A stretch of DNA of 64,000 bases from an uncultured Bifidobacteriaceae bacterium (lineage in GTDB: Bacteria; Verrucomicrobiota; Verrucomicrobiia; Limisphaerales; UBA11358): positions 1,238 through 65,237 of the forward strand of contig CAYPSF010000001.1 of assembly GCA_964413165.1 (NCBI GenBank), written 5' to 3'. Positions within the stretch are counted from its first letter, which is position 1, and every line of letters begins with the position of its first letter. This document shows, in pieces, positions 1 to 64,000 of this stretch. The notes under the pieces are model-generated. The model did not search any database, had not been told where the DNA came from, and saw only the letters and a list, made by a program, of their open reading frames with translations. The translations under genes were made by a program, and so were the position numbers.

Positions 1-228
1 GAGCAAGGATATCAGCATGTAGGCCGGTTTGATCCCGAAGGCCACCAGGACCACCAGCCATTGCTCGAACCGGCTCGTGTCGCGAAATGCGGCGGCCGGT
101 GCATTGTGCAATGCTGCCCACGCATCCACATGACCGAGCAGGAGCCAGTACAGCAGCAACGGCAGCAGCCCGGCCACGAGCACGCCGCCGCCGAACCACA
201 CCAGTGGTTTTTGCCGGTCCGTTTTCAT
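1..228 (-). CDS. Membrane protein, N-terminal part only (gene runs off the left edge)
   Basis: Absent from the ORF track because it is truncated. A reverse-strand ATG at ~226-228 overlaps the stop of the upstream radical SAM gene. It reads MKTDRQKPLVWFGGGVLVAGLLPLLLYWLLLG..., is hydrophobic and stays open to position 1. Confidence 0.4.
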   Translation of the reverse strand, partial: MKTDRQKPLVWFGGGVLVAGLLPLLLYWLLLGHVDAWAALHNAPAAAFRDTSRFEQWLVVLVAFGIKPAYMLISLL

Positions 229-1610
229 GATGAATTTCGTTTGAGGCAGTTGTGAACGCAGACGGGGATCAGCCGGCCGTCGAGCTGAGGATAAACCTGG
301 CAGCACTTCCGGGCCCGCGACAGGTCGAAAGTCTCCGGGTCCATGAACTGGTGGATGAAAATGGACTTCACCGACCGTTCGGCAACGGTCAAAGCCTGAC
401 GGGGCGAGTAGCCGCCGCCGGCCGTTGCGGAAGCCAGCAGCCGTCGAATGGCCCCGAGGGTTTTCTGAGAGTCGGGCGACAAGGCCGCCGGGCCGGACCA
501 AAGTTCATACACGGCCTCCGTGACGGCATTGAAACTTTCCGCGTCCGTGCCGAAAATGGCGCGGTTCTGAATCAGGTCCAGGTATCGCTCTGCGTTGACC
601 ATCTGCTTGATGGACACATGCCGCTGGTCTGCCACCTTCAAATAGAAGGCGAGTGAGAAACAAGCCGGATGGCTGCAAGGCAACGGGGAAAAATCATCGA
701 CAGAAACCGCGCCCGATCCGGCGCCGTTCAACGCTGCGATCACATCGGGAATGGTCACCGCTCCGGCGGGCCGCTGCTGCCTGGCGGCGCTGCCCGCATA
801 AGCCGCGGGTTGGAACATCACGCTCAGGATGTGGTCATGCCGAAACAACAGGTCGGCAATCTCCGCCAACTGGTGGTCATTGACTCCGCTGGCCACGGTG
901 GCGGTCAGCGACATGGATGAATCCAGTTCGCCGCACAAATCAATGAGCCGGCGTTTCTCCTCAAGCAACGGCCGGCCGCGCAGGGTCTGGTAGATGTCAT
1001 CGCTCAAGCCGTCAATTTGCAGCGACACAATCACGCGGCGTTGTGCCAAAAACTCCAGCAGTTCCCGGTTTCGCGCCAGGACCGAACCATTGGTGGAAAC
1101 GCTGACGCGCAGAATTTCCTTCCGCGAAACGCATTCCTCTACGATTTCCAGGAAATGAGGATTCAGCGTCGGTTCGCCCCCGGAAAGATTGAGCACGTCA
1201 ATCTGTCCTTCGGACTGGATGAGTCCATCCAGCACCCGTGCGACCTCCGCGCGGGTCCAGTGGTGGCGGCCGGGATTGGTGACCAGGCAGATGGGACAGT
1301 CCCAGTTGCAATGGTCGGTGATCTCGAGAATCGGCAGACAGACATGTTGTTCATGCTGCGGGCAGATGCCGCAGGAATCCGGACAGCCCGCCGCCTTCGT
1401 TGCGAATGCCAGCGGCATGGACGCCTGGCGGTGGAAATGTCCCAGCTTTAAATACGATTCGGCGTCGCCATGAATCCGCGCCTTTTGCCGGCCGTGCTCG
1501 GGGCATTCCTTTTGCATCCAGACACTGCCATTCTCCACGAAAATCTGCGCCGGAACCAGCCGTCGGCAGATCCGGCAAGTCGATTGAGTCGTGGTCAGGT
1601 ACTCATTCAT
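225..1610 (-). CDS. Radical SAM enzyme with N-terminal zinc-ribbon (COG1964/MJ0619/Tes-like architecture), paralog 1
   Basis: 461 aa. Motifs: C12xxC15...C36PEH39G ribbon, GCPDSCGICPQHEQHVC cysteine cluster, CNWDCPIC (CX3CX2C radical SAM motif), GGEPT SAM-binding motif, and C-terminal Cys motifs CSHPAC and KCC...IPVCVHN. Confidence 0.85.
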   Translation of the reverse strand: MNEYLTTTQSTCRICRRLVPAQIFVENGSVWMQKECPEHGRQKARIHGDAESYLKLGHFHRQASMPLAFATKAAGCPDSCGICPQHEQHVCLPILEITDHCNWDCPICLVTNPGRHHWTRAEVARVLDGLIQSEGQIDVLNLSGGEPTLNPHFLEIVEECVSRKEILRVSVSTNGSVLARNRELLEFLAQRRVIVSLQIDGLSDDIYQTLRGRPLLEEKRRLIDLCGELDSSMSLTATVASGVNDHQLAEIADLLFRHDHILSVMFQPAAYAGSAARQQRPAGAVTIPDVIAALNGAGSGAVSVDDFSPLPCSHPACFSLAFYLKVADQRHVSIKQMVNAERYLDLIQNRAIFGTDAESFNAVTEAVYELWSGPAALSPDSQKTLGAIRRLLASATAGGGYSPRQALTVAERSVKSIFIHQFMDPETFDLSRARKCCQVYPQLDGRLIPVCVHNCLKRNSS

Positions 1611-2193
1611 GAGATTTCATTTCCGGAGTGGCGGAGTTTCTCAGGGGTACAATCCGCGCCGGGTTGCCGATGGCGGCCTTGCCGGCCGGAACGTCACGTC
1701 CGGCCACCGCCCCGGCCACCACCACCGCCCCTTCGCCAATTTCCACGCCATGGCCGATGATGGCAAAACCACCGACGATGACGCCCTTGCGAAGGCGGAC
1801 CCGCCCGGCTTCAAAATGGTCGCGGTCAAATGCGTGGAGAAAAATCCTGACACCCACGCCCAGCATCACTTCGTCCTCAAGGGTCAATAGTTCCGGGAAG
1901 CTTGGGTCGATCCACACGTCGGTGGAAATAAAGACATCGCGGCCCACCTGCGCGCCTGACCAACGCAGCATGGCAATCTTGAGCGTGTTGAACGGGAGCT
2001 TCAGCGCGGTCAGCAGCAGGGTTGATTTAAAATAGAACCATAAGGTCGCCGGCCAGGCCTGGTCGCACGGACAGAAGCCCGTTGGCTGTGAAGGGTGACA
2101 GGTCGGCCAGGAGAAGAGGCGTTCCGTCGTCTGACTGGCAAGGAACTCCCGGAATTTTTCCTGTCCGGCAGACAGTGATGAGGGAGTTTTCAT
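1603..2193 (-). CDS. Left-handed beta-helix (hexapeptide-repeat) acyl/acetyltransferase
   Basis: 196 aa. The C-terminal half has hexapeptide-like periodicity (GVGVRIF...GVIVGGFAIIGHGVEIGEGAVVVAGAVAGRDVPAGKAAIGNPARIV). There is an 8-bp overlap with the downstream radical SAM gene. Confidence 0.75.
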   Translation of the reverse strand: MKTPSSLSAGQEKFREFLASQTTERLFSWPTCHPSQPTGFCPCDQAWPATLWFYFKSTLLLTALKLPFNTLKIAMLRWSGAQVGRDVFISTDVWIDPSFPELLTLEDEVMLGVGVRIFLHAFDRDHFEAGRVRLRKGVIVGGFAIIGHGVEIGEGAVVVAGAVAGRDVPAGKAAIGNPARIVPLRNSATPEMKSHE

Positions 2194-2216
2194 GCGTCAA
2201 CTCTCAAGCGCTGATG

Positions 2217-2332
2217 CCCCAGCACCAAAAAAACTCCAAACCCCAAACCCCAGGAACGCATTCGGGGTTCGTCGCCATTTCGAATTTGGCGCTTGGTGCT
2301 TATTTGGAGTTTGGTCATTGGGTTTTGGGGTT
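2217..2332. repeat. Intergenic imperfect hairpin element built of 7-bp-periodic units (CCAAACC type)
   Basis: Left arm ...caccaaaaaaactccaaaccccaaaccccagg. Right arm gcttggtgcttatttggagtttggtcattgggttttggggtt. The arms are mutually complementary (caccaa/ttggtg, actccaaa/tttggagt, ccaaaccccaaaccc/gggttttgggg). It fills the gap between two operon genes. Confidence 0.7.
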
Positions 2333-2336
2333 ATAT

Positions 2337-3746
2337 TCAAACGCACCAGAAGCGCGGGTCTTTTTGCCGGTAAAAAAGGTTGTACGCGCAGGCCGGAATC
2401 AGGCGGCCTTCCGGATCCGGCACCTGGTCCGGGCAGGCCACCAGCCGCGCCAGATCGAGCGTGTCCTCGTCCATGTGCGAATGGATGTAAACCGCCAGGA
2501 GTGATTCTTCGGCGACCGCCTGTCGTGCCGCCCGGGTCAGTGCCTGCCCCTGGGGATACATCCGTTCCACCAATCCGCGGATGGCCGGCAGGAGTTTTGA
2601 ATCATCGCCGGCTGCCCACAGCCGGTCGATGGCCGCCCGGAAAACTTCCTGGCTGTCATCCTCCGGTTGCAGGAGATAACCCTGTCCCAGCATCTGCCGC
2701 AGTTCCGCCACGGTGAGAAAATCCGTCAGAGACCGGTACGCACCGTTGTCCTTGAGATAATACGCGACGCTGTAACAGAGCGGATGCGCCCCGGCATGCG
2801 GGAAAAAGTGGGCCGCACCCATGGCGCCCCCGGTGGCGGATTCGATCGCCTTCACCGCGCCGTCCAGCGGCATGGTTTCCCGCGGCCGGAAATTTTTCCC
2901 ACCCTGGCCGGTAAAGGTCATCGTCTGAATGGTCACACTGCGCACCACCGGGTGGGCCCGGGCCAGTTCAATGACCCGTCCGATCTCGTCTTCGTTAACT
3001 CCCCGAATCATCACGTTGAGCAAAGTCGTGCCGATGCCGAAGCGTTGCAGGTTTTCCAGCGCCCGGTGTTTCAGACCCACCACATCCTTGCCGTAAATTT
3101 TCAATGCCCGGTCGGCCTGAAACGTGTCGAAGGAAAGAATCACATAAACCCCGAGGTCGGCCAGCGCCCGGCACAAATCTTCGTTGGTCGCCAGTCGCAG
3201 GCCGTTGGAGTTCATGGTCACGCGCCCGATTTCCGGCCGGCGGCATTCCCGCAACAGCTCCACGATCTGCGGATGCATGGTCGGCTCCCCGCCCGTGATG
3301 TTCATCAGGTCAAACGGACCGGCGCGGGCGATGAGTTTGTCGAGCAACGATCGCAGTTCCTCGCGCGTCATGAAATATTTCCGGTCCGGCCGGTTGTAAG
3401 TGAAGCAAATCGGACAATCCAGGTTGCACGCGTTGGTCACCGAAAACACCGGCAGATGGCAGGCATTGGCGTGGAAGCTGCAGGGACCGCAATCGTGCGG
3501 ACAACCCCGATGAACTTCGCCTCCCGGCAGCCGGGCCGGTTTGCAACGCACCGTCGTGGCCACGCGGTCCAGGTACCATTCCACCCCGTCGGCAATCCGC
3601 ACCCGGCTTGTCCCGCATTTCGGGCACAGCCGTTCCTGATAAACCGCGCCACCTTTCTCCAGAATCCGCGCGGGAAGCAGGGCGCGACATTCCCGGCACA
3701 TGCCGCGCACGGTTCCCAGGTAAGTGTAGGATCGGGAAGGCCTCAT
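2337..3746 (-). CDS. Radical SAM enzyme with N-terminal zinc-ribbon (COG1964/MJ0619/Tes-like architecture), paralog 2
   Basis: 469 aa. Motifs: C17xxC20...C41xxC44 ribbon, GCPHDCGPCSFHANAC cluster, CNLDCPIC radical SAM motif, GGEPT, and C-terminal ACPDQ...IPACAYN. It is colinear with the 225..1610 product. Confidence 0.85.
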   Translation of the reverse strand: MRPSRSYTYLGTVRGMCRECRALLPARILEKGGAVYQERLCPKCGTSRVRIADGVEWYLDRVATTVRCKPARLPGGEVHRGCPHDCGPCSFHANACHLPVFSVTNACNLDCPICFTYNRPDRKYFMTREELRSLLDKLIARAGPFDLMNITGGEPTMHPQIVELLRECRRPEIGRVTMNSNGLRLATNEDLCRALADLGVYVILSFDTFQADRALKIYGKDVVGLKHRALENLQRFGIGTTLLNVMIRGVNEDEIGRVIELARAHPVVRSVTIQTMTFTGQGGKNFRPRETMPLDGAVKAIESATGGAMGAAHFFPHAGAHPLCYSVAYYLKDNGAYRSLTDFLTVAELRQMLGQGYLLQPEDDSQEVFRAAIDRLWAAGDDSKLLPAIRGLVERMYPQGQALTRAARQAVAEESLLAVYIHSHMDEDTLDLARLVACPDQVPDPEGRLIPACAYNLFYRQKDPRFWCV

Positions 3747-4204
3747 GCGATGACGGCCTCCTCCGGTTCGTAAATCTCCGAGAAGAGCACGCGCAGGTTG
3801 GCCGGATCCATCAGTTCCGCTGCAGGTACGGGCACAGCCAGGCAGCCCAGTCCGCTGATGATTGTCTGACCATTCACCCGTCCTTCGCCCGACAACTCAT
3901 ATCCGTCATCCCGCTGACGTGCGAGGGTCACCTTCATCTGCAATTGTTGACCCGGCAAAAGAAAACCGTGGAAGCGCACTTCGGAAATTCGCACCACCAT
4001 GCCGGTTTCCTTGAAGTCCGATGACAGCAGGATGAGCCAGTTGCCCAGTTGCAAAAAACTTTCCAGCAGCAAGGTCTCCGGCAACCGGGGCTCGTCGCCA
4101 AAAAATTCCTTCAGGCAGTATTCCTCGAAGGACACCGCCTTGATGCCGCTGATGCTTTGATATGGCGACCAGGCGACGATTTTGTCCACGAGCCGGAATT
4201 TCAT
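3743..4204 (-). CDS. Hotdog-fold (FabA/FabZ-like) beta-hydroxyacyl-ACP dehydratase
   Basis: 153 aa. It starts MKFRLVDKIV, the same N-terminal signature as the other dehydratase in the cluster (MRFFLLDKIT). Size and position are consistent with a hotdog fold. It overlaps both neighbours by 1-4 bp. Confidence 0.65.
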   Translation of the reverse strand: MKFRLVDKIVAWSPYQSISGIKAVSFEEYCLKEFFGDEPRLPETLLLESFLQLGNWLILLSSDFKETGMVVRISEVRFHGFLLPGQQLQMKVTLARQRDDGYELSGEGRVNGQTIISGLGCLAVPVPAAELMDPANLRVLFSEIYEPEEAVIA

Positions 4205-4938
4205 CAGATGCCTCCATCAATCTGGATCACCTGCGCGTTGATATAGCTGGCGCGGTCGCTGGCCAGGAACGCCACCAGTTCGGCGACTTCTTCCGGCTTG
4301 CCCGCCCGGCCCGCCGTGCAATGTTGCACATAGTCCTCGCGCTGTTTGTCCGGAACCAGGCCGCTCACGCCCCCTTCCAGGAGGCCGGGAACGACGGCGT
4401 TTACCCGGATGTGGTAACGCGCAAGTTCGCGGGCGAGCGACAGCGTGAAACCAACCACGGCGCTCTTGGCGGTGGCATAATGCACCGGTACTTCCAGTAC
4501 GCGAGCTCCGGCGAGCGAGCCCAGGTTGACCACCGCGCCGGTCTTCCGCCGGATCATGGTGCGCACGAACGCCTTGGTGACCAGGAACATGCCCTTCACG
4601 TTCACATCCATCATCCGGTCCCAATCCGCCTCTTCGATGAGCGCAAACGGCATGATCTGGGTGACCCCGGCGTTGTTGACCAGGATGTCCACGGGACCGA
4701 GTTCCTGCTCGATTTGTTCCGCCAATCGTGCCGTACCGGCGGCGTCAACGACGTCCAGAGAGTATCCTTTGACCGTGTGCTTTTTGGCGGCCAGTTCTTT
4801 TTCGAGCTGACGCGCCTTGTCCTCCTGGCGGTTGAATGAAAAGGCCACCTGCGCACCATGTTCGGCCAGGCAACGAACAATCGCCGCGCCCACCGCGCCG
4901 GTCCCGCCGGTGACAAATGCTTTTCGACGTTCAAGCAT
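4204..4938 (-). CDS. SDR-family 3-oxoacyl-ACP reductase (FabG-like) 1
   Basis: 244 aa. Motifs: VTGGTGAVG Rossmann motif, NNAG, and YATAKSAV (YxxxK catalytic motif). Confidence 0.9.
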   Translation of the reverse strand: MLERRKAFVTGGTGAVGAAIVRCLAEHGAQVAFSFNRQEDKARQLEKELAAKKHTVKGYSLDVVDAAGTARLAEQIEQELGPVDILVNNAGVTQIMPFALIEEADWDRMMDVNVKGMFLVTKAFVRTMIRRKTGAVVNLGSLAGARVLEVPVHYATAKSAVVGFTLSLARELARYHIRVNAVVPGLLEGGVSGLVPDKQREDYVQHCTAGRAGKPEEVAELVAFLASDRASYINAQVIQIDGGI

Positions 4939-5344
4939 GGACCGCTCCTTCCGTCTTGGCCGCCAGTTTGCGGGCGATAAGTTGGACGAAAAAGGAAACC
5001 GTCAGCAACGACGGCAGATCCATTTTTCGCAGGCCTTTGGGAAATTTGCCGGGATCCAGTTCCGGCAGGGACTTCCGGATTTCCCCAATGGCCGCATCCG
5101 TCAAGTAACCGTCTTTTTCGTACACGCCATCCGGGAGCCGTTTGATGGCCTCCCGTTCCATTTCATTCGCTTCGATGCGAACCGCAAACTTCTCCTCGAT
5201 GCGGAAGCTGAGGTCGAGCAGATCGATGGACTCCGCGCCCAGGTCGGAAACCAGCACGCTTTCGAGCCGGATCTTTTCCGGTGCCACCCCCAGCACTTCC
5301 ACGAGCAAGGGTTTCAATTCCGCAAAAATTTCCGGTTGGGTCAT
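4931..5344 (-). CDS. Acyl carrier protein with ~55-aa C-terminal extension
   Basis: Internal ATG giving MTQPEIFAELKPLLVEVLGV... DLGAESIDLLDL is the phosphopantetheine attachment motif. The ORF-track N-extension (to 5500) is Arg/Pro-rich and overlaps the nitroreductase gene, so I rejected it. Confidence 0.8.
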   Translation of the reverse strand: MTQPEIFAELKPLLVEVLGVAPEKIRLESVLVSDLGAESIDLLDLSFRIEEKFAVRIEANEMEREAIKRLPDGVYEKDGYLTDAAIGEIRKSLPELDPGKFPKGLRKMDLPSLLTVSFFVQLIARKLAAKTEGAVHA

Positions 5345-5345
5345 A

Positions 5346-5987
5346 TCAATCCTTCGTTCGCCGGGGTTGGTTCCTGAACTCGACGATTTGTTCGATGGCC
5401 TTCCGCCGCGGTGGCGGCGGCGACTCGGCCGGATGTCCCAACGCCACCAGACAGGTGAGGTTGTGACCGGCGGGCAAATCCAGCGCCTCAGCCAGAGCAT
5501 CCTGGACCAGCAGCGGTCCGGTCAGCACACAGGTCCCGAGCCCCAGGGCCTGCGCCGCCAGCAACAGATTCTGCACCGCCATCGCCGCGCTCAACGGCTC
5601 GCCGGAAACCAGGTCGGGATTTTTGAGTCCGGCCAGCACCGGCGCGGACACGCTGACCGGCTGCTTGTGCAACACCGCCAGGAGCACCGGGGCGGTTGAA
5701 AAGCAAGTGGCGTAATGGATGAACTCCCCGGCGTGGGCGGCGGCCGTTTCCGGCAAGGCCTTCATCTTTTCCGACAAACCCCGGCTGACGGTTTCCGCCA
5801 GATGACTGATTTGTTGTTTGTCCTCGATCACGAGGAATCTCCACGGCTGGCGGTTGTGGTTCGACGGGGCCCAGCGCGCAGCTTCGAGCAGACGCACCAG
5901 GTCTTCCCGACTGACGGCGCGGTCGGAAAACCGGCGAATCGAACGCCGCAACCGGATCAACTCCAAAAGCCGGTAGTAATCGCTCAT
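5346..5987 (-). CDS. Nitroreductase-family FMN oxidoreductase
   Basis: 213 aa. RRSIRRFSDRAVSREDLVRLLEAARWAPSNHNRQPWRF is the typical nitroreductase N-terminal signature. Confidence 0.85.
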   Translation of the reverse strand: MSDYYRLLELIRLRRSIRRFSDRAVSREDLVRLLEAARWAPSNHNRQPWRFLVIEDKQQISHLAETVSRGLSEKMKALPETAAAHAGEFIHYATCFSTAPVLLAVLHKQPVSVSAPVLAGLKNPDLVSGEPLSAAMAVQNLLLAAQALGLGTCVLTGPLLVQDALAEALDLPAGHNLTCLVALGHPAESPPPPRRKAIEQIVEFRNQPRRTKD

Positions 5988-6721
5988 AGGTTCAATCCGA
6001 AACCGCCGTCCACGTGGAATACCTGTCCGGTGATGTAGGACGCTTCGTCAGAAGCCAGAAAACCTGCCAGGCCTGCTACCTCCTCCGGTTGCCCCGCCCG
6101 GCCCAGGAGGACGTGCGATCGCACGCGTTCGGAATGTTTCTCCAATACAGCGCGCGACATGTCCGTGACGATCACGCCGGGAGCGATGGCGTTGACCAGA
6201 ATGCCCCGCGGCGCCAATTCGATGGCCAGCGCGCGGGTCAGCCCCTCCAGTCCCGCCTTGGCGGCGGCATAATTCGCCTGTCCCCGCCCGCCCCGGCTGG
6301 CGACTACGGAGGAAATGTTGAGGATGCGGCCCCAGCGCTTCGTCACCATGAATTTGGCGCCGGCGCGGGATAAATTGAAGGCCCCGGTCAAACAAACCTT
6401 GAGCACCCGTTCCCACGCGTCGTCACCGGTGGCCAGGGCCGGCGATTCATCCGTGATGCCCGCATTGTTCACCAGAATGTCCAGGCCACCAAAACATTCC
6501 TTGACCGCCGCGACCGCCTGGTTGCACGAGGACGGTTGGGTTACGTCGAGTTGAACCGGGAAAGCTGTGCCTCCGGCACGTTGAATCTCCTCAACCACGG
6601 ACCGGGCCGCATCGGCGCGTTCGCGGAAACCCACGGCGACGCTGTGTCCCCGCCGGGCCAGCTCCAACGCGATCGCCTTGCCGATGCCGCGTGAAGCTCC
6701 GCTGACTAGAACTGATTTCAC
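5984..6721 (-). CDS. SDR-family 3-oxoacyl-ACP reductase (FabG-like) 2
   Basis: 245 aa. Motifs: VSGASRGIGKAIA, NNAGI, YAAAKAGLEG. Confidence 0.9.
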   Translation of the reverse strand: MKSVLVSGASRGIGKAIALELARRGHSVAVGFRERADAARSVVEEIQRAGGTAFPVQLDVTQPSSCNQAVAAVKECFGGLDILVNNAGITDESPALATGDDAWERVLKVCLTGAFNLSRAGAKFMVTKRWGRILNISSVVASRGGRGQANYAAAKAGLEGLTRALAIELAPRGILVNAIAPGVIVTDMSRAVLEKHSERVRSHVLLGRAGQPEEVAGLAGFLASDEASYITGQVFHVDGGFGLNL

Positions 6722-6895
6722 AAATCACTCGGGATGGGTGTGACTGCGGGCCGGGTAGATGCAGGCACAAAACCGCCCCTCATCCGACTCGTATAGAAAC
6801 TTTAGGGGGCGATTTGGGTCCACTCTCCACGAATCTTGCCAAATCCTTCACTTTCCTTGATTGGGCGCCGCAACCCGGCCGGTGAAACGACGTGT

Positions 6896-8158
6896 TCAGG
6901 AGTCGAATCGGCCGAAGACCAATGAGGCGTTCTGCCCGCCGAATCCGAACGAGTTGGACAGCACCGTCCGTCCTTCAAAACTGCGGCAGCCTTCGACCAC
7001 ATAATCGAGGTCACAGCGGGGGTCGGGATGTGCCAGGTTGATCGTGGGCGGCACTTTTCGGGCGTACAAAGTCATGGCCGAGGCAATGGCCTCCAACGCT
7101 CCACTGGTGGCAATCATGTGTCCGGTCATCGATTTGTTGGCGGTGACTGGAACGGCCCGGGCCTGCGCCCCCAGCGTCTGCTTGATGGCCAAAGTTTCAG
7201 CCACATCATTTTTGGGCGTTCCCGTGCCGTGGGCGTTGATGCAATGGATGTCTTCCGGCTGCAACCCGGCGTCCCGGATCGCCCGGGTCATGCTTGCCGC
7301 TGCGCCCCGGCCGTTCGGTTCCGGATCCGTGACCCGATAGGCGTCCAGTGACGAACCGTAGCCGAGGACCTCGGCGTAAATGTGCGCGCCGCGTTGCCGG
7401 GCGTGCTCCAGCGTCTCCAACACGATAAAAGCGGCGCCTTCCGCGAGGACCGTTCCTTGCCGTGTCGCATCAAACGGGCGGCAGGCTTTTTCCGGCCGTT
7501 CGTTTTCGGTGGAAAGGATTTGGAGCAGGCTGAACCCGCCGAGGGCCAGCGGATTCAACGTGCTGTCAGTGGCCCCGGCCAACGCCACGGCGGCGGTCCC
7601 ATCCCGCAACCGGCGGAAGGCCTCACCGACGACCTGTGCGCCCGCGGCACAGGCAGAACAATTTGTGTATCGTCCACGGTTCAAACCGTAATGATCGCCT
7701 AACATCTGGGTCAGCTTGTCCAGCGGCGTCTGGAGCCGGCATAGCGGTTCCTGGTTCAAAATCCGCCGCACGAAATCCCGCGCCGCGTCTGGCGCCTGAG
7801 CGATGGGAGTCACGTCCTCAAGGAAGAACGTCTCCAGGCTGACGCCGACGAAGAGCGGCGTGCTTTGAAGTATCTCTTGCGGCAGTCGGGCATCGGCGAT
7901 GGCCCCGGCGGCAGCGTCCAACCCCAGCCAGATCTTGCGGTCTTTCTCGCTTTCGGCTTCGGGAAATTCCCCCATCAATTCGCGCGGTGAAAAATTCTTC
8001 ACCTCGCCGCCAATGCGGACTGGCAGCGAGCTGGTATCGAACAGGGAAAGGGGGCCGATACCTGAACGTCCCGCCAGCAGGTTCTGCCAGAACTCGTTCA
8101 CCTTGCGTCCCAGCGATGTACAAAGCCCCAGGCCGGTGAGGACGACGCGGTGTTTCAT
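6896..8158 (-). CDS. Beta-ketoacyl-ACP synthase (FabF/KAS II-like, catalytically complete)
   Basis: 420 aa. Active-site Cys context TNCSACAAGAQ, INAHGTGTPKND (His), KSMTGHMIATSG (His), and C-terminal NSFGFGGQNASL. Confidence 0.9.
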   Translation of the reverse strand: MKHRVVLTGLGLCTSLGRKVNEFWQNLLAGRSGIGPLSLFDTSSLPVRIGGEVKNFSPRELMGEFPEAESEKDRKIWLGLDAAAGAIADARLPQEILQSTPLFVGVSLETFFLEDVTPIAQAPDAARDFVRRILNQEPLCRLQTPLDKLTQMLGDHYGLNRGRYTNCSACAAGAQVVGEAFRRLRDGTAAVALAGATDSTLNPLALGGFSLLQILSTENERPEKACRPFDATRQGTVLAEGAAFIVLETLEHARQRGAHIYAEVLGYGSSLDAYRVTDPEPNGRGAAASMTRAIRDAGLQPEDIHCINAHGTGTPKNDVAETLAIKQTLGAQARAVPVTANKSMTGHMIATSGALEAIASAMTLYARKVPPTINLAHPDPRCDLDYVVEGCRSFEGRTVLSNSFGFGGQNASLVFGRFDS

Positions 8159-9288
8159 GGCGGCTCCAAAACAAAGGCGGCCTGTTCGCTGCCATGGCCG
8201 AAACAGTTGGCCAGAACCTGGCCGCCGCTGCGCGCCGCCAGCAATGCCGCCAGGCCAACCTGCAGTCCGGCCGCCGCCGCAAAGAGGTCCCCGGCCTGTT
8301 TCTTGGGGTGAATGACTGCGGTCGCGGTAATTCGCCGGGATACCAGCGCTCGCCGTTCGTTTTCACCGGTCTGCACATCGCCGTTGTCGGCGGTGACCAT
8401 CGCGTCCAGGGGTTCCGGCGAAAGTTTTAACGCTTCGAATACTTCACCGTACGTGTCAGCCCGGCTCGCTCCCGGTCGGTGTGTGCGCAAGCTGAATTCC
8501 GATATCCGGGCGTAAGCCCGCGCGCCGCGGCTGGCGGCGCGGTCGGCGGTTTCCAGCACCAGGAAAACCGCTCCTTCGCCCGGCACCATGCCGACGTGGT
8601 TTTGCTGCCAGGACGCAAATAGCCCGTGTTGTTCCAGGCCGAGAAACGCGAGCTCATGGGTCTTCACGTCGCAACCACCCGCCAATGCGCAGCCGGCATC
8701 GCCACACTCCAGCGCCCGGATGGCGGACTCAATCGCCTGCGCCCCCTGTCCTTCCCAGGGAGTGTAGATGCTGTTCGGACCCCGGATATTTTCGCAGATG
8801 GACACGAAACACAGCGGCATGTTGCTGAGAATCTTGAAGGAAAGAATCGGGCTTACCGACCGCAGACCGGCCTGGCCAAAACGGCCGGGATCAAACCGGC
8901 CGTCGGGTCCCGTCGAGGCTTTAACCAGGGGAATAACTTCCGCCAATGGCAGACCGGCCAGACCCGTTGAGCCAAACAGCGCAATCTCTTCCGGCGGATA
9001 AGCGCCGCCCGGTTTTATCCCGGCATCCGCCAGGGCCAGGTGCGCCGCCACCACGGCCAATTGGGCGTCCCGGTTCATCAGGCGGATCATTTTGCTCTCG
9101 GCCACGTGCGGCTGCGGCTGAAAATTCCTGACCTCCGCGCAAACCGGGCACGAGAACGGAGCCGCGTCGAAACCGGTGGGCGGGCCGGCCGCCGACCGGC
9201 CGGTTTCAACACCGTGCAGAACTTCGAGCGGGTCTTGTCCCAGCGGGGTGACCATTCCGATGCCGGTGATGACAACGTGTGTGCGCAT
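8155..9288 (-). CDS. KS-like partner lacking the active-site Cys/His (chain-length-factor-like KS-beta)
   Basis: 377 aa of thiolase-fold-like sequence. The position aligned to the KS Cys reads YTPWEGQGAQAIESA with no Cys. There is no HGTGT motif. It overlaps the KS gene by 4 bp. Confidence 0.75.
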   Translation of the reverse strand: MRTHVVITGIGMVTPLGQDPLEVLHGVETGRSAAGPPTGFDAAPFSCPVCAEVRNFQPQPHVAESKMIRLMNRDAQLAVVAAHLALADAGIKPGGAYPPEEIALFGSTGLAGLPLAEVIPLVKASTGPDGRFDPGRFGQAGLRSVSPILSFKILSNMPLCFVSICENIRGPNSIYTPWEGQGAQAIESAIRALECGDAGCALAGGCDVKTHELAFLGLEQHGLFASWQQNHVGMVPGEGAVFLVLETADRAASRGARAYARISEFSLRTHRPGASRADTYGEVFEALKLSPEPLDAMVTADNGDVQTGENERRALVSRRITATAVIHPKKQAGDLFAAAAGLQVGLAALLAARSGGQVLANCFGHGSEQAAFVLEPP

Positions 9289-9303
9289 ACCTTCCGTCGA
9301 TGT

Positions 9304-9759
9304 TCATCCCGCGCTCATCCAGATCTTCTTCAACTGCCGCCGCTTTTCATCCAGCAGCGGATCGTCCACATATTTGAAGGCAAACACCATCTCCGTCGAA
9401 GTCACAACCGTTTTTCCGCGGAACGCGGTGGCTTTGACTTTGCCGCCGGCCTCGTTTACCGATTTCACTTCCGTCCGGTAAATCAACGTGTCGCCCGGTT
9501 TAACCAGGGTCCGGAACTTGGTGCGTTCGAGGACAGTCAGGACCGCCTTGGCGTTTTTGGCATAGTGTTGGTGAAGGCTTTCTTCCAGGAGCAATCCGGA
9601 AAGCTGGGCCATTCCTTCCAGGATCAACACGCCCGGCATGACCGGCCGGCGCGGGAAATGGTCGTCAAAAAAGTCCTCGCTTAAGGCGATGTTTTTCAGG
9701 CCTTCCGCCGCGACGCCCGCTTCCCAGCGGGTGATTTTATCCAGCAAAAAGAAGCGCAT
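9304..9759 (-). CDS. FabZ-like 3-hydroxyacyl-ACP dehydratase
   Basis: HFPRRPVMPGVLILEGMAQLSG is the FabZ signature. I chose the start at MRFFLLDKI, which parallels the MKFRLVDKI start of the other dehydratase. The ORF track extends to 9921 but would then overlap the divergent comM start. Confidence 0.75.
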   Translation of the reverse strand: MRFFLLDKITRWEAGVAAEGLKNIALSEDFFDDHFPRRPVMPGVLILEGMAQLSGLLLEESLHQHYAKNAKAVLTVLERTKFRTLVKPGDTLIYRTEVKSVNEAGGKVKATAFRGKTVVTSTEMVFAFKYVDDPLLDEKRRQLKKIWMSAG

Positions 9760-9883
9760 GGCTTGGGCGCCGATGGTGAAGGGAATCCATTGGCCTGGCC
9801 AGCCTATTTCCCAGCCCCGGCCAACTGGTTCGGTTCCGAAGAACCGGATTGCATTGGGGACCGTGGTCGGATAAGTAACATTC

Positions 9884-11410
9884 ATGTTAGCGAGGGTTTG
9901 TTCCGCGGCGCTTAATGGCATCGAAGCCTATCCCGTCGAGGTCGAAGTCAATGCCGGCTGGGGCGACACCCTCGTCGTGATTGTCGGCCTGCCGGATGCC
10001 GCGGTGAAGGAATCGCGCGACCGGGTCTCCACCGCGCTCACCAACTCCGGGTTCAAGTTTCCGATGGGGCGCACCACCATCAACCTGGCGCCCGCCGACG
10101 TGAAAAAAGAGGGGCCGAGCTTTGACCTGCCCATCGCGCTCGGCATGCTGGCCGCCAACGAACAAATCGAGACCGACCAGCTCGACAATTTCATCATCGT
10201 GGGCGAACTCGCGTTGACCGGGGCGGTGCGTCCGTGCAAAGGCGTTCTGCCCGTCGCCCTCCGCGCCCGCGCCGACGGTTTGACCGGCGTGCTGGTCCCG
10301 GCGGAAAATGCCCCCGAAGCCGCTGTCGTCGAAGGGTTGCAAGTCATTCCCGTCCGGAATCTACGCGAGGCGGCCCAGTTCCTGGAGGGGGAAATCAAAA
10401 TCACGCCGGCAAAAGTGGACACCGCCCGGATTTTCGACCAGCCGCAGGACGACGACCTGGATTTTGCCGAGGTCAAAGGGCAGGAAAATGTGAAACGCGC
10501 CCTGGAAATCGCCGCCGCCGGCGGGCACAACGCACTGCTCATCGGGCCGCCGGGCACCGGCAAATCCATGCTCGCCAAACGGCTGCCGACCATTCTCCCG
10601 CCGCTCACGTTGGACGAGGCGCTGGAGACCACGAAGATCCACAGCATTGTCGGGTTGCTGGCTTCGGGCCAGGCGCTGGTGACTCGCCGGCCGTTTCGCA
10701 CGCCGCATCACACGGCCAGCGATGCCGGCCTGCTCGGCGGCAATGTCAATCCCACGCCCGGCGAAATCTCGCTCGCGCACAACGGCGTTTTGTTCCTGGA
10801 CGAACTGCCGGAATTCAAGCGCAGTGTGCTGGAGACCATGCGCCAGCCGCTTGAGGACGGGCGCGTCACCATCTCACGGGCGGCGGGCACCATGACCTTT
10901 CCGTCGCAATTCATGCTGGTGGCGGCGATGAACCCGACCCCGGACGGTAAGATGCCGCATGAATCGAGAAGTTCCCCGCGGGAAATCCAGAATTACCTGG
11001 GCCGGATTTCCGGGCCGTTGCTCGACCGGGTGGATTTGCACGTGGAAGTACCGCCGGTGAAGTTCCGGGAAATCGCCGGCGATCGCACCGGCGAAACCTC
11101 GGCACAAATCCGCGATCGCGTCGTGGCCGCGCGCCGCCGCCAACATGACCGGTTTAAATCCAAACCGAAGATCACCTGCAATGCCCGGATGGGCACGCGC
11201 GAATTGAAACAATTTTGCGAGCTGGACGAGGCGACGAAGGAACTGCTGCAAAATGCGATGGCCGATCTGAATTTGAGCGCCCGGGCCTACGACCGGATTT
11301 TGAAGGTGGCCCGGACGATTGCCGACCTGGCCGGGGCGGAAAAGATTCAGAGCGACCACATTTCCGAGGCCATCCAATACCGTTCGCTGGACCGCCAGTT
11401 GTGGGCGTGA
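9884..11410 (+). CDS. comM: ComM/YifB Mg-chelatase-like AAA+ ATPase
   Basis: 508 aa. [22 protein letters not shown] is the N-terminal Lon-like domain. Also present: GPPGTGKS Walker [11 protein letters not shown] Walker B, and a typical C-terminal ...[15 protein letters not shown]. Confidence 0.9.
11345..11410 (+). repeat. Direct repeat copy 1 (last 22 codons of comM)
   Basis: attcagagcgaccacatttccgaggccatccaataccgttcgctggaccgccagttgtgggcgtga. It matches 18529..18594 at 64 of 66 positions. Confidence 0.9.
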
Positions 11411-11431
11411 CCGGCGCAGATTCATCCAGGC

Positions 11432-13525
11432 TCATTGCAAGCGTATCCGGTAGAAGCTGGACGGGTTGGTGAGCGGACGGGGATCGGTGAACGTGGCCGT
11501 GCCATTGACGAACGGATTGGTGGCCAACGGTTGCCAGTTTGCGGGAACCAGTGAGAGCGTGGTTTCAACCACCGCCGAGCCGGTGTCCGGACCGGTTGCC
11601 TGAAAATTGAGTCCGCTGTTCAAGAACAGGCTGGCGGGGATGATGGCGACGGGATTCAACTGCAGCAGGATGTTTCCCATCGAACCTGCATGGGGGGTTC
11701 CGCCCACCGCCACCCGGTAGGTCGTGTTGGAAACGGCCGTAAAGACAAGATTGGTGGCGAATCCGTTCGTGACGAGCGTGAGACTGTTGACGGCGGTTCC
11801 CCGGTACACGCCCAGCGAGGCGGGGAATTCCGACCCGGAAGCGTTTAACCTGACCCGGCCGTTGAACGGGGCCGTCCATTTCCACCACACGGACCGCCCG
11901 GCGGATTGGCCGGCGTGATTGGGTTCACCCGTTTCCGTTGTGGCGCTGCGAATATAGCTGGCCCCGGTTGCCGACACCCCGCTCAGGGTAAAGGCGTTGG
12001 CGAACATGTCGTTCGGTGGTGGCGGCGGTGGTGGCGGCACCGTCAGGTGGATGGTGGGGCTGTCCACGGAAAAACCACAAAAGGGAGTGGCGCGGAGAAA
12101 ATAGTCGGCCGCGTCGTTGGTGGTCGCTCCCGAGATGCAGATGGAACTACCGGTCTGGTTGGTGAGCGGGTTGTTGTTCTTGTACCACAGGACGGGCGGC
12201 AGTGGCCAGGCATCCACGCCGGACTGGAGGCAGGAGGATTCACCGGTGAAAAGGGTTTGCCCTGCGGGCGAAGAAGCGAAGGTCACCGGACGTGGTGCAG
12301 GCACCCCAAGGCGGCGGCTGATAATGCCTCCTTCGGGGGTGAAGCCGGTTTCGCCGGCCAGAATGTATTTGCCGTCCGGTTGCCGGGCCATGGCGAATAC
12401 CGGAAAGCCGGCGTTGTTGTTGAAGCTCGCGTCCACGGTCCCATCGGGGAGCAGGTGGGCGAAGTTGTTGATGTTGTTGCCGCCAATCTGGCTGAAAAAG
12501 CCGGCCACAACGAGATCGCCGCCATCCAGGGCATCAATGGCTGCAATGGAGGAGCCGTTGTTAACGCCGGGTTGAAAACCATTGATACTGTGAAACCAGG
12601 CGGGGTCGCTGCCACCCAATCGTTCGAGATGGAAAGGGAGGAATTGGTCGCTGTTCGCAAAGTAGCTGGCATTGAAGAAACCGCCGCGGATCATTTCGCC
12701 GTGGGAACTGGAACAATTGTATTGCGCGCCCTGCGAGCGCATGGCCGCACAGGAACTTAGAATGTGATCGGCATAAGCGTTCTGGATGTCGCCATTGCCC
12801 TGGAGCACCAGCGCGCCAAAAGATCCGGCGAGGAGCAGATACGGGAAGCTGATGGTGTTGGGGCCACAGGCACAAGGAGGCAGGTAATGGATTTGGACGA
12901 CTTGATCCGAAGCATAGCTGGAAGGCATGTTGAAGGTCGGATCAAGCATGCCATCGATATGCAGGCAGGCCACATTGCCGACGATCGTATTATTGCTGTT
13001 GGTGTAGTTGACGCTGCCGGCGCCAAAGATGACCTGGGCCGGCTGGTTGAGACCCCGGTCGATCGCAATGCTATCACAGCGGCGGAAAACCTTGCTGGCC
13101 TGGGTGGTGAAGGCGGTATCCACTGCCCATGACTGGTTGTTGGGGGTATAATTCAGCCGGCCCATCCCGTTCTGTCCACCAACGTAAACATTGCCGGTGT
13201 CGTCCACCTCGATCGCGTGGACCACGCCAAGGCTGGCCAGCGATCCCGATGCGAATTGGGTGTTCAGGGTTCCGTCCGGATGAAGCACAGCCAGATAGGC
13301 ATAGGCCTGGCCGTAAATGTGGAGGAAGCGGCCGCCAATCCAGATATTGCCGAAGAGGTCTACGGCCACGGCGGTGATGGGTTCATCAATGGCGCCTTGC
13401 TGCGCAAACGTGTTGTCGGGGTCGCCGGGTGCCCCCGAGGCAGACAATGGGGGAAAGCCGGTCAGTGCGACCAGGAACATCCCGAGAAGCAAGAGTTGAA
13501 GATGTCGTTTCAAAATCTTTGGCAT
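11432..13525 (-). CDS. Secreted repeat (beta-propeller-like, delta-60/DUF5122-like) protein with poly-Pro linker and C-terminal beta-sandwich modules
   Basis: 697 aa. Signal peptide MPKILKRHLQLLLLGMFLVALTG...SASGA. Recurring D(P/A)xF...G repeats. PPPPPPPP linker. NDMFANAF...ETGEPNHAG...VWWKWTAP module. C-terminus ends ...ANWQPL...SSFYRIRLQ. Confidence 0.7.
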   Translation of the reverse strand: MPKILKRHLQLLLLGMFLVALTGFPPLSASGAPGDPDNTFAQQGAIDEPITAVAVDLFGNIWIGGRFLHIYGQAYAYLAVLHPDGTLNTQFASGSLASLGVVHAIEVDDTGNVYVGGQNGMGRLNYTPNNQSWAVDTAFTTQASKVFRRCDSIAIDRGLNQPAQVIFGAGSVNYTNSNNTIVGNVACLHIDGMLDPTFNMPSSYASDQVVQIHYLPPCACGPNTISFPYLLLAGSFGALVLQGNGDIQNAYADHILSSCAAMRSQGAQYNCSSSHGEMIRGGFFNASYFANSDQFLPFHLERLGGSDPAWFHSINGFQPGVNNGSSIAAIDALDGGDLVVAGFFSQIGGNNINNFAHLLPDGTVDASFNNNAGFPVFAMARQPDGKYILAGETGFTPEGGIISRRLGVPAPRPVTFASSPAGQTLFTGESSCLQSGVDAWPLPPVLWYKNNNPLTNQTGSSICISGATTNDAADYFLRATPFCGFSVDSPTIHLTVPPPPPPPPNDMFANAFTLSGVSATGASYIRSATTETGEPNHAGQSAGRSVWWKWTAPFNGRVRLNASGSEFPASLGVYRGTAVNSLTLVTNGFATNLVFTAVSNTTYRVAVGGTPHAGSMGNILLQLNPVAIIPASLFLNSGLNFQATGPDTGSAVVETTLSLVPANWQPLATNPFVNGTATFTDPRPLTNPSSFYRIRLQ

Positions 13526-13560
13526 TCGGTTGGGATTTAGACAGGGTGAAGGCTGTGCGG

Positions 13561-14709
13561 TTAAGGCGATGGGGTGAACGTCCAGCTCACGCTGGCACTG
13601 CCGGCGGTGGTGTCGGTCGCCGTTCCCGAGTAAATCATGACGCTTCCCAATTCAGCCGTGAGATAGGCGTCGCCGGTCCCGGACCAAAGCTGACTGTGCG
13701 TCGGGAACGATTCGGTTCCGGTGCTGGCCAGCGGACCAAAGCTGGCAGGCAGGGCGCGATTCATGACTTCGATCGTGCCGACCCAATGCAATAACGTTTG
13801 ACTGCCATTGCCATTAGCCAGGGTGGCGCTGATCACCGGCGAAACGTAAAAAGTGTAAGTGCCGGAAAGGCAGTCGATTTGCAGGGACACCGGCGAACTG
13901 GCATCCGGGGTGCCCGAGCCAATCAGAGTCGTGAGATTGTCCGGCGGAGCAATCGTCAGGGCATCTTCCAGGTCATTGATCTGCGCATTGCCACCCACCG
14001 TGCCGGTGAAGGTCGCGAAATGCGCGGTGACGGACGACGGGCTCAAATGGATCGTCAGGTTGCCTTGTTGGTGGATGTTGAACAGGTAACTGGACGAGGA
14101 GGCAGTAAAAGGATACACAAAACTCAACGTGCAATCCCACCCCTTCGCACTGACAAAATCACACGCAGCGGAAACGACCGCAACGGTGGTGAAGCAGGAA
14201 GTTACTCCGGCCAGGTTGCTCGCGACGAGCGTGTAAATCGTCGTGACCGACGGCGAGACCACGTAATTGCTGCCCGTGACCATGCCTGGCCCGGGCATCA
14301 GCTCGTAAGTGGTGTTCGTCACCGGTTCCCAACTCAATGTGCTGCTGCCACCCGGCGCAATCATCGATGGCGTCGCTGCGAACGTGCAGTTTCCATTGCC
14401 GCCACCGTTGGTGTTTCCCCCGCCTTCTTGCAGGCGAAAGAAGCGGCTGCGGTTGGTGACGGGTTCAAAAACGGCGAGGACATTGCCCAGGGGAAACGGG
14501 GTGTCTGGCACCGGTTGCCAGTTGGCCGGCGGGATCAGATTCGTGGTGCTGGTCAATCGCCAGCCGGCGAAATTGCTGGGCCAGGACACCTCCACAACGG
14601 TGAGGGTCAGCAGGGAAATCGAAAGCTTCGGCGTTGCCTGGGCTTGCACCCCGTGCGCGCCAGCCAGCAGGCCCATCAACATAAACAAGTTAATTTTAAA
14701 AGATTTCAT
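13561..14709 (-). CDS. Secreted hypothetical protein (N-terminal W..P...FFRL module, Gly/Asn linker)
   Basis: 382 aa. Signal peptide MKSFKINLFMLMGLLAGAHGVQA. Module SWPSNFAGWRL...ANWQPVP...SRFFRLQ, followed by GGGNTNGGGNGN. Confidence 0.65.
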   Translation of the reverse strand: MKSFKINLFMLMGLLAGAHGVQAQATPKLSISLLTLTVVEVSWPSNFAGWRLTSTTNLIPPANWQPVPDTPFPLGNVLAVFEPVTNRSRFFRLQEGGGNTNGGGNGNCTFAATPSMIAPGGSSTLSWEPVTNTTYELMPGPGMVTGSNYVVSPSVTTIYTLVASNLAGVTSCFTTVAVVSAACDFVSAKGWDCTLSFVYPFTASSSSYLFNIHQQGNLTIHLSPSSVTAHFATFTGTVGGNAQINDLEDALTIAPPDNLTTLIGSGTPDASSPVSLQIDCLSGTYTFYVSPVISATLANGNGSQTLLHWVGTIEVMNRALPASFGPLASTGTESFPTHSQLWSGTGDAYLTAELGSVMIYSGTATDTTAGSASVSWTFTPSP

Positions 14710-14810
14710 AACCTTATGGCAGGAAACGCAAAAAAACGGTCTGACCTTTCATTAAAATGGATTTTTTTGAAAGATTTCCGCCAGCAGCGGCGTTATCCTG
14801 TTTGTCGTCC

Positions 14811-15449
14811 ATGAACCGCCTGGAAACAGACCGACCGGAACGGGATTCCGTTGCCACCCGCGCCAGCCTGCTGGGTCGCATTCGCAATTGGGAGGATGCG
14901 GCCAGCTGGGAGGATTTTACCGAAACCTACTGGCGGTTGATTTACAGCGTCGCCCGCCGGTCAGGCTTGGCGGATGCCGAGGCGCGGGACGTGGTGCAGG
15001 AGACGCTTTTGGGGGTGGCAAAGAAAATCCACGAATTTGAATCCGACCCCCAACGAGGATCCTTCCGGGGCTGGTTGCTGAACCTGACCCGCTGGCGCAT
15101 CGCTGACCACTTCCGCAAGCATCCACCCGACCCGCAGGTTCCGCGGGCCGAATCAGGGTCGGACGATCGCACGGCCACAATCGACCGGGTGCCGGATTCA
15201 AACGAGATCGACGTGTGGTGGGAATTGGAATGGAAGAAGAACCTTCTTGAAACGGCGGTGACCCGCCTGAGCCGTCGGGTCAATCCGAAGCATGCCCAGA
15301 TTTACGATCTGTACGCGGTGCGCGACTGGCCGGCGGCCAAGGTTGCCCGCGAATTGGGGGTGAACGTGATCCAGGTTTACCTGGTCAACCACCGGCTGAC
15401 GCGTCTGCTCCAGGCAGAAGTTGCGTACCTGCGAAAGAAGCTGGAATAA
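14811..15449 (+). CDS. ECF-type RNA polymerase sigma-70 factor (kinase-associated type)
   Basis: Region 2 reads WEDFTETYWRLIYSVARRSGLADAEARDVVQETLLGVAKK. Region 4 HTH reads WPAAKVARELGVNVIQVYLVNHRLTRLL. The ORF-track start at 14757 is possible; I preferred the internal MNRLETD start. Confidence 0.85.
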   Translation: MNRLETDRPERDSVATRASLLGRIRNWEDAASWEDFTETYWRLIYSVARRSGLADAEARDVVQETLLGVAKKIHEFESDPQRGSFRGWLLNLTRWRIADHFRKHPPDPQVPRAESGSDDRTATIDRVPDSNEIDVWWELEWKKNLLETAVTRLSRRVNPKHAQIYDLYAVRDWPAAKVARELGVNVIQVYLVNHRLTRLLQAEVAYLRKKLE

Positions 15450-15535
15450 ACCGGCCTTCACCCCGAAAGCTGCGCCGGGCCGGCCAGTTTCATCTTTTCT
15501 TTTGAAGCGTATTCGGGAACATCGTCCGCGAGGTT

Positions 15536-18520
15536 ATGCGGTCTGACCCCCTCAGCATCCCGGATTTCGATCTGGTCCGGCCCGTCGGGCGCGGCAGTTA
15601 TGGCGAGGTGTGGCTGGCGCGCAGTGTGACCGGGATTCATCGGGCCATCAAGGTGGTGTATCGGGATCGTTTCGAAGAGGCCCGTCCGTTTGAACGGGAA
15701 TTTGCCGGCATCAAACGCTTTGAGCCGATTTCACGTTCCCAGGAAAACCTGGTGGACATCCTCCACGTGGGGCGCAAGGACGAGGGGGGCTGTTTTTATT
15801 ATGTGATGGAACTGGCCGACCCGGCGAGTGGCGATCCGGCGCCGGTATCGGAGGCCAGCAGTTCCGCGTGGGAACAGGACTACCGGCCCAGGACCTTGCG
15901 CGAAGCGCTCGCTACCCGGAAGCGGCTGCCCATCGAGGAGTGTCTGGCCATCGCCATCGGATTGGCCCGGGCGGTGAAACATCTGCACGAGCACGGCTTG
16001 ATTCATCGCGACATCAAGCCGTCCAATGTCATTTTCGTGAACGGAACCCCGAAGCTGGCGGACATCGGCCTGGTTTCCGCGGTGGAAGAATCCCGCTCGT
16101 TCGTCGGCACGGAAGGATTTGTTCCGCCGGAAGGGCCGGGAACACCGGCGGCGGACCTGTTCAGCCTGGGAAAGGTGCTGTACGAGATGAGCACCGGCCG
16201 GGACCGGCTCGAATTTCCTAAACTGCCGGAAGACCTTGAGCTCATTCCCAAACGTGAAGCCCTGCTGGAGTTCAACGAGGTGGTCCTGAAGGCGTGTCAT
16301 TCGCAGGTGAAGGAACGTTACCCATCCGCCAGTGACCTGCTCGACGATCTGTTATTGCTGCAGGCGGGACGTTCGGTGAAACGGCTTCGGCTGGCGGAGC
16401 GGCGCCTGGCTCGGCTGATCCCTTTGGTCCTGACGTTCGTGGGCTTGGGCCTGGCGGTTCTGGTCGTCCAACACCTGCGCACCCGCGCAGCCCAGGAACT
16501 GGCGCGAGTGGAAACCCGCTATCGCCACGAGGCGGAAACCCAGGAACTGGCCACGAGGCAATTGCTCTATGCGGCGGACATGAATCTGGCGCACCAGGCC
16601 TATGCCGCCGGCGACCTGGGCCGCACCAAAAGCTTGTTGACCGGCTGCATGCCCAAATCCGGCGCTCCCGATTTCCGCGGCTTCGAGTGGCGTTATTATT
16701 GGGGGCTTTGCCGGGGAGACCAGGACTACGCTTTTCCTGTCCAGTCCAACGCCATCGCCGAACTCGCCTTCTCCCCCGACGGTCGCCGGCTGGCATCGGC
16801 CGGCTACGACCACCGGGTCCAAGTGTGGGATTTTAACGGCCGTCAACTGATGAAAACTTACGCGGCCTCCGGAGGGGTCGAGGATGTTGGATTCTCTCCT
16901 GATGGGCGGAAGATTATGATGTCCGACACTGCGGGCTGCGTCGAAGTCAAGGAGGTTGAGAGCGGTCGGGTCCTCTTTCACCTGCAAGGCCGTTTCCGCC
17001 GCGCGACGATTTCACCCGGCGGAACGCTGCTGGCTCTGGGTGGCGGCGGCAAGCAGGCCTCGATGTTTCAGGGACCGGTTGAGGTCTGGGATTATCAGGG
17101 GCAGCAACGGCTTTTTTCCTTCACCAACGCCGGCACGTACGTCGCCTTTTCGCCCGATGGCAGGCGGCTGGCAGCCGGCAGCGACAACCATGAACTGAAA
17201 ATTTGGGATCTGGCGGACGCCACCTTGTTGCGGCGGATCCAGCCCGTGGAAGACAACTTTGGCATGAGCTTTTCGCCGGATGGCCGGAAATTGTTGTTGG
17301 GTGATGAGCTGGGGTTTCTGCATCTCTGGGATCTGGACTCCGGACGGCACCTGGCAGGTGTCCAGGCCCACAAAGGAAATATTTTCAAGACGGCGATTTC
17401 ACCGGACGGCAAGATCATTGCCAGCGTCGGTGCCGATCAGACGGTCCGGCTTTGGAATGCCGAATCGCTTTCGGAATTGCGAATTTTACGCGGGCACGCC
17501 AGCGAAGTGTGGGCGGTGGCCTTCTCACCCGATGGCAAAGCGCTGGTCACCGGCGGCAAAGACGGAAGGGTTCTGTCGTGGAGCGTGGCGGGCCCAATGA
17601 CGAAAGAGGTCCTGACCCAGGATGTAAATTTCTGGGACTGGCCGGTGTTTTCCGACGATGGAAGCCTGATCGCGGTGGGTGAGAAAAGGGCAGGTGTGAC
17701 CGTCTGGCGCGCGGCCGACGGGATGCGGCTGGATACGCTGGGCGACGCGGAAACGCCGCTGGCGTTCGACACCCATGCCGCATCGTTGCTGGCCCTCGGA
17801 CGAACCGGTGAACTGCAACAGTGGGCTCTGTCGTCGACCAATCATCAGCTCCTCAAACGCGTCCACCTGCCAGACATGGAAATTCGCGCCCACGCCTACC
17901 TCCCGGAACGCAACCTCCTGATCACCGGCGATAGCCAGGGGCTCATCCGGATTTGGGATGTGAATTCCGGTGCTGAATTGGCGCATTGGCAGGCGCATCC
18001 GGACCGCATCACCGGCATCGCTCTCTCGCCCAACCACACTCTGCTGGCCACCGTCGCTGAATCAGACGATGACGCGAAAGTCTGGGATCTGGGCCGGCAC
18101 GAATTGGTCCAAACCTTGCGCGGCCACAAAATGGCGGTGTTTGGTGTCGCTTTCTCACCGGATGGGCGAACCGTCGCCACCGCCAGCGTGGATGACACCT
18201 GCCGCCTCTGGGATGTCCGAACCGGACAATGCCTCGCCGAGTTGGGTGGGCATCAGGGCGGTACTTACAGCGTGGCGTTTTCGCCGGACGGCAAAACTCT
18301 GGCGGTCGGTTGCAACGAGGGCGAATTGAAACTTTGGAACCTTGCCACCCGGCGCGACATGATGACCCTGATGGCCGAGCCGCATACAATATTTGTCACC
18401 AGCTTTTCTCCCGACGGGAGGACCCTGGCCACCGTCAGTTTCAACCATCACGACGAGAAGTGTTCGCTCAAACTTTGGCGCGCGCCGGATGTGCCGGGAG
18501 CCGGCCCAGGGTCGCCGTAG
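15536..18520 (+). CDS. Ser/Thr protein kinase with transmembrane segment and C-terminal WD40 repeats
   Basis: 994 aa. Motifs: GRGSYGEVW glycine loop, AIKVV, HRDIKPSNV catalytic loop, DIGL. TM segment LIPLVLTFVGLGLAVLVV. More than 10 WD40-like units (FSPDG..LA.....V.LWD). Confidence 0.9.
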   Translation: MRSDPLSIPDFDLVRPVGRGSYGEVWLARSVTGIHRAIKVVYRDRFEEARPFEREFAGIKRFEPISRSQENLVDILHVGRKDEGGCFYYVMELADPASGDPAPVSEASSSAWEQDYRPRTLREALATRKRLPIEECLAIAIGLARAVKHLHEHGLIHRDIKPSNVIFVNGTPKLADIGLVSAVEESRSFVGTEGFVPPEGPGTPAADLFSLGKVLYEMSTGRDRLEFPKLPEDLELIPKREALLEFNEVVLKACHSQVKERYPSASDLLDDLLLLQAGRSVKRLRLAERRLARLIPLVLTFVGLGLAVLVVQHLRTRAAQELARVETRYRHEAETQELATRQLLYAADMNLAHQAYAAGDLGRTKSLLTGCMPKSGAPDFRGFEWRYYWGLCRGDQDYAFPVQSNAIAELAFSPDGRRLASAGYDHRVQVWDFNGRQLMKTYAASGGVEDVGFSPDGRKIMMSDTAGCVEVKEVESGRVLFHLQGRFRRATISPGGTLLALGGGGKQASMFQGPVEVWDYQGQQRLFSFTNAGTYVAFSPDGRRLAAGSDNHELKIWDLADATLLRRIQPVEDNFGMSFSPDGRKLLLGDELGFLHLWDLDSGRHLAGVQAHKGNIFKTAISPDGKIIASVGADQTVRLWNAESLSELRILRGHASEVWAVAFSPDGKALVTGGKDGRVLSWSVAGPMTKEVLTQDVNFWDWPVFSDDGSLIAVGEKRAGVTVWRAADGMRLDTLGDAETPLAFDTHAASLLALGRTGELQQWALSSTNHQLLKRVHLPDMEIRAHAYLPERNLLITGDSQGLIRIWDVNSGAELAHWQAHPDRITGIALSPNHTLLATVAESDDDAKVWDLGRHELVQTLRGHKMAVFGVAFSPDGRTVATASVDDTCRLWDVRTGQCLAELGGHQGGTYSVAFSPDGKTLAVGCNEGELKLWNLATRRDMMTLMAEPHTIFVTSFSPDGRTLATVSFNHHDEKCSLKLWRAPDVPGAGPGSP

Positions 18521-18528
18521 ACCCACAA

Positions 18529-18594
18529 ATTCAAAGCGACCACATTTCCGAGGCCATCCAATACCGTTCGCTGGACCGCCAGTTGTGGACGTGA
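18529..18594 (+). repeat. Direct repeat copy 2 (orphan comM 3' fragment)
   Basis: Encodes [21 protein letters not shown] with no upstream comM body. It starts 8 bp after the kinase stop. Confidence 0.9.
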
Positions 18595-18657
18595 GATCCC
18601 CGGGCAATCGCCTTGCCCGCGGATGGAAACCCGCCATACTGGCGCGGAACCGCTCTT

Positions 18658-21066
18658 ATGAACTATCGCGTGCGCCGTCGGGGGGACGATTTAGGAGTCT
18701 TTTCACTGGACGAATTGCGGCAACAACGCGAGTCCGGGGGGTTGACCGGCGATGAATATGTTCAAGGGGAAGGGATGTCCGACTGGCAGCCGCTGGAGCT
18801 GGTGTTGCAGCAGGGGTATCGCGTCGTGCCGCCGCCCCTGCCGTCGTCCGTCTCCAAAGGCGGCTTGAGCCAGGGCGTCATCTGGCTGATGATCGGCGGC
18901 GGAATATTTTTTTTTATCATTTTCGTCTCGGCCTTCACGTATTCGATACTCGGCTTTCAACGCGGTTTTCAGGGTGCCATCAACTCCTCCCGGGCGCGAT
19001 CGGGTGCCGCCGAGCCGAGCCTGGACGGGGTGTCCGCGGCCAGCAAGCCGGTGGTCTGGACAACCAACACGTTAACCGCCGCCGACGTTCAAAAGCAGGG
19101 ACGCGAATTCGGAACCCGCCAATGGCTGGATGGCTATGAAAAGCGCGGCCGCCGCAATCCGTCCTGCGACAGCAAAGTGGACCAGCTTCTTCGCGCCTGG
19201 ATTGCCCACGAGTCCGGCAGCCGGGTGGAAACGAATGCCCTTCCCGTGGCACAGCTGGGCGACCAACTGGCGGCGGATGCCAATTGCACCGACCCGTTGG
19301 TGTTGACTGTGGCCGCCGAAAGCAGCATCGAGATCTTCGAGTCCACCCATCGTTTTGAACGTGCCCTGGCCGGATTTCCCGAATCGAATCACAAGGCCTA
19401 TCCCCGCCTGTGCGCGTCCGTCGGAATAACCCGTTATCTGAGCGACCACCCGGAACGAATTGCCACCCTGGACGCGTCGTCGCTGAAATTGCTGGGAAAC
19501 TGTTTTGCCGATGGCAGTTTTCTGCCCGGCGACCAGCAAACGATCGGAGAAATTCTGGTCCACGATTGGGGAAATGCTTTCTTTGAAAGAAACGAGGCCG
19601 CCATTTGCCGGATCGTGCACCAGGCCGGGCCGGCCTATCAATGGCTGGCGCTGACGCTCGACGGTGAGCGCGAGATCAATGAAGCATGGAAGGTCCGCGG
19701 CGGCGGCTACTCCGGCACCGTAACCTCGGCCGGCTGGCAGGGTTTCAGCGATCACCTGGCCAAGGCCCGGAAAGTCCTCGCGCAAGCCTGGCATTTGCAG
19801 CCCGGGTTCCCCCTGGCGCCGTGCCGGATGATGACGGTGGCGTTGGGCGATTCCGATGCGGACGAAATGCGCATCTGGTTTGACCGGACACTGACAGCGC
19901 AATTGGACTATCCCCAGGCCTGGTCCGGAATGCGCTGGGGCCTGCGCTCGCGCTGGCACGGCAGCGAAGCCGCTTTGCTGGCGCTGGGCCGGACCGCAAT
20001 CCATACGGGACGTTTTGACACCGAAGTTCCCCGGAAGTTCCTTGATTGTGTTTCGGACGTGGAATCGGAAGAGGAGCTGGCGTCTAGCCGGCACATCTAT
20101 GGGCGCCCGGACATCTGGCCGGAACTGCAGACGATGTATGAGGGTTATCTCGCCGACCGCACGCAAGCATCGGGCCGCCGCGAATGGCTCGGCAACTATG
20201 CGATCGCCGCTTATTTTGCGGGAAAATATGACGTGGCGGCCGAACAGTTGAAAGCCTTGGATGGGAAACTGCCATCGCAGAGCCTGACCGGCTGGGGCGC
20301 GGATGTTTCGTTGATGCCCCTGGAAGCGGTCGCCCGCACGGGGCCGCTCAAAAAGGACGTTACCGAGGCTGAATCACACTATCAGAGCGGCGACCTGGCC
20401 ACGGCCCTGTACCAGTTTGGGGCGCTGCAGGCTGCGACCAATGCGGATGACGGAACCCGCAAATTTATTCAAACCCGGCTGGCGGCGATCTCCCTGGAAC
20501 AGCGGTTCCAGAAAAGAGAGTGGGTGGATTTCCTGCCGTCGGACAATGCCGATCCGGGTTGGGCCTGCCTGCGGGGTAAAATGCAGCGACTCCCGGACGG
20601 CGCGTTGGAAGTCCAATCCGGGCCGGAAGGGCATTTTATTTTCTCCCGCGCCCGCGTGGGTTCCAATTTTGAAATCCGCGGTGAATTCGAGGTGGTTCGC
20701 TCCTCAACGAAATATTTCCAGGCCGGACTGGTCATGGGCACGCCCGACGTGGACGCCTATTCCTTCCAGGCGTTTCGCATTCAACGGCACGAACAGGAAG
20801 GCGACATTGCGTGTTTCGCCGAAGGCTGGGGGCTGCGGCAACTCACGCAACAGGCAAAAGTGAACGCGGTCCGCAATACCTTCAATTTCCGCCTGGAAAA
20901 GGGCCGGATCACCGCGTCGGTCAATGGCGCCGAGGTTTTTGCCAGCGCGACGCCGAAAGACGAATTCAGCGGGCCGGACGAAGACATCCGCGCGGGGCTG
21001 GGTGCCTACAACGACACCAACGAAACCGTCATCCGCTACCGCAACGTTCGAATCCGGAAACTGTAA
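18658..21066 (+). CDS. GYF_2 (DUF4339)-domain membrane protein with C-terminal DUF1080/LamG-like domain
   Basis: Starts MNYRVRRRGDDLGVFSLDELRQ...GMSDWQPLELVL (GYF-like). TM segment VIWLMIGGGIFFFIIFVSAFTY. C-terminus ...WVDFLP...GALEVQSGPEGHFIFS...IRYRNVRIRKL (DUF1080-like). The ORF-track start at 18613 lies inside the comM repeat, so I preferred the internal start. Confidence 0.7.
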   Translation: MNYRVRRRGDDLGVFSLDELRQQRESGGLTGDEYVQGEGMSDWQPLELVLQQGYRVVPPPLPSSVSKGGLSQGVIWLMIGGGIFFFIIFVSAFTYSILGFQRGFQGAINSSRARSGAAEPSLDGVSAASKPVVWTTNTLTAADVQKQGREFGTRQWLDGYEKRGRRNPSCDSKVDQLLRAWIAHESGSRVETNALPVAQLGDQLAADANCTDPLVLTVAAESSIEIFESTHRFERALAGFPESNHKAYPRLCASVGITRYLSDHPERIATLDASSLKLLGNCFADGSFLPGDQQTIGEILVHDWGNAFFERNEAAICRIVHQAGPAYQWLALTLDGEREINEAWKVRGGGYSGTVTSAGWQGFSDHLAKARKVLAQAWHLQPGFPLAPCRMMTVALGDSDADEMRIWFDRTLTAQLDYPQAWSGMRWGLRSRWHGSEAALLALGRTAIHTGRFDTEVPRKFLDCVSDVESEEELASSRHIYGRPDIWPELQTMYEGYLADRTQASGRREWLGNYAIAAYFAGKYDVAAEQLKALDGKLPSQSLTGWGADVSLMPLEAVARTGPLKKDVTEAESHYQSGDLATALYQFGALQAATNADDGTRKFIQTRLAAISLEQRFQKREWVDFLPSDNADPGWACLRGKMQRLPDGALEVQSGPEGHFIFSRARVGSNFEIRGEFEVVRSSTKYFQAGLVMGTPDVDAYSFQAFRIQRHEQEGDIACFAEGWGLRQLTQQAKVNAVRNTFNFRLEKGRITASVNGAEVFASATPKDEFSGPDEDIRAGLGAYNDTNETVIRYRNVRIRKL

Positions 21067-21093
21067 ACGCTTGTGGCCGGCCCGCGTGTTTAC
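21063..21093. terminator. Possible bidirectional hairpin between convergent genes
   Basis: gtaaacgc-ttgtggccggccc-gcgtgtttac. The arms include both stop codons and there is an internal GGCCGGCC palindrome. No clear U-tract. Confidence 0.3.
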
Positions 21094-21878
21094 ACCGAAA
21101 CCGCTTTTTCCGTCGCCGGTTTCCCGTGCGCCCGGTAAAGCACATCCACCACGTTGCGCAGATATTGCTCGTCGGCGACCCCGTCCAGCGCCTCGGCGGG
21201 AAAATCGACCTTGGCCCGGAAATGCGCGGCCAGATCCCCGAACAATTCCACCCGCGCCACCGAGTCAAATGCCTCGCGCCTTAACAGCGCCTGCAGGGCG
21301 ACGTCCGCCTCCGTCGGGGAGACCCGCTGGCGCAGGCGGGCAGCCAGGTGCGGGTATTGCCGGAGTGAGTTGTACTTGCCGGCGAGCAATTGGTCGAGGT
21401 CCGGTTCGGCGCGGCGCGGATTCCGGATGACGATGGTATTGGCGGCGATGTCGCCCAGGCGCTGGCATTGGGAGTTGAACCAGCAGGTCGCGCCGCCGAC
21501 AAAATAAAACAGCGGCAGCGAGTCCACAAACCGGAGCAGGTTGCGCACGACGATCTGGTTGAATTGCAGCCGCATCCCTTCCACGTCCACCACGCGCAAC
21601 CGGAACAGTTTTTTGCCAATGGTCTGGCCGCGCCGGCTCCACTCAAAAAAAATGCCGTAGCCGATGCTGATGACAAAATAGCTGATGATGTAAAGGGCGG
21701 TGGCGACGTTCCCGCCAATCAGCGCGAGCAGATTGAAGGCGGTCCCCAGGAGCATCATCGCCGCGGTGATGCAAAGCTGATCGATGAACCACGCAAAAAA
21801 CCGCGTCACCGGCCCCGCCAGCAGTTGCGAGAAGACGATGCCCTCGGGCGTGCGGATGAACAGCATGCTCGTTTTCAT
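21090..21878 (-). CDS. RDD-family membrane protein
   Basis: 262 aa. N-terminal GPVTRFFAWFIDQLCITAAMMLLG is RDD-like, with multiple TM segments. It overlaps the upstream gene by 4 bp. Confidence 0.75.
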   Translation of the reverse strand: MKTSMLFIRTPEGIVFSQLLAGPVTRFFAWFIDQLCITAAMMLLGTAFNLLALIGGNVATALYIISYFVISIGYGIFFEWSRRGQTIGKKLFRLRVVDVEGMRLQFNQIVVRNLLRFVDSLPLFYFVGGATCWFNSQCQRLGDIAANTIVIRNPRRAEPDLDQLLAGKYNSLRQYPHLAARLRQRVSPTEADVALQALLRREAFDSVARVELFGDLAAHFRAKVDFPAEALDGVADEQYLRNVVDVLYRAHGKPATEKAVSV

Positions 21879-22891
21879 GCGTCAGGGTTTTCGGGGCTCG
21901 GGTCCGGGCGGCTTCCTGATTTGGCCAGGAACACCGAAAGCAAAACCAGTTCCACGCTGCCAAAGGCGATTTTGGCAGAGTAGGGAATGACCGGCTCGTG
22001 ATATTGCGAGAGAAACGCCTCCACGAATCCCGCCCAGACCAGCAGCACGCCGACGCCAAAAATCAGCGTGACGACATCGCCCGAGATTTCGCGCAGCCGC
22101 GTCCGCAGCGAGGCGCGGCTGCCCCGGCCGATGAGCGCCCGCGCCAGCATCAGGCCGGCCTGGCCGGCGATGAGGATGGCCGGGATTTCCACCACGCCGT
22201 GTGGCATCAGCCAGCCCAGGAGAAATTTGAGCTGTCCGTCGGCGATGTAATCGACCGAAATCGCGCCGAGGATGACTCCGTTGTAAAACAGCATAAAGAT
22301 GGTGCCGACGCCCCAGGTCATGCCGAGGGCGAGGGTGAAGACGGACACCTTGATGTTGTGCGTCATCAGATAAGCCGAGAACGAAGACCGATGTCCCGCC
22401 AGGCGGTTTTCCGTGCGGCTCTCCTCCTGTTCGACCCGTTCGCGAGGTCGCAGCTGGTCATGGCCGAAGGGCATGGTGACGTGGCGCGAGTCCGGATCGA
22501 AGGTGGTGGCCAGTCCGCCGAACGCACAGCCGGCCAGCGTGATGGCGACGGAGAGGTAAAAGGCCCGGACGTGGCGGCGGAAGGTGCGGGGGAGCGTCTG
22601 AAAAAACCATTGCAGCGGAAAAATCCGGCGTTGTTGAGCCCGCGTTTCGTGAATTTCCCCGTAGGAACGCGCCACCAGGTTTTCCAGGTACCGGCGCGTC
22701 TCCGGTTCCGAGGACAACGTGGTGATTTTGGCCAGATCGGCGGCCGTGCGTTCGTAAAGCTGATGAAAGAGCTGCAACTGCGGGAGGGTCATCCGCAGGT
22801 CCGGCTCCGCTTCCAGCCGGTCCAGCATCCGTTCGAGTTCGGTCCAGAAAGGCCGCCCGGTGGCAATAAAGCGTTGTAAATCAACAATCAC
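21875..22891 (-). CDS. SpoIIM-like (DUF95) integral membrane protein
   Basis: VSVFTLALGMTWGVGTIFMLFYNGVILGA...LMPHGVVEIPAILIAGQAG signature. I chose the GTG start forming a GTGA overlap with the DUF58 stop. The ORF track extends to 23020. Confidence 0.7.
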   Translation of the reverse strand: MIVDLQRFIATGRPFWTELERMLDRLEAEPDLRMTLPQLQLFHQLYERTAADLAKITTLSSEPETRRYLENLVARSYGEIHETRAQQRRIFPLQWFFQTLPRTFRRHVRAFYLSVAITLAGCAFGGLATTFDPDSRHVTMPFGHDQLRPRERVEQEESRTENRLAGHRSSFSAYLMTHNIKVSVFTLALGMTWGVGTIFMLFYNGVILGAISVDYIADGQLKFLLGWLMPHGVVEIPAILIAGQAGLMLARALIGRGSRASLRTRLREISGDVVTLIFGVGVLLVWAGFVEAFLSQYHEPVIPYSAKIAFGSVELVLLSVFLAKSGSRPDPSPENPDA

Positions 22892-24279
22892 AACAACTGC
22901 CTTTGTTTTACGCTCAAATATTGCGAAACCAGTTCGGCGCTCAAACGCTCGTGGCTGAGCAGTGAGAACCGCACCCCGCGCCGCTGCAGGACCTTCTGCA
23001 GCTCGCGCAGCTTGTGCCACTGCAAATGGCCGCCGAGCTGGCCGTACAAATCATCCAGGCCGGCAACCGCGGGATCCGTGAAGAGCGGCTTCACGCCCGG
23101 CATGGGCAGCATGTTCACCAGCACCAGGTGCTGCCGCCGGATCAAATCCAGGTTGCGGACAAAACTTTCCGCCAGCGCCGGGTCGTCCAGCGCCGTCAGG
23201 AAAACCAGCAGGGCGCGCCGCCGCAACCGCAACCGGATGAACGTGCACAATTCATCAAAATCCGGCGTGGCGATTTTGGGTTCGAGGGTATAAAGCGCGT
23301 CGCGGCAGGCGGTGTAATGGGCCTGGCCGTTCTTGGCCCGCACAAATTTTTCCACCCGGTCCGTGAACGTCAGCAATCCGAACAAGTCGCCCTGCTGTTC
23401 CGCCGCCAGCCCGAGCACCAGCGCGGCCGTCACAAACCGCTCTAAAGTGGTTGTCGAGGGTCGAGGGTCGAGGGTCGAGGGCGAAGACTGCTTGTCCGGC
23501 GCCCGCCTTTCGGTTCGCGACTCCCGCCCCGGCATGCGGGCGCTCAAGCGCGAGGCGTCCACGATCACGTAAACCTCCTGCGTCCGTTCGATTTGAAAAA
23601 CCTTCGTGATCGGCTTGCCCCGCCGCGCGGTCGCCTTCCAGTGAATTTCCGTGTAGTCGTCCCCCGGTACGTATTCGCGCAGTTTCTCAAAGTCGCGGCC
23701 CTTGCCCACTTGCCGCTGCGCATGCACGCCAAAGGCGCCCCGGTTCAGGAACAGGGCCGCGAGGTTTTTCCGTTCGTTGAGCAGGTTGGGGTAAACGCGG
23801 ATTTCCGACTGCACCGGGACGGTCTTGCGCACGGCCCAGAAGCCGAGGGGGGACCCGCCTTCAACGTAAGCCGCGTTCAGCCGGTAATTGCCGCGCTGGC
23901 GCGGCGTACAGGGCCAGGTCAGCCGCGACCATTCGCTTTGCGCCGGCAAAAGGGCATCCAGTTCTCCGGACTCGACCTGAATTTCAGGCGGCCAGGCCAG
24001 CGCAACCCTTAAATGGCGCCGGTGCTGCCGTTCATTACGAATCCGCAATTCCAGTTTTGCCGCCCGGTCTTTCGACATGCGCGCGACGGCGGGCAGTTCC
24101 ACGCCGATGCCCGCCAGGCTTTGGCGGGTCCCGAGGGCGTCGGCCAGCACCACCACCAGCAGCCCGCCGATGCACAGCAGGGCAACGCCCGCCGCCGGGG
24201 GAGACACCGCCCCGATCAGCGCGAACGGTAACATCACCGCCGCCACCCAAAACAACAATCTGGTGCGCGGAACGATCAT
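22888..24279 (-). CDS. DUF58-domain protein (MoxR partner)
   Basis: 463 aa. Two N-terminal TM segments. REYVPGDDYTEIHWKATARRGKPITKVF is the DUF58 signature. It contains an internal 4x7-bp tandem repeat. Confidence 0.85.
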   Translation of the reverse strand: MIVPRTRLLFWVAAVMLPFALIGAVSPPAAGVALLCIGGLLVVVLADALGTRQSLAGIGVELPAVARMSKDRAAKLELRIRNERQHRRHLRVALAWPPEIQVESGELDALLPAQSEWSRLTWPCTPRQRGNYRLNAAYVEGGSPLGFWAVRKTVPVQSEIRVYPNLLNERKNLAALFLNRGAFGVHAQRQVGKGRDFEKLREYVPGDDYTEIHWKATARRGKPITKVFQIERTQEVYVIVDASRLSARMPGRESRTERRAPDKQSSPSTLDPRPSTTTLERFVTAALVLGLAAEQQGDLFGLLTFTDRVEKFVRAKNGQAHYTACRDALYTLEPKIATPDFDELCTFIRLRLRRRALLVFLTALDDPALAESFVRNLDLIRRQHLVLVNMLPMPGVKPLFTDPAVAGLDDLYGQLGGHLQWHKLRELQKVLQRRGVRFSLLSHERLSAELVSQYLSVKQRQLL

Positions 24280-25235
24280 CGCGGGACGGCCAGTTGCTGG
24301 AGGATTTGCTGGATGACTTCCGTCACGGTCAGGCCTTCGATTTCAAATTCCGGCCGGAGAATCAACCGGTGCTCCAGCACCGGCGGGGTCATGGTTTTGA
24401 TGTCATCGGGCGTGACAAAATCGCGGCCGGATATGGCGGCATAAGCTCGCGAGGCCATGATGAGCGATTGCGTGGCGCGCGGTCCCGCGCCCACCAGGAC
24501 GCTTTCGTGCTGCCGCGAGGCCCGGACGATGTCCACGAGATACCCGACCAGTTCATCCCGCAGGACGATGGCGGCCAGCCCGTCGCGCAGGGCCGACAGG
24601 TCCGCGGCTTTGATGACCGGCTGGACCACGCCCTGGGCCAGCAGGGTTTCGGGCGCGTCCTTCGTCATCGTGCGCTGGGCGAGTGACAGCTCCTCGGCAC
24701 GGTCCGGCGTTTTCATCGTGATTTTGAGCATGAACCGGTCTTTCTGCGCCTCGGGCAGCGGATAAGTGCCTTCGTATTCAATCGGGTTTTGCGTGGCGAA
24801 CACGGTGAAATTCGGCGACAACGGATGCGTTTCGCGGTCGATGGTCACCGCCCGTTCCTGCATGGCCTGCAGCAGCGCGGATTGCGTCTTGGCTGGGGCG
24901 CGGTTGATTTCATCCGCCAGCAAGAACGAGGTGAAAAGCGGGCCTTTGATGAGCGAGAATTCATTCCGTTGCAGGTTGAAAACGTTGGTGCCGGTAATGT
25001 CGGCGGGCATCAGGTCGGGGGTGAACTGGATGCGGGCGAAATCGGTGCCGAGCACGTGCGCCAGCGTGCGCACGAGCAGGGTTTTGGCGACGCCTGGCAC
25101 GCCTTCAATCAATGCGTGGCTGCCGGTGAAGATGGCGATGAGCGCCTTTTCGATGACGTCGTGCTGGCCGATGATGACCTTGCCGGTTTCTGACCGTGCC
25201 TGCGTGAGCACTTCCTTGAGTCGTTCAGTATTCAT
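24276..25235 (-). CDS. MoxR-like AAA+ ATPase
   Basis: Internal start MNTERLKEVLTQ...IIGQHDVIEKALIAIFTGSHALIEGVPGVAKT (Walker A), LLADEINRAPAKTQSALLQAM (Walker B). The long Arg/Gly/Pro-rich N-extension in the ORF track (to 25694) was rejected. Confidence 0.9.
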   Translation of the reverse strand: MNTERLKEVLTQARSETGKVIIGQHDVIEKALIAIFTGSHALIEGVPGVAKTLLVRTLAHVLGTDFARIQFTPDLMPADITGTNVFNLQRNEFSLIKGPLFTSFLLADEINRAPAKTQSALLQAMQERAVTIDRETHPLSPNFTVFATQNPIEYEGTYPLPEAQKDRFMLKITMKTPDRAEELSLAQRTMTKDAPETLLAQGVVQPVIKAADLSALRDGLAAIVLRDELVGYLVDIVRASRQHESVLVGAGPRATQSLIMASRAYAAISGRDFVTPDDIKTMTPPVLEHRLILRPEFEIEGLTVTEVIQQILQQLAVPR

Positions 25236-26491
25236 GATTTTGGTGGTGAGTTGCGGGTTCCCAGAACGGAGCAGATTTGTTTGTAGGTTTCCACCGGCTG
25301 CCGGTCTTTCGGCGGCCGGGAAGCTTCCGCCGCCCAAATGGCCTCGGCCTGCTGGACCCGGGCGCTGGCCGGCCGGGCGTGGAACCCCGCGGATTTTTTC
25401 CATTGGGCAAAACAGGTGCCGAGCAGATCGCGCGGGGCGATGCTGCGCCGCAGCAGATTGATGAACCCCGAGGCCGCGTCTTTTCCGGCCACATAGATTC
25501 GTTGTTCCCGGTCCCTGTGCGGCGGCGCGAGACTCAGGGAATTTTTCCAGATGAACAATCCGGCCAGCAGAATCAGACCCGCCAACAGTCCGTGCAAGCG
25601 GTATTGGCGCATCAACGCCGCCACTCCGGGGGTTTCCAGGACGCCCAGGTGCCCCTCGTCGAACACGACGTTCGGGTTGGGGCCGACGAGCCACGCCAGC
25701 AAATCCGGGTGCCGGTCCCTGGCCATCGCCTCGTTGCTGACAAAATAGGAATCCGTGGCGAAGATGATCGAGCCCATGCCGAACCGGCGTTCGATAACCA
25801 CCGCGTTGGTGTCGCGCGCATAAATCACGCGCCAGGCGCCGTCCAGGTTGATGAAAACAGTGCCGCTATGCCACTCGAGGGTCCGTGGCAGCGGCAGATC
25901 CGTCCGGTTCACCACCGGCACCGGCACGTAAACATCGCCGGCCTGCGCCAGCTTTTGGAAATCCGTGTGCAGCCCCCAGCGTTCATCCAGCCGGACCTCC
26001 TCGTCGTCCGCCTTTTTTTTCCTTTTCTTCGCCGGTTTTTCCGGCGTCATTTTTTCTTTCTTCGCCCTGGACTGCGCCGATTTCACCGAATTGGTTTCGT
26101 CGTCGTCTTCATCGTGAAACGCATACGATTCGGTTTGCGGGAAAAAGGTGACGACCAGCCGGCCGCCGCGGCCCAGAAACCCCTCAATCTCCCCGTACAG
26201 ATCCTTGGGCATCCGCTGCCATTCGTAGCGGGACGCGGCGAGGTGCAGATAAACCGTATGCGGCTCCTCCGGCAGGCGGTTGGCGACGCTGAAATCGCGG
26301 CGGGCGGATACCCCCGGCACCTTGCCGAGGCTTTCGTAAAACACCATTGTGCCGAGCGGGTCGGAACGCAAAGACGAGTAAGCCGGATAAACATCGCCCA
26401 CCTCGAACCGGAGCTGGAACAGCTCGACTAGGCCCAGAACCAGCGCGGCGGCGCACCCCAGCAGGAGCAGGATGGGAAAATATTTTTTCAT
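25232..26491 (-). CDS. DUF4350-like membrane-anchored protein with acidic/basic insert
   Basis: 419 aa. N-terminal TM segment. ...VVFDEGHLGV... and a C-terminal TM segment are typical of DUF4350 members of MoxR operons. It has a charged insert DEDDDETN...KKRKKKADDEE. Confidence 0.6.
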   Translation of the reverse strand: MKKYFPILLLLGCAAALVLGLVELFQLRFEVGDVYPAYSSLRSDPLGTMVFYESLGKVPGVSARRDFSVANRLPEEPHTVYLHLAASRYEWQRMPKDLYGEIEGFLGRGGRLVVTFFPQTESYAFHDEDDDETNSVKSAQSRAKKEKMTPEKPAKKRKKKADDEEVRLDERWGLHTDFQKLAQAGDVYVPVPVVNRTDLPLPRTLEWHSGTVFINLDGAWRVIYARDTNAVVIERRFGMGSIIFATDSYFVSNEAMARDRHPDLLAWLVGPNPNVVFDEGHLGVLETPGVAALMRQYRLHGLLAGLILLAGLFIWKNSLSLAPPHRDREQRIYVAGKDAASGFINLLRRSIAPRDLLGTCFAQWKKSAGFHARPASARVQQAEAIWAAEASRPPKDRQPVETYKQICSVLGTRNSPPKS

Positions 26492-28194
26492 CCTGCGTCT
26501 TTCAGTCTATCCACGTTGGCCGCGAACCGGTCCACCAGCCCGCGGCTGACCTCGTGGGTGCCGTACCAGACGCACTCAAACGACAGGAGGTTTTCGCCAA
26601 AAACCGGCAGCAAGCCGGGAAACGCATGTCCCCGCCGGCGCAATTCACGTTCGTAATCGCGGTTGGATTTGAAGCGCGCGATGCTGATCAGGTTGCGCGC
26701 GGCCAGATGGGAAAGGCTGGCGAGGTAAAACGCGCGCATCGCCAGGCGGAACTCGCCGCGTTCGAGCAGCTCGCGGCCCAGTTTCGTCCAGCCGTCCTCG
26801 GGCAACTGGTCGGCCCGCACATTTTCATCGGCCAGGTCCGGCAAGGACCGGACCGGCTCGCTGGCAACGGTGGCGCGCGACGGCCGATCGCGCCAGGTGC
26901 GATAAAGCAAGATCGCGAGCGCGGCCAACACTGCCGCCCCCAGCCCGTAAAGCAGGATTTGCAGCGTCAGGATCCAGCCGTATCCGTCGGATCCTGAGGC
27001 GGAATCAATCCGCCGATGGGGAAACAGCTTCCGCCACCATTTGTCCAGCCAGTCGGAAAACGACCGGGCCCATTGGCGCAGCATTTTGCCAGCCTTGGCG
27101 AAGAAGCGCGTGATGGCACTGTCGCCGGCGTCCGATTCCGCGATCTTTTCGCGGGGCATCCGCCAGGCGTACTTGTTTTCGTGGATGGTCTGGTTGATGG
27201 CGCGGTCCAGATCCGTCGCGGAGACCCCCGGGGAAGCCGGGGCCGGAACCGGCGCCCCGGACGGGGGCACGGCAGGTGGCGGCGCATCGGCGGCCCGGGC
27301 GGGCGAAGCGCAAACCAGACCCAGCAGCAACACCAGCAGGATCGCCGGGGCCGGCGGAGAAGCGGCAAAGGAATTCAGTTCGGCTCGCAAATCCTCGCCG
27401 GATTCCAGCGCCTCGCCGTAAAAACAGCGCAGGACAAAAATGGCTTTCAGGATCGGGTCCACGCACAGGTAGGTCAGGCCGGCCATCCCGGCAAAAAACG
27501 TCGTGTTCAACAGGCTGAGCGGATCCCGGGTGAAAACCGATTCGACGCCGGACAACATTTTGATCAATTGCGGCACGAACAGGCCAACGGTGACCCAATT
27601 CAGGAAAACATAAAGGCCAAACCCCGTCATGATGAGGAGCAGGATGATATTTTGCCGCGGCCAGAGCCGCCAGAGCCGCCACGCCTTCCGCAGGATCGCT
27701 TTCGTATCGGCCGACTGGCCGTCGGTCAGCGCGGTTACATTCTGGAAAAAGGCGAGCAGCCAGGCAATCACGGGTGCCAATACCAGCGCCAGCGGGAGGA
27801 AGACATAGGCCCCCAGTGCCAGGACCGCCAGCGGCACCAGTCCCCAGGACTGCAGGAAAGACTGCAGGACGATCACGCGCCCGCAGCGGCGGACATTCCA
27901 GTGCGGCACCGGCTCGGCGGCGAGGTGCGCCCGCAACCGCCGCGCAAAAATGACCTGCCAGAATTTCATCCAGATAAACAATCCGGCCAGGCCCAGAGCG
28001 GAATCGGCCAGATGCTGGTCCGCGAATGGGTTGCGGCTCATGTCCGCCCAGAAATACAGCAGTCCCAGCACAAACGGGACGGCCCCCAGATAATAAACCG
28101 CCAGGGTGGCGGCCGGCGCGGTGCGCAACCCATGGGTAGCTTCTTCGATCAGATCGAAGGCGCCTTTGCCCGGTTGCCGGTGCGCGGGTTTCAT
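26488..28194 (-). CDS. Polytopic membrane protein with C-terminal DUF4129-like domain
   Basis: 568 aa. Multiple TM helices. The C-terminus FRLAMRAFYLASLSHLAARNLISIARFKSNRDYEREL is DUF4129-like. Confidence 0.6.
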   Translation of the reverse strand: MKPAHRQPGKGAFDLIEEATHGLRTAPAATLAVYYLGAVPFVLGLLYFWADMSRNPFADQHLADSALGLAGLFIWMKFWQVIFARRLRAHLAAEPVPHWNVRRCGRVIVLQSFLQSWGLVPLAVLALGAYVFLPLALVLAPVIAWLLAFFQNVTALTDGQSADTKAILRKAWRLWRLWPRQNIILLLIMTGFGLYVFLNWVTVGLFVPQLIKMLSGVESVFTRDPLSLLNTTFFAGMAGLTYLCVDPILKAIFVLRCFYGEALESGEDLRAELNSFAASPPAPAILLVLLLGLVCASPARAADAPPPAVPPSGAPVPAPASPGVSATDLDRAINQTIHENKYAWRMPREKIAESDAGDSAITRFFAKAGKMLRQWARSFSDWLDKWWRKLFPHRRIDSASGSDGYGWILTLQILLYGLGAAVLAALAILLYRTWRDRPSRATVASEPVRSLPDLADENVRADQLPEDGWTKLGRELLERGEFRLAMRAFYLASLSHLAARNLISIARFKSNRDYERELRRRGHAFPGLLPVFGENLLSFECVWYGTHEVSRGLVDRFAANVDRLKDAG

Positions 28195-28205
28195 TTATGA
28201 ATTCG

Positions 28206-28297
28206 GGAAACAACCAACAACCAACAGCGAACATCCAATAAACGCGAAGGTCCGACCATTGGATGTTGAGCGTTGGATGTTCGATGTTCGATGTTCA
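28206..28297. repeat. Intergenic hairpin element with 7-bp-periodic arms (CAACAAC / GTTGGAT type)
   Basis: Left arm aaacaaccaacaaccaacagcgaacatccaat. Right arm attggatgttgagcgttggatgttcgatgttcgatgttca. The right arm ends on the stop codon of the upstream gene. Confidence 0.7.
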
Positions 28298-28621
28298 TTC
28301 TTGATCCACCCAGTTGACCTGCCAGAGGGTCTTTTCGTGGAACGAAGTCGGCAGTTTCGTCAGGCTGTCGCCGATGAGAAAAAAGAAAAACCAGGCGATG
28401 AGGAGGCCGAACACGCACTGAACGAGGCGCAACAGGCGCACGAACGCCGGCCGCCGGGTGACCGGCCGGCGCGCCAATTTTTTCAGGCAGGCGGCGCAGA
28501 CGACCCGGTCGTCGTGCTCCGTGATGCATTCGCGGCAGAAACACTGGCCGCACTCCGGGCACTGCGCCACGGCTTCACGGGCGGCATGGTTGAAACAGCG
28601 CTGCTGGGCCAGATTTTGCAT
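28295..28621 (-). CDS. Small B-box-type zinc-finger protein with C-terminal TM anchor
   Basis: 108 aa. CFNHAAREAVAQCPECGQCFCRECITEHDDRVVCAACL, followed by the hydrophobic stretch LLRLVQCVFGLLIAWFFFFLI. Confidence 0.6.
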   Translation of the reverse strand: MQNLAQQRCFNHAAREAVAQCPECGQCFCRECITEHDDRVVCAACLKKLARRPVTRRPAFVRLLRLVQCVFGLLIAWFFFFLIGDSLTKLPTSFHEKTLWQVNWVDQE

Positions 28622-28639
28622 GGTTCAGCGTCGGGTTGA

Positions 28640-29254
28640 TCAGGAGGGAAGCGGCGGCGCGGCCGGATTGTCCGCGGCCGGGGCGGGCAGTACGGCGCCA
28701 TCCGGGGCCGGGCTGGCGGCGGAGTCGGCCGTCGACTGTCCGCGGGAGGGAATTCCCTCCGGCGGCAGTTCGCCTTGTGCGGCGGTAATAAAGGGCCGGA
28801 CCCGGTCGAGCACCTGGCGCGCGCGCCGGACCCGGTTGAGCGACGGCAGTTCCTCGATTTGCACGGCGGTGCGCACAAAACAGGTGCAGGTCGGCCCCAG
28901 CAGGCTGTTGATCAACAGCGGCAGAACGAAGACCGCGATGGAAACAAGCCAGGCAACCATGACCGCCCCGTCTTTTCGCGGGAGGGAGAACAGGGCGTTC
29001 GCCAGACCGGCCAGGCAAATGACAATTGGCACCAGCAGCACCCCGTTCCAAATCGTTCGGCGATTGGTGAGAACCACGCTGAGGGCCTGGATGTCGCGAA
29101 AATAGAAACGCTTGTAATTTTCTGTGTAACCGCTGGAGTCGATGCAAAGCAGATGGTCCTTGCCCAGCCACAGGCTTGAGCGGGATATGGAAAAGACGCC
29201 AAAAGCCGATCGGGACCGGGCGCGGGTCAAACGTTGATATTCCTTCTCGGGCAT
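28640..29254 (-). CDS. Hypothetical membrane protein (2 TM, Pro/Ala-rich tail)
   Basis: 204 aa. TM segments WNGVLLVPIVICLAGLANALF and VMVAWLVSIAVFVLPLLINSLL. No recognisable family. Confidence 0.5.
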   Translation of the reverse strand: MPEKEYQRLTRARSRSAFGVFSISRSSLWLGKDHLLCIDSSGYTENYKRFYFRDIQALSVVLTNRRTIWNGVLLVPIVICLAGLANALFSLPRKDGAVMVAWLVSIAVFVLPLLINSLLGPTCTCFVRTAVQIEELPSLNRVRRARQVLDRVRPFITAAQGELPPEGIPSRGQSTADSAASPAPDGAVLPAPAADNPAAPPLPS

Positions 29255-29257
29255 GGG

Positions 29258-29842
29258 TCAGGAATCGTGGTGGGTGGCGAATATAACCAGGAGCACGCCC
29301 CAACCGGCAATTTGCATCAAGGCCAGGACAATGGCGGCGACCAGGCGAATTTTTGTCCGGTGGACGATGCTGCGGGGCGCGTTCCAATAACGGATGGCCA
29401 CATACAAGGCGGCCGGCGCAGTGACCAGGGTGAAATAAAAGATCAGCAGCGGATAAATCGCCAGGGACAGGGCAATGCCATCATAAAGCGTGCGCTGGTT
29501 TTCCAGGCTCTTGATTTTACCCTTGGTTTTTCCCGTTTCCAGGCAGGCGGGACAGAAATGCTGTCCATGGAGTTCGCAATCGCACAGGGCGCAAAGAAAG
29601 CGGCCGCACCCCTGGCAGGGCCGCACCGCTTTTTTTTGCGGATGATAAAAGCAGCTCGACTCGCCTTCCACCATGATGGTTTCGCCGCTTTGCCCCGGGT
29701 GGATGGGGCGGAACAGCGCGGGGAAAACTTCCACCCGCAGGGGCACGCCACAAGCCGGGCAGGGCGCCAAATCCGGCTGGTTGAAGACCCCGTCCAACAG
29801 CCAGGCCTGGCATTTGGGGCATTGAACCAGCGGCGTATTCAT
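29258..29842 (-). CDS. Zinc-ribbon + B-box-type zinc-finger membrane protein
   Basis: 194 aa. CPKCQAW...CPACG ribbon. CFYHPQKKAVRPCQGCGRFLCALCDCELHGQHFCPACL B-box-like module, paralogous to the one in 28295..28621. C-terminal TM helices. Confidence 0.6.
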   Translation of the reverse strand: MNTPLVQCPKCQAWLLDGVFNQPDLAPCPACGVPLRVEVFPALFRPIHPGQSGETIMVEGESSCFYHPQKKAVRPCQGCGRFLCALCDCELHGQHFCPACLETGKTKGKIKSLENQRTLYDGIALSLAIYPLLIFYFTLVTAPAALYVAIRYWNAPRSIVHRTKIRLVAAIVLALMQIAGWGVLLVIFATHHDS

Positions 29843-29845
29843 GGG

Positions 29846-30625
29846 CTATTTGAAAACCACGCGCGTGTTGCAGATGTAATCATGCAAAGCGCGTTTCTGT
29901 TCGTCGAAGCCGGCGATGATAAAGCCGATCAGACAAGTCATGTAACTGAGGATTTTGGCAAAATACCGGCCAAACGCGCGCCCATACGAGACGCGCCCGC
30001 CATCCGCCGTCACCACCATGATTTTGCAGGCCATCTTGCCCAGCGTTGCCCCATATTTGCCGATGAGCACTGTTTCATAGGAAATACCGATGGTCAGTTG
30101 AATGACCATCAAGACCAGTTGCAACGCGAGGGCGCCCTTGGGTTCCACGCCGATTGCCTGGCGTGCGCTCATTCCGGCGATCAACGAAATGCACATGTTC
30201 ACCGCTCCAAGAATCAAACCGTCCAGGAAAACCGCGGCAAATCGCGTCCAAAACCCGGCATAGCGCAATCCTCCGGTATTGAGCTGCGCACCTTCGGCCA
30301 GTTTTTGCATGAAGACCGGCTTGCAATTGGCGCAGATGCGGACTTCGCCGTGCCGGATCATATCCTGGATCGGAAAAATTTTGCCGCATTCGGCGCAAAC
30401 CGCTTCCGTGGTTTCCCCGGAAGCCTGGCCGGGGCTGCCGGCGGTTGGCTGTCCGGGCGCCGACGGCGGTCCGCCTCCCGCCTCTCGCTGGGGCACCCAG
30501 GCGGCCATGCCTTCGTGCCAGACCAGCGTGTCGGGCTGGATTTTTCCGCTGCGCACCAGTTCCTCGAACTGCGCGTCATTCACCGGGCCGGTTTGCTGTC
30601 CTTGGTCAACGTAATACCAGTTCAT
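29846..30625 (-). CDS. GYF_2 (DUF4339) - zinc ribbon - RDD family membrane protein
   Basis: 259 aa. MNWYYVDQGQQTGPVNDAQFEELVRSGKIQPDTLVWHEGMAAWVP (GYF-like), CAECGKIF...RICANCK, YAGFWTRFAAVFLDGLILG (RDD). Confidence 0.75.
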   Translation of the reverse strand: MNWYYVDQGQQTGPVNDAQFEELVRSGKIQPDTLVWHEGMAAWVPQREAGGGPPSAPGQPTAGSPGQASGETTEAVCAECGKIFPIQDMIRHGEVRICANCKPVFMQKLAEGAQLNTGGLRYAGFWTRFAAVFLDGLILGAVNMCISLIAGMSARQAIGVEPKGALALQLVLMVIQLTIGISYETVLIGKYGATLGKMACKIMVVTADGGRVSYGRAFGRYFAKILSYMTCLIGFIIAGFDEQKRALHDYICNTRVVFK

Positions 30626-30821
30626 GTTTGGCCTTTGGAGATAAGATCGATTGGTCTGGTTCGGCTCAACTTGATTGCCCCGGAAAATGCAGATTTAAAG
30701 CGGAAATGGCAAAATAAATCTATTCGGGCATCACTGCGGCCGACCGGCCGGACAATGGCGGTCGCAAAATTGTCAAAGGATGGGTCGTTCGAGATTGTCT
30801 TATTTGGTAAAAGAAAGCTGC

Positions 30822-31382
30822 ATGGGCGACACGGACGAAGAAAAAATCTGGGTGTTGCAAAGCCGGAATGGCGACCCGTCGGCTTTTGAATCGCTGGTTC
30901 GCCAGCATCAACGCATGGTTCATTCGCTCACGTTTCGTATGACCGGCTCCCTGGCGGACGCCGAGGATCTCGCGCAGGAGACCTTCGTCCGTGCCTACCG
31001 GCAGCTGGATTCCTACCAGGGCAAGGCAAAATTTTCCACCTGGCTGTACCGCATCGCCGTCAACGCCTGTTTGAACTGGCGCCAGCGTGAAAGCCGGCGT
31101 GAACAAATTCATGCTCATTGGGCCGAATCCAACGACGCCTTGCGGCCGGAACCGGAAACTCCCGCCGGCGAGGACGCCCCGGCCCGGGAGGTACAGGCGG
31201 CCCTGATGAAACTGCCGGCCAAGCAGCGCGCCGCCATTGTCTTGACCGTTTACGACGGGCATAATCATGCCGAAGCGGCAAAAATCCTGGGCTGTTCGGA
31301 AACGACGGTTTCCTGGCGGATTTTTGCCGCGCGCCGGAAACTGAAACGGCTGTTGAGCGGCAAAGGAGGTCGGAATGAATGA
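30822..31382 (+). CDS. ECF-type RNA polymerase sigma-70 factor
   Basis: FESLVRQHQRMVHSLTFRMTGSLADAEDLAQETFVRAY (region 2) and HAEAAKILGCSETTVSWRIFAARRKLK (region 4). The ORF-track start at 30780 is also possible. Confidence 0.85.
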   Translation: MGDTDEEKIWVLQSRNGDPSAFESLVRQHQRMVHSLTFRMTGSLADAEDLAQETFVRAYRQLDSYQGKAKFSTWLYRIAVNACLNWRQRESRREQIHAHWAESNDALRPEPETPAGEDAPAREVQAALMKLPAKQRAAIVLTVYDGHNHAEAAKILGCSETTVSWRIFAARRKLKRLLSGKGGRNE

Positions 31383-31974
31383 CCATGATTTGGAAAAGAA
31401 ACTGAAGGCCGTGCCGGTTCCGGCGCGGGCTGAAGACTATTGGGAATCATTTCCCCGGCTGGTATCAGCCCGGTTGCGCACGTCCCCGGCTGGGCGCCCG
31501 GTGCTGGAACATCGTTGGCTGCCCCGGCTGGCGTGGGGCGGCGGCATCGCTTTCGCCTGCCTGATGATCGGGTTCGCCGTCGGTCATTGGCGCGGACGGA
31601 CGGAGAAGAACGATGCTTACGCGCTGCTGCAAAACGGGAAGATGCTGCAGGAGGTATTGACGTTGTTCCCGAACCGCGTCCGGGCCATCACGCAGGACGA
31701 ACACGGGGTGCAACTGGTGCTGGCCGACCAGGCCGATGTGCCGGTCTCGACCCCGATTTATGTTCACATCTGCAACGGCAAACAATGTTCGTCGCTGGTG
31801 ACCTTCAGCGGCCAGGAACTCGAAATCGCCGGGCAGAAGGTGACGGTGCTTTTGAACGCGGAAGGCGGCGTGATCGTGGCCGGGCCCCGGTTTGCCTGGT
31901 CGAGCGACCAGCCGGCCCGCGTGAGCGGCGGCTTGAAGATTGAGGCCAGAAGATTGAGTTCGATCAACCTCTGA
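31375..31974 (+). CDS. Putative anti-sigma factor (single-pass membrane protein)
   Basis: 199 aa. It overlaps the sigma gene stop by 8 bp. One TM segment (LAWGGGIAFACLMIGFAV). Position-based call; no zinc-binding anti-sigma motif seen. Confidence 0.5.
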   Translation: MNDHDLEKKLKAVPVPARAEDYWESFPRLVSARLRTSPAGRPVLEHRWLPRLAWGGGIAFACLMIGFAVGHWRGRTEKNDAYALLQNGKMLQEVLTLFPNRVRAITQDEHGVQLVLADQADVPVSTPIYVHICNGKQCSSLVTFSGQELEIAGQKVTVLLNAEGGVIVAGPRFAWSSDQPARVSGGLKIEARRLSSINL

Positions 31975-31984
31975 GGAAATATCC

Positions 31985-34900
31985 GTGAAAAAACTTCTCT
32001 GGATCCCGCTCGTTTTGATTCTGGCGACCCGGTTGCTGGCGCAGTCGAATGCGCCGATTCGGCTGGCGTTGTTGGCGGAGACGGACGAGTCGTCCACGGC
32101 CGCGGATGTGTTGACGGCCCGGCTTTCCGGGAACCCCAAAATCCAGCTGCTCGAACGGAATGAGATTGAAAAGGTCTATCGCGAGCAAAAATTATCGGCG
32201 GCCAACAGGGATTATCTGAAGCTGGGCCAGGTTCTCGGCGCGGATGGATTGCTGTTGCTTGATGTGATCCGGACACCGCAGGCGACCAACCTGATGACCC
32301 GGCTGATTGCAGTGAAACCGGGGGTGGTTTTGACGGAAGTCGGTTTTTCCTGGCCGCTGAAAGACCTTTCCTCATGGGCGGATTCAGCGGCGACCTATCT
32401 TGATTCTTTTTTGCCGAAGTTGACGGTTTTGGTCAAAGACGCCATCCCCATTTCAGTGGTGAACCTGCGTTCAGCCGTCCAGTCGGCCGAGGCGAAGGAA
32501 ACGGAACGGCAATTGAAGCTGTTGACCGTCCAGCGGTTGAGCCAGGAGCGGCAGTTCTTTGTACTGGAGCGGCAACGGATGCAGTTACTAGGCGAGGAAA
32601 AGGAACTGAAAGCGGATGAGTCGGCGTTCTGGAACGGCAGTTACCTGCTGGAAGGGGTGGTGGATCAAAATGGTTATGCCAAAGACACCATCACCATCAA
32701 TGCGCGCCTGACGCCGAAGGGTGGCGCGCCGTTGCTGATGGAAGTCAGCGGCCGGCGCACGGATTATGCCGAAGTTATCAACCGGCTGGCGGCAAAGGTG
32801 GCCGAGTTGTTGAAGGTCCATTCCACCGTCGAGGAGTGGAATGCAACCGCTGAGGCACAACAATATTTTGACGAGGCGCAATGGGCGATGAAGTGGGGAG
32901 TTTACGCGGAGGCACAGGCGGCGGCGGACTCGGCGTGGGCTTTGGGAAAGCACGATCAGGATTGTGCCATGGTGCGAATCAAGTCATATGAAAGCACCCT
33001 GCATACGATCCCGATCGACCTGGAAGGAGGCATTGACGCGGCAATCGTTAATGACAAGTCGCAGCAAATTTTTTTGGCCCGGGAAATAAAGGAGACTTTA
33101 GCCGCGCACGTCGCGGTGATTTTTGAAACCAACCGAGGCGGGATCAGTTATCTTTGCCTGGCCCAATTACCCGATCCCCGGGACATCGACCGCGCCTTTC
33201 ATGCCTTGGAACTATATTATGCCTTCAGCCGGACCCTGCCCGAAGCGGCACCCATGGTGAGTCGCGACCCGCGAACCACCCGCTGGCACAATTCGGATTG
33301 GTATAATCTGGGCCTGGAAGACCTGGCCGCGGCATCGAAGGTCCTGCTATCCTTTCAACTGGTTCCCGAATCTCAAAAGCCGGTGGCTGACAAGCTGGCG
33401 GAATTGCGCGCGATGGCCCGCTCGGTTGCCGGATGGATATCCCAATCGCCGTCAGTGCGTGACAGTTATTTTGTCGGTGAAAGACTGGCGACCCATGACG
33501 AGCTGGATGAAACGATCTATTCGAAGCCCAACATTTTCAGCTGCAAACTGAAGTGGGGCAGTCTCTGGCAGGAAACACCCGCGGACTGTATAACGCTTTA
33601 CCGCGAATTGATGGCCAGTCCGGTTTTTGGTTATATTCACAATCCACTTTGGTCGCACCGGCTGCAGTTGCCGGCGGAGGCCATGGACCCCGATCACCGG
33701 TTGGAACCGCCACGACTCATTGCCTGGAACGAAAAGGACCGGCAGTTGATTCCAGTCATTTGGAACAATTTCATCCGGGAACTGGATGGTTCAACCAATG
33801 TCCTTTGGCAGTTGGAAGCAAAAGCCCTCCAATTTGCCGACGCCACCGATGAACGACAGATGGGGTTGACGTTCACCAACTTTTTCGAAGCGCTCTTAGC
33901 GAATCGCGACCTGTTTTTGGCCCATAATGTCGAGCTGCTTTACTTGAATTGGGGTGCGGACAACCTGATGGAGGTGAGGCGTGGTCTTGACCTGTCCTTG
34001 CCAACCCCGGACTCATTGGTGCGACAGTTTTATTCCCAATATCGCCCCAAGCTCGAGGCGCTGGACCAGGAGTACTGGGACAAGACCGTACCCCGGATAC
34101 AAGTGCGAGAGGCCTTTGGAAAGCAGGTCGAATACTTGAAAAATAACACCCCTTACGATTGGGCTAAATTCAATCAGATCTTCGAGTTGCGGGAGTACAC
34201 CAAGGCCCAGGCAACGGAGATCCTCCCGCTCCTGGCCGCCTACCAGTCGAATCTCATCGCCCTGGCGGAAGGGAAATCACTTCCCGATCGGTTCAAAGCA
34301 ACCAATGACAGCCGTTGGGTGGAACTCGTTGCCGACAGACGCGCCAAGGAAATCCTGAATGCACCCGCGCCCGTTTCGAAAACGGAGGCGGTTCAAAACC
34401 TGAATTCCCGGCCGGTCGCGGTTGTGCCTCCGCCGGTCGTTGCCAGGCCGTCCGGGGTGCTGTCCGAAACGGTCACGAATGTGTTGCGGGTCGAAAAATA
34501 TCTGAAGCTGCCCCAGGAACAATTGCCGAAAGAGGAAGAGATTTTGGAAGGGGAGGACCGGTGGGATTTCAAAATCGCCGCCAGCCGCTGGTGTGCCGGC
34601 AAACTCGTGTTGGACCTGCGTTACAGCACCATGCTCTATCGGAACGGCGTCGGTGCGGGAACCACCCGGGCGTTGGCCGCCATTTTCAATCCCAAGGACC
34701 AAAGCTGGGAGCTGGTCCGGTACCCGTCCAGCGATGATTCCCCCGATCATCTTCCCTGGGAGCTGGAGCGAGTGCCGGCCGAAATTTTTCAAGGCCGTTT
34801 CTATTTCCGGGACGAGGACAAAATCAAACAATATGATTTCCCCACCCGCCAGTGGAAAACCCTCGACGTTCGCGTGCAACCGAATACCGGACTGGATGCC

Positions 34901-36481
34901 CTGGATGGACATCTATACGCCGTCAACCGCGAAAGCATTTTTGAAATCACCGATGGCGGCAAAGGGACGCGCATCCTGGCCAGTACCCGCCGGAGACCGG
35001 CGGCATCGGCGTTGGATTCGCTGGACAGCCTCGGGTCGCCCGTGCTTTTTTCCAGACCGAACCACTCGCTGGGGGTCGTCATCGGCAGCAAGGTGTTTGT
35101 GTGGAATGGGAGCGACTGGACCGGATTGTTTTCCCTGGATTTCCCCCGGTCTTCCCCCCAGGCGGAAGCGCTTGACGACGCGGTCATCTTTCGTTTCAAG
35201 TCACCGGATTATTCAGCCATGCTTTGGTTTTGGGATAAAAGCAAGCCGGCGCCGGAACTGTCCCTGTATGAAAAATCAAAGCCGCCACCTTATGTTACCC
35301 TGGGCTCAAAACCCGCACCCCCGCCGGCAAAGGCGGTGTGGACATCGCCAGGAGGCGATTCCCTCGTGAGTGCCCCCGGGACTTTTTGGAAATCGAACCT
35401 CTATTTCTTCGTTGAGCACGCGAAGGTGATCGAGGTGGATCCCCACCTGACGGCGGAAGAAAAAAGCGGTGAGAAACCGCTGGGCAGCATGGAACGTGGC
35501 CGCCGCCAGTGGACCATAACCGACAAAGACGGTTATCATGCCAAACTGGTTTGCCTCAGTCGCGATTGCGCCGAACCGATTGTCGTCCCGTTGAAATTTG
35601 ATTTGGAACACGGCCAGCCTCCGCTCTACAGCCTCGGAGCCAGGATGGCCCCTCCCGGTTCGGACGCGGGTCCCACCTGGATTTTTTTCACATCGGATAC
35701 GCTCTACGTCGGCCAGCCGGAGGCCCTGGGCATCTGGGCGATTCCCGTTTCTGAAGTTGAAGCCGCCGTTGCAGCGCAAAGGCAGGTCATGCTTGGTAAC
35801 AAAGCGCGGGCAACCCGGGACGCGGAACAGCGCCGCAAGGATATGCTCGCAAAATATGATCACAATCATAACGGGTCCATCGATCCCGACGAAAAAGAAG
35901 CGGCCCTGGATGACCCCGCCTATATCGAATCTGAAATGGACGCGATTGACGCCAATCACAATGGCCGGCTGGAGGCAACGGAACTCGCCTGGTTCGACGC
36001 CAACCAGAACCAGATTCTGGACCCGAAGGAACAGGCCGGGATCGACCTGGCCCAACATTGGCTGGCGGCAAGGCGCTTGAAGGAATTTGATGCCAATGAC
36101 GACGGATTCCTCGACCGCTCAGAATTCAATAACTTATGGTTGGCGGAACCGGAACTGGCCGACCCAATTTTCCGGACCGCGCCCGCGCCCTTCCTGGATA
36201 ACAACCACGACGGCCAGCTTGATCTTGGGGAACTGGCGACATTCCTGAACCAGCAGACAAGCAGAACGCTTTTGGTGCCGGGCCTGTCCAGAGCCATCCT
36301 TTATGAGCAGATGGGGATCAGCCCCCGCGAGCAGGTTGACCCCCGGCAGATGTTCAAAGCCACGGTGGAATTTTACTGGCAACATCCGGGCGGCATCACC
36401 AATGGCCCGCCCTTTCACCGGGGCATCCCGCCCGGCCGGCGTGATGGTACCAATGGGATGCCCAGCGGCAAAGTTCCGTGA
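31985..36481 (+). CDS. Giant secreted protein: CsgG/LpoB-like N-module, long helical/unknown body, C-terminal EF-hand cluster
   Basis: 1498 aa. GTG start after GAGGA. Signal peptide MKKLLWIPLVLILATRLLAQS. N-module IRLALL...LLERNEIEKVYREQKLS...LGQVLGADGLLLLDV. Five EF-hand loops near the C-terminus. Confidence 0.8.
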   Translation: MKKLLWIPLVLILATRLLAQSNAPIRLALLAETDESSTAADVLTARLSGNPKIQLLERNEIEKVYREQKLSAANRDYLKLGQVLGADGLLLLDVIRTPQATNLMTRLIAVKPGVVLTEVGFSWPLKDLSSWADSAATYLDSFLPKLTVLVKDAIPISVVNLRSAVQSAEAKETERQLKLLTVQRLSQERQFFVLERQRMQLLGEEKELKADESAFWNGSYLLEGVVDQNGYAKDTITINARLTPKGGAPLLMEVSGRRTDYAEVINRLAAKVAELLKVHSTVEEWNATAEAQQYFDEAQWAMKWGVYAEAQAAADSAWALGKHDQDCAMVRIKSYESTLHTIPIDLEGGIDAAIVNDKSQQIFLAREIKETLAAHVAVIFETNRGGISYLCLAQLPDPRDIDRAFHALELYYAFSRTLPEAAPMVSRDPRTTRWHNSDWYNLGLEDLAAASKVLLSFQLVPESQKPVADKLAELRAMARSVAGWISQSPSVRDSYFVGERLATHDELDETIYSKPNIFSCKLKWGSLWQETPADCITLYRELMASPVFGYIHNPLWSHRLQLPAEAMDPDHRLEPPRLIAWNEKDRQLIPVIWNNFIRELDGSTNVLWQLEAKALQFADATDERQMGLTFTNFFEALLANRDLFLAHNVELLYLNWGADNLMEVRRGLDLSLPTPDSLVRQFYSQYRPKLEALDQEYWDKTVPRIQVREAFGKQVEYLKNNTPYDWAKFNQIFELREYTKAQATEILPLLAAYQSNLIALAEGKSLPDRFKATNDSRWVELVADRRAKEILNAPAPVSKTEAVQNLNSRPVAVVPPPVVARPSGVLSETVTNVLRVEKYLKLPQEQLPKEEEILEGEDRWDFKIAASRWCAGKLVLDLRYSTMLYRNGVGAGTTRALAAIFNPKDQSWELVRYPSSDDSPDHLPWELERVPAEIFQGRFYFRDEDKIKQYDFPTRQWKTLDVRVQPNTGLDALDGHLYAVNRESIFEITDGGKGTRILASTRRRPAASALDSLDSLGSPVLFSRPNHSLGVVIGSKVFVWNGSDWTGLFSLDFPRSSPQAEALDDAVIFRFKSPDYSAMLWFWDKSKPAPELSLYEKSKPPPYVTLGSKPAPPPAKAVWTSPGGDSLVSAPGTFWKSNLYFFVEHAKVIEVDPHLTAEEKSGEKPLGSMERGRRQWTITDKDGYHAKLVCLSRDCAEPIVVPLKFDLEHGQPPLYSLGARMAPPGSDAGPTWIFFTSDTLYVGQPEALGIWAIPVSEVEAAVAAQRQVMLGNKARATRDAEQRRKDMLAKYDHNHNGSIDPDEKEAALDDPAYIESEMDAIDANHNGRLEATELAWFDANQNQILDPKEQAGIDLAQHWLAARRLKEFDANDDGFLDRSEFNNLWLAEPELADPIFRTAPAPFLDNNHDGQLDLGELATFLNQQTSRTLLVPGLSRAILYEQMGISPREQVDPRQMFKATVEFYWQHPGGITNGPPFHRGIPPGRRDGTNGMPSGKVP

Positions 36482-36548
36482 GGGGGGGCCCAGTTTTATC
36501 AAAGGATTTGCCGGTCGCAATGGTCATAATAGGTTGAAAAGATGATGT

Positions 36549-37448
36549 ATGAACCAACCGGGCACATTTGAGACAAAGCTTCCGTGGTGCAGCGTTTTGA
36601 GACGGAGGACATCGCTGTCGCTCGGCCTGATTTTTTTCGCGCTCACCGGCGCAGCGGTCCGCACGGCTTATGGACAGTTGGAATTAACTGCCGACAAGGA
36701 GGCGCAGCGGGTGTTCGCCGGTGATGCGCGAAAAGTTACCATCATCTGGCATAACGCCAGCGACCAAAATGCCAGCGCCGACGTCTGTGCGCGGCTGTAT
36801 CAAGCCAGTTCCGCCACGGCCGCTCCGCTGTCCGAAAAAGCCTGGAAGAAAATCGAGATTTTGCCCGGGCAGACCGTTTCCGAATCCGCGGCGATCGACT
36901 TCCCCGCCGTGAACGCGGAAACGCGGTTCCTGATTCAATGGCTGGACGGCACCAAACGGGTCGTGGGCCGGACCGACGTGCTGGTGTACCCGACGAATTT
37001 GCTGGGGGAACTGAAACCGCTGCTGGGTGAAGCCAGCCTGGGCGTGCTGGATCCGAACCACGAACTCAAACCATTGCTCCAGCAAAACAAAATCGAATTT
37101 TCGGATTTGGGAGAAACGGCGCTGGAGAATTTTCAGGGCAAACTGGCCATCATTGGCCCGTTCCAAACCAGGGCGCAGGTGCGCGAAGGTTTGAGGCAGT
37201 CCATTCAAAAAATTGCCCGGAAGGGCGTGGCGGTGGTCTGGATCCAACCGCCGCCCGGGCCCAAAGACCCAATCAAGCCGTCGTTCCATGTTGTGCCGGA
37301 GGACAAAGGCACGGTCGTGGTGGTCCAGGCGGATTTGCTGGCCCATCCCGCGGACAGTCCGCAGTCTCAGATGAACCTGGTTTATTTTTGCAGGCTGGCG
37401 TTGAATCCCGCGCCGCTTTCCCTACCCGATTTCAATGCTCAACCATGA
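36549..37448 (+). CDS. Secreted hypothetical protein
   Basis: 299 aa. Hydrophobic signal-like segment LSLGLIFFALTGAAVRTAYG. No recognisable family. Confidence 0.55.
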   Translation: MNQPGTFETKLPWCSVLRRRTSLSLGLIFFALTGAAVRTAYGQLELTADKEAQRVFAGDARKVTIIWHNASDQNASADVCARLYQASSATAAPLSEKAWKKIEILPGQTVSESAAIDFPAVNAETRFLIQWLDGTKRVVGRTDVLVYPTNLLGELKPLLGEASLGVLDPNHELKPLLQQNKIEFSDLGETALENFQGKLAIIGPFQTRAQVREGLRQSIQKIARKGVAVVWIQPPPGPKDPIKPSFHVVPEDKGTVVVVQADLLAHPADSPQSQMNLVYFCRLALNPAPLSLPDFNAQP

Positions 37449-37461
37449 ACCAAAACAAATT

Positions 37462-38391
37462 ATGAAAACACAAATTCCCTTGATCACGGCCCTGCTGCTG
37501 GCCGCCGGTACGATCGTCCACGCCGCCGGCGATGATGTTCTCACCGTGGCGGTCTTCGATTTTGAATCCAAGGACGAAGCCGTGACCGGCCTGGGTCCCA
37601 AGGTGGCCACGCTGGTCAACGCCAACCTGTCCGCCGAGCCCCAAATCATCACCGTCGAGCGCGCCGAACTGGAAAAGGTCCTGGGCGAACAGGAACTGGG
37701 CCTGTCCGGCACTGTCAGCTCGGAAAGCGCGGCCAAAGTCGGCCAATTGACCGGCGCCAAGGTGCTCGTCACCGGCAAGGTGTTCAAGGCGGACGATCAA
37801 ACCTTCATCGTGGCCAAGGTCATCGGCACCGAGACCAGCCGGGTTTATGGCGAAATGGTCCAAGGCGGATCGTCGGCCAAACTGGCTGATCTGTCGTCCA
37901 GCCTCGCGAAAAAGATTGCCGCCGACGTGGTGCAAAAAGGCGACACCCTGGTGGCCAAGGTGGAAAGCCGCGAGGAACGGATCGCCAAACTCAAAAAGGC
38001 GCTCGAGGGAAAGAAACTGCCGGCTGTTTCGGTGAAAATCAGCGAGCGGCATTACGGGCCGCACATCATTGACCCGGCGGCGGAGACGGAACTGTCGCTG
38101 ATCCTGCAACAATGCGGCTTCACGCTGGTGGATGACAATTCCACGAACAAGCCGGCCATCGAAATCACCGGGGAAGCCTTCAGCGCCTATGGTTTGCAAA
38201 AGGGCAACCTGATCTCCTGCAAATCACGCCTCGAGATCAAGGTCCGCGACCTGGCGACGGGAAACCTGCTGGTGGTGGACCGTCAGACCAGCGTGGGCGT
38301 GGATATTGCCGAGCAGACCGCCGCCAAGACGGCGTTGCAGAACGCGGCGGATGTGCTGGCGGATCGGGTCATTCCAAAGTTGGCGCGATGA
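37462..38391 (+). CDS. CsgG-family-like periplasmic protein (stand-alone copy of the shared N-module)
   Basis: MKTQIPLITALLLAAGTIVHA signal peptide. LTVAVFDFESKDEAVTGLGPKVATLVNANL...ITVERAELEKVLGEQELGLSG...AAKVGQLTGAKVLVTGKVF matches the CsgG/LpoB-type pattern. The ORF-track start is 37435. Confidence 0.7.
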   Translation: MKTQIPLITALLLAAGTIVHAAGDDVLTVAVFDFESKDEAVTGLGPKVATLVNANLSAEPQIITVERAELEKVLGEQELGLSGTVSSESAAKVGQLTGAKVLVTGKVFKADDQTFIVAKVIGTETSRVYGEMVQGGSSAKLADLSSSLAKKIAADVVQKGDTLVAKVESREERIAKLKKALEGKKLPAVSVKISERHYGPHIIDPAAETELSLILQQCGFTLVDDNSTNKPAIEITGEAFSAYGLQKGNLISCKSRLEIKVRDLATGNLLVVDRQTSVGVDIAEQTAAKTALQNAADVLADRVIPKLAR

Positions 38392-38481
38392 AGTGCCGCT
38401 GGTTTTGGTGAACGCCGTTTTTCTTTTCATTGCGACGATATCCGCGCGATAAATTTTAACGCCCGATGAACAGGAAGCTCT

Positions 38482-39528
38482 ATGAGTGATTTCAAATTTT
38501 CATGCCCCGCCTGCGGCCAAAACATTTTGTGCGACACGACGGATGCGGGAAAGCAGATGACCTGTCCGGGCTGCAATGCTCGGATCGCCGTGCCGGAGGA
38601 AGCGGCCGGACCCGCCGCGGTTCCTCTCCGGACCGACACGCCGCCCTGGCCGGGCTACAACGCAACCGCCGTCACTCCAAAGACTTCCCGTTTGGCCATC
38701 GCGTCACTGGTCTGTTCCCTGTTGTCATTGATCATGTGCCTTGGCTGGCTCCCGGGAATCATTTGCGGGCATCTGGCCAAATCACGAATTCGCCGGGACC
38801 CGTCGCTCAAAGGAATTGGCCTCGCCAAGGCGGGCCTCCTGATTAGCTATCTGATTTTGATATCGGAAGCGGGAACCGCCGCCGTCTATGTCTGGCGGAT
38901 TTCTGCCGCAATGAAACAGGGATACCAGGATGTCCGGCACAACCTGGCTACAAACAACTTCATTGTCGTGCAAACTCAATCCACAACCGTTTCCAACAGC
39001 GATGAACAGATTGAACCCGTCCTGCCCGGGATCGTTGTTACCAACCACCCGCCAGCCGAACCCGTCAAGCCTGAGACCGTTGCCGCCGGCAAACCGAAAG
39101 GCGAGCCCGCCAAATCCGGGTGGACATCCGACCTCAGCAAAGTTTCTTTTCCCGGCCACCCGGTCAGCGGGAGGCTGCGGGGAATTGATTTCGCCGCCCG
39201 GACGGTGTCGTTCAGGAATGGCGACCTTAAAATAAGATCTGAAGACGGAATACAACTGGACGTTCTTCGTCTCGACACCTCCATCGAAGGCGAGGGTTAC
39301 GACATCCAATCCGCAGACAACGGCAACGCCAATCCGCGGGTCAAGCTGACCTGGAATGAAGGCGGCGTGGTTCAGACCATGACCTTCAACCAGGGCTACG
39401 GCATGAAGCTGCAATTCAATCGAGCCATGAACCGGACGGTATCCGGGAAAATCTATTTGTGTTTTCCTGACGACTCAAAAAGCTGGGCCGCCGGCACATT
39501 TGAAGTGAAGCTTCCCAAACCGAAGTGA
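38482..39528 (+). CDS. Zinc-ribbon / DUF4190-like membrane protein with C-terminal beta-rich domain
   Basis: 348 aa. FSCPACGQNILCD...MTCPGCNARIAVP ribbon. LAIASLVCSLLSLIMCLGWLPGIICGHLAKSRIRRDPSLKGIGLAKAGLLISY (DUF4190-like). Confidence 0.6.
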   Translation: MSDFKFSCPACGQNILCDTTDAGKQMTCPGCNARIAVPEEAAGPAAVPLRTDTPPWPGYNATAVTPKTSRLAIASLVCSLLSLIMCLGWLPGIICGHLAKSRIRRDPSLKGIGLAKAGLLISYLILISEAGTAAVYVWRISAAMKQGYQDVRHNLATNNFIVVQTQSTTVSNSDEQIEPVLPGIVVTNHPPAEPVKPETVAAGKPKGEPAKSGWTSDLSKVSFPGHPVSGRLRGIDFAARTVSFRNGDLKIRSEDGIQLDVLRLDTSIEGEGYDIQSADNGNANPRVKLTWNEGGVVQTMTFNQGYGMKLQFNRAMNRTVSGKIYLCFPDDSKSWAAGTFEVKLPKPK

Positions 39529-39546
39529 CGGCAAAGCCATTCGGTT

Positions 39547-42500
39547 GTGAAAAGCATCTTCCTCTCCGTGCTGGCATTGACTTTGACGGTTGCGACGATT
39601 GGGGCGCAAACCAAACCCGTCAGGCTCGCCGTGTTCCCGGGCGAAGGCGACCGGGCGCCGGCGGACGTTGATTTCACCCGGATGGAAACCGCCCTCGCCG
39701 CCGATCCGGAGGTCGCGCTGGTGGAGCGGCAGCAAATCCGCAAAATCCTCGCCGAACAGAAACTCACCGCCAGCGTTCTGGCGAACCCTGCGACGGCCGC
39801 CCGGCTGGGGCAGTTGCTTTCGGCCGACCTTTTCCTGTTCGTTGAAAAATTGCCGGAACCGACGGCGGCCGCCTGGCGAGTTGAAGTCATTGAGACCCGC
39901 ACCGGCATATCGCTGGGCGGATTGATTTCCGCCGAGAAGAGTTTCAAGACCGACCCGAAGCAGATCTCCGACCTGGTGCAGGCGGCGGTTGCCAAGTGGC
40001 GGATCCCGCCGGAGAAACGGCGTTACCTGGGCATCCTGGGAGTGCGCAGCGAGGAATTGAACCGTTCGTTGTTCGGCGTCGCGGAATCGTTCGGCATGTT
40101 CCTGACCATCGATCTGGGGAAATCCCCGGAAGTGGTGATTCTGGACCGGGAACGGCTGGAGCATTTCCAGCACGAGCAGGAATTGACCGGTGCGGAAAAT
40201 GAATTGAAGGCATCCGCGCTCTTGCTGGCCGGAGGCGTGCGGCAGGCGGAAACGAACGGAGAACTGCGCTTCACGTTTTCGCTCTCGGCTCTGAAGGGGG
40301 GCAAGGCCCGGACATTCACTGTCCAGGTGCCGGAAGGTGATTTGAATGCGGCGCGCCGGGCGGTGGCCCGGGCGATTTTGGAGCAGTGCCAGGCCTCGGT
40401 TCCCCGGTCTTCCGCGGCGAACCCCAAACGGGAGGCGGCGCTTTTTTCTCAACGCGCCCAGATCCTGGCGGCACATGGAGAACTGGAACCCGCGGCCCGG
40501 GCGGCAGAAGCAGCGTTGGCCCTGTATCCCAGCCAGAAATACCAGCTGCAAGCCGCGGGGGCCTGGCAAAGCTTGAGCAGCAACCTGCCGGATGCATTGC
40601 GGTTTTGGGACCTGCAAATGGAATTGATCAACGAACACATTTCCCGCTGGAAAGACAATCAACCGGTACCGGTCAAGCTGCCCGTGGTTTGGAACACCTT
40701 TATCGCCATGGAACCGTTGCGAACCGAAACTGGCGCCCAGGATGCCGGGACGCGCGCTTCCCTGGCTGAATTGCGGGAGTTGTGCCGTACTTATTATCGG
40801 GTCGCACGCGAATACAACGCCGCGCGCTGGGAGGACCGGCTCAGCAACGCCATCAACGATCCACAATCGCAATGGACCTGGCTGGCGACCGAGTACGTCG
40901 GGTGGTTCGCCGATTGGAGCCGCGACGTGGAGGAATGGAAGGGATTGATGCGCGATGCGGTCGGGCAAATTGATGCGCCGTACGGCAAACAGGCGGTGCG
41001 GCTGGAAAGCAACACCACGCCGTTGGGTTATAACCAGACTTTCTATTTCGAACGCCTGGTGGATCAGGTCCCGGCCGCCCGGTTCAAATCGCCGGAGGAA
41101 TCCCGCCAGGTCATGGAGTTTTACGATTTATTGAGCCACAACACCAACGTTTGCGTGCGGTTCTGCGCTCTGGCCGCCAAATACAATTTTATTGAAGAAT
41201 CAGAGCATCGACGAGATGCCGTCATCGCTCAGGCGGCATTGGATATTTTCCTGAAAGACCTGCCCTTGGATCACTACTCGCGCCATTGGATGAATGACAA
41301 CATCTTCCCGTCGGGAGCGGTCGATCTCGTTTTTCGGGGATTGTCGGACCCGGCAACGCAAGACCGGTACGCGCATGCCATCCTCGATCCCGTTTTGGAA
41401 AGCGGCGATTCCGTCCGGCTCGACTCCTGGTACCCGCTTATTATTTCACATTTGAACATTCTGGAAACCGGCGGCCGGAAGGATGCGGCTTATGACTGGG
41501 CGGGCCGTCTGCTGCAAGTGTTCTATGCCCACCCGCGGGACCGGGGATTCGTGGAGCGGCTGGAGACGTTGCAACTCCGGCTCAAAGGCAAACTGAGCGT
41601 CACCCCGCCGGTTGTCCCGACGCCATTTCAGGTCGAGCCAGTTGCGATCGAACCGCCGCCGACAGATTATGGTCGCTTGGTGCAATCCTGCCGTCAGGGC
41701 GGGAATCTCATCATGGTCTGGACCCAACCTGGCCAGGCTGCGTCCGACATCCATCTGCGGGTGACCTCGGTACCGCTGACAGGCGGTCCGATGGCGGTCC
41801 GGGGCGAAACGAGTTTTCATTCCCCGCTGCCGGTGAATGAGCCTTGGCTGGAACCGGTGCATGCCGTGGTGGCCGGGAAAGACGCGATCTATGTGGCCAC
41901 CGTCGGCGGGTTGGTCATTTGCCGCGATGGCCAGGCGACCCTTTGGACGGAAAAACAAGGACTGCCGTACAATGACATTGCCTCCGTGGCGCTTTATGAC
42001 GGGAAGGGTTACCTGGGTGTAGGAGCGAGCGCCCCGCTGGTTTTGCAGCAGGTCGCCAGCGACTTTGTCGAGTTCGACCCGGCCACCCGGCATTTTACCA
42101 TTCTGGCGTCCGGCCGCGCCCAGCAGAAACGCAATGCCCTCGACGGTGGCCTGCCCTATACCATCAGCGGCATTTTGCCGGACGAAAAACGGGGCTGCCT
42201 GTGGTTCTCGATTACGGGCAGCGCCCGCACCGGCAAACGGTTCGGACTTTGGAAATTTTCCCCTGCCACCGGCGAGTTCCAGCAAATGACCCACGACGGG
42301 TACTGCCTCGACCGGCTGGCCTGGGCGGACGACAAAATCCTCGGAGCGGAGGTTGACCGTTCGCGGGGCTGCGACGGTCTGTTCGCCTACGATCCGGACA
42401 CGCTGGAACTCATCACCCTGTCGTATTCCGGAAGATATCGCGAACCCAAAAACGGACAGAGCCTGTTTGGCAAGACCCGCACACCGATCTGGCCGTGTGC

Positions 42501-42717
42501 CTGGACGCTGAACGGGTTGCTCGTCAGCGGGGGCGAAGGCAATCGCCGGTTATTTTGGATTGCCGATGCGTCGGCGGCGCCGGTTGCCTTGACCCGTCCG
42601 GACGGTGAACCCCTGAAGGATATTCGTTCCCTGCACTCGTTGGGCCGGCAGATTTTTGCCGTGACGGCCGAGGGCCAACTGTGGTCCCTTCGCCCGGGAA
42701 CCTCGGCCAAACCATAA
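39547..42717 (+). CDS. Large secreted protein: CsgG/LpoB-like N-module + helical region + propeller-like (Reg_prop-like) repeats
   Basis: 1056 aa. GTG start. Signal peptide MKSIFLSVLALTLTVATIGAQT. N-module VRLAVFPGEG...LVERQQIRKILAEQKLT...LGQLLSADLFLFV. C-terminal ...DAIYVATVGGLVICRDGQATLWTEKQGLPYNDIASVALYDGKGYLGVG. Confidence 0.8.
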   Translation: MKSIFLSVLALTLTVATIGAQTKPVRLAVFPGEGDRAPADVDFTRMETALAADPEVALVERQQIRKILAEQKLTASVLANPATAARLGQLLSADLFLFVEKLPEPTAAAWRVEVIETRTGISLGGLISAEKSFKTDPKQISDLVQAAVAKWRIPPEKRRYLGILGVRSEELNRSLFGVAESFGMFLTIDLGKSPEVVILDRERLEHFQHEQELTGAENELKASALLLAGGVRQAETNGELRFTFSLSALKGGKARTFTVQVPEGDLNAARRAVARAILEQCQASVPRSSAANPKREAALFSQRAQILAAHGELEPAARAAEAALALYPSQKYQLQAAGAWQSLSSNLPDALRFWDLQMELINEHISRWKDNQPVPVKLPVVWNTFIAMEPLRTETGAQDAGTRASLAELRELCRTYYRVAREYNAARWEDRLSNAINDPQSQWTWLATEYVGWFADWSRDVEEWKGLMRDAVGQIDAPYGKQAVRLESNTTPLGYNQTFYFERLVDQVPAARFKSPEESRQVMEFYDLLSHNTNVCVRFCALAAKYNFIEESEHRRDAVIAQAALDIFLKDLPLDHYSRHWMNDNIFPSGAVDLVFRGLSDPATQDRYAHAILDPVLESGDSVRLDSWYPLIISHLNILETGGRKDAAYDWAGRLLQVFYAHPRDRGFVERLETLQLRLKGKLSVTPPVVPTPFQVEPVAIEPPPTDYGRLVQSCRQGGNLIMVWTQPGQAASDIHLRVTSVPLTGGPMAVRGETSFHSPLPVNEPWLEPVHAVVAGKDAIYVATVGGLVICRDGQATLWTEKQGLPYNDIASVALYDGKGYLGVGASAPLVLQQVASDFVEFDPATRHFTILASGRAQQKRNALDGGLPYTISGILPDEKRGCLWFSITGSARTGKRFGLWKFSPATGEFQQMTHDGYCLDRLAWADDKILGAEVDRSRGCDGLFAYDPDTLELITLSYSGRYREPKNGQSLFGKTRTPIWPCAWTLNGLLVSGGEGNRRLFWIADASAAPVALTRPDGEPLKDIRSLHSLGRQIFAVTAEGQLWSLRPGTSAKP

Positions 42718-42745
42718 AGATCAACAACGCAGGAATCATCTGAAT

Positions 42746-45700
42746 ATGCGCAAAACCCGGAGAATGACGGCCATTTCGAATTGGTTGTGTTGCTCGGCAA
42801 TCTTGATTGCGACCTTGCAAGTCGAGGCTGCGTCGAGGGTTGCCTTGATGGATTTTTCCACCGATGACAATTCCTATCGCAGCGCGCTGGCGGCGGTAGA
42901 TTTCAGCGCCTTGCTTCAAGTGCGATTGAAGGATGTGGACGGCCTTGAATGGGTCGAGCGTAGCCAACTACGGGTAGCCGAAAAAGAGCTTAACCTTGCC
43001 GGCGGCGGTTTTGCTTCATCGGCCACCGCGTTGCAGGTTGGAAAAATGGTTAAAGCCGACTGGTTGGTGACCGGGCGATTCACGATCACGGCTCAGGGAC
43101 GCGGGTTGCGCCTGGAAGTAATCGACCTGGAGCATGCGGACGTTTTAGCTGAGGCAACACTGTTGATCAAAGGCATGACGAACCAGCCTCTTGAGGTTTC
43201 CGTTGTGGAAGTTGCCGCGGCGGACGAGCAGCTTCGAACGGCATTACGGCAGGCGCAGGAACACAATGCACAAACAAAGTCTCGGACGATCATCGCGCCG
43301 CTGTTTTTTGCCAACACTTCCGGCAGCCGCCGGCTTGACTATCTGGAAACCGAATTGCAATCGGCGTTGGACAAAGCGCCTTTACCGCAGGATGTCCGGA
43401 TTCTCCAATTCCCGCGGGCCGCCGCGGCGGCGGCGGAGGCGGAATTGATTTTCGCCGGATTAGTGGCGCAGGACCCGGCGGCCTGGCAAAAAGTGGCCGA
43501 TGTCTATGTTTGGGGCCAATATGAAGAAATTAAGCCGGGCGAATTCACGTTTGCCCAAACTCCGGTCCGCTTCACACTCAACCTTTGGGACGGAAGCGGC
43601 GACTTACAAACCGTAACCGAAACCGCAACTGTGTCGGAGTTGCCGCAATTGGAAGCGCGACTGGTCAAAAGCATCCTCGCCGCCCGAAAATTACCCAATA
43701 AACAAACCATCCCGGAAGGAACACGACGTAAAGTCGCTCGGCAGCTCATGTTGCGAGCGGCTGACATTCAGGCCCTCTTCAAACAGGAAATGCATGGATA
43801 TTTTTCCCCCAATTTTTTGGATACGGCGCAAGGGCAACAGCTGTTGCGCTACCAGGTTAGATTGCTGACCACCGCTCATTTTTTTACTCCGGAATCCTGT
43901 CTGGTTCATCGTTTTTGGCTGGAAAGTTTTTGGGGACAATCGCCGCCTTCCTTCTGGCAGCGATTGGAGCAGATCCGCAGTTACGATGATTTTGACGACA
44001 AGTTCGGCCTGATTTCCCCTGCCGAAAGAGAGTCCGACTTTCTGCCGCCGGGACCCTGGTTCTTTTTGGGCCAGCCACGCACGGTGGATTACCGGCTTAC
44101 CGGCGCCTGGCAGGCCGCCATGGACGATGTGTGCAACACCATTAACGGCGGAAAAGAGCCGAACGGTTTCCCGGTGGGAAAACTGCCCGGTTTTCCGGCG
44201 GACGCACCGCCGGAGGTGCTGGCCGCGTGGAAAATCCAAATCCGCGACGATTTTGCACGCAGACTTTTCACCATGTACGAGAAAGCCATCCATGCCGACC
44301 CGCCGATTCCGGTCATCAATGCCCACCTGTTCATCGAATACGGCTTTCCTTTCGATCTAAAGGACAAGGTGGCGAAAGCGAAATTTATCGAAGATCTTTG
44401 GCCCCAATATCTGAAGTCGCGAGACATGCCGACGGCGCGCCGTGAATACAGTGCAGAGGAATTTGACATTTTTTTTACGCGCGGGCTGTTTCCGCCGATC
44501 CAACAAGTCTTTGCCGATGTTGGCCGCCCCGAACAGGCCGCGGCAATGATCGCACAATTCAAACAACAATTAAAAGTCACCGCCAATCCAACCGATGCTA
44601 CCCGGACCGCGGCCGTGACGGCCGAGGCGCACCGCCCAAAACTTGTCAGCGTCAGCCTGCTGCCCCCAAAACTGTCGCCAGACGTGCGACCCGTTGTGCT
44701 GCCATCAACAACGGCCGTCAACGGAGTTGTCGCTTTAAAATTCGGCGATGGCGTGCTGTGGGTCAGCACCCGGGGCGGAGCGATGAATTGGTCCGATCCG
44801 GTGTGGGAGTACCTGGTGGCTTCGCATCCCCAGGCCGCGCTGTGGCAGCTCCCGCCCGGGGGAACACCGCAAATGCTTTCGGCCAAAATCGGCAAGCATT
44901 CGCCCATCACCTCGTTCTGCCCGCAAGGCAACCGGCTGTGGATGACCCTGGAACAGGATGGAGTGGTTTGTTTTTCCCCGACGACCGGGACGGTGACGCG
45001 TTACGGGGATAAACAAGGAGTTCTGTCACGACAAATGTTCGCGAGCGCGCTGGCCGCGGATCGGATTTTTTTGGGTGGTGGCGAACCGGCCAACGGAAAA
45101 TTGAACAGCGCGGATTTCTCGGGGAGTTCCTGGAAAAGCATGGATTTTATCGGGGCGAGACATTCCCAGATAAGGCTGCTTCAATTGTCCGGTCATCACC
45201 TTTTGGTTAACGATGAAGTTTATAATCTGGAAAATGAATCGAAATGTAGACTTTCCGACGTGTTGAAAACGGGAACCAACCAGCCAATGCCACCGTCCCG
45301 GCTTGACATCCTGGCAGCAACCACTGATCCGCACGGGTTGTGGCTGGGAACTACGCTGGGGCTCGTTGCCTATAATCCGGATACCGGCATCGAGCGCCAT
45401 TGGTTTTCATGGCTCGGCGGCTATCTCGTGGATTCAAATGGCACGGCCATGACCGTGACCTCGCGCTATCACCGGTCCGAAAACGGTGTTTATGTCGCGG
45501 ATACCAATAACAGCGCGGTGGCGACGATTGGTCCGACTTCGCGTCTTCCCGGCGCTGTCACTGCGTTGGCGAACGATGGCGATTTTCTGTGGGTTGCCGC
45601 CACGACGCGATTTGATCCTTCGCTGAACGGCAATGGAACCGAGGGGCGGTGGGTGAACGGCTATTTTGTGCTGACCTTGTGCCCCGGGGTGGACACCGGC

Positions 45701-46603
45701 GGCGCTGGAAAGAACGGTGAGTGGCGGAACATGTATGCGAAGAACGAACGCAATTACGTGCTATTGTTCCATAAGCCAACCGGGAAATGGGTCGGATATT
45801 TTCCGGTTACCAGCCGGGTTACCGGCCTGGCCGTATCCGATGAAAAACTTTGGGTTGGGTTGGAGGACACGGGTTACGTTCAACTGGCCGAACACTCGTG
45901 GCAGGATCAGGAGGTTTTCGCGCCCAGCCCGTTGCTCGAAATCCAAAAAGCGCCGATGCTTTCGGTTCCACCCGCCCAGTGGGTATCCGATCAATTGTCA
46001 GACACCGAACTTCACGCGCGAATCAATCAGGCCATCCAGATCCTGAAAGTTCCGTCTCCGCCTGAACCGGCGGCCCCGCTGGCAGCCGGGGAAGAGCGTC
46101 TCGCCTTTCTCCAGAAAAATTTCGGGAGCTTCGTTCCGATCAAACTTAACAAGGGAACAAATGGTTACGCGGCTGTCCAGATATTGCCCGTGCGGGGACA
46201 TTTGATCGAACATGACGGACTGTATTATTGCGGGTTTCGGTTTACCATGCCGGCTTGGCTGGACGGCGACCTGGAATGGATGTACGCCTTGGCCAAAGGC
46301 GTGGCCCAAAAAGATTTTACGGCGGGCGAAACCTGGTGGGGAGTGGTCCCGGAAGCGGGGCCTTGGGCCCATTCGGACAAGAACTTCAGACTCGAACTCC
46401 AGGATTACCGCGGACTTCGACAACAATTCCCCTACAGCCACAGCTTGAACGTCCAGACATTTTCAAGAGACCAATTGCAGCCCGGTAAATCCTACGTCGT
46501 GTGGTTCGCTCTCCAGGAAAAGGACCATCCTGATATCGCTTACGCCATGACCATCCGTTCACCGCGCGGTACCAATGAGCTGGGCCCATTGCCGCTTCGA
46601 TAG
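42746..46603 (+). CDS. Large secreted protein: CsgG/LpoB-like N-module + long body with propeller-like repeats
   Basis: 1285 aa. Signal peptide ...WLCCSAILIATLQVEAAS. N-module RVALMDFSTDD...WVERSQLRVAEKELNLAG...LQVGKMVKADWLVTGRF. Later GLWLGTTLGLVAYNPDTG and DFLWVAATT repeats. Confidence 0.8.
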   Translation: MRKTRRMTAISNWLCCSAILIATLQVEAASRVALMDFSTDDNSYRSALAAVDFSALLQVRLKDVDGLEWVERSQLRVAEKELNLAGGGFASSATALQVGKMVKADWLVTGRFTITAQGRGLRLEVIDLEHADVLAEATLLIKGMTNQPLEVSVVEVAAADEQLRTALRQAQEHNAQTKSRTIIAPLFFANTSGSRRLDYLETELQSALDKAPLPQDVRILQFPRAAAAAAEAELIFAGLVAQDPAAWQKVADVYVWGQYEEIKPGEFTFAQTPVRFTLNLWDGSGDLQTVTETATVSELPQLEARLVKSILAARKLPNKQTIPEGTRRKVARQLMLRAADIQALFKQEMHGYFSPNFLDTAQGQQLLRYQVRLLTTAHFFTPESCLVHRFWLESFWGQSPPSFWQRLEQIRSYDDFDDKFGLISPAERESDFLPPGPWFFLGQPRTVDYRLTGAWQAAMDDVCNTINGGKEPNGFPVGKLPGFPADAPPEVLAAWKIQIRDDFARRLFTMYEKAIHADPPIPVINAHLFIEYGFPFDLKDKVAKAKFIEDLWPQYLKSRDMPTARREYSAEEFDIFFTRGLFPPIQQVFADVGRPEQAAAMIAQFKQQLKVTANPTDATRTAAVTAEAHRPKLVSVSLLPPKLSPDVRPVVLPSTTAVNGVVALKFGDGVLWVSTRGGAMNWSDPVWEYLVASHPQAALWQLPPGGTPQMLSAKIGKHSPITSFCPQGNRLWMTLEQDGVVCFSPTTGTVTRYGDKQGVLSRQMFASALAADRIFLGGGEPANGKLNSADFSGSSWKSMDFIGARHSQIRLLQLSGHHLLVNDEVYNLENESKCRLSDVLKTGTNQPMPPSRLDILAATTDPHGLWLGTTLGLVAYNPDTGIERHWFSWLGGYLVDSNGTAMTVTSRYHRSENGVYVADTNNSAVATIGPTSRLPGAVTALANDGDFLWVAATTRFDPSLNGNGTEGRWVNGYFVLTLCPGVDTGGAGKNGEWRNMYAKNERNYVLLFHKPTGKWVGYFPVTSRVTGLAVSDEKLWVGLEDTGYVQLAEHSWQDQEVFAPSPLLEIQKAPMLSVPPAQWVSDQLSDTELHARINQAIQILKVPSPPEPAAPLAAGEERLAFLQKNFGSFVPIKLNKGTNGYAAVQILPVRGHLIEHDGLYYCGFRFTMPAWLDGDLEWMYALAKGVAQKDFTAGETWWGVVPEAGPWAHSDKNFRLELQDYRGLRQQFPYSHSLNVQTFSRDQLQPGKSYVVWFALQEKDHPDIAYAMTIRSPRGTNELGPLPLR

Positions 46604-46608
46604 CCGGG

Positions 46609-47052
46609 TTAAGCACCGCCGCGCCGCTGCACCAAAAGCAGGTGCTCGCAGGCCAGCACGGTCTCGTTGCGCTGGTTGAATACCTCCAACGCCTCCACCA
46701 CCACGCCGTGGTCCGGCTTCTTGTGGTCGCGCTTTTCCTTGACCGTCACCCGCCCGCGGATGGTGTCGCCGATGAACACCGGCTTGATGAAGCGCAGCCG
46801 GTCGTAACCGTAGCTGAACGCCAGCGGGTTGATTTCCCCCGCCGTCAGGCCCACCGCCACGCTGAAAATCAGGGTGCCGTGCGCCATCCGCTGGCCGAAC
46901 GGCTGCGTCTTGCACCACTCGGCGTCCATGTGGTGCGGATAAAAATCACCCGTCTGACCCGCGTGCAAAACAATATCCGCCTCGGTAATGGTGCGCCCGC
47001 CGGTCTCCCGCACGGCATTGAGTTCGTAGTCCTCAAAATGTCTCGGCTGCAT
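46609..47052 (-). CDS. MaoC-like (R-specific enoyl-CoA hydratase-type) hotdog dehydratase
   Basis: 147 aa. [25 protein letters not shown]...[14 protein letters not shown] is MaoC dehydratase-like. Confidence 0.8.
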
Positions 47053-47114
47053 GGTGGCAGTTTATGTATGGAATTAGATTTTACAAACGAAATGACTTTC
47101 TCAAACATCACCGC

Positions 47115-48065
47115 GTGAAATTCCTGGTTACCGGTGGCACCGGATTCATCGGCTGGCGCGTGGTGCGCAACTTGTTGCAGCGGAAAATACCCGTTGTGGC
47201 CGGCGAACTGAACCCCGACTCCGGTATCCTGGCCCGGCTGCCGGGCGCGGAACTGGCCACCCTCGACGTGTCGGACGCGAATTCGGTCAAAGCCGTTTTT
47301 CAAAAGCACCCGGACATCACGCACGCCATCCATCTGGCCTACCTGATGAGCGCGGAGGTGGAGGCCAACCCGCATCTCGGCGCGAGCGTGAACGTCCTGG
47401 GCATGATCAACCTCTTCGACGCCGCCGTCCGCCAGAAACTGGCGCGGCTGGTCTTCACCAGCAGCGAGACGTATTACGGCGCGTCCCAAAAGCCCTACGG
47501 CGACCGCGACGTGACCGAGGATGATTTTACCGGCCCGGCCAACCATTTTTTCACCTACGGCATGATGAAAGTGCTGAACGAGTTCACGGCGCAAAAGTAC
47601 GTCAAGAAACACGGCGTCAGCATCGCCTGCACCCGGCCGCCGGTCGTGTTCGGCCATGGCCGCAAACGCGGCTCGGTCCTGTGGGCGGAGGACTTCGCCA
47701 CCCTGCCGGCGCAGGGCAAGCCGGTCACCCTGCCGTTCCCGGCGCACACGCGCGATTGCTGGATTTACGTGGACGATTGCGCGGAACAGCTTGTGAGCCT
47801 GGCGCTGAAGCCGCAGATCGCCCATTTCGCCTACAACAACGGAGGTGAATCCGTCACCGCGGCGGAATTCGCCGCCCTCGTCCGCCACTGGCTGCCGGAG
47901 GCGCAAATTTCCTTCGATGAATCCAAACCCACCACGCCGCTGATTGACCGGATGGACAGCCGGCGATTGGACCAGGAGATCAATTTCAAACCGCGCCCGC
48001 TCAGCGAGGGCGTGCATGCGCACATCAACGAAGCCCGCCTCGCCGCGGGACTGAAGCCAGTTTAG
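47115..48065 (+). CDS. NAD-dependent epimerase/dehydratase (extended SDR)
   Basis: VKFLVTGGTGFIGWRVV Rossmann motif at the chosen GTG start (ORF track starts at 47064). YGMMK is the YxxxK motif. Confidence 0.85.
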   Translation: MKFLVTGGTGFIGWRVVRNLLQRKIPVVAGELNPDSGILARLPGAELATLDVSDANSVKAVFQKHPDITHAIHLAYLMSAEVEANPHLGASVNVLGMINLFDAAVRQKLARLVFTSSETYYGASQKPYGDRDVTEDDFTGPANHFFTYGMMKVLNEFTAQKYVKKHGVSIACTRPPVVFGHGRKRGSVLWAEDFATLPAQGKPVTLPFPAHTRDCWIYVDDCAEQLVSLALKPQIAHFAYNNGGESVTAAEFAALVRHWLPEAQISFDESKPTTPLIDRMDSRRLDQEINFKPRPLSEGVHAHINEARLAAGLKPV

Positions 48066-48071
48066 AAATGA

Positions 48072-48180
48072 AAAAACATTCAACATTCAACATCGAACAT
48101 CCAATGAAGAAAATTGGGAGACAGGGACGCGATCGGCGTGACGTTGGATTGAAGGTTGGGCGTTGAATGTTGGATGTTTC
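48072..48180. repeat. Intergenic hairpin element with 7-bp-periodic arms (AACATTC type)
   Basis: Left arm aacattc aacattc aacatcg aacatcc aat. Right arm ttggatt gaaggtt gggcgtt gaatgtt ggatgtt. The arms are reverse-complementary with mismatches, separated by a ~38-nt spacer. Confidence 0.8.
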
Positions 48181-48196
48181 CGAAAAACCTATTGTT

Positions 48197-49183
48197 ATGA
48201 CCAGATTCCGCAACACCGTCGTTGGCAGTTATCCCCGGCCCGGCAAGGTCGAGGATACGCTCAAGAAACCCACGCTGAACCAGGCCGAGGTGGATGAACT
48301 CATCCGCTGGGCCGCCAAAGACCAGGCCGACCTCGGGCTCGACGTCATCACCGACGGCGAGGGTTACCGCGAGAACATGTATTATTTCTACCAGAAGAGG
48401 CTCGACGGCGTTTCGATGGAGAACATGGTGAAGAAAACCTTCGGCACGGCCGGGTTCGGCATCGAATGCGCGCGGGTGGTGGGCGAAATCAAAAACCCGC
48501 GCTGCAACCTGGCGCACAACTGGAAAATCGCCCGCGCCGCGGCGCCGAAAAACGTCGCCGTCAAGCAAACCGTAACCGGCCCGCACGTGCTGACCCGGTT
48601 CAGCGTGAACGAGCGTCCCGATTTATATCCCGATGAACAATCATTGTGCCGTGCCTACGCGAAAATCCTCGCCGAGGAACTGCGCGCGGTCATCGCCGCC
48701 GGCTGCGAATTCATCCAATTCGACGAGCCGATGTGGACCGAGGCGCCGGAACAGAGCGAATGGGCAGCGGGCATCCTCAATGAGCTGATCGAATCACTGC
48801 CCAAGGTGCGGGTCGGGCTGCACGTCTGCGGCGGGAATCCGCGGCGCAAGCGGGTTTACTTCACCAAATACACCGACCTGGTTCCAGCGTTCACCAGGGC
48901 GAAGATCGACGAGGTATCGCTCGAGCACTGCACGTTGAGCTACAACCTGATGGATTTGTGGCCGCTCTGGAAGTTCAAGGGCGACCTCGCCCTCGGCGTG
49001 ATTGACCAGCGCAGCGACGGCATCGAAACGACCGAGGTCATCCGGAAACGGGTCGAGCCGGCGCTGAAACATTTTCCGCGCGAACGGCTGGTGCTGACCA
49101 GCGAATGCGGCTTCGGCCATGTGCCGCTCGATATTACCCGTGCCAAATTGAAAGCCCTGGTGGCGGCGTGCCAGTCGTTATGA
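48197..49183 (+). CDS. MetE-C-terminal-domain-like (cobalamin-independent methionine synthase family) protein
   Basis: MTRFRNTVVGSYPRP, DVITDGE, LHVCGGN (His-x-Cys) and LTSECGFGH are Zn-site-like motifs. The ORF-track start at 48167 lies inside the hairpin arm, so I preferred the internal start. Confidence 0.75.
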   Translation: MTRFRNTVVGSYPRPGKVEDTLKKPTLNQAEVDELIRWAAKDQADLGLDVITDGEGYRENMYYFYQKRLDGVSMENMVKKTFGTAGFGIECARVVGEIKNPRCNLAHNWKIARAAAPKNVAVKQTVTGPHVLTRFSVNERPDLYPDEQSLCRAYAKILAEELRAVIAAGCEFIQFDEPMWTEAPEQSEWAAGILNELIESLPKVRVGLHVCGGNPRRKRVYFTKYTDLVPAFTRAKIDEVSLEHCTLSYNLMDLWPLWKFKGDLALGVIDQRSDGIETTEVIRKRVEPALKHFPRERLVLTSECGFGHVPLDITRAKLKALVAACQSL

Positions 49184-49189
49184 TTTTCC

Positions 49190-49290
49190 AAAACATTCAA
49201 CATTCAACATTCAGCGCTCAACGCTCAATCAGCGTTCATTCGGCTCACCCCTGGACATTGAATGTTGAATGTTGGGCGTTAAATGTTTCC
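49190..49290. repeat. Intergenic hairpin element with 7-bp-periodic arms (AACATTC type)
   Basis: Left arm aacattc aacattc aacattc agcgctc aacgctc aat. Right arm ggacattg aatgttg aatgttg ggcgtta aatgttt. Confidence 0.8.
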
Positions 49291-49298
49291 TTTCCATT

Positions 49299-50441
49299 AT
49301 GAAACCACTCGAAGGCCTTCTCGTTCTGGATTTCGCCCAGTTTCTCGCCGGGCCCAGCGCGGCCATGCGCCTGGCCGACCTCGGCGCGCGCGTCATCAAG
49401 ATCGAACGGCCGGGCGCCGGTGAACTGGGCCGGAAGCTCTACATTTCCAACCTGGAACTCGACGGCGACAGCACGCTCTTCCATTCCATCAATCGGAACA
49501 AGCAGAGCTTTGCTGCGGACCTGAAAAATCCGGATGACTTCGCCGACGTCCGCCGGCTTGTCGAACGCGCCGATGTGCTCATCCAGAATTTCCGGCCCGG
49601 GGTCATGGAAAAAATCGGGATGCATTATGACGCGGTGAAAAACTGGAATCCAAAGCTGGTTTACGCCTCCATCACCGGTTACGGCCGGGAAGGCCCGTGG
49701 CGCGACAAGCCTGGACAGGATTTGCTGGCGCAATCCATCTCCGGCCTGGCGTGGTTGAGCGGTGACGCGACCCAGGGACCGGTGCCGATGGGGTTGTCGG
49801 TCGCAGACATGTTCACGGCGGCGCATTGTGTGCAGGGGATCCTCGCCTGCCTGGTCCGGCGGGGCGTCACCGGCCAGGGCGGATTGATCGAAGTCAGCCT
49901 GATGGAATCGGTTATCGACCTGCAGTTCGAGGTGGTGACCACGCACCTGAACGACGGCGGCAAACTGCCCCAACGCAGCGCGGTCAACAACGGCCATGCC
50001 TACCTCGGCGCGCCTTACGGCATCTACCAGACCGGCGACGGTTATCTGGCGGTGGCGATGGGCTCGGTCGTCCGGCTGGGTGAATTGCTGGGCTGCCAGC
50101 CGTTGACAGCTTACCTCGACCCGAAAACCTGGTTTACCAAACGCGATGAAATCAAAGCCGAGCTGGCCCGGCATTTGAAAACGCAGACCACAGCCCACTG
50201 GCTGGCGATTCTGGAGCCGGCGGACATCTGGTGCGCCGACGTGTTGACCTGGCCACGATTGATGGCTCATGGGGGATTCCGCGTGCTCAACCTGATCCAA
50301 AAAGTCAGCCGCGCAAACGGCGCGAGCCTGGAAACAACGCGTTGCCCCATCCGCGTGGACGGGAAAATCCTGACTTCGTCCCTCGGTGCTCCCAAGGTCG
50401 GTGAACACAACGCGGTGGTACGGGAGGAGTTTCTTTTATGA
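49299..50441 (+). CDS. Family III (CaiB/BaiF-type) CoA-transferase
   Basis: [38 protein letters not shown] is the canonical N-terminus. The ORF-track start at 49269 lies in the hairpin arm. Confidence 0.9.
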
Positions 50442-50929
50442 ACGTTGCCCCGCAAGCTGCCGGGCTGAACGTGCGCTCGTATCGGCCATGGGAAGTTGCC
50501 GCTCTGGCCCGCCTTTTCACCGACACCGTCCGCCTCATCAGCGCTAAGGATTATTCGCCTGAACAAATTGACACCTGGGCCCCGGAGCCCCCCGACCTCG
50601 AATATTGGCGCGGTCGGCTGAGTGCGCTCATGGTTTTTGTGGCGGAACAGGGTCCTGAAATCACCGGGTTTGCCGCCCTCGAACCCGACGGGCATCTTGA
50701 CTTGCTTTACGTGCATCACCGTTTCCAAAGACGGGGCATCGCCGCCGCCCTTTGCCGGCGGATTGAATCGGAGGCATTGGTACGCAGCCTGGATCGCATT
50801 TTTACCGGGGCCAGCCTCACGGCCCGTCCGTTTTTTGAAAACGCCGGGTTTCGAGTGATCGCCCCACAAACCGTCACGCATCGGGGTGTTCCCTTCCAGA
50901 ACTTTCGCATGGAAAAAATTCTCCGCTGA
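50438..50929 (+). CDS. GNAT-family N-acetyltransferase
   Basis: 163 aa. [22 protein letters not shown] is the acetyl-CoA-binding R/Q-x-x-G-x-A motif. It overlaps the upstream gene by 4 bp. Confidence 0.8.
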
Positions 50930-50939
50930 CCAGCCGCCC

Positions 50940-51782
50940 ATGAGAATCATCGACACCCATCAGCACCTGATTTATCCGGACCGGCTGGGTTATTCATGGT
51001 GTCGGGGGATCGCGGCGTTCGAGGGCAAACCGTTTCGGCTGGAAGAATACCGGGTGGCGGCGCGGAACACCGGCATCGCCGAAACCCTGTTCATGGAAGT
51101 GGACGTGGATGAACCGCAGATGAAAGCGGAGGCGGAATTTTTTCTCCAACTTGCCACTCAACCGGACTCCGGCATGGTCGGCGTGCTCGCGGCCTGCCGG
51201 CCCGAGTCCAAAGATTTCACGGCCTACGTCGAATCCATCCGGCACCCGAAACTCAGGGGTTTGCGCCGGGTCTTGCACACCCAGCCGGATGCGCTGTCGC
51301 AAACGCCGCTCTTTGCGGAAAATCTCGCGCGGCTGGCGCAACACCGGCTGACGTTTGATTTGTGCCTGTTGCCGCGTCAGTTGCCGTTGGGCGCCAAACT
51401 CGTGAGCCAGGTGCCGGACGTGCAATTTGTCCTCGACCACTGCGGGATCCCGAACCTCAAGGGCGGCGAACTCGACCCGTGGCGCCAGCACATCCGCGAG
51501 CTGGCACAATTCCCTAACCTCGCCTGCAAGATTTCCGGCTTGGTGGCCTATTGCCATCCACAACACGTGAATGCCGGAGCCATCCAGCCCTTCGTCGAGC
51601 ATTGCCTTGAATGTTTCGGCTGGGACCGCGTGCTCTTCGGCGGTGACTGGCCGGTTTGCAATCTTACCTCAACCCTCGGGCATTGGGTGGAGCTGGCGAA
51701 GGAAATGGTCCGGACCGAATCTGTCGACCGCCGGCGAAAATTTTTCGCCGAAAACGCAGAACGAATTTACCGGTTGAAATGA
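50940..51782 (+). CDS. Amidohydrolase_2-family hydrolase (sugar-lactonase-like)
   Basis: MRIIDTHQHLIYPD (HxH metal motif), VLDHCG, and LFGGDWPVC at the C-terminus. Confidence 0.75.
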   Translation: MRIIDTHQHLIYPDRLGYSWCRGIAAFEGKPFRLEEYRVAARNTGIAETLFMEVDVDEPQMKAEAEFFLQLATQPDSGMVGVLAACRPESKDFTAYVESIRHPKLRGLRRVLHTQPDALSQTPLFAENLARLAQHRLTFDLCLLPRQLPLGAKLVSQVPDVQFVLDHCGIPNLKGGELDPWRQHIRELAQFPNLACKISGLVAYCHPQHVNAGAIQPFVEHCLECFGWDRVLFGGDWPVCNLTSTLGHWVELAKEMVRTESVDRRRKFFAENAERIYRLK

Positions 51783-52855
51783 GTGGCTTTGACCCTAAAC
51801 AGCTCCAGCAGACCTGGCCGCGGCCGGCGCAGCCGCGGCCGATTGTCATCCTCGGAGCGGGCGACATCGTGCGCGACGCGCATCTGCCGGCATACGCCAA
51901 GGCTAAATTTCCCGTGGCCGGCGTTTATGATCTTGACCTCAAGGTGGCCGAAAAAAGAGCCGAGGATTTCAACCTGCCGCGGGTGTTTGAAAATATCCGC
52001 GAGGCGGTCACCGAGCCGAACGTGATCTTTGACATCGCCACGCCGCCGAAGGCGCACGCGGAAGTGCTGGAGCAGCTGCCCGACGACGCGGTGGTCATCA
52101 TCCAGAAACCGATGGGCAATACGCTGGCCGCGGCCCGGTCCATCCGCGACATCTGCCGGCGCAAACGGCTGAAGGCCGCTGTCAATTTCCAGCTCCGCTT
52201 CAGCACCTTCATGCTTGCCGTCCACGACTTCATCCGCCGGGGCGAACTCGGCGAAATCGTGGACGTGGAGGTGCATCTGAACCTGCAGACGCCGTGGGAT
52301 GTTTTTCCGTTTCTGCTGACCGAACCGCGCGTGGAGATTTTGTTGCACAGCGTCCACTATCTCGACCTCATCCGGCTTTTTCTGGGCAACCCGCGCCGCG
52401 TTTACGCCCGGACGGTGAAACACCCGAAATTTCCCAAACTGGCCAACACCCGATCGAGCATCATCCTGGATTACGGCGACCTGATCCGCTGCTGCCTTTC
52501 GCTCAACCACTGTCATTCCTTCGGCACGAAGCATATCGACGCTTCGGTCCGGATTGAAGGCACGGAGGGTTGCGCCATCGCCACGCTGGGGTTGCTGATG
52601 GATTATCCGCGTGGCCGGTCGGACCGGCTCGAAGTATTTGGCCGTTCAACGAAGCAATGGGTCGAAGTCCCGCTCGTGGGCGGCTGGTTTCCCGACGGGT
52701 TCGTCGGCACGATGTCGAATTTACAGCGATTTGCCGCCGGCGAAGACGCCACGCTCGTCTCATCGGTGGAAGATGCGTTCGAGACCATGCTGCTGGTGGA
52801 AGCCTGCTACCGCGCTGATGCGGAAGGCGGGATTTTATTGGATAAAGTTCAATGA
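51779..52855 (+). CDS. Gfo/Idh/MocA-family NAD(P)-dependent oxidoreductase
   Basis: Internal start MSGFDPKQL... forms an ATGA overlap with the upstream stop. IVILGAGDIVRDAHLPAY is the N-terminal Rossmann motif. Confidence 0.75.
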   Translation: MSGFDPKQLQQTWPRPAQPRPIVILGAGDIVRDAHLPAYAKAKFPVAGVYDLDLKVAEKRAEDFNLPRVFENIREAVTEPNVIFDIATPPKAHAEVLEQLPDDAVVIIQKPMGNTLAAARSIRDICRRKRLKAAVNFQLRFSTFMLAVHDFIRRGELGEIVDVEVHLNLQTPWDVFPFLLTEPRVEILLHSVHYLDLIRLFLGNPRRVYARTVKHPKFPKLANTRSSIILDYGDLIRCCLSLNHCHSFGTKHIDASVRIEGTEGCAIATLGLLMDYPRGRSDRLEVFGRSTKQWVEVPLVGGWFPDGFVGTMSNLQRFAAGEDATLVSSVEDAFETMLLVEACYRADAEGGILLDKVQ

Positions 52856-52944
52856 ATCCGGGTTCGACTTCGAGGCCGGCCCTGTGTCAAAATCGACAAA
52901 ACCAAACACTCCAGTCCAGTGAATCTGCTTAACCGGAAAACTGC

Positions 52945-54066
52945 ATGCATGCTCTAGCGGCCAGTATTTTCTTTCACGCCATCGGCGCCACCTCGGCCGC
53001 TTTCTGCTATGTCCCGCAAAGGAAAGTCCGACGCTGGTCGTGGCAATCCTACTGGCTGACCCAGGCCTCTTTTTGCTGGCTGCTCCTGCCCATTCTCGGA
53101 GCGTTCCTGACGGTTCCGGATTTCTGGTCGGTGGTGCAAGTTGCCCCACGGGATGCAATGCTGCGCACGTTTTTACTGGGCATGGCTTATGGCATTGGCG
53201 GAACGGCCTTTGGGATGGCGATTCGTTATGTGGGCTTCTCCGTAACCTATGCCACAGCCATCGGAATCTCGACCGTAGTGGGTACCGCCTACGCCATCAT
53301 CAAGGGTGATACCGGCCTGGTGAATGCCGCCGCGAACCTCCAGGCTTTCCTCGCCAAGACCGGCGTGGCCTGGGTCATCCTTGGCATCGGCGTCGGCATT
53401 ATTGGAATTATTTTCTGCGGCGTGGCCGGCCGGTGGAAGGAACGTGATTTGGCTCCGATTGGCGGTCCGGCAGCGGGCAGAAGCAATGCGTTCGTCGGCC
53501 TGATCCTGTGCGTGGTGGCCGGCGTGCTGTCGGGGGTTTACAGCATGGCGCTGACGGAAGGCGCGCCGATTGCCAAACTGGCCGAGACCGCGGCGGCCGG
53601 ACATACAATTCTGGGGGTGGACGCGACCACTTTTTGCAGCAATGCTATTTATCCCTTTTCCAACACGGGCGCGTTCCTGACCACGGCAATTTATTGCCTG
53701 TTCCTTCACTTCCGACACAAAACGCTGGGTGAAGTTGTGGCGCTTCCGGAAGGCGTCGAGAAAGCGAGTCTGCCGGTAAACTGGGCCATGGCCATCCTCA
53801 CCGGCTGCCTCTGGTATGGCCAGTTCTTCTTCTACGGCTTCGGTCACTTTTTTATCATGAAAGTCCAGGGATTCGAGCAGACCTGCTGGGCGATTCACAT
53901 GATCCTCTCAATCCTGCTGGGCACCCTGATCGGTGTTGCGCTCAAGGAATGGAAAGGTTGCCGGCACCGTACCCATGCCACGTTGGCCCTGTCGGTTGGC
54001 CTGTTGATCGTCGGCAAGTTGTTGCTCGATTATGGCAATTACCTCGGCACGCTCGCCGCGAAATGA
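52945..54066 (+). CDS. rhaT: L-rhamnose/H+ symporter RhaT-family transporter
   Basis: 373 aa, about 10 TM segments. The N-terminus FFHAIGATSAAFCYVPQRKVRRWSWQSYWL closely parallels E. coli RhaT (recalled from memory). Confidence 0.8.
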   Translation: MHALAASIFFHAIGATSAAFCYVPQRKVRRWSWQSYWLTQASFCWLLLPILGAFLTVPDFWSVVQVAPRDAMLRTFLLGMAYGIGGTAFGMAIRYVGFSVTYATAIGISTVVGTAYAIIKGDTGLVNAAANLQAFLAKTGVAWVILGIGVGIIGIIFCGVAGRWKERDLAPIGGPAAGRSNAFVGLILCVVAGVLSGVYSMALTEGAPIAKLAETAAAGHTILGVDATTFCSNAIYPFSNTGAFLTTAIYCLFLHFRHKTLGEVVALPEGVEKASLPVNWAMAILTGCLWYGQFFFYGFGHFFIMKVQGFEQTCWAIHMILSILLGTLIGVALKEWKGCRHRTHATLALSVGLLIVGKLLLDYGNYLGTLAAK

Positions 54067-54079
54067 ATCGAACTCAACC

Positions 54080-54418
54080 ATGAAACGCTACGGCTCCGTC
54101 ATCGGCCTCCGGCCGGAAAAGCTCGACGAATACAAAAAGCTCCACGCGGCCGTCTGGCCGGACGTGCTGCAGATGATTCACACGTGCCACATCCAGAATT
54201 ATTCCATCTACCTCCGCCAGCTCGACGACGGGCGGCATTATCTCTTCGCCTATTTTGAATATACCGGCAGCGATTTCGCCGCCGACATGGCGAAAATGGC
54301 CGCCGATCCCGGCACCCAGCGCTGGTGGTCGGTGTGCAAGCCCTGCCAACAACCGCTGGCCGGCCGCGCCCCGGACGAATGGTGGACGACCATGGAGGAA
54401 GTTTTTCACCAGGACTGA
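54080..54418 (+). CDS. rhaM: L-rhamnose mutarotase
   Basis: MKRYGSVIGLRPEKLDEYKKLHAAVWPDVLQMIHTCHIQNYSIYL...YFEYTG is the RhaM signature. About 112 aa. Confidence 0.85.
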   Translation: MKRYGSVIGLRPEKLDEYKKLHAAVWPDVLQMIHTCHIQNYSIYLRQLDDGRHYLFAYFEYTGSDFAADMAKMAADPGTQRWWSVCKPCQQPLAGRAPDEWWTTMEEVFHQD

Positions 54419-54426
54419 ACCTTAAA

Positions 54427-55974
54427 ATGAAGACCCCAATCAACCGTTTCATCTCCAGGTTTATTTTTATTGCCGGTGTGGCGCTGGTTTTTGGTTCCAG
54501 GTTCGCCCGGGCGGCGGATGAAGCAACCACCAATTCTGCCGCGTCGGAAGCCCCGGCGCCCGTGGCCGCAGCCCCGGCGCTGCAATTGCCGTCGGTCTTC
54601 GGCGACAACATGGTGTTGCAGCAAAAGCAACCGGTGCCGGTCTGGGGCTGGAGCCAGCCCGGGACGGCGGTGACCGTGAAGTTTGCCGGGCAGGTCAAAC
54701 GCGCCCGCGCGGGCGGCGACGGCCGCTGGGAAGTGCGCTTGAGTTCACTGCCGGCCTCCAGCCAGCCGGCGGATCTGGTCGTCGAGGCGGGGGAAACCAA
54801 AACCTTCACGAACATTCTGGTCGGCGAAGTCTGGCTTTGTTCCGGCCAGTCCAACATGGAAAAACCCATTGGCAAACAATCGGGCCAGCGCCCCGTTTTC
54901 AACGCCGAGCAGGAACTGGCAGCGGCCGATTTCCCGGAGATCCGGCTGTTCAAGGTTGAAAAGACGCTCGCCTCGGTGCCGGAGAAGGAGGCCAAAACGC
55001 TCCGGGGCTGGTTGCTGTGCAATTCCAATTCGCTGGAGGCCATCAAGTTTTCCGCCGCCGGTTACTTTTTCGGCCGGGAAATCCACCGCCAGTTGCAGGT
55101 CCCCATCGGCCTGGTGGAATCCTCCTGGGGCGGCACACGCATCGAGCCCTGGACGCCGCCGGAGGGCTTCGAGATGGTGCGTTCGCTCCATGGACTGGCC
55201 GCGCCTTTGTCCGCCACCAACAAATTGAGCAATACCAACCCGATGGCGATTTACAACGCGATGATCGCCCCGCTGGTGCATTTTGCGATGCGCGGCGTGT
55301 TATGGTACCAGGGCGAATCCAATTGCATGGGCAAGCAACCTGACGGCGCGATTTACACCGACAAGATGGAGGCGCTCATCCGCAGCTGGCGCCGGCTTTG
55401 GGGCGAGGGCGATTTCCCGTTTTACTACGTGCAGATCGCGCCATTCAATTATTTCACCGGCAAAACCCCGCGCGTTCCCTCTGCCGACGCCCTGCCGGAA
55501 ATTTGGGAGGCACAGACCCATGCCCTGCGCATCAAAAATACCGGGATGATCGTAACCACCGACCTGGTGGACGACCTGAAAGACATCCATCCGCGCAACA
55601 AACAGGAGGTGGGCAAACGACTGGCTTGGCTCGCGTTGAACAAGACTTACGGACACAAGGATATCGTGTGCACCGGCCCCAGGTTCCAAAAAATGAAGAT
55701 CAAGGGCGGTCAGGCGGTGTTGTCCTTTGCCGACACCGACGGCGGATTGGTCAGCAAGGACGGCCGGCCGCTGACATGGTTCACGATCGCCGGCGCAGAC
55801 CAAAAATTTGTTCCGGCCGAAGCCAAGATTACCAACGGAACAGTTGTGGTTTCCTCTCCGGACGTAGCCAGGCCGGTGGCCGTGCGTTTCGCCTGGAGTG
55901 AAGTCGCCCAGCCCAATTTTTTCAATGGAGCCGGTTTGCCGGCCGTGCCCTTCCGCACGGACGAAAACAAATGA
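54427..55974 (+). CDS. SASA-domain carbohydrate (sialate-type) O-acetylesterase, secreted
   Basis: Signal peptide MKTPINRFISRFIFIAGVALVFG. GEVWLCSGQSNME catalytic Ser motif. GVLWYQGESN. Confidence 0.8.
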   Translation: MKTPINRFISRFIFIAGVALVFGSRFARAADEATTNSAASEAPAPVAAAPALQLPSVFGDNMVLQQKQPVPVWGWSQPGTAVTVKFAGQVKRARAGGDGRWEVRLSSLPASSQPADLVVEAGETKTFTNILVGEVWLCSGQSNMEKPIGKQSGQRPVFNAEQELAAADFPEIRLFKVEKTLASVPEKEAKTLRGWLLCNSNSLEAIKFSAAGYFFGREIHRQLQVPIGLVESSWGGTRIEPWTPPEGFEMVRSLHGLAAPLSATNKLSNTNPMAIYNAMIAPLVHFAMRGVLWYQGESNCMGKQPDGAIYTDKMEALIRSWRRLWGEGDFPFYYVQIAPFNYFTGKTPRVPSADALPEIWEAQTHALRIKNTGMIVTTDLVDDLKDIHPRNKQEVGKRLAWLALNKTYGHKDIVCTGPRFQKMKIKGGQAVLSFADTDGGLVSKDGRPLTWFTIAGADQKFVPAEAKITNGTVVVSSPDVARPVAVRFAWSEVAQPNFFNGAGLPAVPFRTDENK

Positions 55975-56348
55975 CCCGGGCGACGACCATCCGGATTGCG
56001 GCTGCGTCCGGCGCGCTCGCGGTGGTACTGGGTGCTTTCGGCGCCCATGGATTGCACGACCTGCTTACCCGGAACGGAACGGCCGCGATCTGGGAGAAGG
56101 CCGTTTTTTATCATTTCATTCATACGGTGATGTTGTTCGTGCTGGCCCAACACCGGCCGCTGAAATCCGGACCCTGGTGGTGTTTCCTGGCCGGGATCAT
56201 AATTTTTTCCGGTTCATTGTATTTGCTGGCCGTGACAAACCTGCGCTGGCTGGGCGCCATCACCCCGGTGGGCGGCGCGAGCTTCATCGCCGGCTGGGTC
56301 TGTTTGTTCCTTTCGGCAGCAAAAACCGGCGGGCCGGACCAAACCTGA
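55971..56348 (+). CDS. DUF423-family small membrane protein
   Basis: 125 aa. AAASGALAVVLGAFGAHGL is the signature, with 4 TM segments. Confidence 0.8.
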   Translation: MTRATTIRIAAASGALAVVLGAFGAHGLHDLLTRNGTAAIWEKAVFYHFIHTVMLFVLAQHRPLKSGPWWCFLAGIIIFSGSLYLLAVTNLRWLGAITPVGGASFIAGWVCLFLSAAKTGGPDQT

Positions 56349-56470
56349 TCCTGCCAGCCTGGACCTTTCCCTGTGCGCCATCGCGGACGGCCGATCTTCT
56401 TCCCGCGAATTGGCTTGGAGTATGGCATTCGGTTGACTACGGTTGGTTCAATCAATCCACGAGGGAACTT

Positions 56471-56925
56471 ATGCAGATTCGTCGCCATGCTTTCACACTC
56501 ATCGAACTGCTGGTCGTTATCGCCGTTATCGCCGTCCTGGCCGCGCTGCTCCTGCCGGCGCTGTCCAAGGCCAAGCAGAAAGCGCTGCGCAGCAGGATGA
56601 ATTCGGCCCGCGTCGTCGCGGAGGCAGCCGCGCAAGTGGACGTCGGGCGCGGCGTCTCAGCGCCCCCTGGCCATGGTCAAGAGCTTCGCAGCTTCGGTCG
56701 TGCTCAAACCGGGGTTGAGTGTTGGCACGGCGCAACCCGAGTCCATCTACACCGCGCAACTCAAGTCCCAGTTCCAGGCCTCCAATCCGGCCGGCAAAGG
56801 CGAGTGCGAGGTGCTCCTGCCGTTGCCGCCGCAAATTCATCTCGCTGGCCGATCTGGAGGTGACCGTCAACTCCCAGCCCAGTGTTCATTGCAGCGATGC
56901 TGCTGATTCCCCGGATGAAACGTGA
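56471..56925 (+). pseudogene. Decayed prepilin-type N-terminal-domain protein fused to a VIT-like start (two apparent frameshifts, truncated)
   Basis: Frame 1: MQIRRHAFTLIELLVVIAVIAVLAALLLPALSKAKQKA, then low-quality sequence. A plausible continuation shifts to the 56673 frame (SFAASVVLKPGLSVGTAQPESIYTAQLKSQFQASNPAGKGECEVLLPLPPQI), then to the 56719 frame (ISLADLEVTVNSQPS...) and stops. Confidence 0.4.
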
Positions 56926-57052
56926 GCCTCAAATTTCAGATGGATCAAATGACAGCCCGCGCTGAAGGTCGCTGACCCGGGACGCCGCGGAGCGGCTTCC
57001 CCTTTGAGGTTTGCCCGGTCCGACGGACAAAGGAAATCCCGTGAGACGGCGC

Positions 57053-57072
57053 AAATGACAGAACTGTCATCT
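57053..57072. promoter_or_regulatory. CusR/CopR-box-like palindrome (candidate operator)
   Basis: aaATGACAGaaCTGTCATct is a perfect 7-2-7 inverted repeat. It lies ~190 bp upstream of the 57261 gene. A heavy-metal-type response regulator is encoded 2 kb downstream. Confidence 0.45.
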
Positions 57073-57260
57073 GCCGTTCAGCGGACGTTCATCTCTCCAA
57101 GGTTTCATGATGGTGTTTGAATCTTATAAACCACGCAAACCAACACAAAACCAAACCACGTGCTGCGGCTGAGACAGCCATGCTCCGCCTTTGGAAGTTG
57201 ACGCCGGGAATGCCTGAGAGCAAATGTTGTCGGGTAAATTCAACCAAAAGGAGTCCGATT

Positions 57261-58271
57261 ATGAAAAAATATCTGTTGCTGGTGCTGTTCAGTTTGACCG
57301 TCGCGGTCTGCCACGCCGAGGGGCCTTATCATTTCATCAAGGAAATCCCCATCGGTGGCGACGGCGGCTGGGATTACTGCTCCGTGGATTCAGCGGCGCA
57401 ACGCCTTTACGTCTCGCACGGGACCAAGGTCGTGGTCATTGACCTCGCCCAGGACAAGGTCATCGGCGAAATCACGAACACCCCCGGGGTCCATGGCCTT
57501 GCGCCGGCGGCCGATTTGAAGCTGGGAATCACCAGCAACGGTCGTGAAAACAAGGCAGGCATCGTGGACTTGAAGACGCTGCAAACGCTTTCCAAGGTGG
57601 ACACCGGTCAAAACCCGGATGGGATGCTTTACGAACCCGGGCAGCGGGAATTTTACACGTTTAATGGACGCGGCCAATCGGCCACGGTCATTGATGCCAA
57701 ATCAGCCAAGGTGGTCGCCACGATTCCGCTCGCAGGCAAGCCGGAATTCGCGCAGGCCGATGCCAACGCCTGGCGTGTCTACGACAATCTCGAAGACAAA
57801 AACGAAGTGGTGGCCATCGATACGAAAACCCATAAAGTAGTGAATCGCTGGCCTATCGCGCCAGGCGAGGAGGCTTCCGGCATGGCCATTGACGTGGCGA
57901 ATCATCGGCTGTTCCTCGGTTGCGGCGGCAGCAAGACGATGGTGATGATGGACAGCACCAGCGGCAAGGTCATCACCTCGGTGCCGATCGGGCAGGGGGT
58001 GGACGCCAACGCATTCGATCCGGGAACCGGGTTCGCCTTTGCCTCGTGCGGCGATGGGACGGTCACCATTGCGCACGAAGACTCGCCGGACAAACTGACC
58101 GTGGTGCAGACGTTGGAAACCCAGCGCGGCTCGCGAACCATGACCCTCGATCCCAAGACGCACAAGATTTACCTGGCCGCCGCCAAATTCGAGGCCCCGG
58201 CCGAAGGCCAGCGGCGCGGGAAGATGGTCCCGGACAGTTTCAAGATCCTGGTGTACGGAATGGAGAAATAA
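57261..58271 (+). CDS. Secreted YncE/YVTN-like beta-propeller protein
   Basis: AAAGGAG RBS, then MKKYLLLVLFSLTVAVCHA signal peptide. GGWDYCSVDSAAQRLYVSHG...VVVIDL, with repeated ...N.V.VID..T.KV units. Confidence 0.7.
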   Translation: MKKYLLLVLFSLTVAVCHAEGPYHFIKEIPIGGDGGWDYCSVDSAAQRLYVSHGTKVVVIDLAQDKVIGEITNTPGVHGLAPAADLKLGITSNGRENKAGIVDLKTLQTLSKVDTGQNPDGMLYEPGQREFYTFNGRGQSATVIDAKSAKVVATIPLAGKPEFAQADANAWRVYDNLEDKNEVVAIDTKTHKVVNRWPIAPGEEASGMAIDVANHRLFLGCGGSKTMVMMDSTSGKVITSVPIGQGVDANAFDPGTGFAFASCGDGTVTIAHEDSPDKLTVVQTLETQRGSRTMTLDPKTHKIYLAAAKFEAPAEGQRRGKMVPDSFKILVYGMEK

Positions 58272-58278
58272 TTATTCC

Positions 58279-58983
58279 ATGAAATTGCAAACGAACGGGC
58301 AAATGCTGTTGTTGGCGTTTGGCGCGCTCGCTCTGGCTGGTTGCGCGAACATTTCTCCAGAGAACCATGCCCAGGATTCAACGCCGCGGTTTTCCCGTCC
58401 GCAGGCCATCACCAATCCTTACCTGCCGCTGGTGTCCTTGAAACAGGATGTGCTCGAAAATCCATCCGGCCGCGTCGAGCGCACCGCCAAACCGGACGTG
58501 CACAAGACTTTCCGGATCGGCGGCCAGACGGTCGAAGCGTTGGTGGTGGAGGACCGGGATTATGAAAACGGCAAACTGACGGAGGTCACGCTGGATTATT
58601 TTGCCCAGGACGACGCGGGCACGGTTTATTATCTCGGCGAAGACGTGGATGAATACAAAGACGGCAAGGTCGTCGGCCACGGCGGCACGTGGTTGTGGGG
58701 CAAGGACACCCAACAGCCGGGCGTCCTGATGCCGGCGCATCCGCGGGGGGGCGACCGGTTTCGTGCCGAGGACGTGCCGCATATCACCTGGGAGAACGAC
58801 GAAGTGGTTTCGGTTTCGGAAACCGTGATGGTGCCAGCGGGGACCTATCAAAATTGCGTGCGAATCAAGGAGACCGCCTCCGACGGTGCGACGGAATATA
58901 AATTGTATGCGCCGGGCGTAGGCTGTGTGAAAGAAATCGAAGGCAAGGCCGAACTGCCGTTGAAATCCCACACGACCCGATGA
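58279..58983 (+). CDS. Lipoprotein, hypothetical
   Basis: 234 aa. The lipobox LLLAFGALALAGC is followed by a soluble domain. Confidence 0.6.
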   Translation: MKLQTNGQMLLLAFGALALAGCANISPENHAQDSTPRFSRPQAITNPYLPLVSLKQDVLENPSGRVERTAKPDVHKTFRIGGQTVEALVVEDRDYENGKLTEVTLDYFAQDDAGTVYYLGEDVDEYKDGKVVGHGGTWLWGKDTQQPGVLMPAHPRGGDRFRAEDVPHITWENDEVVSVSETVMVPAGTYQNCVRIKETASDGATEYKLYAPGVGCVKEIEGKAELPLKSHTTR

Positions 58984-59037
58984 GGGCTGCGACATTTTTG
59001 CGTTTCAACGTTTCAACAATTTAACGATTCTCGATCC

Positions 59038-59712
59038 ATGCGTGTACTGGTCGTCGAAGACGAGAAGAAAACGGCGTCGTTCGTCCGCAAGGCGTTGCAG
59101 GCCGAAGGTTTTGCCGTGGACGTCTGCCACGACGGCGACGAGGCCCTGGCCGCGGCGCGGGCCACGCCCTTCGACGGCATTGTGCTCGACATCATGCTGC
59201 CGGGCCGCGACGGTTTGAGCGTGCTGCGCCAGTTGCGCGAACGCAAAAACGCCACGCCCGTCCTGCTCCTGTCCGCGCGCGGCGAGGTTAACGAGCGGGT
59301 CGAGGGCCTGAACGCCGGCGCGGACGATTACCTGCCCAAGCCCTTTGAGCTGGCCGAACTGGTCGCGCGAGTGCGCGCGTTGACGCGGCGGAGCGGCGAA
59401 AACAAGTCCACCGTCCTGCGCGTGGCCGACCTCACGCTGGACACGGTCACCCACCGGGCCCAGCGCGACGGAGCGGACATTGAACTGACCGCGCGCGAAT
59501 ATCGCCTGCTGGAATTTCTCATGCACTCCCCCGGCCGCCTCTGCGGACGCATGATGATCCTCGAAAAGGTCTGGGACTACGACTTCGATCCCGGCACCAA
59601 CCTGGTGGACGTTTATATCCGGCGGCTGCGCGAAAAAATTGACGCCAATTTTCAACCCAAGCTGCTCCACACGGTGCGCGGTTCGGGTTACCTGCTGAAG
59701 GAAGCACCATGA
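59038..59712 (+). CDS. OmpR-family response regulator, heavy-metal (CusR/CopR/CzcR) type
   Basis: MRVLVVEDEKKT..., LDIMLPGRDG, GADDYLPKPFELAELVARVRAL and TNLVDVYIRRLREKID..FQPKLLHTVRGSGYLL closely parallel E. coli CusR (recalled from memory). Confidence 0.9.
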   Translation: MRVLVVEDEKKTASFVRKALQAEGFAVDVCHDGDEALAAARATPFDGIVLDIMLPGRDGLSVLRQLRERKNATPVLLLSARGEVNERVEGLNAGADDYLPKPFELAELVARVRALTRRSGENKSTVLRVADLTLDTVTHRAQRDGADIELTAREYRLLEFLMHSPGRLCGRMMILEKVWDYDFDPGTNLVDVYIRRLREKIDANFQPKLLHTVRGSGYLLKEAP

Positions 59713-60770
59713 CCATCCGCACGCGGCTCACCTTCTGGTATGCCGGCATTCTGACCGCGTCGCTGCTGGTGATCGGTTTTGGCACCTACCGGGAGATTGA
59801 CGAGCGGTTGCGCCACGAACATCACCGGGAACCGGAGGAGCACGCCCTGGCCGAGGCGGGGGAGATGATTTTTCAGGTGGGCCTGCCCGCCATTGTGCTG
59901 GGGCTGCTCGGCGGCTGGTGGCTGACCCGCCGGGCGCTCGCGCCGATGACTAAGCTGACGGACGCCGTGGAAAAAATCCACGAACGCAATCTGCGCGAAC
60001 CGCTGCCTCGCACGGGCAATAACGATGAACTGGACCGGCTGACCGATGTTTTCAACGGCATGCTGGCGCGGCTCGACGACTCCTTCAACCGCACCCGCGA
60101 GTTCACCCTGCACGCTTCGCACGAGCTCAAGACGCCGCTCACGGTCTTGTGCGGCGAAACCGAGACCGCCCTGCGCGATGACTCGCTGGCGCCCGCCGAA
60201 CGCGAACGCGCGGCCAGCCTGCTCGACGAATTGCGCCGGCTGACCCGCATCGTGGACGGTCTCGCGCTGCTGGCCAAGGCTGACGCGGGCCAGGTCGCGC
60301 TGAAGCTGGAACCGATGCGGTTCGACGAGTTGGTGCGTGACAATTTCGCCGATGCGCAAATCCTGGCCGAACCGCACGGCATCCGGGTGGAACTGACCGC
60401 CTGCGAGGAAATCACCGTGCGCGGTGACCGCCATCGTTTACGCCAGTTGTTGCTGAACCTCGCGGATAACGCCGTCAAATATAACCAGCTGCGGGGCTGG
60501 GTGACGATGAGCTTGCGCCGGGCGGGCGACGCGGCTGAATTGACCATCGCCAACAGCGGGCCGGGGATTCCGCCAGAAATTTTGCCGCGGGTATTTGACC
60601 GGTTCTATCGCGGCGACCCGGCTCACAGCCAGGCGGTGGATGGCTGCGGCCTGGGTCTAAGCATCGTGCAATGGATTGTTTCCGCACACAAAGGAAGCGT
60701 CAAAATCGAATCGATGCCCGGGATAAGCACCACGGTCACAGTCCGCCTGCCGCTGGGCGCAAATAGATGA
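59709..60770 (+). CDS. Sensor histidine kinase (heavy-metal type) with minimal His-rich extracytoplasmic loop
   Basis: 353 aa. Two TM segments flank a ~30-aa loop, followed by a HAMP-like region, H-box HASHELKTPLT, and N/G boxes NAVKYN and GLGLSIV. It overlaps the response regulator gene by 4 bp. Confidence 0.9.
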   Translation: MTIRTRLTFWYAGILTASLLVIGFGTYREIDERLRHEHHREPEEHALAEAGEMIFQVGLPAIVLGLLGGWWLTRRALAPMTKLTDAVEKIHERNLREPLPRTGNNDELDRLTDVFNGMLARLDDSFNRTREFTLHASHELKTPLTVLCGETETALRDDSLAPAERERAASLLDELRRLTRIVDGLALLAKADAGQVALKLEPMRFDELVRDNFADAQILAEPHGIRVELTACEEITVRGDRHRLRQLLLNLADNAVKYNQLRGWVTMSLRRAGDAAELTIANSGPGIPPEILPRVFDRFYRGDPAHSQAVDGCGLGLSIVQWIVSAHKGSVKIESMPGISTTVTVRLPLGANR

Positions 60771-60873
60771 AACATTCAACATCCAACATCCAACAACAAA
60801 CATCCAATTCCGAAAGGACGAAACATTTGGAATTCGTTGGGCGTTGGATGTTGGATGTTCGATGTTGGATGTT
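60771..60873. repeat. Intergenic hairpin element with 7-bp-periodic arms (AACATCC type)
   Basis: Left arm aacattc aacatcc aacatcc aacaaca aacatcc aattcc. Right arm ggaattc gttgggc gttggat gttggat gttcgat gttggat gtt. Confidence 0.8.
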
Positions 60874-62299
60874 CCTTGCCCCAATTCTTGTCATTACCGG
60901 TTGCGCCCGGTTCCAGCCGCAGCCGGTCTTGCCGGAACAAACCGCGGCACAACTGGAGGCCCGGCGACTCGACGATGCCGGCCTCCAGAAATTCCTCGAA
61001 AAAAACCTCGGCCATGATCTGCCCGGCTGGCCGCTGTCCGAATGGGACCTGAATTCACTCACGCTGGCCGCGTTTTATTTCCATCCCGACCTGGACGTGG
61101 CCCGGGCGCAATGGCGGCTGGCTGAGGCGGGTGTCAAAACCGCCGGCGCACGGCCGAATCCGTCGGTGACCGTAACGCCCGCCTATGACAATCAGATTCC
61201 CGGTACCCCGAGCCCATGGATTTTGCCGGTGACCGTCGACTTGCCAATCGAGACCGCTGGCAAACGCGCCAAACGTATCGCCGAGGCGCGGGATGTCTCC
61301 GAATCCGCCTGGTGGGGGCTCATCACGGCTGCCTGGCAGATCCGCAGCGGGGTCCGCGCCGGTCTGTTGGATTTCACCGTCGCCCAACAGCGTGCGGATT
61401 TGCTCGCGAAGCAACTGTCGACGCAGGAGCAAATCGTGAAATCGCTGCTACAACGCTATGATGCCGGCGAAATTTCCCGCCCGGACCTCGCCAGGGCACA
61501 AATCGCCCTGAGCAAGACCCGACTGGACGCAAGTGACGCGCAAACCACGCTCGCCAACGCCCGTTCGGAGCTGGCCGAAGCGCTCGGGGTCGGCGCCGCC
61601 GCCCTGGATGGAATGAATCTGGCGTTTGATTTTTCCGCCCGCGCGCCCGACGACCTCACCTCGCGGGCGGCGCGGCGAGTCGCCTTGCTGGGGCGTTCGG
61701 ATATTCGCAGCGCTTTGGCCGACTACGCGGCGGCCCAGGACGACCTGCGGTTGCAAGTCGCCAAACAATATCCGGACCTGCATCTGGGACCCGGTTACGC
61801 CTGGAATTCCGGCAACAACGCCGACAATGAATGGAGTCTGGGCCTGACCCTGGAGCTGCCGATCCTCGACCAAAACCAGGGGCCGATTGCCGAGGCCAGG
61901 GCGCGGCGGGAATTGGTTGCCGCGCAATTTACCGCCCTGCAGGCAAAAGTTATTGGTGAAATTGACCGGGCCGTGGCGGGTTACCATGTGGCAGCGGAAC
62001 AATTGAAAACCGGCGAGACGTTGCTGGCCGCTGAACGGCAACAGGAACAATCCACTGAGGCCCAGCAAAAGGCCGGCGCCGCCGACCGGCTCGATCTGCT
62101 CAGCGCGCAGGTCGAATTCGAGACGGCGGCGCTGGCGCACCTCGACGGCCAGGTAAAATATCAAACGGCGCTCGGCACGTTGGAAGCCGCCTTGCAACGT
62201 CCCGCGGATGCCCTGTCGGTAACAGCCAATGCCAGCATCCTGACGAACATCGTCCGGCAGCCGTTTCCGACTTCCCCAGCCCAGGAGCACAAACCATGA
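60869..62299 (+). CDS. Outer-membrane efflux lipoprotein (TolC/CzcC family)
   Basis: Chosen start MFLAPILVITGCARF (lipobox). Two OEP-type repeats. The ORF-track start at 60767 would translate the hairpin repeat (HSTSNIQQQTSN...). Confidence 0.85.
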   Translation: MFLAPILVITGCARFQPQPVLPEQTAAQLEARRLDDAGLQKFLEKNLGHDLPGWPLSEWDLNSLTLAAFYFHPDLDVARAQWRLAEAGVKTAGARPNPSVTVTPAYDNQIPGTPSPWILPVTVDLPIETAGKRAKRIAEARDVSESAWWGLITAAWQIRSGVRAGLLDFTVAQQRADLLAKQLSTQEQIVKSLLQRYDAGEISRPDLARAQIALSKTRLDASDAQTTLANARSELAEALGVGAAALDGMNLAFDFSARAPDDLTSRAARRVALLGRSDIRSALADYAAAQDDLRLQVAKQYPDLHLGPGYAWNSGNNADNEWSLGLTLELPILDQNQGPIAEARARRELVAAQFTALQAKVIGEIDRAVAGYHVAAEQLKTGETLLAAERQQEQSTEAQQKAGAADRLDLLSAQVEFETAALAHLDGQVKYQTALGTLEAALQRPADALSVTANASILTNIVRQPFPTSPAQEHKP

Positions 62300-63312
62300 A
62301 CCCGCCCATAAAGAATATTCTGACCGCCCTCGCCGCGTTTGCCGCCGGCGCCGCGCTGGTTTTTTACTTTGTCAAAGTCCAGCCCAAGCCCAGTGGCGCC
62401 GCCGGGGACGAAGGCGCGACGACGAGCCCGGTGCAACTCAAGCGTGACGCGAACGGAGCCACCGTCGTCGTGCTGGACACGGAAACCCGGCAAAGGCTTG
62501 GCTTGAAGACGGAAGCGCCGGTGGCCCGGCGGTGGCAACCGGAGGTAAAAGGCTATGGCAGCGTGATTGATTCGGCCACATTGTCGGCGGCGATTGCCGA
62601 GTTGGAGTCCGCACGGACCGCGGCCGAGGCGTCGGGCCAGGAGTACTCCCGGCAACAGGCGCTGGCGGCACAGGATAACGCCTCGGCACGGGTGCTTGAA
62701 GCCGCCCGGGCTGCCGCGACCCATGACCAGCTGGGTTTTGAATCCGGCCGCGCGAAATTTGCCATCGATTGGGGCCAATCGCTGGCCGGGCAAACGAACC
62801 TGGACATGCTGCTGCAGCAGCTCGCCAACGGGGAAGTCACGCTGGTCCGCGTCGATTTGCCCGCCGGTCAAGTCCTGTCCCCGCCCCCTGCTTCGGCACG
62901 AATTGTCGCGCTGACGGATGAAACAAAGTCCGTCGACGGAGACTTATTCAGTGCCACCCTGGGCGTGAATCCGGTAACGCAAAGCCAGGTTTTTTTGTAT
63001 CTGATCAAAGGCCAGCCCCTGGCCCCGGGCGCGGCGGTCACGGGTTTTTTGAAAAATGCCGGCGAACCGGTAGCGGGCGTGGTCGTATCCTCCGGCGCCG
63101 TGCTGCGGTACGAGGGCAAGGGCTGGATTTACGTCCAGAACGGCTCGAATGATTTTACCCGCACGGAAATTTCCCTCGACCATCCGGCGGAGAACGGCTG
63201 GTTCGTTTCCGGCAATCTGACAGCCACCAACCGTGTGGTCGTTGGCGGGGCGCAGACGGTCCTGTCCGCGGAATTGAGCGGCGGCAATTTCAACTCCGGT
63301 TCACGCGATTAA
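62296..63312 (+). CDS. Efflux periplasmic adaptor (membrane fusion protein, CzcB/CusB-like)
   Basis: 338 aa. N-terminal TM segment ILTALAAFAAGAALVFYF. A coiled-coil-rich middle. C-terminal beta-barrel-like ...GWIYVQNG...FTRTEISL. ATGA overlap with the OMP gene. Confidence 0.75.
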   Translation: MNPPIKNILTALAAFAAGAALVFYFVKVQPKPSGAAGDEGATTSPVQLKRDANGATVVVLDTETRQRLGLKTEAPVARRWQPEVKGYGSVIDSATLSAAIAELESARTAAEASGQEYSRQQALAAQDNASARVLEAARAAATHDQLGFESGRAKFAIDWGQSLAGQTNLDMLLQQLANGEVTLVRVDLPAGQVLSPPPASARIVALTDETKSVDGDLFSATLGVNPVTQSQVFLYLIKGQPLAPGAAVTGFLKNAGEPVAGVVVSSGAVLRYEGKGWIYVQNGSNDFTRTEISLDHPAENGWFVSGNLTATNRVVVGGAQTVLSAELSGGNFNSGSRD

Positions 63313-63382
63313 TGGCCGAGCCACACATGAAATCGGAATTCCATACACTCGACCCAATCGCAGGAGAACGCACCATTGCGTC

Positions 63383-63425
63383 TCCCTCTCCCCTCAACGG
63401 GGAGAGGGTTGGGGCGAGGGGTGAG
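63383..63425. repeat. Terminal inverted repeat, left copy (itself a 10-bp-stem hairpin)
   Basis: tccctctcccctcaacggggagagggttggggcgaggggtgag. Its reverse complement matches 63896..63938 at 41 of 43 positions. Confidence 0.85.
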
Positions 63426-63843
63426 CCGGCGATTGATCATTCGCTTTCTTCAAATGCGTCGGCAGCCTCACTCGTTTCTCCGGTTGCACATTTCCCGAAT
63501 GTGGCGCGCGTGTTTGCAGGTCGTTCCAGATTGTTTCGTGCACCCAGCGAACGTCTTTCAGTTGTGAATTCCAAAAACGCCGTGTTTCAATATTACGCGT
63601 CTTCAAATAATCGTCGCGTGCGGCATCTTTTGCCTGTGGTCCGGGAAATCCGTGCTGACCGCCGTCCAGTTCGAGGTTGTAACGCGCCTCGGCACAAAAC
63701 AAATCAAGGAAATGTTTGCCGACCTGATGCTGGCGGCGGAATTTGTAAGCCGAGAACCTCCGGTCGCGGAGAATTGCCCACAATTTTTTCTCCGCCCAAG
63801 TGGATTTCCTGCGGAGGAGGCGGGGAATTTGCGAGGAATTCAT
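63394..63843 (-). CDS. DUF559 (Vsr/PD-(D/E)xK-like) endonuclease-domain protein
   Basis: 149 aa. EKKLWAILRDRRFSAYKFRRQHQVGKHFLDLFCAEARYNLELDGGQH...D..RD.YL is the DUF559 signature. The C-terminal AHPSPQPSPR is encoded by the left TIR. Confidence 0.8.
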   Translation of the reverse strand: MNSSQIPRLLRRKSTWAEKKLWAILRDRRFSAYKFRRQHQVGKHFLDLFCAEARYNLELDGGQHGFPGPQAKDAARDDYLKTRNIETRRFWNSQLKDVRWVHETIWNDLQTRAPHSGNVQPEKRVRLPTHLKKANDQSPAHPSPQPSPR

Positions 63844-63895
63844 TGCCGATGGGTGTAGTCGGGGAGATTGGGTGGTTCAAGCGGTATTTTGCATT

Positions 63896-63938
63896 CTCAC
63901 CCCTCGCCCTGACCCTCTCCCCGTTGAGGGGAGAGGGA
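63896..63938. repeat. Terminal inverted repeat, right copy
   Basis: ctcacccctcgccctgaccctctccccgttgaggggagaggga. Confidence 0.85.
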
Positions 63939-64000
63939 ATAGCTGACGGAAGTCCGACATTATTCTGTGATGTCTGTCTGGCGACGATCGTGGTGCTCCA

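Follow-up and report, generated by a model that had tools for sequence, protein, structure and literature searches.

Tandem-Heptad Intergenic Hairpins and Their Probable Relation to Insertion Cassettes Carrying a Four-Helix-Bundle Gene

Introduction

Five short intergenic hairpins with arms built from tandem 7-nt units are scattered over the 64-kb stretch of bacterial DNA analyzed here (referred to as the window throughout), and two of them bracket a single MetE-like gene. What these elements are, how they came to occupy their sites, and why their arms keep a 7-nt period are the questions raised by this locus. The answer proposed below touches on two puzzles that have been kept separate for approximately 20–30 years: heptamers are the most abundant long SSRs in bacteria, and the protein family PF05635 is very large. 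Structures of PF05635 proteins have been solved (2GSC and 2RLD), and, to our knowledge, no function has been assigned to the family outside diversity-generating retroelements (DGRs). The present evidence ties the two together, with heptad arrays found as the arms of cassettes that carry a PF05635 gene. These cassettes sit in essential operons (ftsA-ftsZ and accB-accC), and hundreds of hairpins without a gene, such as the five of the window, appear to be their remnants.

Architecture of the Window Elements

All five imperfect hairpins (~100 bp) reported in a preliminary description of the window, designated E1–E5 here, were found where it had placed them (Table 1). They do lie between co-directional genes near the upstream stop codon: all five host gene pairs are co-directional, with the stop codon 0–15 nt from the stem. 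The description had also counted 4–6 heptamers per arm and spacers of 20–40 nt. The heptad arms themselves hold, whereas the counts do not—that is, each arm contains 3–6 tandem heptads (AAC followed by four nucleotides), with 3–5 clear units, and the spacers measure 24–48 nt. In E2, the stop codon (TGA) of the upstream ORF sits in AATGAAC at the element end. Tails of GTTTCCG, GTTTCCT, or GTTCCTT follow the stems, and the elements have a GC content of 41–51%, versus 60% for the window. The loops of the five copies show no kinship to one another, unlike those of a young MITE family. E4 carries a T at position 49263, in contrast to the G present in three metagenome contigs, representing an SNP.

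Table 1. Positions, surroundings, predicted folding, and cassette-arm profile matches of the window elements and the MetE-like gene.
Feature	Span	Strand	Arms (left / right)	Arm and loop features	Neighbors	MFE (z)	Profile E values (two arms)
E1	2217-2332	-	~2224-2253 / 2296-2330	unit AAACYCC / GGRGTTT; left arm AAACTCC AAACCCC AAACCCC; large structured spacer	radical-SAM gene 2337-3746 (-), then hexapeptide-transferase gene 1603-2193 (-)	-42.1 (-2.12)	
E2	28206-28297	-	28209-28238 / 28258-28295		unannotated ORF 28295-28621 (-), then DUF4129 gene 26488-28194 (-)	-34.3 (-3.15)	2.9e-8 and 1.1
E3	48072-48180	+	48075-48104 / 48149-48178	left arm AACATTC AACATTC AACATCG AACATCC; loop start AATGAAGAAA	NAD-epimerase stop TAG 48063-48065; MetE-like start ATG 48197	-40.2 (-4.45)	4e-5 and 8e-3
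MetE-like gene (Meth_synt_2)	48197-49183	+			between E3 and E4		
E4	49190-49290	+	49192-49226 / 49258-49288	left arm clear at 49192-49213, plus 2 degenerate units	MetE-like stop TGA 49181-49183; CoA-transferase III start ATG 49299	-31.8 (-4.05)	4.5e-4 and 0.06
E5	60771-60873	+	60771-60807 / 60837-60873		histidine-kinase stop TGA 60768-60770 (within GATGAAAC), then OEP/TolC-like gene	-47.6 (-6.04)	1.8e-6 and 5e-3

The family is a genuine one, as had been argued from its constant 7-nt period and hairpin symmetry combined with variable units. The motif AACATYSAACATY, with at most one mismatch allowed, occurs 16 times in the window versus 0.49 times expected, and all 16 occurrences lie within E2–E5. 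E1 shows the same architecture and the same AAC+4 phase but a different unit sequence; judged by these two features, it is probably a divergent member. Two candidates for a sixth copy were rejected, namely a CAAAC-rich stretch at 57136, which does not fold (z +0.86), and a perfect (GTCGAGG)x4 array at 23453, for which an inverted partner is absent.

Occupied and Empty Junctions in Relatives

Comparison with relatives whose proteins are 93–96% identical in amino acid sequence showed the same junctions to be hairpin-free, with the stop and start codons abutting (TGAcATG) or separated by 12 nt. The E3 site is empty in five related loci (L124, L125, L129, L131, and L132), and the empty form of the E4 site reads TGAcATG or ATGA. 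Thus, the hairpins are insertions, and the presence/absence polymorphism at orthologous junctions that the preliminary description had envisaged is indeed seen. Sites were found to be either empty or filled by approximately 100 bp, with no intermediates. Flanking duplications were observed in the orthologous copy of E3 in L127 (6 bp, GTTTAA), in L053 (10 bp, CATGAGTGAG), and in L139 (TATGAC). Clear target duplications are, however, restricted to a few sites and differ in length, and flanking direct repeats show no overall excess (mean longest 4.9 nt, versus 4.7 nt in the control).

The junctions also vary in what fills them. Other unit types occupy the same junctions elsewhere (AAATCCG, the hexamer AATCTC, and AACATCG), a GC-rich palindrome is present in L130, and the downstream hairpin of L136 holds another element nested in its loop. 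Even the orthologous copies of the window and L127 differ in unit number and identity; compensatory unit indels were considered for this pair and rejected, the arms leaving strict mirror register. Hairpins number five per 64 kb in the window versus none in ~140 kb of its closest relatives. Further copies exist, as had been anticipated: AAC+4 hairpins also occur in Verrucomicrobiota, Acidobacteriota, Planctomycetota, Desulfobacterota, and others. In one Acidoferrum MAG, the loops and flanks of three copies align.

With respect to the MetE-like gene, the preliminary description had noted one copy on each side. Both copies are present, but what they enclose is neither a functional unit nor a cassette: relatives lacking both hairpins keep the order epimerase/MetE-like/CoA-transferase, and other relatives have just one of the two. 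The MetE-like gene is a host gene outside the elements. This synteny effectively refutes an integron reading, in which the hairpins would be attC sites and the MetE-like gene a gene cassette, despite several points of agreement—the size (57–141 bp for attC) and imperfect hairpin, the location directly behind one ORF and ahead of another in a run of co-directional genes, and units such as ATCCAAC/GTTGGAT, which agree with the core consensus RYYYAAC/GTTRRRY. Besides the conserved gene order, the five copies are scattered over 60 kb and do not form a cassette array, a scan of the flanking genes revealed no integrase, many units (CGATGTT, GGGAATC, and AATTGAC) are off consensus, and each arm consists of 4–6 contiguous boxes rather than R/L boxes with extrahelical bases.

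Folding and the Question of Host Regulation

The predicted RNA structures of all five elements were compared with those of 200 dinucleotide shuffles per element. Folding exceeded that of shuffled sequence throughout (z -2.1 to -6.0), with E1 being the weakest case, 6 of its 200 shuffles folding equally well. Arm complementarity is only 77–84%. The sense strand shows no consistent G-U wobble bias, the ORF-orientation heuristic used for this comparison being unreliable outside the MetE locus, and sense and antisense strands fold similarly; among the 8 hairpins whose orientation is known, the antisense strand is equal or better in 6. Selection on the stem at the RNA level is thus not demonstrated.

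Stable stems placed directly after stop codons between co-directional genes would also be expected of host regulatory hairpins, whether Rho-independent terminators or attenuators, 3′-end stabilizers such as the REP sequence in malE-malF, or operators for a heptad-reading regulator. HutP, which reads triplets spaced 7 nt apart, and the omega repressor, which reads 7-bp heptads, provide precedents for the last of these, and the occurrence of different hairpin types, including the GC-rich palindrome of L130, at one junction across relatives is consistent with a function tied to the site. We nevertheless consider host regulation very improbable as the origin of the family, because the closest relatives are hairpin-free with overlapping or abutting genes, the host genes are functionally unrelated, and no consistent wobble bias was seen. 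The terminator suggested by the preliminary description is not supported: the genes at these junctions overlap or abut in relatives, the hairpins have no U-tract, and a promoter/terminator scan called nothing at E3 or E4. Nor does the family correspond to a known RNA: Rfam gave no hits over the whole window at gathering thresholds and merely chance miRNA-hairpin matches (E>1) at permissive ones, and it detected no rRNA within the window, the elements lying between protein-coding genes. Binding of CsrA (GGAUGU) or Hfq (ARN) was also considered and dropped, because many units (CGATGTT, GAATGTT, and GGGCGTT) lack these motifs.

The Four-Helix-Bundle Gene Cassette

The arms of the window elements recur in other organisms around a gene. 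At locus L052, AACATYS arms enclose, in place of the short loop, a 372-nt ORF matching TIGR02436 (3e-21) and PF05635 (1e-11). Further homologues, picked by protein similarity alone, were found to carry (AAC N4)x5 directly 5′ of the ATG and (N4 GTT)x5 downstream. Inverted heptad arrays lie on both sides of 13 of 15 distinct PF05635 genes, on one side of one, and on neither side of one; these 15 genes span several phyla. The cassettes are located between oppD/oppF-like genes in L204 and L206, and between ftsA and ftsZ in L205, L207, and L208. L012 and L118 are likewise cassettes with inverted heptad arms, and in L097 a TAACTGA-type array directly follows the PF05635 gene and reaches the next ATG. 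At all nine sites with called neighbors, the cassette gene is co-directional with both of them. The unit sequence shifts with the protein lineage, the types including AACATCG, GGGAATC around the Xanthomonas XCC0516-type gene between accB and accC, AATTGAC in Bacteroides, Bacteroidaceae, and Anaerolineae, and AATTCGT or AATTGAA on viral contigs. The PF05635 copy of X. citri is frameshifted.

The link back to the window was examined with an nhmmer profile made from seven cassette arms of other organisms. Run on the 64 kb, it matched only eight arms, those of E2–E5 (E 3e-8 to ~1; Table 1), and E1 was not matched. The arms of E2–E5 thus belong to the same family as those of the cassettes. Furthermore, the outer end ATGAAC...GTTCAT is common to the cassettes and to E2, E3, and E5, and the left arm ends on the inside in AATG, with both outer and inner ends shared across phyla. 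The first 9 nt of the E3 loop (ATGAAGAAA) are identical to the beginning of the genes in L206 and L012 (start codon plus first codons), the match being limited to these 9 nt. In L012, a full cassette adjoins a short hairpin, the loop of which retains the leader sequence of the gene.

Because the window arms match the arms of gene-carrying cassettes, E2–E5, and probably also E1, are in our view best explained as ORF-less miniatures of an insertion cassette carrying a four-helix-bundle gene, an explanation that we hold to be reasonably probable. The derivation could also have run in the reverse direction, the hairpin being primary and only sometimes taking the gene along. A search of the window and of ~770 kb of related metagenome loci (L124-L203) revealed no PF05635 gene; a protein acting in trans in this genome is thus hypothetical.

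A non-autonomous element of the REP/REPIN or MITE type, moved by a conventional transposase (RAYT/Y1 or DDE) and with the four-helix-bundle gene as an irrelevant occasional passenger, would likewise be ~100 bp, palindromic, intergenic, multicopy, and patchy among close relatives. The flanking duplications of L127, L053, and L139, the expansion limited to some lineages, and the nested element of L136 fit such an origin. Among the neighbors scanned, however, no transposase or RAYT gene adjoins any copy or cassette, and the duplications are of unequal length and show no overall excess over the control. The arms are tandem heptads instead of a unique TIR and lack the conserved GTAG/CGTC tag, bearing out the earlier statement that this is not a classical REP/BIME family. 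In addition, the same passenger family would be needed in at least six phyla despite wholly different heptads. A conventional transposase is thus a quite unlikely source of these hairpins.

Period, Unit Conservation, and Slippage

The elements might instead be ordinary heptanucleotide long SSRs generated in situ by slippage, with fold-back or template switching as possible routes to inverted pairs. Any stable hairpin would be tolerated or mildly useful at such sites and would be kept for that reason; neither a mobile element nor a dedicated protein would then be involved. Period 7 is indeed the dominant short period among the arrays of the loci examined, and many of these arrays, which reach 23 units, run in direct orientation only. 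Heptanucleotides are, in the account of Mrazek (2007) given by later papers, the most abundant prokaryotic class of long SSR, for which slippage has been proposed (cited in PMC4679880 and PMC4692102). The variation in units between the window and L127, like that in copy number between Coxiella strains (PMC4990558), and the limited complementarity of the arms without strict compensatory change also fit slippage.

Several regularities are, on the other hand, not expected from slippage. Hairpin arms mostly have 4–6 units, with a mode of 5, whereas free arrays vary widely in length. The AAC columns deviate 2–3x less than the N4 columns (5 versus 33, and 60 versus 157 deviations), indicating selective conservation of the triplet, and the AAC arm comes first in 12 of 12 hairpins of the window lineage. 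The outer ATGAAC and inner AATG ends common across phyla, the all-or-none filling of sites with at least one target duplication, the alignment of loops and flanks among the three Acidoferrum copies, and the tight association with PF05635 genes all argue in the same direction. Slippage without a mobile element is thus judged unlikely to account for the family.

Comparison with Known Systems

Intervening sequences (IVSs) of 23S rRNA occur in a short ORF-less version (~100 nt, Salmonella type) and a long version encoding S23p (Leptospira, Coxiella, and Brucella). They resemble the window elements and cassettes in that their terminal inverted repeats pair into a long stem, the loop may or may not hold a PF05635 ORF, and short and long versions exist, and an IVS is tolerated through its removal or closing off at the RNA level. 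Unlike 23S IVSs, the window elements lie between protein-coding cistrons and not in 23S helix 25 or 45, and their arms consist almost wholly of 4–6 heptads. In Coxiella, the terminal inverted repeats of the IVS are cut mid-stem by RNase III, tandem GACAGAT heptamers of strain-variable copy number separate the stem from the S23p ATG just downstream, and the S23p ORF is apparently untranslated and decaying (PMC4990558). The S23p of Xanthomonas is a homopentameric toroid (PMC4990558).

Xanthomonas genomes contain 70–75 GGGAATC arrays each as convergent inverted pairs capable of forming stem-loops, mostly transcribed and enriched between co-directional ORFs within 50 bp of a stop codon (PMC4692102). 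These GGGAATC arrays and the GGGGAYT arrays of Nostoc are composed of 7-nt units, with approximately four per array preferred and lengths varying between species (Rehm et al., 2015; PMC4692102). They were read by their authors as G4 motifs, without a function being found and without a link to the S23p gene (PMC4692102). The window elements agree with the definition of the Xanthomonas pairs in their convergent heptamers, aligned ORFs, and stop-codon distance of at most 50 bp. The Xanthomonas arrays differ in being G-rich and G-quadruplex-capable, with the G-rich arm first. In the present analysis, inverted GGGAATC arrays were found on both sides of the XCC0516-type gene between accB and accC. 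The preliminary description had called the elements atypical of classical REP/BIME or MITE families. Absence of a match to a described family stands with respect to Rfam, but not with respect to heptamer inverted pairs (Xanthomonas; PMC4692102) or heptamers adjoining S23p (Coxiella; PMC4990558). In the literature searched, no paper contained the arm 14-mers, none linked four-helix-bundle genes to dispersed heptad hairpins, and neither intercistronic S23p cassettes nor ORF-less miniatures were described.

REP/BIME/REPIN sequences and hairpin MITEs (Correia/NEMIS and ERIC) have known effects on mRNA stability and on RNase III/E processing. Like the window family, they are dispersed palindromes of ~100 bp with lineage-specific copy number, patchy at orthologous sites, and they are co-transcribed with flanking genes (classes described in PMC3116915 and PMC2229807). 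The window family differs in having no unique consensus, heptad arms, a four-helix-bundle partner, and no RAYT or DDE gene seen. Compared with a MITE, inverted arms are present, duplications are found at some sites only, and the gene that accompanies the arms does not belong to the known transposases.

Direct TAACTGA heptamers have been described in Beggiatoaceae, cyanobacteria, and Bacteroidetes, with a translational role proposed (MacGregor, 2015; PMC4679880). Together with the cyanobacterial STRR heptamers, they resemble the window arrays in being intergenic, lying just 5′ of start codons, having an AAC+4 unit, and occurring in unrelated phyla. The TAACTGA arrays differ in that nearly all are direct rather than inverted, and they were chosen for lack of secondary structure.

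The Avd protein of DGRs is a nucleic-acid- and RT-binding cofactor. It is a pentameric four-helix-bundle homologue (PMC10053308). Avd genes are located in DGR loci together with RT and TR/VR, in contrast to the cassettes examined here, next to which no RT, TR, or VR was found.

Proposed Mechanism

From these comparisons, a full-length cassette consists of ~4–5 heptads, a PF05635/TIGR02436 gene, and the same heptads inverted. The gene encodes a four-helix-bundle protein, S23p (the "23S rRNA intervening-sequence protein"), which is related to Avd. Cassettes and miniatures alike lie in tight co-directional junctions, at or a few nucleotides from the upstream stop codon. Given the co-orientation and the apparent lack of an own promoter, co-transcription with the operon would be expected. 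In the RNA, the heptad arms are predicted to pair into an imperfect stem of 28–37 bp, which would close off the insert and bring the stop and start codons of the host genes together again. By analogy with the 23S rRNA IVSs, in which the terminal inverted repeats of both short and long forms are cut by RNase III, this enzyme would most likely also act on the stem. The insert would thereby be excised from, or insulated in, the polycistronic RNA, and the host genes would suffer little from its presence.

The 7-nt period would be a property of the cassette arms and not of the host site, with the AAC (or GTT) triplet conserved, the other four bases drifting, and units gained and lost via replication slippage. 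Because the heptad sequence changes with protein lineage, the heptads are probably recognized by the ring-shaped pentamer that the cassette itself encodes. Both PDB entries, 2RLD and 2GSC, contain five chains. Five heptads and five subunits match imperfectly, the array length preferred in Xanthomonas, the source of a crystallized pentamer, being four units. The interpretation in the preliminary description is thus partly supported: of its functional suggestions, we infer that the RNase site, as an RNase III site, and the protein-binding array, as one for the pentameric PF05635 protein, are the two that remain live.

A wider reading is offered as a tentative possibility only. PF05635 genes and ORF-less hairpins may form one mobile class across phyla, colonizing both rRNA helices and inter-cistron junctions, in which the pentamer would read approximately one heptad per subunit and so control RNase III excision or propagation. 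Protein and heptad would co-evolve, and propagation might proceed via an RNA intermediate and a reverse transcriptase, as for Avd in DGRs. If true, this would explain why 7-nt repeats are the commonest class of long SSR in bacteria, and would provide a function for the GGGAATC arrays of Xanthomonas, the TAACTGA arrays of Beggiatoa and cyanobacteria, and the STRR heptamers.

Consequences for Annotation

In practical terms, the hairpins cause false N-terminal extensions in public annotation. The misleading ORF extensions pointed out in the preliminary description were confirmed: in the public NCBI record, the CoA-transferase downstream of E4 is 390 aa long, which places its start codon at an ATG within the E4 right arm.

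Architecture of the hairpin elements

The five elements E1–E5 share one layout, in which a C/A-rich arm of tandem heptads is followed by a unique spacer and then by complementary G/T-rich heptads, as claimed in the preliminary description; sequence reading of the five regions, Tandem Repeats Finder (period 7, with the left arm called as an array in E1 and E3 and both arms in E2, E4, and E5), and an inverted-repeat finder all bore this out; among close inverted repeats of the window, the arms rank first in length (31–37 nt, 77–84% complementary). The claim of a varying unit with a constant 7-bp period also held; every unit is writable as AAC plus 4 nt (ATTC, ATCC, ATCG, AACC, GCCC, or GCTC, and CCCA/TCCA in E1), a phase common to all five elements. 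With at most one mismatch, AACATYSAACATY occurs 16 times in the window, compared with 0.49 expected, and all 16 occurrences lie inside E2–E5. Folding energies of all five elements were below the mean of 200 dinucleotide shuffles, with no consistent sense-strand G-U bias when sense and antisense folds were compared, and the G+C content of the elements is 41–51% vs. 60% for the window. The neighboring genes are co-directional in all five cases, as had been noticed earlier, and the upstream stop codon is located 0–15 nt from the stem; in the case of E2 and E5, the ATGAAC end of the element itself supplies this stop as its TGA. Between window copies, the loop sequences are unrelated. The finding of the five hairpins is real, and of more interest than a generic repeat.

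Features discussed in the text (positions in the window unless a comparison locus is named)
Feature	Position	Strand	Remark
E1	2217–2332	−	folding z −2.12
DUF58 ORF	22888–24279	−	long ORF
(GTCGAGG)x4.1 array	23453–23481		perfect; no inverted partner
Stretch similar to L077	24724–24804		82 nt, 85% identity
E2	28206–28297	−	folding z −3.15
E3	48072–48180	+	folding z −4.45
MetE-like gene	48197–49183	+	between E3 and E4
E4	49190–49290	+	folding z −4.05
CoA-transferase III, NCBI protein (P0377)	49269–50441		390 aa
CoA-transferase III, shorter form	from 49299		380 aa
ORF beginning in E5	60767–62299
E5	60771–60873	+	folding z −6.04
Second small cassette	63384–63937
Module CCCTCTCCCCTCAACGGGGAGAGGGTTGGGGCGAGGGGTGAG	63384–63425		42-bp module
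DUF559 (endonuclease-like) gene	63397–63843	−	PF04480, 1e-24
Inverse module	63897–63937
Composite in L012	424–985		cassette and hairpin
TAACTGA-type array in L097	250–330	−
accB–accC gene in X. citri L212–L214	2335–3381		split over two frames

Insertion into operon junctions

Searching metagenomes with the MetE-like protein yielded 80 loci with 75–96% identity, and the presence/absence check at the orthologous junctions revealed polymorphism. In the 93–96% relatives L124, L125, and L129 the hairpins are absent: the epimerase stop is followed by ~12 nt and then ATG at the upstream site, and the MetE-like stop and CoA-transferase start form TGAcATG at the downstream site (an ATGA overlap in L135). 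E3 and E4 each have an orthologue in L127 and L128, with the loop sequence in common and differing units; L132 contains the downstream element alone, and L136 both elements, with AACATCG units. The same junctions are occupied in other loci by an AAATCCG hairpin (L134), a hexamer (AATCTC) hairpin (L139), or a GC-rich palindrome (L130), and hairpin presence is patchy on a neighbor-joining tree of the MetE-like gene. Thus, with empty, filled, and otherwise-occupied junctions among relatives, the hairpins have been inserted into tight operon junctions, where turnover is high. The MetE-like gene, earlier noted as bracketed by two copies, does not form a unit with them: E3 and E4 are two separate insertions, and gene order is kept without hairpins in relatives.

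The insert upstream in L127 is flanked by a duplicated GTTTAA (the last codon plus stop), which is single in empty sites, and a 10-bp flanking repeat, CATGAGTGAG, spans an ATGA stop/start overlap in L053. Over all hairpins, flanking repeats are no longer than in controls, and target duplications are inconsistent between sites. Compared with the window, three metagenome contigs encoding the identical MetE-like protein show 2 SNPs over 2 kb, and one of these falls in the right arm of E4.

Link to PF05635 gene cassettes

A 372-nt ORF takes the place of the usual 20–40 nt between the two AACATYS arms in L052, a Verrucomicrobiota MAG. The ATG of this ORF belongs to the AATG ending the left arm, and its product matches TIGR02436 "four helix bundle protein" (3e-21) and PF05635 "23S rRNA-intervening sequence protein" (1e-11). 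Among all fetched loci two further PF05635 genes were found (L012 and L118, the latter from Bacteroidota with reverse arm order), both abutting seeded arrays; homologues were then sampled on protein similarity alone, to remove this seeding bias. Inverted arrays flank 13 of 15 PF05635 genes on both sides, and the gene is co-directional with both neighbors at all nine sites with called neighbors. In Verrucomicrobiota the cassette lies between two oligopeptide-ABC ATPase genes (L204, Luteolibacter yonseiensis, and L206) or between ftsA and ftsZ (L205, L207, and L208), always with (AAC N4)x5 up to the start codon and (N4 GTT)x5 past the stop. The Xanthomonas XCC0516-type gene, between accB and accC, is preceded by GGGAATC GGGAGTG GAGAATC GGGAATC and followed by the exact mirror of this array. 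All the Bacteroides, Bacteroidaceae, and Anaerolineae genes are flanked by AATTGAC arrays and their inverse, and they are located at the aldolase/araA, aminotransferase/DAHP synthase, and hsdS/hsdR junctions. Two viral contigs contain arrays (AATTCGT and AATTGAA), and a third with a PF05635 gene has no heptad array. In Victivallales L097, a TAACTGA-type array lies downstream of the gene, with no inverse array observed on the upstream side. The type of heptad varies along with the protein lineage, and cassettes and ORF-less hairpins alike occupy intercistronic junctions, in operon orientation.

An nhmmer profile built from seven foreign cassette arms matched exactly the eight arms of E2–E5 and nothing else in the window, so that E1 was missed. 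The ATGAAC outer end is common to cassettes and window elements, and the E3 loop start, ATGAAGAAA, is the same as codons 1–3 of the L206 and L012 genes. Judged by sequence, the arms of E2–E5 are those of the cassette with the four-helix-bundle gene, and the family assignment of the window elements is made with good confidence.

No PF05635 gene was found in the window or in related metagenome loci, and the window copies are probably ORF-less derivatives of the cassette. In L012 a full cassette adjoins a short hairpin whose loop retains the gene's leader sequence; this composite could be a snapshot of the origin of an ORF-less hairpin or a tandem insertion. Several decaying PF05635 gene copies are known, from this comparison and from Coxiella (PMC4990558). 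The reverse derivation, with the hairpin primary and the gene a passenger, is possible. For the window elements as PF05635-cassette derivatives, the full mechanistic statement is favored, with less assurance than the family assignment.

In L012 the left heptad arm is followed by the leader, the four-helix-bundle gene, and a second left arm that has the same leader start (AATGGTGAATGA...); a short loop and the right arm complete the composite. The L097 array reads TAACTGA TAACCAA TAACTGA TAACCTA TAACTTT TAACCAA and reaches the ATG of the next gene. In X. citri the accB–accC four-helix-bundle gene is split over two frames, one fused to the accB frame (vs. X. campestris L209); this copy looks to be decaying with its GGGAATC arms kept, comparable to the reductive evolution of Coxiella S23p.

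Distribution and constraint of the heptads

An exact scan for three AACATYS units, in one genome per species, found at least 120 loci over many phyla; among the matches listed, Verrucomicrobiota are commonest, and about one-third have a complementary array within 200 nt. By eye, the common form is GGRAAC-(AAC N4)4-6-AAT(G) ... (C)ATT-(N4 GTT)4-6-GTTYCC, found with the AAC arm first in Verrucomicrobiota, Acidobacteriota (Acidoferrum, Sulfotelmatobacter), Planctomycetia, and Desulfobacterota among the matches listed, and with reverse arm order in Thermoanaerobaculia, Gemmatimonadales, and Bacteroidota. Across all fetched DNA, 73 array-hairpins were catalogued, 65 with period 7; outside the seed pattern, units are very different (e.g., TAGGTCG, GATTTAC, AACGCGG, AAATCCG), and a few are 6-, 8-, or 9-mers. 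Within the protein-seeded set, only period 7 shows strong enrichment among arrays that have an inverted partner (13/41 vs. 4/30 for period 6, and roughly none for others). Arms mostly have 4–6 units (mode 5), and direct-only arrays reach 23. Within arrays, AAC columns deviate 2–3 times less than the other four (5 vs. 33 deviations in the protein-seeded set, 60 vs. 157 in non-seed arrays); the AAC triplet is the constrained part of the heptad.

An Acidoferrum MAG (L028, L087, L112) has three AACATCC hairpins with exactly five units per arm, related GC-rich loops of 19–21 nt, a shared left flank (AGGCCGGC), and a right flank (GGTTCAGGGAG) in two of three, and these act as a true dispersed repeat family within that genome. 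In the window, the (GTCGAGG)x4.1 array lies within the DUF58 ORF, between matched domain stretches, in a part that may be coding or may separate two genes. The similarity to L077 is probably coding conservation, because the stretch lies inside a MoxR-type AAA ATPase gene; L077 is a contig labelled Bifidobacteriaceae, for which 60% G+C and a heptad hairpin suggest mis-binning.

Other identities and possible function

No Rfam family reached threshold in the window, a permissive search returning chance miRNA-like hairpins alone, and the elements lack a REP-type GTAG/CGTC tag, in agreement with the earlier view that they are not classical REP. The terminator reading found no support, with neither a U-tract nor a terminator-like call at the hairpins. 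An integron attC identity was considered, since ATCCAAC fits RYYYAAC and GTTGGAT fits GTTRRRY, and was ruled out by synteny at the MetE locus. No transposase, integrase, or reverse transcriptase was found beside hairpins or cassettes in the contexts read; PF05635 resembles DGR Avd (PMC10053308).

Heptamer SSRs, inverted heptamer pairs, and IVSs with S23p are each already known. Heptamers are reported to be the commonest long SSR, with slippage proposed (Mrazek, 2007, as cited in PMC4679880 and PMC4692102). In Xanthomonas, 186 GGGAATC arrays with four units preferred, 70–75 of them convergent inverted pairs, are enriched between co-directional ORFs near stops and mostly transcribed; they were read as G-quadruplex motifs, with no function found and no S23p link made (Rehm et al., 2015, PMC4692102). 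The direct TAACTGA arrays that precede start codons (MacGregor, 2015, PMC4679880), repeats reported as unexplained in Beggiatoaceae, cyanobacteria, and Bacteroidetes, use the same heptamer as the downstream array of L097. The terminal inverted repeats of the Coxiella 23S IVS are cleaved in mid-stem by RNase III, and its loop contains a decaying, apparently untranslated S23p (PF05635) ORF, with three tandem GACAGAT heptamers just upstream of its ATG that vary in number by strain (Warrier et al., 2016, PMC4990558). The present analysis adds a unifying connection to PF05635 cassettes, by which two old puzzles become testable. No paper containing the arm sequences, or on a link of the PF05635 family to dispersed heptad hairpins, was found in the literature covered; because that coverage is incomplete, this negative supports novelty only weakly.

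The elements would be co-transcribed with the operon. By analogy with rRNA IVSs, their stem may be processed by RNase III, a prospect that we judge evenly balanced. Reading of the heptads by the pentameric PF05635 protein is doubtful. Xanthomonas S23p is a homopentameric toroid (as cited in PMC4990558), and PDB entries 2GSC and 2RLD have five chains each, whereas four heptads are preferred in Xanthomonas.

Annotation effects and a second cassette

The misleading ORF extensions pointed out earlier are present in public records. The 390-aa CoA-transferase III starts at an ATG (MLDV...) inside the right arm of E4, and therefore hairpins cause N-terminal mis-annotation; the 380-aa form is likewise on record. 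An ORF similarly begins in E5.

A second small cassette of similar design, in which inverted modules bracket the DUF559 gene, was observed in the window. In L126 and L137, ORF-less copies of this cassette's GGGAGAGGG hairpin precede the MetE-like gene, and L136 has a further copy, nested inside the loop of its downstream heptad hairpin.

Follow-up and report, generated by a model that had tools for sequence, protein, structure and literature searches.

In Escherichia coli, the preferred site of the copper regulator CusR is given as AAAATGACAAnnTTGTCATTTT (PMC11195947), and the CusR box is that of Yamamoto and Ishihama (2005), as quoted in PMC11195947 and bioRxiv 10.1101/2020.08.17.251918. CusR and the H2O2-responsive HprR recognise the same sequence (PMC8249747, PMC9302797), and the HprR/CusR box at hiuH-msrPQ is CATTACAAAATTGTAATG (PMC9302797). 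In Pseudomonas, one palindrome, ATTCATnnATGTAAT, is bound by CopR and CusR, which respond to Cu, and by CzcR, which responds to Zn; it has been tested by EMSA, DAP-seq and reporters (PMC11195947). PepSY proteins encoded beside two-component systems can act directly on the kinase sensor domain, and such modules include Vibrio cholerae DbfQRS and Pseudomonas aeruginosa PA2658/PA2659-BqsRS (PMC12714742).

The window, that is, the whole 64-kb stretch of DNA analysed here, belongs to the Verrucomicrobiota, unlike the E. coli cus locus, and carries a palindrome of the CusR-box type. The spacer between cusR and cusC of strain MG1655, read directly, contains AAAATGACAATTTTGTCATTTT. Both hexamers of the window palindrome, ATGACA and TGTCAT, are identical to those of this box (12/12 positions), and the spacer is 4 bp in both, which bears out the likeness to the E. 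coli copper box stated in the first-pass annotation. The inner bases are A/T in E. coli and G/C in the window; relatives of the window have ATGACAAAATTGTCAT and carry the exact ATGACAAnnTTGTCAT. At the E. coli cusC promoter, a third half-site (TGTCAC) follows TGTCAT at 11 bp and AATCAG lies another 11 bp on, the same phase as in the window. The hexamer TAAAGT stands at 50–55 from the box start there, and the window likewise has a -10-like hexamer about 50 bp on. At hiuH, TGTAAG forms a third direct half-site at +11, the same offset as that of GTTCAG in the window, and the hiuH-type variant ATTACA/TGTAAT occurs in relatives (L053, L057, L065, L072 and the second box of L138). Besides copper, the hiuH system responds to H2O2/HOCl, and its targets have no relation to the genes described here.

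The gene neighborhood is also comparable. As in the cus locus, an OmpR-family regulator and a kinase adjoin an outer-membrane protein/adaptor/RND efflux operon, with the RND gene present in relatives. The cus genes are divergent, whereas those of the window are co-directional; a divergent order is seen in relatives L053 and L138. A cusF gene is absent, and genes for a PepSY protein, a beta-propeller and a beta-lipoprotein are found instead. The Pseudomonas palindrome is common to paralogous heavy-metal regulators and is needed for activation and autoregulation; its half-site differs from that of the window. The relatives share with the DbfQRS and BqsRS modules a gene for a small secreted PepSY protein at a two-component locus; in the relatives it comes first after the box and usually lies upstream of the two-component genes. 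Unlike those modules, the window is without a PepSY gene, and the PepSY proteins of the relatives are lipoproteins with a Cys/His-rich N-terminus. Judged by these comparisons, the window palindrome most likely represents a switch of known type in a phylum new to it, to which a longer phased architecture and a putative regulon of uncharacterised envelope proteins are added. We consider it probable that a composite operator-promoter, with the palindrome as its upstream end, serves the CusR-like regulator, whose gene lies 2 kb downstream.

Gene content of the predicted operon

The features of the locus are listed in Table 1. The operon is compact: its first two gaps measure 7 and 54 bp, and at the three later junctions the genes overlap by 4 bp. 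Within 56300-59200, a scan with E. coli consensus rules called no terminator on the + strand.

Table 1. Features of the palindrome region and of the operon behind it, in window coordinates
Feature	Position	Strand	Remarks
Upstream copy AAATGACAG	56947..56955	+	within 18-nt direct repeat 56938-56955; window-specific
Extended imperfect palindrome GCAAATGACAG / CTGTCATCTGC	57051..57074	.	11-nt arms, 10/11 complementary
Operator core ATGACAG-AA-CTGTCAT (predicted)	57055..57070	.	perfect 7-2-7, CusR-box type ATGACA-N4-TGTCAT
Third half-site GTTCAG	57076..57081	+	direct orientation, 11 bp after TGTCAT
Fourth half-site GTTCAT	57087..57092	+	11 bp beyond third
-10-like hexamer TTTCAT	57103..57108	+	family consensus T-T-t-a-A-T
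Deletion scar (putative)	57117..57197	+	A/C-rich leader of lost PepSY gene joined to degraded terminator hairpin
Promoter-like element of the propeller gene, TTGACG-N16-GCAAATGTTG	57198..57229	+	conserved upstream of orthologs; unique in window
Secreted YVTN-type beta-propeller	57261..58271	+	336 aa, not YncE ortholog
Lipoprotein, uncharacterised all-beta family	58279..58983	+	lipobox LAGC
OmpR/PhoB-family response regulator, CusR-like	59038..59712	+	47% identical to E. coli CusR
Histidine kinase	59709..60770	+	two transmembrane segments, ~27-aa His/Glu-rich outer loop YREIDERLRHEHHREPEEHALAEAGE
Outer-membrane efflux protein, OEP family	60767..62299	+	start overlaps kinase stop by 4 bp
Divergent periplasmic adaptor	62296..63312	+	no RND gene between adaptor and window end

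The first protein of the operon is related to YVTN-repeat propellers (PDB 1L0Q, E = 4e-19) and, over about 110 residues, to the YncE structure PDB 3VGZ (E = 5e-7). Its assignment as a YncE ortholog was rejected, with 62.7 bits against the cut-off of 400 of the NF052280 equivalog, and the "YncE-like" label of the first-pass annotation is not retained. Residues H53, H78, H215 and H301, together with many Asp/Glu residues, are kept in at least 90% of 109 homologs. A literature search for YncE or propeller proteins tied to copper returned incidental mentions only.

Homologs of the lipoprotein number more than 2,000, and all 120 of those listed are named "hypothetical protein" in their source. Its predicted structure is all-beta (pLDDT 85). 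A sequence search of the PDB gave no match, and the structure search gave no informative neighbor, the best PDB match being an uncharacterised lipoprotein (E = 1.7e-3, TM ~0.4).

The alignment of the response regulator with E. coli CusR (Table 1) covers the full length, in agreement with the first-pass statement that the two are parallel along their length. Among NCBIfam models, the regulator fits TIGR01387 (cztR_silR_copR heavy-metal regulators) best, over the full length and with 262.1 bits, which is below the cut-off of 279.2. An assignment as a CusR equivalog was rejected (217 bits versus 420), and the protein is called CusR-like instead. In our reading of the alignment, 6 of the 16 positions of the recognition helix differ from CusR; like the score below the TIGR01387 cut-off, this counts against the operator reading. 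The spacer between the lipoprotein and regulator genes (58993-59037) holds tandem 8-bp units, GTTTCAAC GTTTCAAC AATTTAAC GATTC, directly before the regulator start codon, and the corresponding spacer in L001, L016, L047 and L052 holds three to four copies of ATTCAACG. The TTCAAC core of this repeat resembles the GTTCA half-site, but its spacing is 8 bp.

The kinase is closest to the heavy-metal sensor kinases (TIGR01386, 249 bits, under the cut-off of 292.6), which it matches at model positions 150–457 only. The periplasmic sensor domain of E. coli CusS is missing. The ExxE motif and the His positions of its outer loop YREIDERLRHEHHREPEEHALAEAGE recur in 63 orthologs.

The palindrome and its link to the regulator gene

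The first-pass annotation placed a perfect 7-2-7 inverted repeat at 57053-57070, where the window, read directly, has AAATGACAGAACTGTCAT. The repeat exists; its proper span is 57055-57070. The flanks of the extended palindrome, caa...gcc, are kept in part in the family consensus. The exact string ATGACA-N4-TGTCAT is present in one copy in the window and in 0 of 100 dinucleotide-preserving shuffles, and no second full palindrome with up to 3 mismatches is found elsewhere in the 64 kb. By our estimate, about four 7-2-7 palindromes of arbitrary sequence are expected per 64 kb. Since such palindromes are not rare, the argument depends on the agreement with this particular box.

Screening one genome per species gave 80 loci with a propeller ortholog. 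Most are from Verrucomicrobiota/Limisphaerales MAGs, and peat, bog or fen is the sample source of many. A box was counted as present at ≥11/12 matching positions, and a regulator as an ortholog at ≥74% identity. The box was found in 27/27 loci that have the regulator ortholog and upstream DNA, versus 8/52 loci without the ortholog (Fisher p = 2e-14; these loci come from related MAGs, so that the p value and the counts overstate independence). The degenerate box AT[GT]ACA-N4-TGT[CA]AT has 29 exact matches in 879 kb of loci, against 0.2 expected, and these lie upstream of the propeller gene or the PepSY gene preceding it, with two exceptions, both in L050. Across 34 genome loci, the information content per column gives a sharp footprint: it is zero in the 150 bp ahead of the box, comes close to the maximum within the box, and remains elevated over TTCA-N7-TTCAT and one further block. 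No transcription-factor gene other than that of the regulator accompanies the box among the genes tracked in these comparisons. Lack of conservation upstream of orthologs had been named in the first-pass annotation as a refutation; instead, the box is kept there and co-occurs with the regulator gene. By these counts, the palindrome is real, conserved and far above chance, and it is most likely the operator of the adjacent CusR-like regulator.

Layout of the predicted composite promoter

In promoters of PhoB-type activators, the 11-bp direct repeats of the pho box replace the -35 hexamer. TGTCA-type half-sites in 11-bp phase reach the -35 position without a -35 hexamer in the pho box, as they do here; unlike the pho box, the array in the window opens with an inverted half-site, and its regulator belongs to the heavy-metal clade. 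GTTCAG and GTTCAT follow TGTCAT (57065-70) at intervals of exactly 11 bp, and the -10-like hexamer TTTCAT behind them has T, not A, at its second position. From this spacing, we infer that the position for a -35 hexamer would fall between the third and fourth half-sites and that transcription would start near 57115, about 60 bp past the box start. Read in this way, the palindrome is the first part of a predicted composite promoter, a point that the first-pass annotation missed.

A search of metagenome contigs with ATGACA-N4-TGTCAT-N6-TTCA-N7-TTCA returned at least 120 stretches, 80 of which were used as loci. This set was chosen by the pattern itself, and its unbiased parts are the gene content and the positions from 39 onwards. 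The hexamer at positions 49–54 is outside the search pattern. In the non-redundant sites among the matches listed, its first position is T in 61/70, its fifth is A in 47/70 and its sixth is T in 64/70, and TGG or GG often directly precedes it. A consensus sigma-70 scan called no promoter on the + strand between 56300 and 59200, which is weak evidence either way because E. coli rules were applied. An RNA element between the box and the ATG was considered and rejected, since no Rfam family matches there at E ≤ 1 and the remnant hairpin described below is no more stable than shuffled sequence. The CusR box appears to be part of a longer phased half-site array that is common to E. coli and a distant phylum.

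Genes behind the box in other genomes

In the 80 metagenome loci, the first gene after the composite site encodes, among the matches listed, a PepSY protein in 32, the propeller in 13, the regulator in 13, an outer-membrane protein in 3, the lipoprotein in 2 and assorted other proteins in about 12. At least 27 loci (14 genome and 13 metagenome loci) have the box 62–194 bp ahead of the propeller gene and nothing else that resembles a promoter in the interval. The lipoprotein gene has a box of its own in L010, L050, L116 and L158. L050 contains three boxes: one upstream of the lipoprotein gene, a second in the divergent spacer between the PepSY gene and the propeller gene, and a third past the 3' end of the lipoprotein gene. 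L053 has a divergent, E. coli-like arrangement, in which the regulator gene and the box are followed by the propeller and outer-membrane protein genes.

Locus L138 (metagenome contig Ga0181520_10006156, 1-7100) contains the regulator gene, two adjacent boxes (ATGACAAAACTGTCAT and ATTACAAAACTGTAAT) and then a propeller gene, whose product shares 34% identity with that of the window. Downstream are small ORFs, of which one has a weak likeness to YHS, and then genes for a CusB-like adaptor that includes a heavy-metal-binding domain and for a CusA-like pump. This pump shares 44% identity with E. coli CusA and keeps its methionine triad. The integrase genes that come next suggest a mobile context.

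Genome loci with a PepSY gene number 17; a PepSY lipoprotein gene (PF03413, 44–62 bits) stands between the box and the propeller gene in 14 genome loci. The PepSY proteins of the relatives have 115–270 aa, and the start codon of the lipoprotein with the Cys/His-rich N-terminus is about 100 bp past the box start. The PepSY lipoproteins of L012, L052 and L154, each encoded by the first gene after the box, have about 250–270 aa, with a C-terminal extension and weak PepSY_like/PepSY_2 matches. One homolog of the beta-lipoprotein, P0074 (370 aa), is fused to a PepSY_like domain, which hints at a functional link between the two families.

Several independent gene arrangements thus support membership of the propeller and the lipoprotein in the regulon. 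The first-pass annotation had assigned both genes, together with the czcCB-like genes downstream, to a metal regulon. The regulon part of this proposal is supported, in that the propeller and lipoprotein genes, and likewise the regulator and outer-membrane protein genes, occur directly behind the box in other genomes; copper as the signal is not established. On this assignment, three uncharacterised secreted families (the YVTN propeller, the all-beta lipoprotein and the Cys/His-rich PepSY lipoprotein) would be placed in one envelope stress regulon, and their roles become testable. To our knowledge, almost no transcription-factor sites are known for peat and soil Verrucomicrobiota, and the present analysis offers a well-supported cis-regulatory prediction (site, geometry and regulator) for uncultured members of this group.

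Inducing signal and efflux pumps

The signal cannot be read from the box, a type used by Cu, Zn and H2O2 regulators alike. A first alternative to copper induction keeps the same operator and assigns it another, non-metal or non-copper signal, such as oxidants or Fe/Al/Zn envelope stress, in the manner of E. coli HprR. We regard this reading as possible, though on the doubtful side. The shared recognition of one sequence by HprR and CusR and of one palindrome by the Pseudomonas Cu and Zn regulators speaks for it, as does the kinase loop, which carries the ExxE motif and His residues in place of a CusS-like periplasmic domain.

The pumps bear on both sides of the question. No RND pump gene is present in the 64-kb window. 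In L001, the closest locus by propeller identity, the pump gene starts 268 bp after the adaptor gene. The L001 propeller (CAZKTW010000042.1) is 92% identical to that of the window, the highest value among the loci. The L001 record carries the label "uncultured Bifidobacteriaceae bacterium", while almost every other close relative is from the Verrucomicrobiota; the contig is probably mis-binned. In L052, a barstar-like small ORF (…FYGRNLDAWIDCMSDL…) lies between the adaptor and RND pump genes, at about 11400-11720.

The L095 pump shares 93% identity with the L001 pump. It passes the CusA/CzcA heavy-metal RND model TIGR00914 with 711.8 bits against a cut-off of 701.45, a result that applies to this relative and not to the window, and it argues against the alternative. 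The methionine triad of CusA (M573/M623/M672), in contrast, is replaced in L095, in L056 and in the second pump type of other box-linked loci, and TM4 of the L095 pump reads VDDA..VEN; this favors a signal other than copper. The HME TM4 signature DFG-DGA-VEN was not found in the box-linked pumps and occurs only in L042, which has no box. Among the box-linked pumps examined, the triad is kept in L138 only, and this box-controlled, propeller-headed operon with its CusB-like adaptor and CusA-like pump stands against the alternative, as does the assignment of the kinase to the heavy-metal sensor family. A cation signal for the kinase is likely. The copper label was not upheld, since the box serves Cu, Zn and H2O2 regulators and the pumps of the close relatives are without the Met triad.

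Loss of the PepSY gene in the window

No PepSY homolog was found in the entire 64-kb window, and the comparison with relatives indicates that the ancestral first gene of the operon, encoding the PepSY lipoprotein, is deleted here. The hairpin part of the putative scar corresponds to the 3' half of the hairpin that follows the PepSY gene in relatives. The intact hairpin in L007 has a folding energy of -21.6 kcal/mol (z = -2.2), compared with -13.5 kcal/mol (z-score -0.67), no better than shuffles, for the remnant in the window.

The scar is followed by the promoter-like element of the propeller gene, TTGACG-N16-GCAAATGTTG, which we read as a putative promoter of that gene. The element is also kept before lone propeller orthologs amid unrelated genes, with no box or regulator gene. 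The form TTGACG-N16/17-GCAAA(A/T)GT occurs about 30–65 bp before the propeller ATG in L004-L008, L014 and L017, and it looks like this lineage's version of a sigma-70 promoter, with TTGACG as the -35 and cAAAgT as the -10. A TTGACG-type element is also found upstream of the regulator gene in L002, L009, L011, L012, L015 and L026, where it ends about 6 nt from the ATG and would give a leaderless mRNA.

These observations raise a second alternative, in which the box is a relic that served the deleted PepSY gene and has ceased to contribute to expression, with TTGACG-N16-GCAAATG alone driving the propeller gene and those after it. The missing PepSY gene and the conservation of the propeller's element even in genomes without a box or regulator are in its favor. 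We nevertheless consider it quite unlikely. None of the four half-sites is damaged in the window, nor is the -10-like hexamer, and the terminator that would isolate the propeller gene is degraded. The same PepSY-less layout occurs in L001, L002, L022, L071 and L072, and these loci keep the box, with its half-sites and hexamer, intact, which argues against a dead relic. In the loci mentioned above with nothing else promoter-like in front of the propeller gene, the box is also the only candidate. With the PepSY gene deleted and an element of its own before the propeller gene, the box would regulate the propeller by read-through and not as its sole input; in the window, expression of the propeller is probably fed both by its own basal promoter and by transcripts that read through from the box-dependent promoter. 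The loss of PepSY may also alter signalling in this genome, which is speculation.

A chance palindrome, or the site of an unrelated factor, is highly improbable: arbitrary 7-2-7 palindromes are expected a few times per window, but the shuffle result, the 29 matches and their placement, together with the absence of any Rfam match in the region, a 7-bp stem with a 2-nt loop that is unable to form an RNA hairpin, and the regulator as the only tracked transcription-factor gene travelling with the box, speak against both, and the chance reading is, by the conservation data, refuted for practical purposes.

Proposed mechanism

From the elements observed in the sequence, from how they are conserved and go together with the regulator gene, and from the gene families behind the box, we propose that the composite operator-promoter would work as follows. 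An envelope cation signal would reach the kinase, which is exposed only by its 27-residue His/Glu-rich loop. The phosphorylated regulator would bind the inverted repeat at 57055-57070, and further protomers would occupy the direct half-sites GTTCAG (57076-81) and GTTCAT (57087-92), which flank the place of the missing -35 hexamer. RNA polymerase would then be recruited to TTTCAT (57103-08) and start near the predicted position. With the PepSY gene and half of its terminator lost, the transcript would run into the genes for the propeller, the lipoprotein, the regulator, the kinase, the outer-membrane protein and the adaptor. Read-through into the regulator gene would give positive autoregulation, and the propeller's own element (57198-57229) would provide basal expression.

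We further suggest, quite tentatively and more as a conjecture than as a probable reading, that the PepSY lipoprotein, the YVTN propeller and the all-beta lipoprotein may form an undescribed periplasmic metal-handling set that is regulated together with HME-type RND pumps in Verrucomicrobiota and Acidobacteriota of peat and soil. The propeller might replace the CusF-like partner of the pump, a proposal based on L138, where it heads a true CusBA-type operon, and the kinase might read the signal via its His/Glu loop and/or PepSY.

The upstream copy and the flanking regions

The first-pass annotation had counted AAATGACAG at 56947-56955, about 100 bp upstream of the box, as an extra half-site. 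The sequence is there, yet such a half-site occurs at this distance in none of the other 34 loci, and any half-site within 150 bp upstream is absent from 33 of these 34, the only one being in L041 at -23. The occurrence of this 9-mer is within chance, with a shuffle mean of 0.55 and two or more copies in 11 of 100 shuffles. The segment 56938-56955 forms a direct repeat, 15/18 identical, with 57044-57061, which comprises the left flank and left arm of the box, and may have arisen by local duplication where the conserved block begins. Judged by its distribution, the upstream copy is probably not functional.

Further upstream, 56443-56925 contains a gene with a prepilin-type N-terminal methylation motif (MQIRRHAFTLIELLVVIAVIAVLAALLLPALSKAK, start at 56471), which appears frameshifted or truncated, with a shift of the reading frame around 56670-56720. 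At the other end of the operon, the translations of 63313-64000 are of low complexity, such as SPSPLNGERVGARGE and LTLSPLRGEGI, and this segment looks like a repeat element or insertion. An ORF of 149 aa lies on the minus strand at 63394-63843.

Follow-up and report, generated by a model that had tools for sequence, protein, structure and literature searches.

What is a small nuclease gene, enclosed by inverted repeats, doing between two genes of an efflux operon? The question is raised by the 3' end of the 64,000-nucleotide stretch of DNA analysed here (hereafter, the window), where a preliminary description, made from the sequence alone, saw a DUF559 endonuclease gene with hairpin termini in the place of the expected RND pump gene and took it for a small selfish or mobile cassette that may have inserted into or next to the operon.

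The host operon is intact

The outer-membrane factor (OEP), periplasmic adaptor and ACR_tran pump genes are co-directional and form one cluster with the tripartite RND layout (CzcCBA/Cus-like; Table 1). In the same-strain contigs, gene callers place the start of the outer-membrane factor gene at 60827, which yields a protein of 490 aa. The Pfam search of the adaptor protein returned no match; one relative (50% identical) is named membrane fusion protein, a few relatives carry PF25967, and in all compared loci the adaptor gene has the OEP gene on one side and the ACR_tran gene on the other. It was correctly noticed that no pump start precedes the end of the window: the same-strain contigs place the pump ATG at the window-equivalent position 64016, 16 nt past that end. 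The cassette does not, however, take the place of the pump, which is encoded downstream of it as an intact protein of 1036 aa (ACR_tran, PF00873), and inspection of the sequence beyond position 64000 showed an intact start. By its gene content, the operon is of the RND efflux type and intact in this Verrucomicrobiota bacterium, with a putative role in metal efflux. Across the cassette, the same-strain contigs are identical; their mismatches gather at contig ends and therefore provide no population information. The source metagenomes are ERZ27245399, ERZ27245402 and JGI 3300028800.

Table 1. Features of the cassette and the surrounding operon (positions in the window)
Feature	Coordinates	Strand	Description
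Outer-membrane factor gene	60767..62299	+	Pfam OEP PF02321, E 4.4e-45
Periplasmic adaptor (membrane fusion protein) gene	62296..63312	+	338 aa
Bridging ORF	63312..64000	+	ends at 64022, past the window; antisense to DUF559; open across the entire cassette
Left flank	63313..63382		70 nt, adaptor stop to left arm; missing at empty sites
Arm-to-arm module	63383..63938		556 bp
Left arm	63383..63425	+	BoxC/PIT/TM_ECO-type unit, G-rich on the + strand
Left arm, pyrimidine block	63384..63393
Left arm, loop	63394..63398
Left arm, purine block	63399..63408
Left arm, loop TTG	63409..63411
Left arm, third block	63412..63421		GGGCGAGGGG
DUF559 (YcjD-family) gene	63394..63843	-	149 aa; predicted Vsr-fold PD-(D/E)xK nuclease
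Leader	63844..63895	-	52 nt, right arm to DUF559 start codon
Right arm	63896..63938	-	BoxC/PIT/TM_ECO-type unit as in the left arm, on the minus strand
Right arm, pyrimidine block	63937..63928
Right arm, loop	63927..63923
Right arm, purine block	63922..63913
Right arm, loop TCA	63912..63910
Right arm, third block	63909..63900
Right flank	63939..64000		right arm to pump start, 77 nt overall; missing at empty sites

Anatomy of the cassette and its nuclease gene

The inverted repeats described earlier hold up: the two 43-nt arms that flank the DUF559 gene are complementary at 41 of 43 positions (95%), and the two mismatches are confined to the few nucleotides that follow the hairpin (TTG vs TCA). 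Each arm contains the reported hairpin with a 10-bp stem, CCCTCTCCCC-N5-GGGGAGAGGG, a pattern that has two matches in the 64-kb window, both in the arms, and none in 100 shuffles. Folded computationally as single-stranded DNA, the arm stems reach -12 to -14 kcal/mol (z -2.0 to -3.4). Inspection of the sequence shows that a third, G-rich block comes after the GC hairpin and repeats the purine arm in mirror order, with one mismatch. The G runs also fit the G4 pattern; a G-quadruplex was set aside because published CD/NMR data favor a triplex for the E. coli units. The left arm doubles as coding sequence, as had been observed, in that the last 16 codons of the DUF559 gene (...HPSPQPSPR) lie inside it and the TGA stop falls in the hairpin loop. 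The spacing of the leader is constant in the closest clade: of the 9 closest cassettes, 8 have 57 nt when the count begins where the pattern match ends. Scans of the cassette for sigma-70-like promoters and intrinsic terminators found none, nor is there a terminator-like T tract; the Rfam search yielded only a chance-level miRNA match, and DUF559 was the sole Pfam family match, with no transposase family among the matches.

No other DUF559 gene occurs in the window, and the product of this one matches the Pfam profile (PF04480) at positions 4-108 of 109 with 86.9 bits (cut-off 20.6; E 1.1e-24). The protein consists of a core (residues 1-112) and a tail (residues 113-149) that is predicted to be disordered. 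It matches PDB 3HRL (E 7.8e-14), and the core of the AF2 model (pLDDT ~88) superposes on 3HRL (TM 0.83) and on 3R3P (TM 0.82), the catalytic domain of the homing endonuclease I-Bth0305I, and more weakly on Vsr (1CW0); PvuRts1I is also among the structure matches. Residues D47, E58, D60 and H64 are invariant or nearly so among the relatives, which conserve the motif D-x10-ExD-x3-H. The predicted structure agrees with the original assignment to Vsr-fold nucleases, and places the protein among the Vsr-like PD-(D/E)xK nucleases, with catalysis predicted. The dN/dS ratios against clade members range from 0.06 to 0.13, with dS >1, i.e. with saturated synonymous sites; these substitution patterns point to strong purifying selection on a gene that is, most probably, functional. 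In contrast to vsr-dcm pairs, no cytosine methyltransferase adjoins the gene, which has neither an intron or intein context nor an added DNA-binding domain. An exact look-up of the protein sequence gave no match, and the search of defense-system libraries gave only a weak, partial match to DpdF (E 5e-4).

The arms as copies of a known dispersed repeat

Both arms fit the consensus of the BoxC/PIT/TM_ECO repeats, CCCTCNCCC-N3-6-GGGNGAGGG-N3-GGGNGAGGG, provided that a first loop of 7 nt is accepted, one nucleotide over the published range of 3-6 nt; searched in this form, the consensus has two matches in the window vs 0 expected. The presence of such repeats in E. coli has been recognized since the 1990s (Hoyne/Maher 2000; Holder et al. 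2015, PMC4666352). The published account of TM_ECO gives the consensus, distinguishes loops of types A and B, and finds that inverted pairs always combine A with B; triplex formation was demonstrated in vitro by CD and NMR, in all cases with E. coli sequences (PMC4666352). Like the published units, the arms in the window are intergenic and form an inverted pair whose members differ in the second loop, and the pairing of two arm types is seen in gene-less doublets as well as in cassettes. Apart from the length of the first loop, the differences are a C mismatch in the third block, the host, which here belongs to Verrucomicrobiota, and the enclosure of a nuclease gene by the pair, given that PMC4666352 describes neither a mobility gene nor a nuclease gene in association with the TM repeats, notes that the search for genes related to mobility in their vicinity had never succeeded, and calls their origin and mechanism unanswered. 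We also considered whether the loop variants could have arisen by the decay of C to T at methylated CCGG sites on which a Vsr-like enzyme acts; the published, stable division into A (TTA) and B (CCG) argues for two maintained types.

On the strength of this match, the arms are copies of the already described dispersed repeat and not private termini of the cassette. DUF559 is found near only 6-7 (~5%) of at least 120 loci with the exact hairpin, among the matches listed for a metagenome sample; the units are far more common alone or as gene-less inverted pairs, and arrays are seen as well. Of 29 viral contigs with the hairpin, none encodes DUF559. Within the window, there are no copies besides the two arms; the loci of the relatives hold many additional ones.

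Stable GC hairpins of this kind would form in RNA, too, and the arms could accordingly be thought to act only in cis, either as the operator or leader of DUF559 combined with a 3' stabilizer of the mRNA, or as stem-loops that set the adaptor:pump ratio, with no DNA transaction involved. REP-type hairpins inside operons stabilize the upstream mRNA, in line with such a role. The lack of a terminator-like T tract and the existence of gene-less pairs and arrays speak against it, and PIT elements had neither promoter nor terminator activity, as far as the work cited in PMC4666352 goes. Furthermore, RNA does not form purine-motif triplexes (PMC4666352), but from one lineage to another the purine block and the third block change in concert. 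We therefore consider a purely cis-acting role quite improbable.

Recurrent association of DUF559 genes with the repeats

Seen from the side of the gene, the association is strong. Inverted arms of the same architecture flank DUF559 in 43 of 52 loci in the genomes of relatives, and a strict pattern occurs on both sides in 36 of 53 cassettes, most of which are 525-560 bp long. The recurrent layout consists of a unit, ~55 nt, the gene, and a second unit in inverted orientation, which coincides with the stop codon or lies no more than 12 nt from it, and spans Verrucomicrobiota, Alpha-, Beta- and Gammaproteobacteria and one cyanobacterium; units adjoin DUF559 genes in S. meliloti, Sphingomonas, Azospirillum, N. 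gonorrhoeae and Synechocystis. The gonococcal protein, NGO0050, is the Vsr-like nuclease of PDB 3HRL and is likewise flanked by related units. The type of the hairpin loop co-clusters with the protein clade, a pattern that plain co-inheritance would also produce. The trivial reading that the preliminary description weighed against its own proved half right: REP-like copies of the 43-mer are ubiquitous and the pump gene is intact, but the gene-side association is strong and extends across phyla. In the literature covered, subscription journals aside, we found no paper linking DUF559 or YcjD to BoxC/PIT/TM or REP-like repeats.

With the window protein as the tblastn query, two records of E. coli chromosomes that are deposited as plasmids gave matches of 45-47% identity, which we take to be ycjD. 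E. coli YcjD (b1289) belongs to the DUF559 family, and its gene ends in a degenerate unit that contains the stop codon (...SPSP-stop), with the full, published TM_ECO no. 9 located ~165 nt downstream. In K-12, units are found on the 3' side only and the gene lies beside an operon, not within one; similarly to the window locus, the spot is variable and holds an RND operon in other strains (PMC12817139). E. coli lineages without ycjD exist (PMC12817139): the gene is present in phylogroups A/B1/C, and the eef operon takes its place in B2/D/E/F. The TM motif is present in all 5426 E. coli genomes, in a median of 17 places, those lineages included, which counts against the partnership proposed below.

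It could be argued that the association is passive, with units and DUF559 genes both gathering in permissive or unstable spots while the nuclease performs unrelated nicking of mismatched or damaged DNA. Most units indeed have no DUF559 gene nearby, TM loci are reported to be prone to rearrangement (PMC4666352), and the junction that houses the cassette looks like a hot spot, with a barstar gene or another palindromic repeat in some relatives (see below). Such gathering would not be expected to produce a fixed geometry, which in dozens of contexts unrelated to one another puts one unit 52-57 nt before the start codon and its partner at the stop, or a pairing that persists in at least six distant lineages even where the sequence of the unit has changed; in E. 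coli, by our own estimate from 23 units in 4.6 Mb, the proximity of ycjD to a unit would arise by chance in ~0.2% of cases. A passive association is, in our view, unlikely but deserves to be taken seriously. The pairing of gene and repeat in several phyla rather suggests that DUF559 is the protein partner of the BoxC/triplex repeats.

The obvious parallel is the REP/REPIN-RAYT system, in which, as outlined in PMC3116915 and PMC3337134, dispersed GC-rich palindromic units often form inverted doublets, the nuclease gene, of low copy number and passed on vertically, is located between inverted units, and most units lie far from the gene. The cassettes share these features, gene-less doublets included, but do not encode an HUH Y1 transposase: RAYT is an HUH tyrosine transposase, whereas the nuclease here has the Vsr-type PD-(D/E)xK fold, and the units carry an additional triplex-type third block. 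By analogy, then, the cassette appears to resemble the REP/REPIN-RAYT system in its working without being a member of it, the action of the nuclease being inferred. DUF559 would be the cognate nuclease of the units, as RAYT is for REP/REPIN; it might recognize the unit in its folded or palindromic form and nick the DNA at that place, after which repair, template switching or gene conversion could copy units into new intergenic sites, with the gene-bearing version occasionally taking the same route as the gene-less ones. Such nicking could also produce the local rearrangements reported for TM motifs.

Insertion site and age of the cassette

The search for empty sites in relatives, suggested at the outset, was successful: in L181/L182 and L183, only 2 nt separate the adaptor stop from the pump ATG. 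Hence, the module is an insertion into a normally 2-nt adaptor-pump junction. The nearest relative, L178, retains a left flank homologous to that of the window locus together with a decayed hairpin remnant, and its junction contains an additional, different palindromic repeat; in L179, the junction is occupied by a barstar gene. In the distant relative L012, a cassette lies in the same junction and in the same orientation, with 74.6% nucleotide identity to the window locus in the pump region and 77% and 50% amino acid identity in the pump and the adaptor, respectively. The decayed remnant in the nearest relative and the occupied junction in the distant one indicate that the cassette is old, and the weak similarity of the flanks between the window locus and L012 suggests common descent. 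When cassettes from unrelated contexts are compared, the conserved sequence extends precisely to the outer end of each hairpin and no further; no target-site duplication and no conserved target sequence were found at the cassette borders, and no near-identical cassette copies were found in different contexts. An IS element or MITE was rejected as an identification: the arms are inverted, but there is neither a target-site duplication nor a transposase family match. The mobile cassette originally proposed thus stands as a discrete insertion, but the missing duplication, the lack of near-identical copies elsewhere, the occupied junction in L012 and the saturated dS argue against recent mobility.

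The same data bear on the possibility of an active selfish homing cassette, in which DUF559 would cut empty, compact junctions and the repair of the double-strand break would copy the cassette in. Presence and absence are polymorphic at a single junction, the fold resembles that of I-Bth0305I, contigs often break inside the DUF559 gene, and a junction filled in the window locus and the outgroup L012, with the relatives in between lacking the cassette, could represent two targeted insertions. The flank similarity noted above points to inheritance instead, and cassettes at orthologous sites diverge in parallel with their flanks. Homing is also difficult to reconcile with the absence of a conserved target or duplication, with inserted DNA that exceeds the arm-to-arm module by ~150 nt of flank, with a protein of ~110 structured residues that has no separate DNA-binding domain, and with the lack of phage carriers (no DUF559 homolog in 50,697 phage records). 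We regard active homing, in essence the model of the preliminary description, as improbable.

Alternatively, the arms might be recombination sites of an invertible switch that flips the gene. Loci do show both orientations relative to the host operons, and 'DUF559 domain-containing protein' is among the predicted targets of programmed inversion (odds ratio 14.3, PMC9881135), an enrichment that we attribute to flanking inverted repeats like those of the cassettes. With no recombinase nearby, and with a single orientation in all five same-strain metagenome contigs as well as in the distant ortholog L012, such a switch is hardly credible.

A stop-free frame bridging the adaptor and pump genes

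The strand opposite to the DUF559 gene, which is read in the direction of the operon, contains a bridging ORF that is coupled to both neighbors: one ATG, at 63312, shares the sequence TAATG with the adaptor stop (gene callers start at the ATG at 63327), and its end at 64022 overlaps the pump ATG as ATGTTAA. Equivalent arrangements exist in L012, L178 and other operon contexts, and the frame recurs wherever cassettes sit inside co-directional gene pairs. In a codon-shuffle test, the chance of zero antisense stops per gene was 0.04-0.25 for most members of the clade; the null model for antisense stops was calibrated on host genes (87 stops observed vs 90.9 expected). A hand calculation on the context statistics of the ORF, which cover ~24 independent sites, gives p ~0.01.

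The plus-strand ORF of 231-236 aa could itself be the true protein-coding gene, with an incidental DUF559 match. Gene callers pick it on every same-strain contig long enough to contain it, and it is tightly coupled to both neighboring genes. The E value of the DUF559 match (1e-24) and the strong purifying selection oppose this reading, as does the plus-strand product, which has no family match and, compared by eye between the window locus and L012, is poorly conserved, against 76% for the DUF559 core. We deem it very improbable that the match is incidental. Because gene callers annotate the antisense ORF in place of the nuclease gene, DUF559 genes are under-counted.

The frame may instead serve translation as such: ribosomes leaving the adaptor gene would translate across the stop-free frame and terminate on the start codon of the pump, and translation through the cassette would avoid polarity, allowing the module to persist in the operon. 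Rickettsia palindromic elements, reportedly described by Ogata et al. in 2000, and other MITEs are tolerated inside reading frames. The cassette is similar to the Rickettsia elements in that a palindromic insertion is stop-free in the direction of host translation, and different in that its open frame spans the gap between two genes or adds an N-terminal extension to the following one, does not lie inside a mature protein, and is opposed by an antisense gene of the cassette itself.

Implications

Taken together, our preferred explanation of the locus is an old, repeat-framed DUF559 module in an operon, in which DUF559 is the cognate nuclease of the repeats and the stop-free frame aids persistence; we give this an even chance of being correct. 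The broader proposal, that YcjD-type DUF559 proteins are the partners of BoxC/PIT/TM repeats across phyla and that gene-bearing copies in operons have evolved, or been filtered, for antisense translatability, is more tentative and falls somewhat short of even.

The stop-free antisense frame suggests that insertions in tightly coupled operons may survive by staying translatable. The conserved pairing across phyla with one small nuclease family supplies a concrete candidate for the partner of the TM repeats. Such a partnership, if true, would constitute a second REP-RAYT-like pair, composed of a Vsr-fold nuclease and a DNA unit with a hairpin plus a third strand, and would account for how BoxC/PIT/TM repeats arose and spread and for the local instability of the genome around them. 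E. coli ycjD and TM_ECO, with 18 TM loci and naturally occurring ycjD-plus and ycjD-minus lineages, offer a ready model, and for DUF559, a very large family, the association would provide the first functional context.

A DUF559 cassette between the adaptor and pump genes

The elements of the cassette named in the preliminary description are all present: the inverted repeat, with arms complementary at 41 of 43 positions, the stems, the DUF559 gene, its arm-encoded tail and, 5' of the cassette, the outer-membrane factor (OEP) gene and the 338-aa adaptor gene. The ORF between the arms, the only DUF559 gene of the window, matches the Pfam family with an E-value of 1.1e-24; the left arm encodes its final 16 codons, with the TGA stop in the hairpin loop. 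The outer end of each arm reads CCCTCTCCCC-N5-GGGGAGAGGG, a pattern that occurs twice in the 64 kb, both times in the arms, and in none of 100 shuffles; the folding energy of the stems as single-stranded DNA is about -12 to -14 kcal/mol.

Five same-strain metagenome contigs (L001-L005), retrieved through an exact match to the adaptor, have a cassette sequence identical to that of the window. The cassette had been described as sitting where the pump gene is expected, but the sequence past position 64000 shows that it does not take the pump's place: the ACR_tran pump on these contigs is intact (1036 aa) and starts (MLRRLVEISLKSRG...) at the equivalent of position 64016, 16 nt past the window end. 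Thus, the cassette sits in a 703-nt adaptor-pump spacer. The gene callers chose a 231-aa plus-strand ORF in this spacer, which is why the DUF559 protein is absent from the records.

The ends of L004 and L005 fall inside the DUF559 gene (window 63616 and 63603), and many DUF559 relatives lie on very short contigs, suggesting that assemblers break at this multi-copy family. The ends of the otherwise identical L001 (3-370) and L002 (1-940) diverge sharply inside two-component regulator genes (window 59532-59895 and 58160-59100), possibly through a mixture of strains or chimeric assembly.

Features of the cassette, adaptor-pump junctions (identities to the window adaptor) and frames antisense to DUF559
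Feature	Coordinates	Strand	Description	Basis
Left arm	63383-63425		43 nt	inverted-repeat comparison
Right arm	63896-63938		43 nt	inverted-repeat comparison
DUF559 gene	63394-63843	minus	149-aa ORF	Pfam match
Bridging frame	63312-64000; to 64022 on L001/L003	plus	between adaptor and pump	ORF reading
L181/L182 junction			adaptor 72%; empty: adaptor TAA + 2 nt + pump ATG	
L183 junction			adaptor 66%; empty: adaptor TAA + 2 nt + pump ATG	
L179/L180 junction			adaptor 74%; barstar gene	Pfam E 9e-18
L178 junction			adaptor 77% (closest); window's 70-nt left flank, decayed hairpin (CCTTCCCTCCCCTCAACGGGGCGAGGG), then unrelated sequence; no DUF559	
L012 junction			adaptor 50%, pump 77%; outgroup to the other series loci; full cassette, identical place and orientation	
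L012 frame	3810-4517		like arrangement at pump start, ATGCTGA	
L178 frame	3531-3787		84-aa bridging ORF, retained though DUF559 gene lost	
L006 frame	3273-4556		unrelated operon, same clade; enters downstream cytochrome c gene	
L008 frame	3828-4523		unrelated operon, same clade; comparable covering frame	
L015 frame	440-1342		unrelated operon, same clade; comparable covering frame	
L020, L027, L028, L033			operon-direction ORF antisense to DUF559 through entire cassette	
L184, E. coli K-12	NC_000913.3 1351204-1351760		ycjD and TM_ECO no. 9	

The arms as members of a dispersed repeat family

The arms had been viewed as hairpin termini of the cassette. From the side of the gene, the association is strong, inverted flanking arms of like architecture being present at 43 of the 52 genomic loci fetched with the DUF559 protein; from the side of the repeat it is not, the repeat being dispersed: a metagenome scan with the exact 25-nt hairpin yielded at least 120 loci, and among the matches listed, 6-7 of 120 have a DUF559 gene nearby, the remainder being single units or gene-less inverted pairs.

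Judging by its sequence, the arm unit is the enterobacterial BoxC element, also known as PIT or TM_ECO, an intrastrand triplex motif. TM_ECO, with the consensus CCCTCNCCC-N3-6-GGGNGAGGG-N3-GGGNGAGGG and 23 copies in MG1655, forms triplexes in vitro and is associated with rearranged loci (Holder et al. 2015, PMC4666352). There are two types, distinguished by the second loop and always combined in inverted pairs; mobility-related genes were never found nearby, and the authors leave the origin and mechanism open (PMC4666352). The consensus fits both window arms, except that their first loop has 1 nt more, and the two-type pairing recurs in Verrucomicrobial doublets and cassettes.

DUF559 relatives (79% identity at best) are common in Verrucomicrobiota metagenome-assembled genomes. 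With a strict pattern, both units are located where expected in 36 of 53 cassettes, mostly of 525-560 bp: some 50-80 nt separate the upstream unit from the gene, and the downstream unit overlaps the stop codon or begins within ~12 nt after it. Between cassettes in unrelated contexts, similarity stops exactly at the outer hairpin ends, and the hairpin loop type tracks the protein clade. The dN/dS ratios of 0.06-0.13, with synonymous sites saturated, show strong purifying selection on the gene. The predicted structure combines a confident core with a disordered tail and matches the DUF559 structure 3HRL, the catalytic domain of the homing endonuclease I-Bth0305I, PvuRts1I/AbaSI and Vsr, in agreement with the Vsr fold proposed earlier. 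In other clades, the ORF ends before the arm; given its predicted disorder, the arm-encoded tail is a read-through by-product.

Directly next to several DUF559 genes, inverted unit pairs that enclose no gene are arrayed in tandem (L039 1287-2709, with six pairs at a period of ~256 nt; L021 3149-6372; L034 4579-4853; L038 3611-4894). The units are set at fixed spacings: ~50-57 or 67-69 nt for one orientation, 84-87 or 122-128 nt for the opposite one.

DUF559 genes and repeat units in other phyla

In E. coli K-12, ycjD, presumably the only DUF559 gene of this strain, encodes a C-terminus ...SPSP* with the TGA inside a degenerate BoxC/TM unit, and TM_ECO no. 9 (1351204-1351239) lies ~165 nt downstream, where it adjoins a partial copy of the ycjD 3' end. 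Each of the 5426 complete E. coli genomes contains the unit, with a median of 17 sites per genome. Where ycjD lies, other phylogroups of the species have the RND operon eefRABCD (PMC12817139).

A tblastn search of plasmid records with the window protein yielded six lineages, in part from chromosomes filed there by mistake, and the flanks of these genes were read. The gene of S. meliloti has two units on each side, with arms of 114 nt that show 96% complementarity; in Azospirillum, a unit doublet lies just 5' of the gene; and in Sphingomonas, the gene separates two genes for pnt transhydrogenase subunits within their operon and has units at either side. There (L186, plasmid NZ_CP155755.1 67228-67623) it is sense-oriented, its stop 1 nt ahead of the start codon that follows. 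Units are present at both ends of the Synechocystis plasmid gene and of N. gonorrhoeae NGO0050, which encodes the 3HRL protein. The blocks vary by lineage, e.g. CCCTCCCC / GGGGGAGGG / GGGTGGGGG or CCTCTCCC / GGGAGAG / GAGAGAGGG; despite these changes, the third block mirrors the purine block in every lineage, a co-variation needed for a triplex or for a protein that reads all three blocks.

Outside subscription journals, the literature search turned up no paper that connects DUF559 or YcjD with BoxC/PIT/TM repeats; DUF559 genes are listed, uncommented, in a set of genes with an excess of flanking inverted repeats (PMC9881135).

An old insertion at a variable junction

Among the loci identified through adaptor orthologues, the preliminary description's call for empty sites in relatives was answered by two relatives (L181/L182 and L183) with a 2-nt junction, and the series as a whole marks the cassette as an insertion of considerable age. 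The DNA may have entered once, long ago, with several later losses or replacements, or it may have entered twice; weak similarity of the immediate flanks favours common descent of the window and L012 insertions. The inserted DNA exceeds the arm-to-arm module by ~150 nt, and no target-site duplication was found at the insertion.

This junction seems to be an insertion hot spot for small genes. The barstar (RNase inhibitor) gene that stands there instead of the cassette in L179/L180 (3519-3848, 109 aa) is tightly coupled at both ends (TAATATG ... TAAAATG). A second palindromic repeat of the window (60771-60873), with AACATCC-like heptamers and 37-nt arms that are 84% complementary, lies between the sensor kinase and outer-membrane factor genes; the OEP ORF start at 60767 probably over-extends that gene through it. 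A related copy is present in the L178 adaptor-pump junction (about 3640-3715).

An open frame antisense to the nuclease gene

The bridging frame starts at the adaptor stop (TAATG, 63312) or at the ATG at 63327, is open across the entire cassette and overlaps the pump ATG as ATGTTAA. Among 36 well-bounded cassettes, a covering ORF is present in all 7 that are antisense between two co-directional long ORFs and is mostly missing with convergent or divergent neighbours. It typically ends over the start codon of the following gene, and gene callers annotate it rather than the nuclease gene; in sense-oriented cassettes, the DUF559 stop overlaps the next start.

In the antisense phase concerned, host genes have 3-6 stops for every 149 codons (87 observed vs 90.9 expected from codon resampling). 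In the closest clade, the coding part of 7 of 9 cassettes has none, with a chance of roughly 0.04-0.25 each, and the stop-free frame is accompanied by saturated synonymous sites. Read by eye, the bridging product is poorly conserved between the window and L012. The absence of stops may mean that translation across the insert was favoured by selection, or by survivorship. Such translation would keep coupling and avoid polarity; the antisense transcription and translation noted at E. coli ycjD are a possible parallel (PMC12817139).

Open frames of 1084-1564 codons contain a DUF559 cassette in L016 1-4693, L034 1382-4918 and L053 1397-4651 (minus strand), and those of L034 and L053 also include flanking unit pairs. 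In these two, the CarboxypepD_reg domain begins well after the cassette, so the frame looks like an N-terminal extension rather than an interrupted gene.

A putative cognate nuclease of BoxC/PIT/TM units

The preliminary reading of a selfish, homing-like mobile cassette in or beside the efflux operon stands as regards an inserted unit, with empty junctions in relatives, but not as regards a homing cassette that displaces the pump, which is intact. The cassette rather belongs to the BoxC/PIT/TM repeat family, as an old member that carries a gene. The pattern resembles REP/REPIN sequences and their RAYT, with many dispersed palindromic units, inverted doublets and a low-copy, vertically inherited, selected nuclease gene between inverted units. 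Beyond the anatomy, conservation, selection, fold and cross-phylum association established here, we therefore propose, by analogy, that DUF559 is the cognate nuclease of these units: it would recognise and nick the unit, which would be copied afterwards. Unlike RAYT, DUF559 is not an HUH transposase, so that the likeness is one of working, not of membership. The main value of these observations is the link between BoxC/PIT/TM repeats and DUF559 nucleases, which is apparently undescribed.
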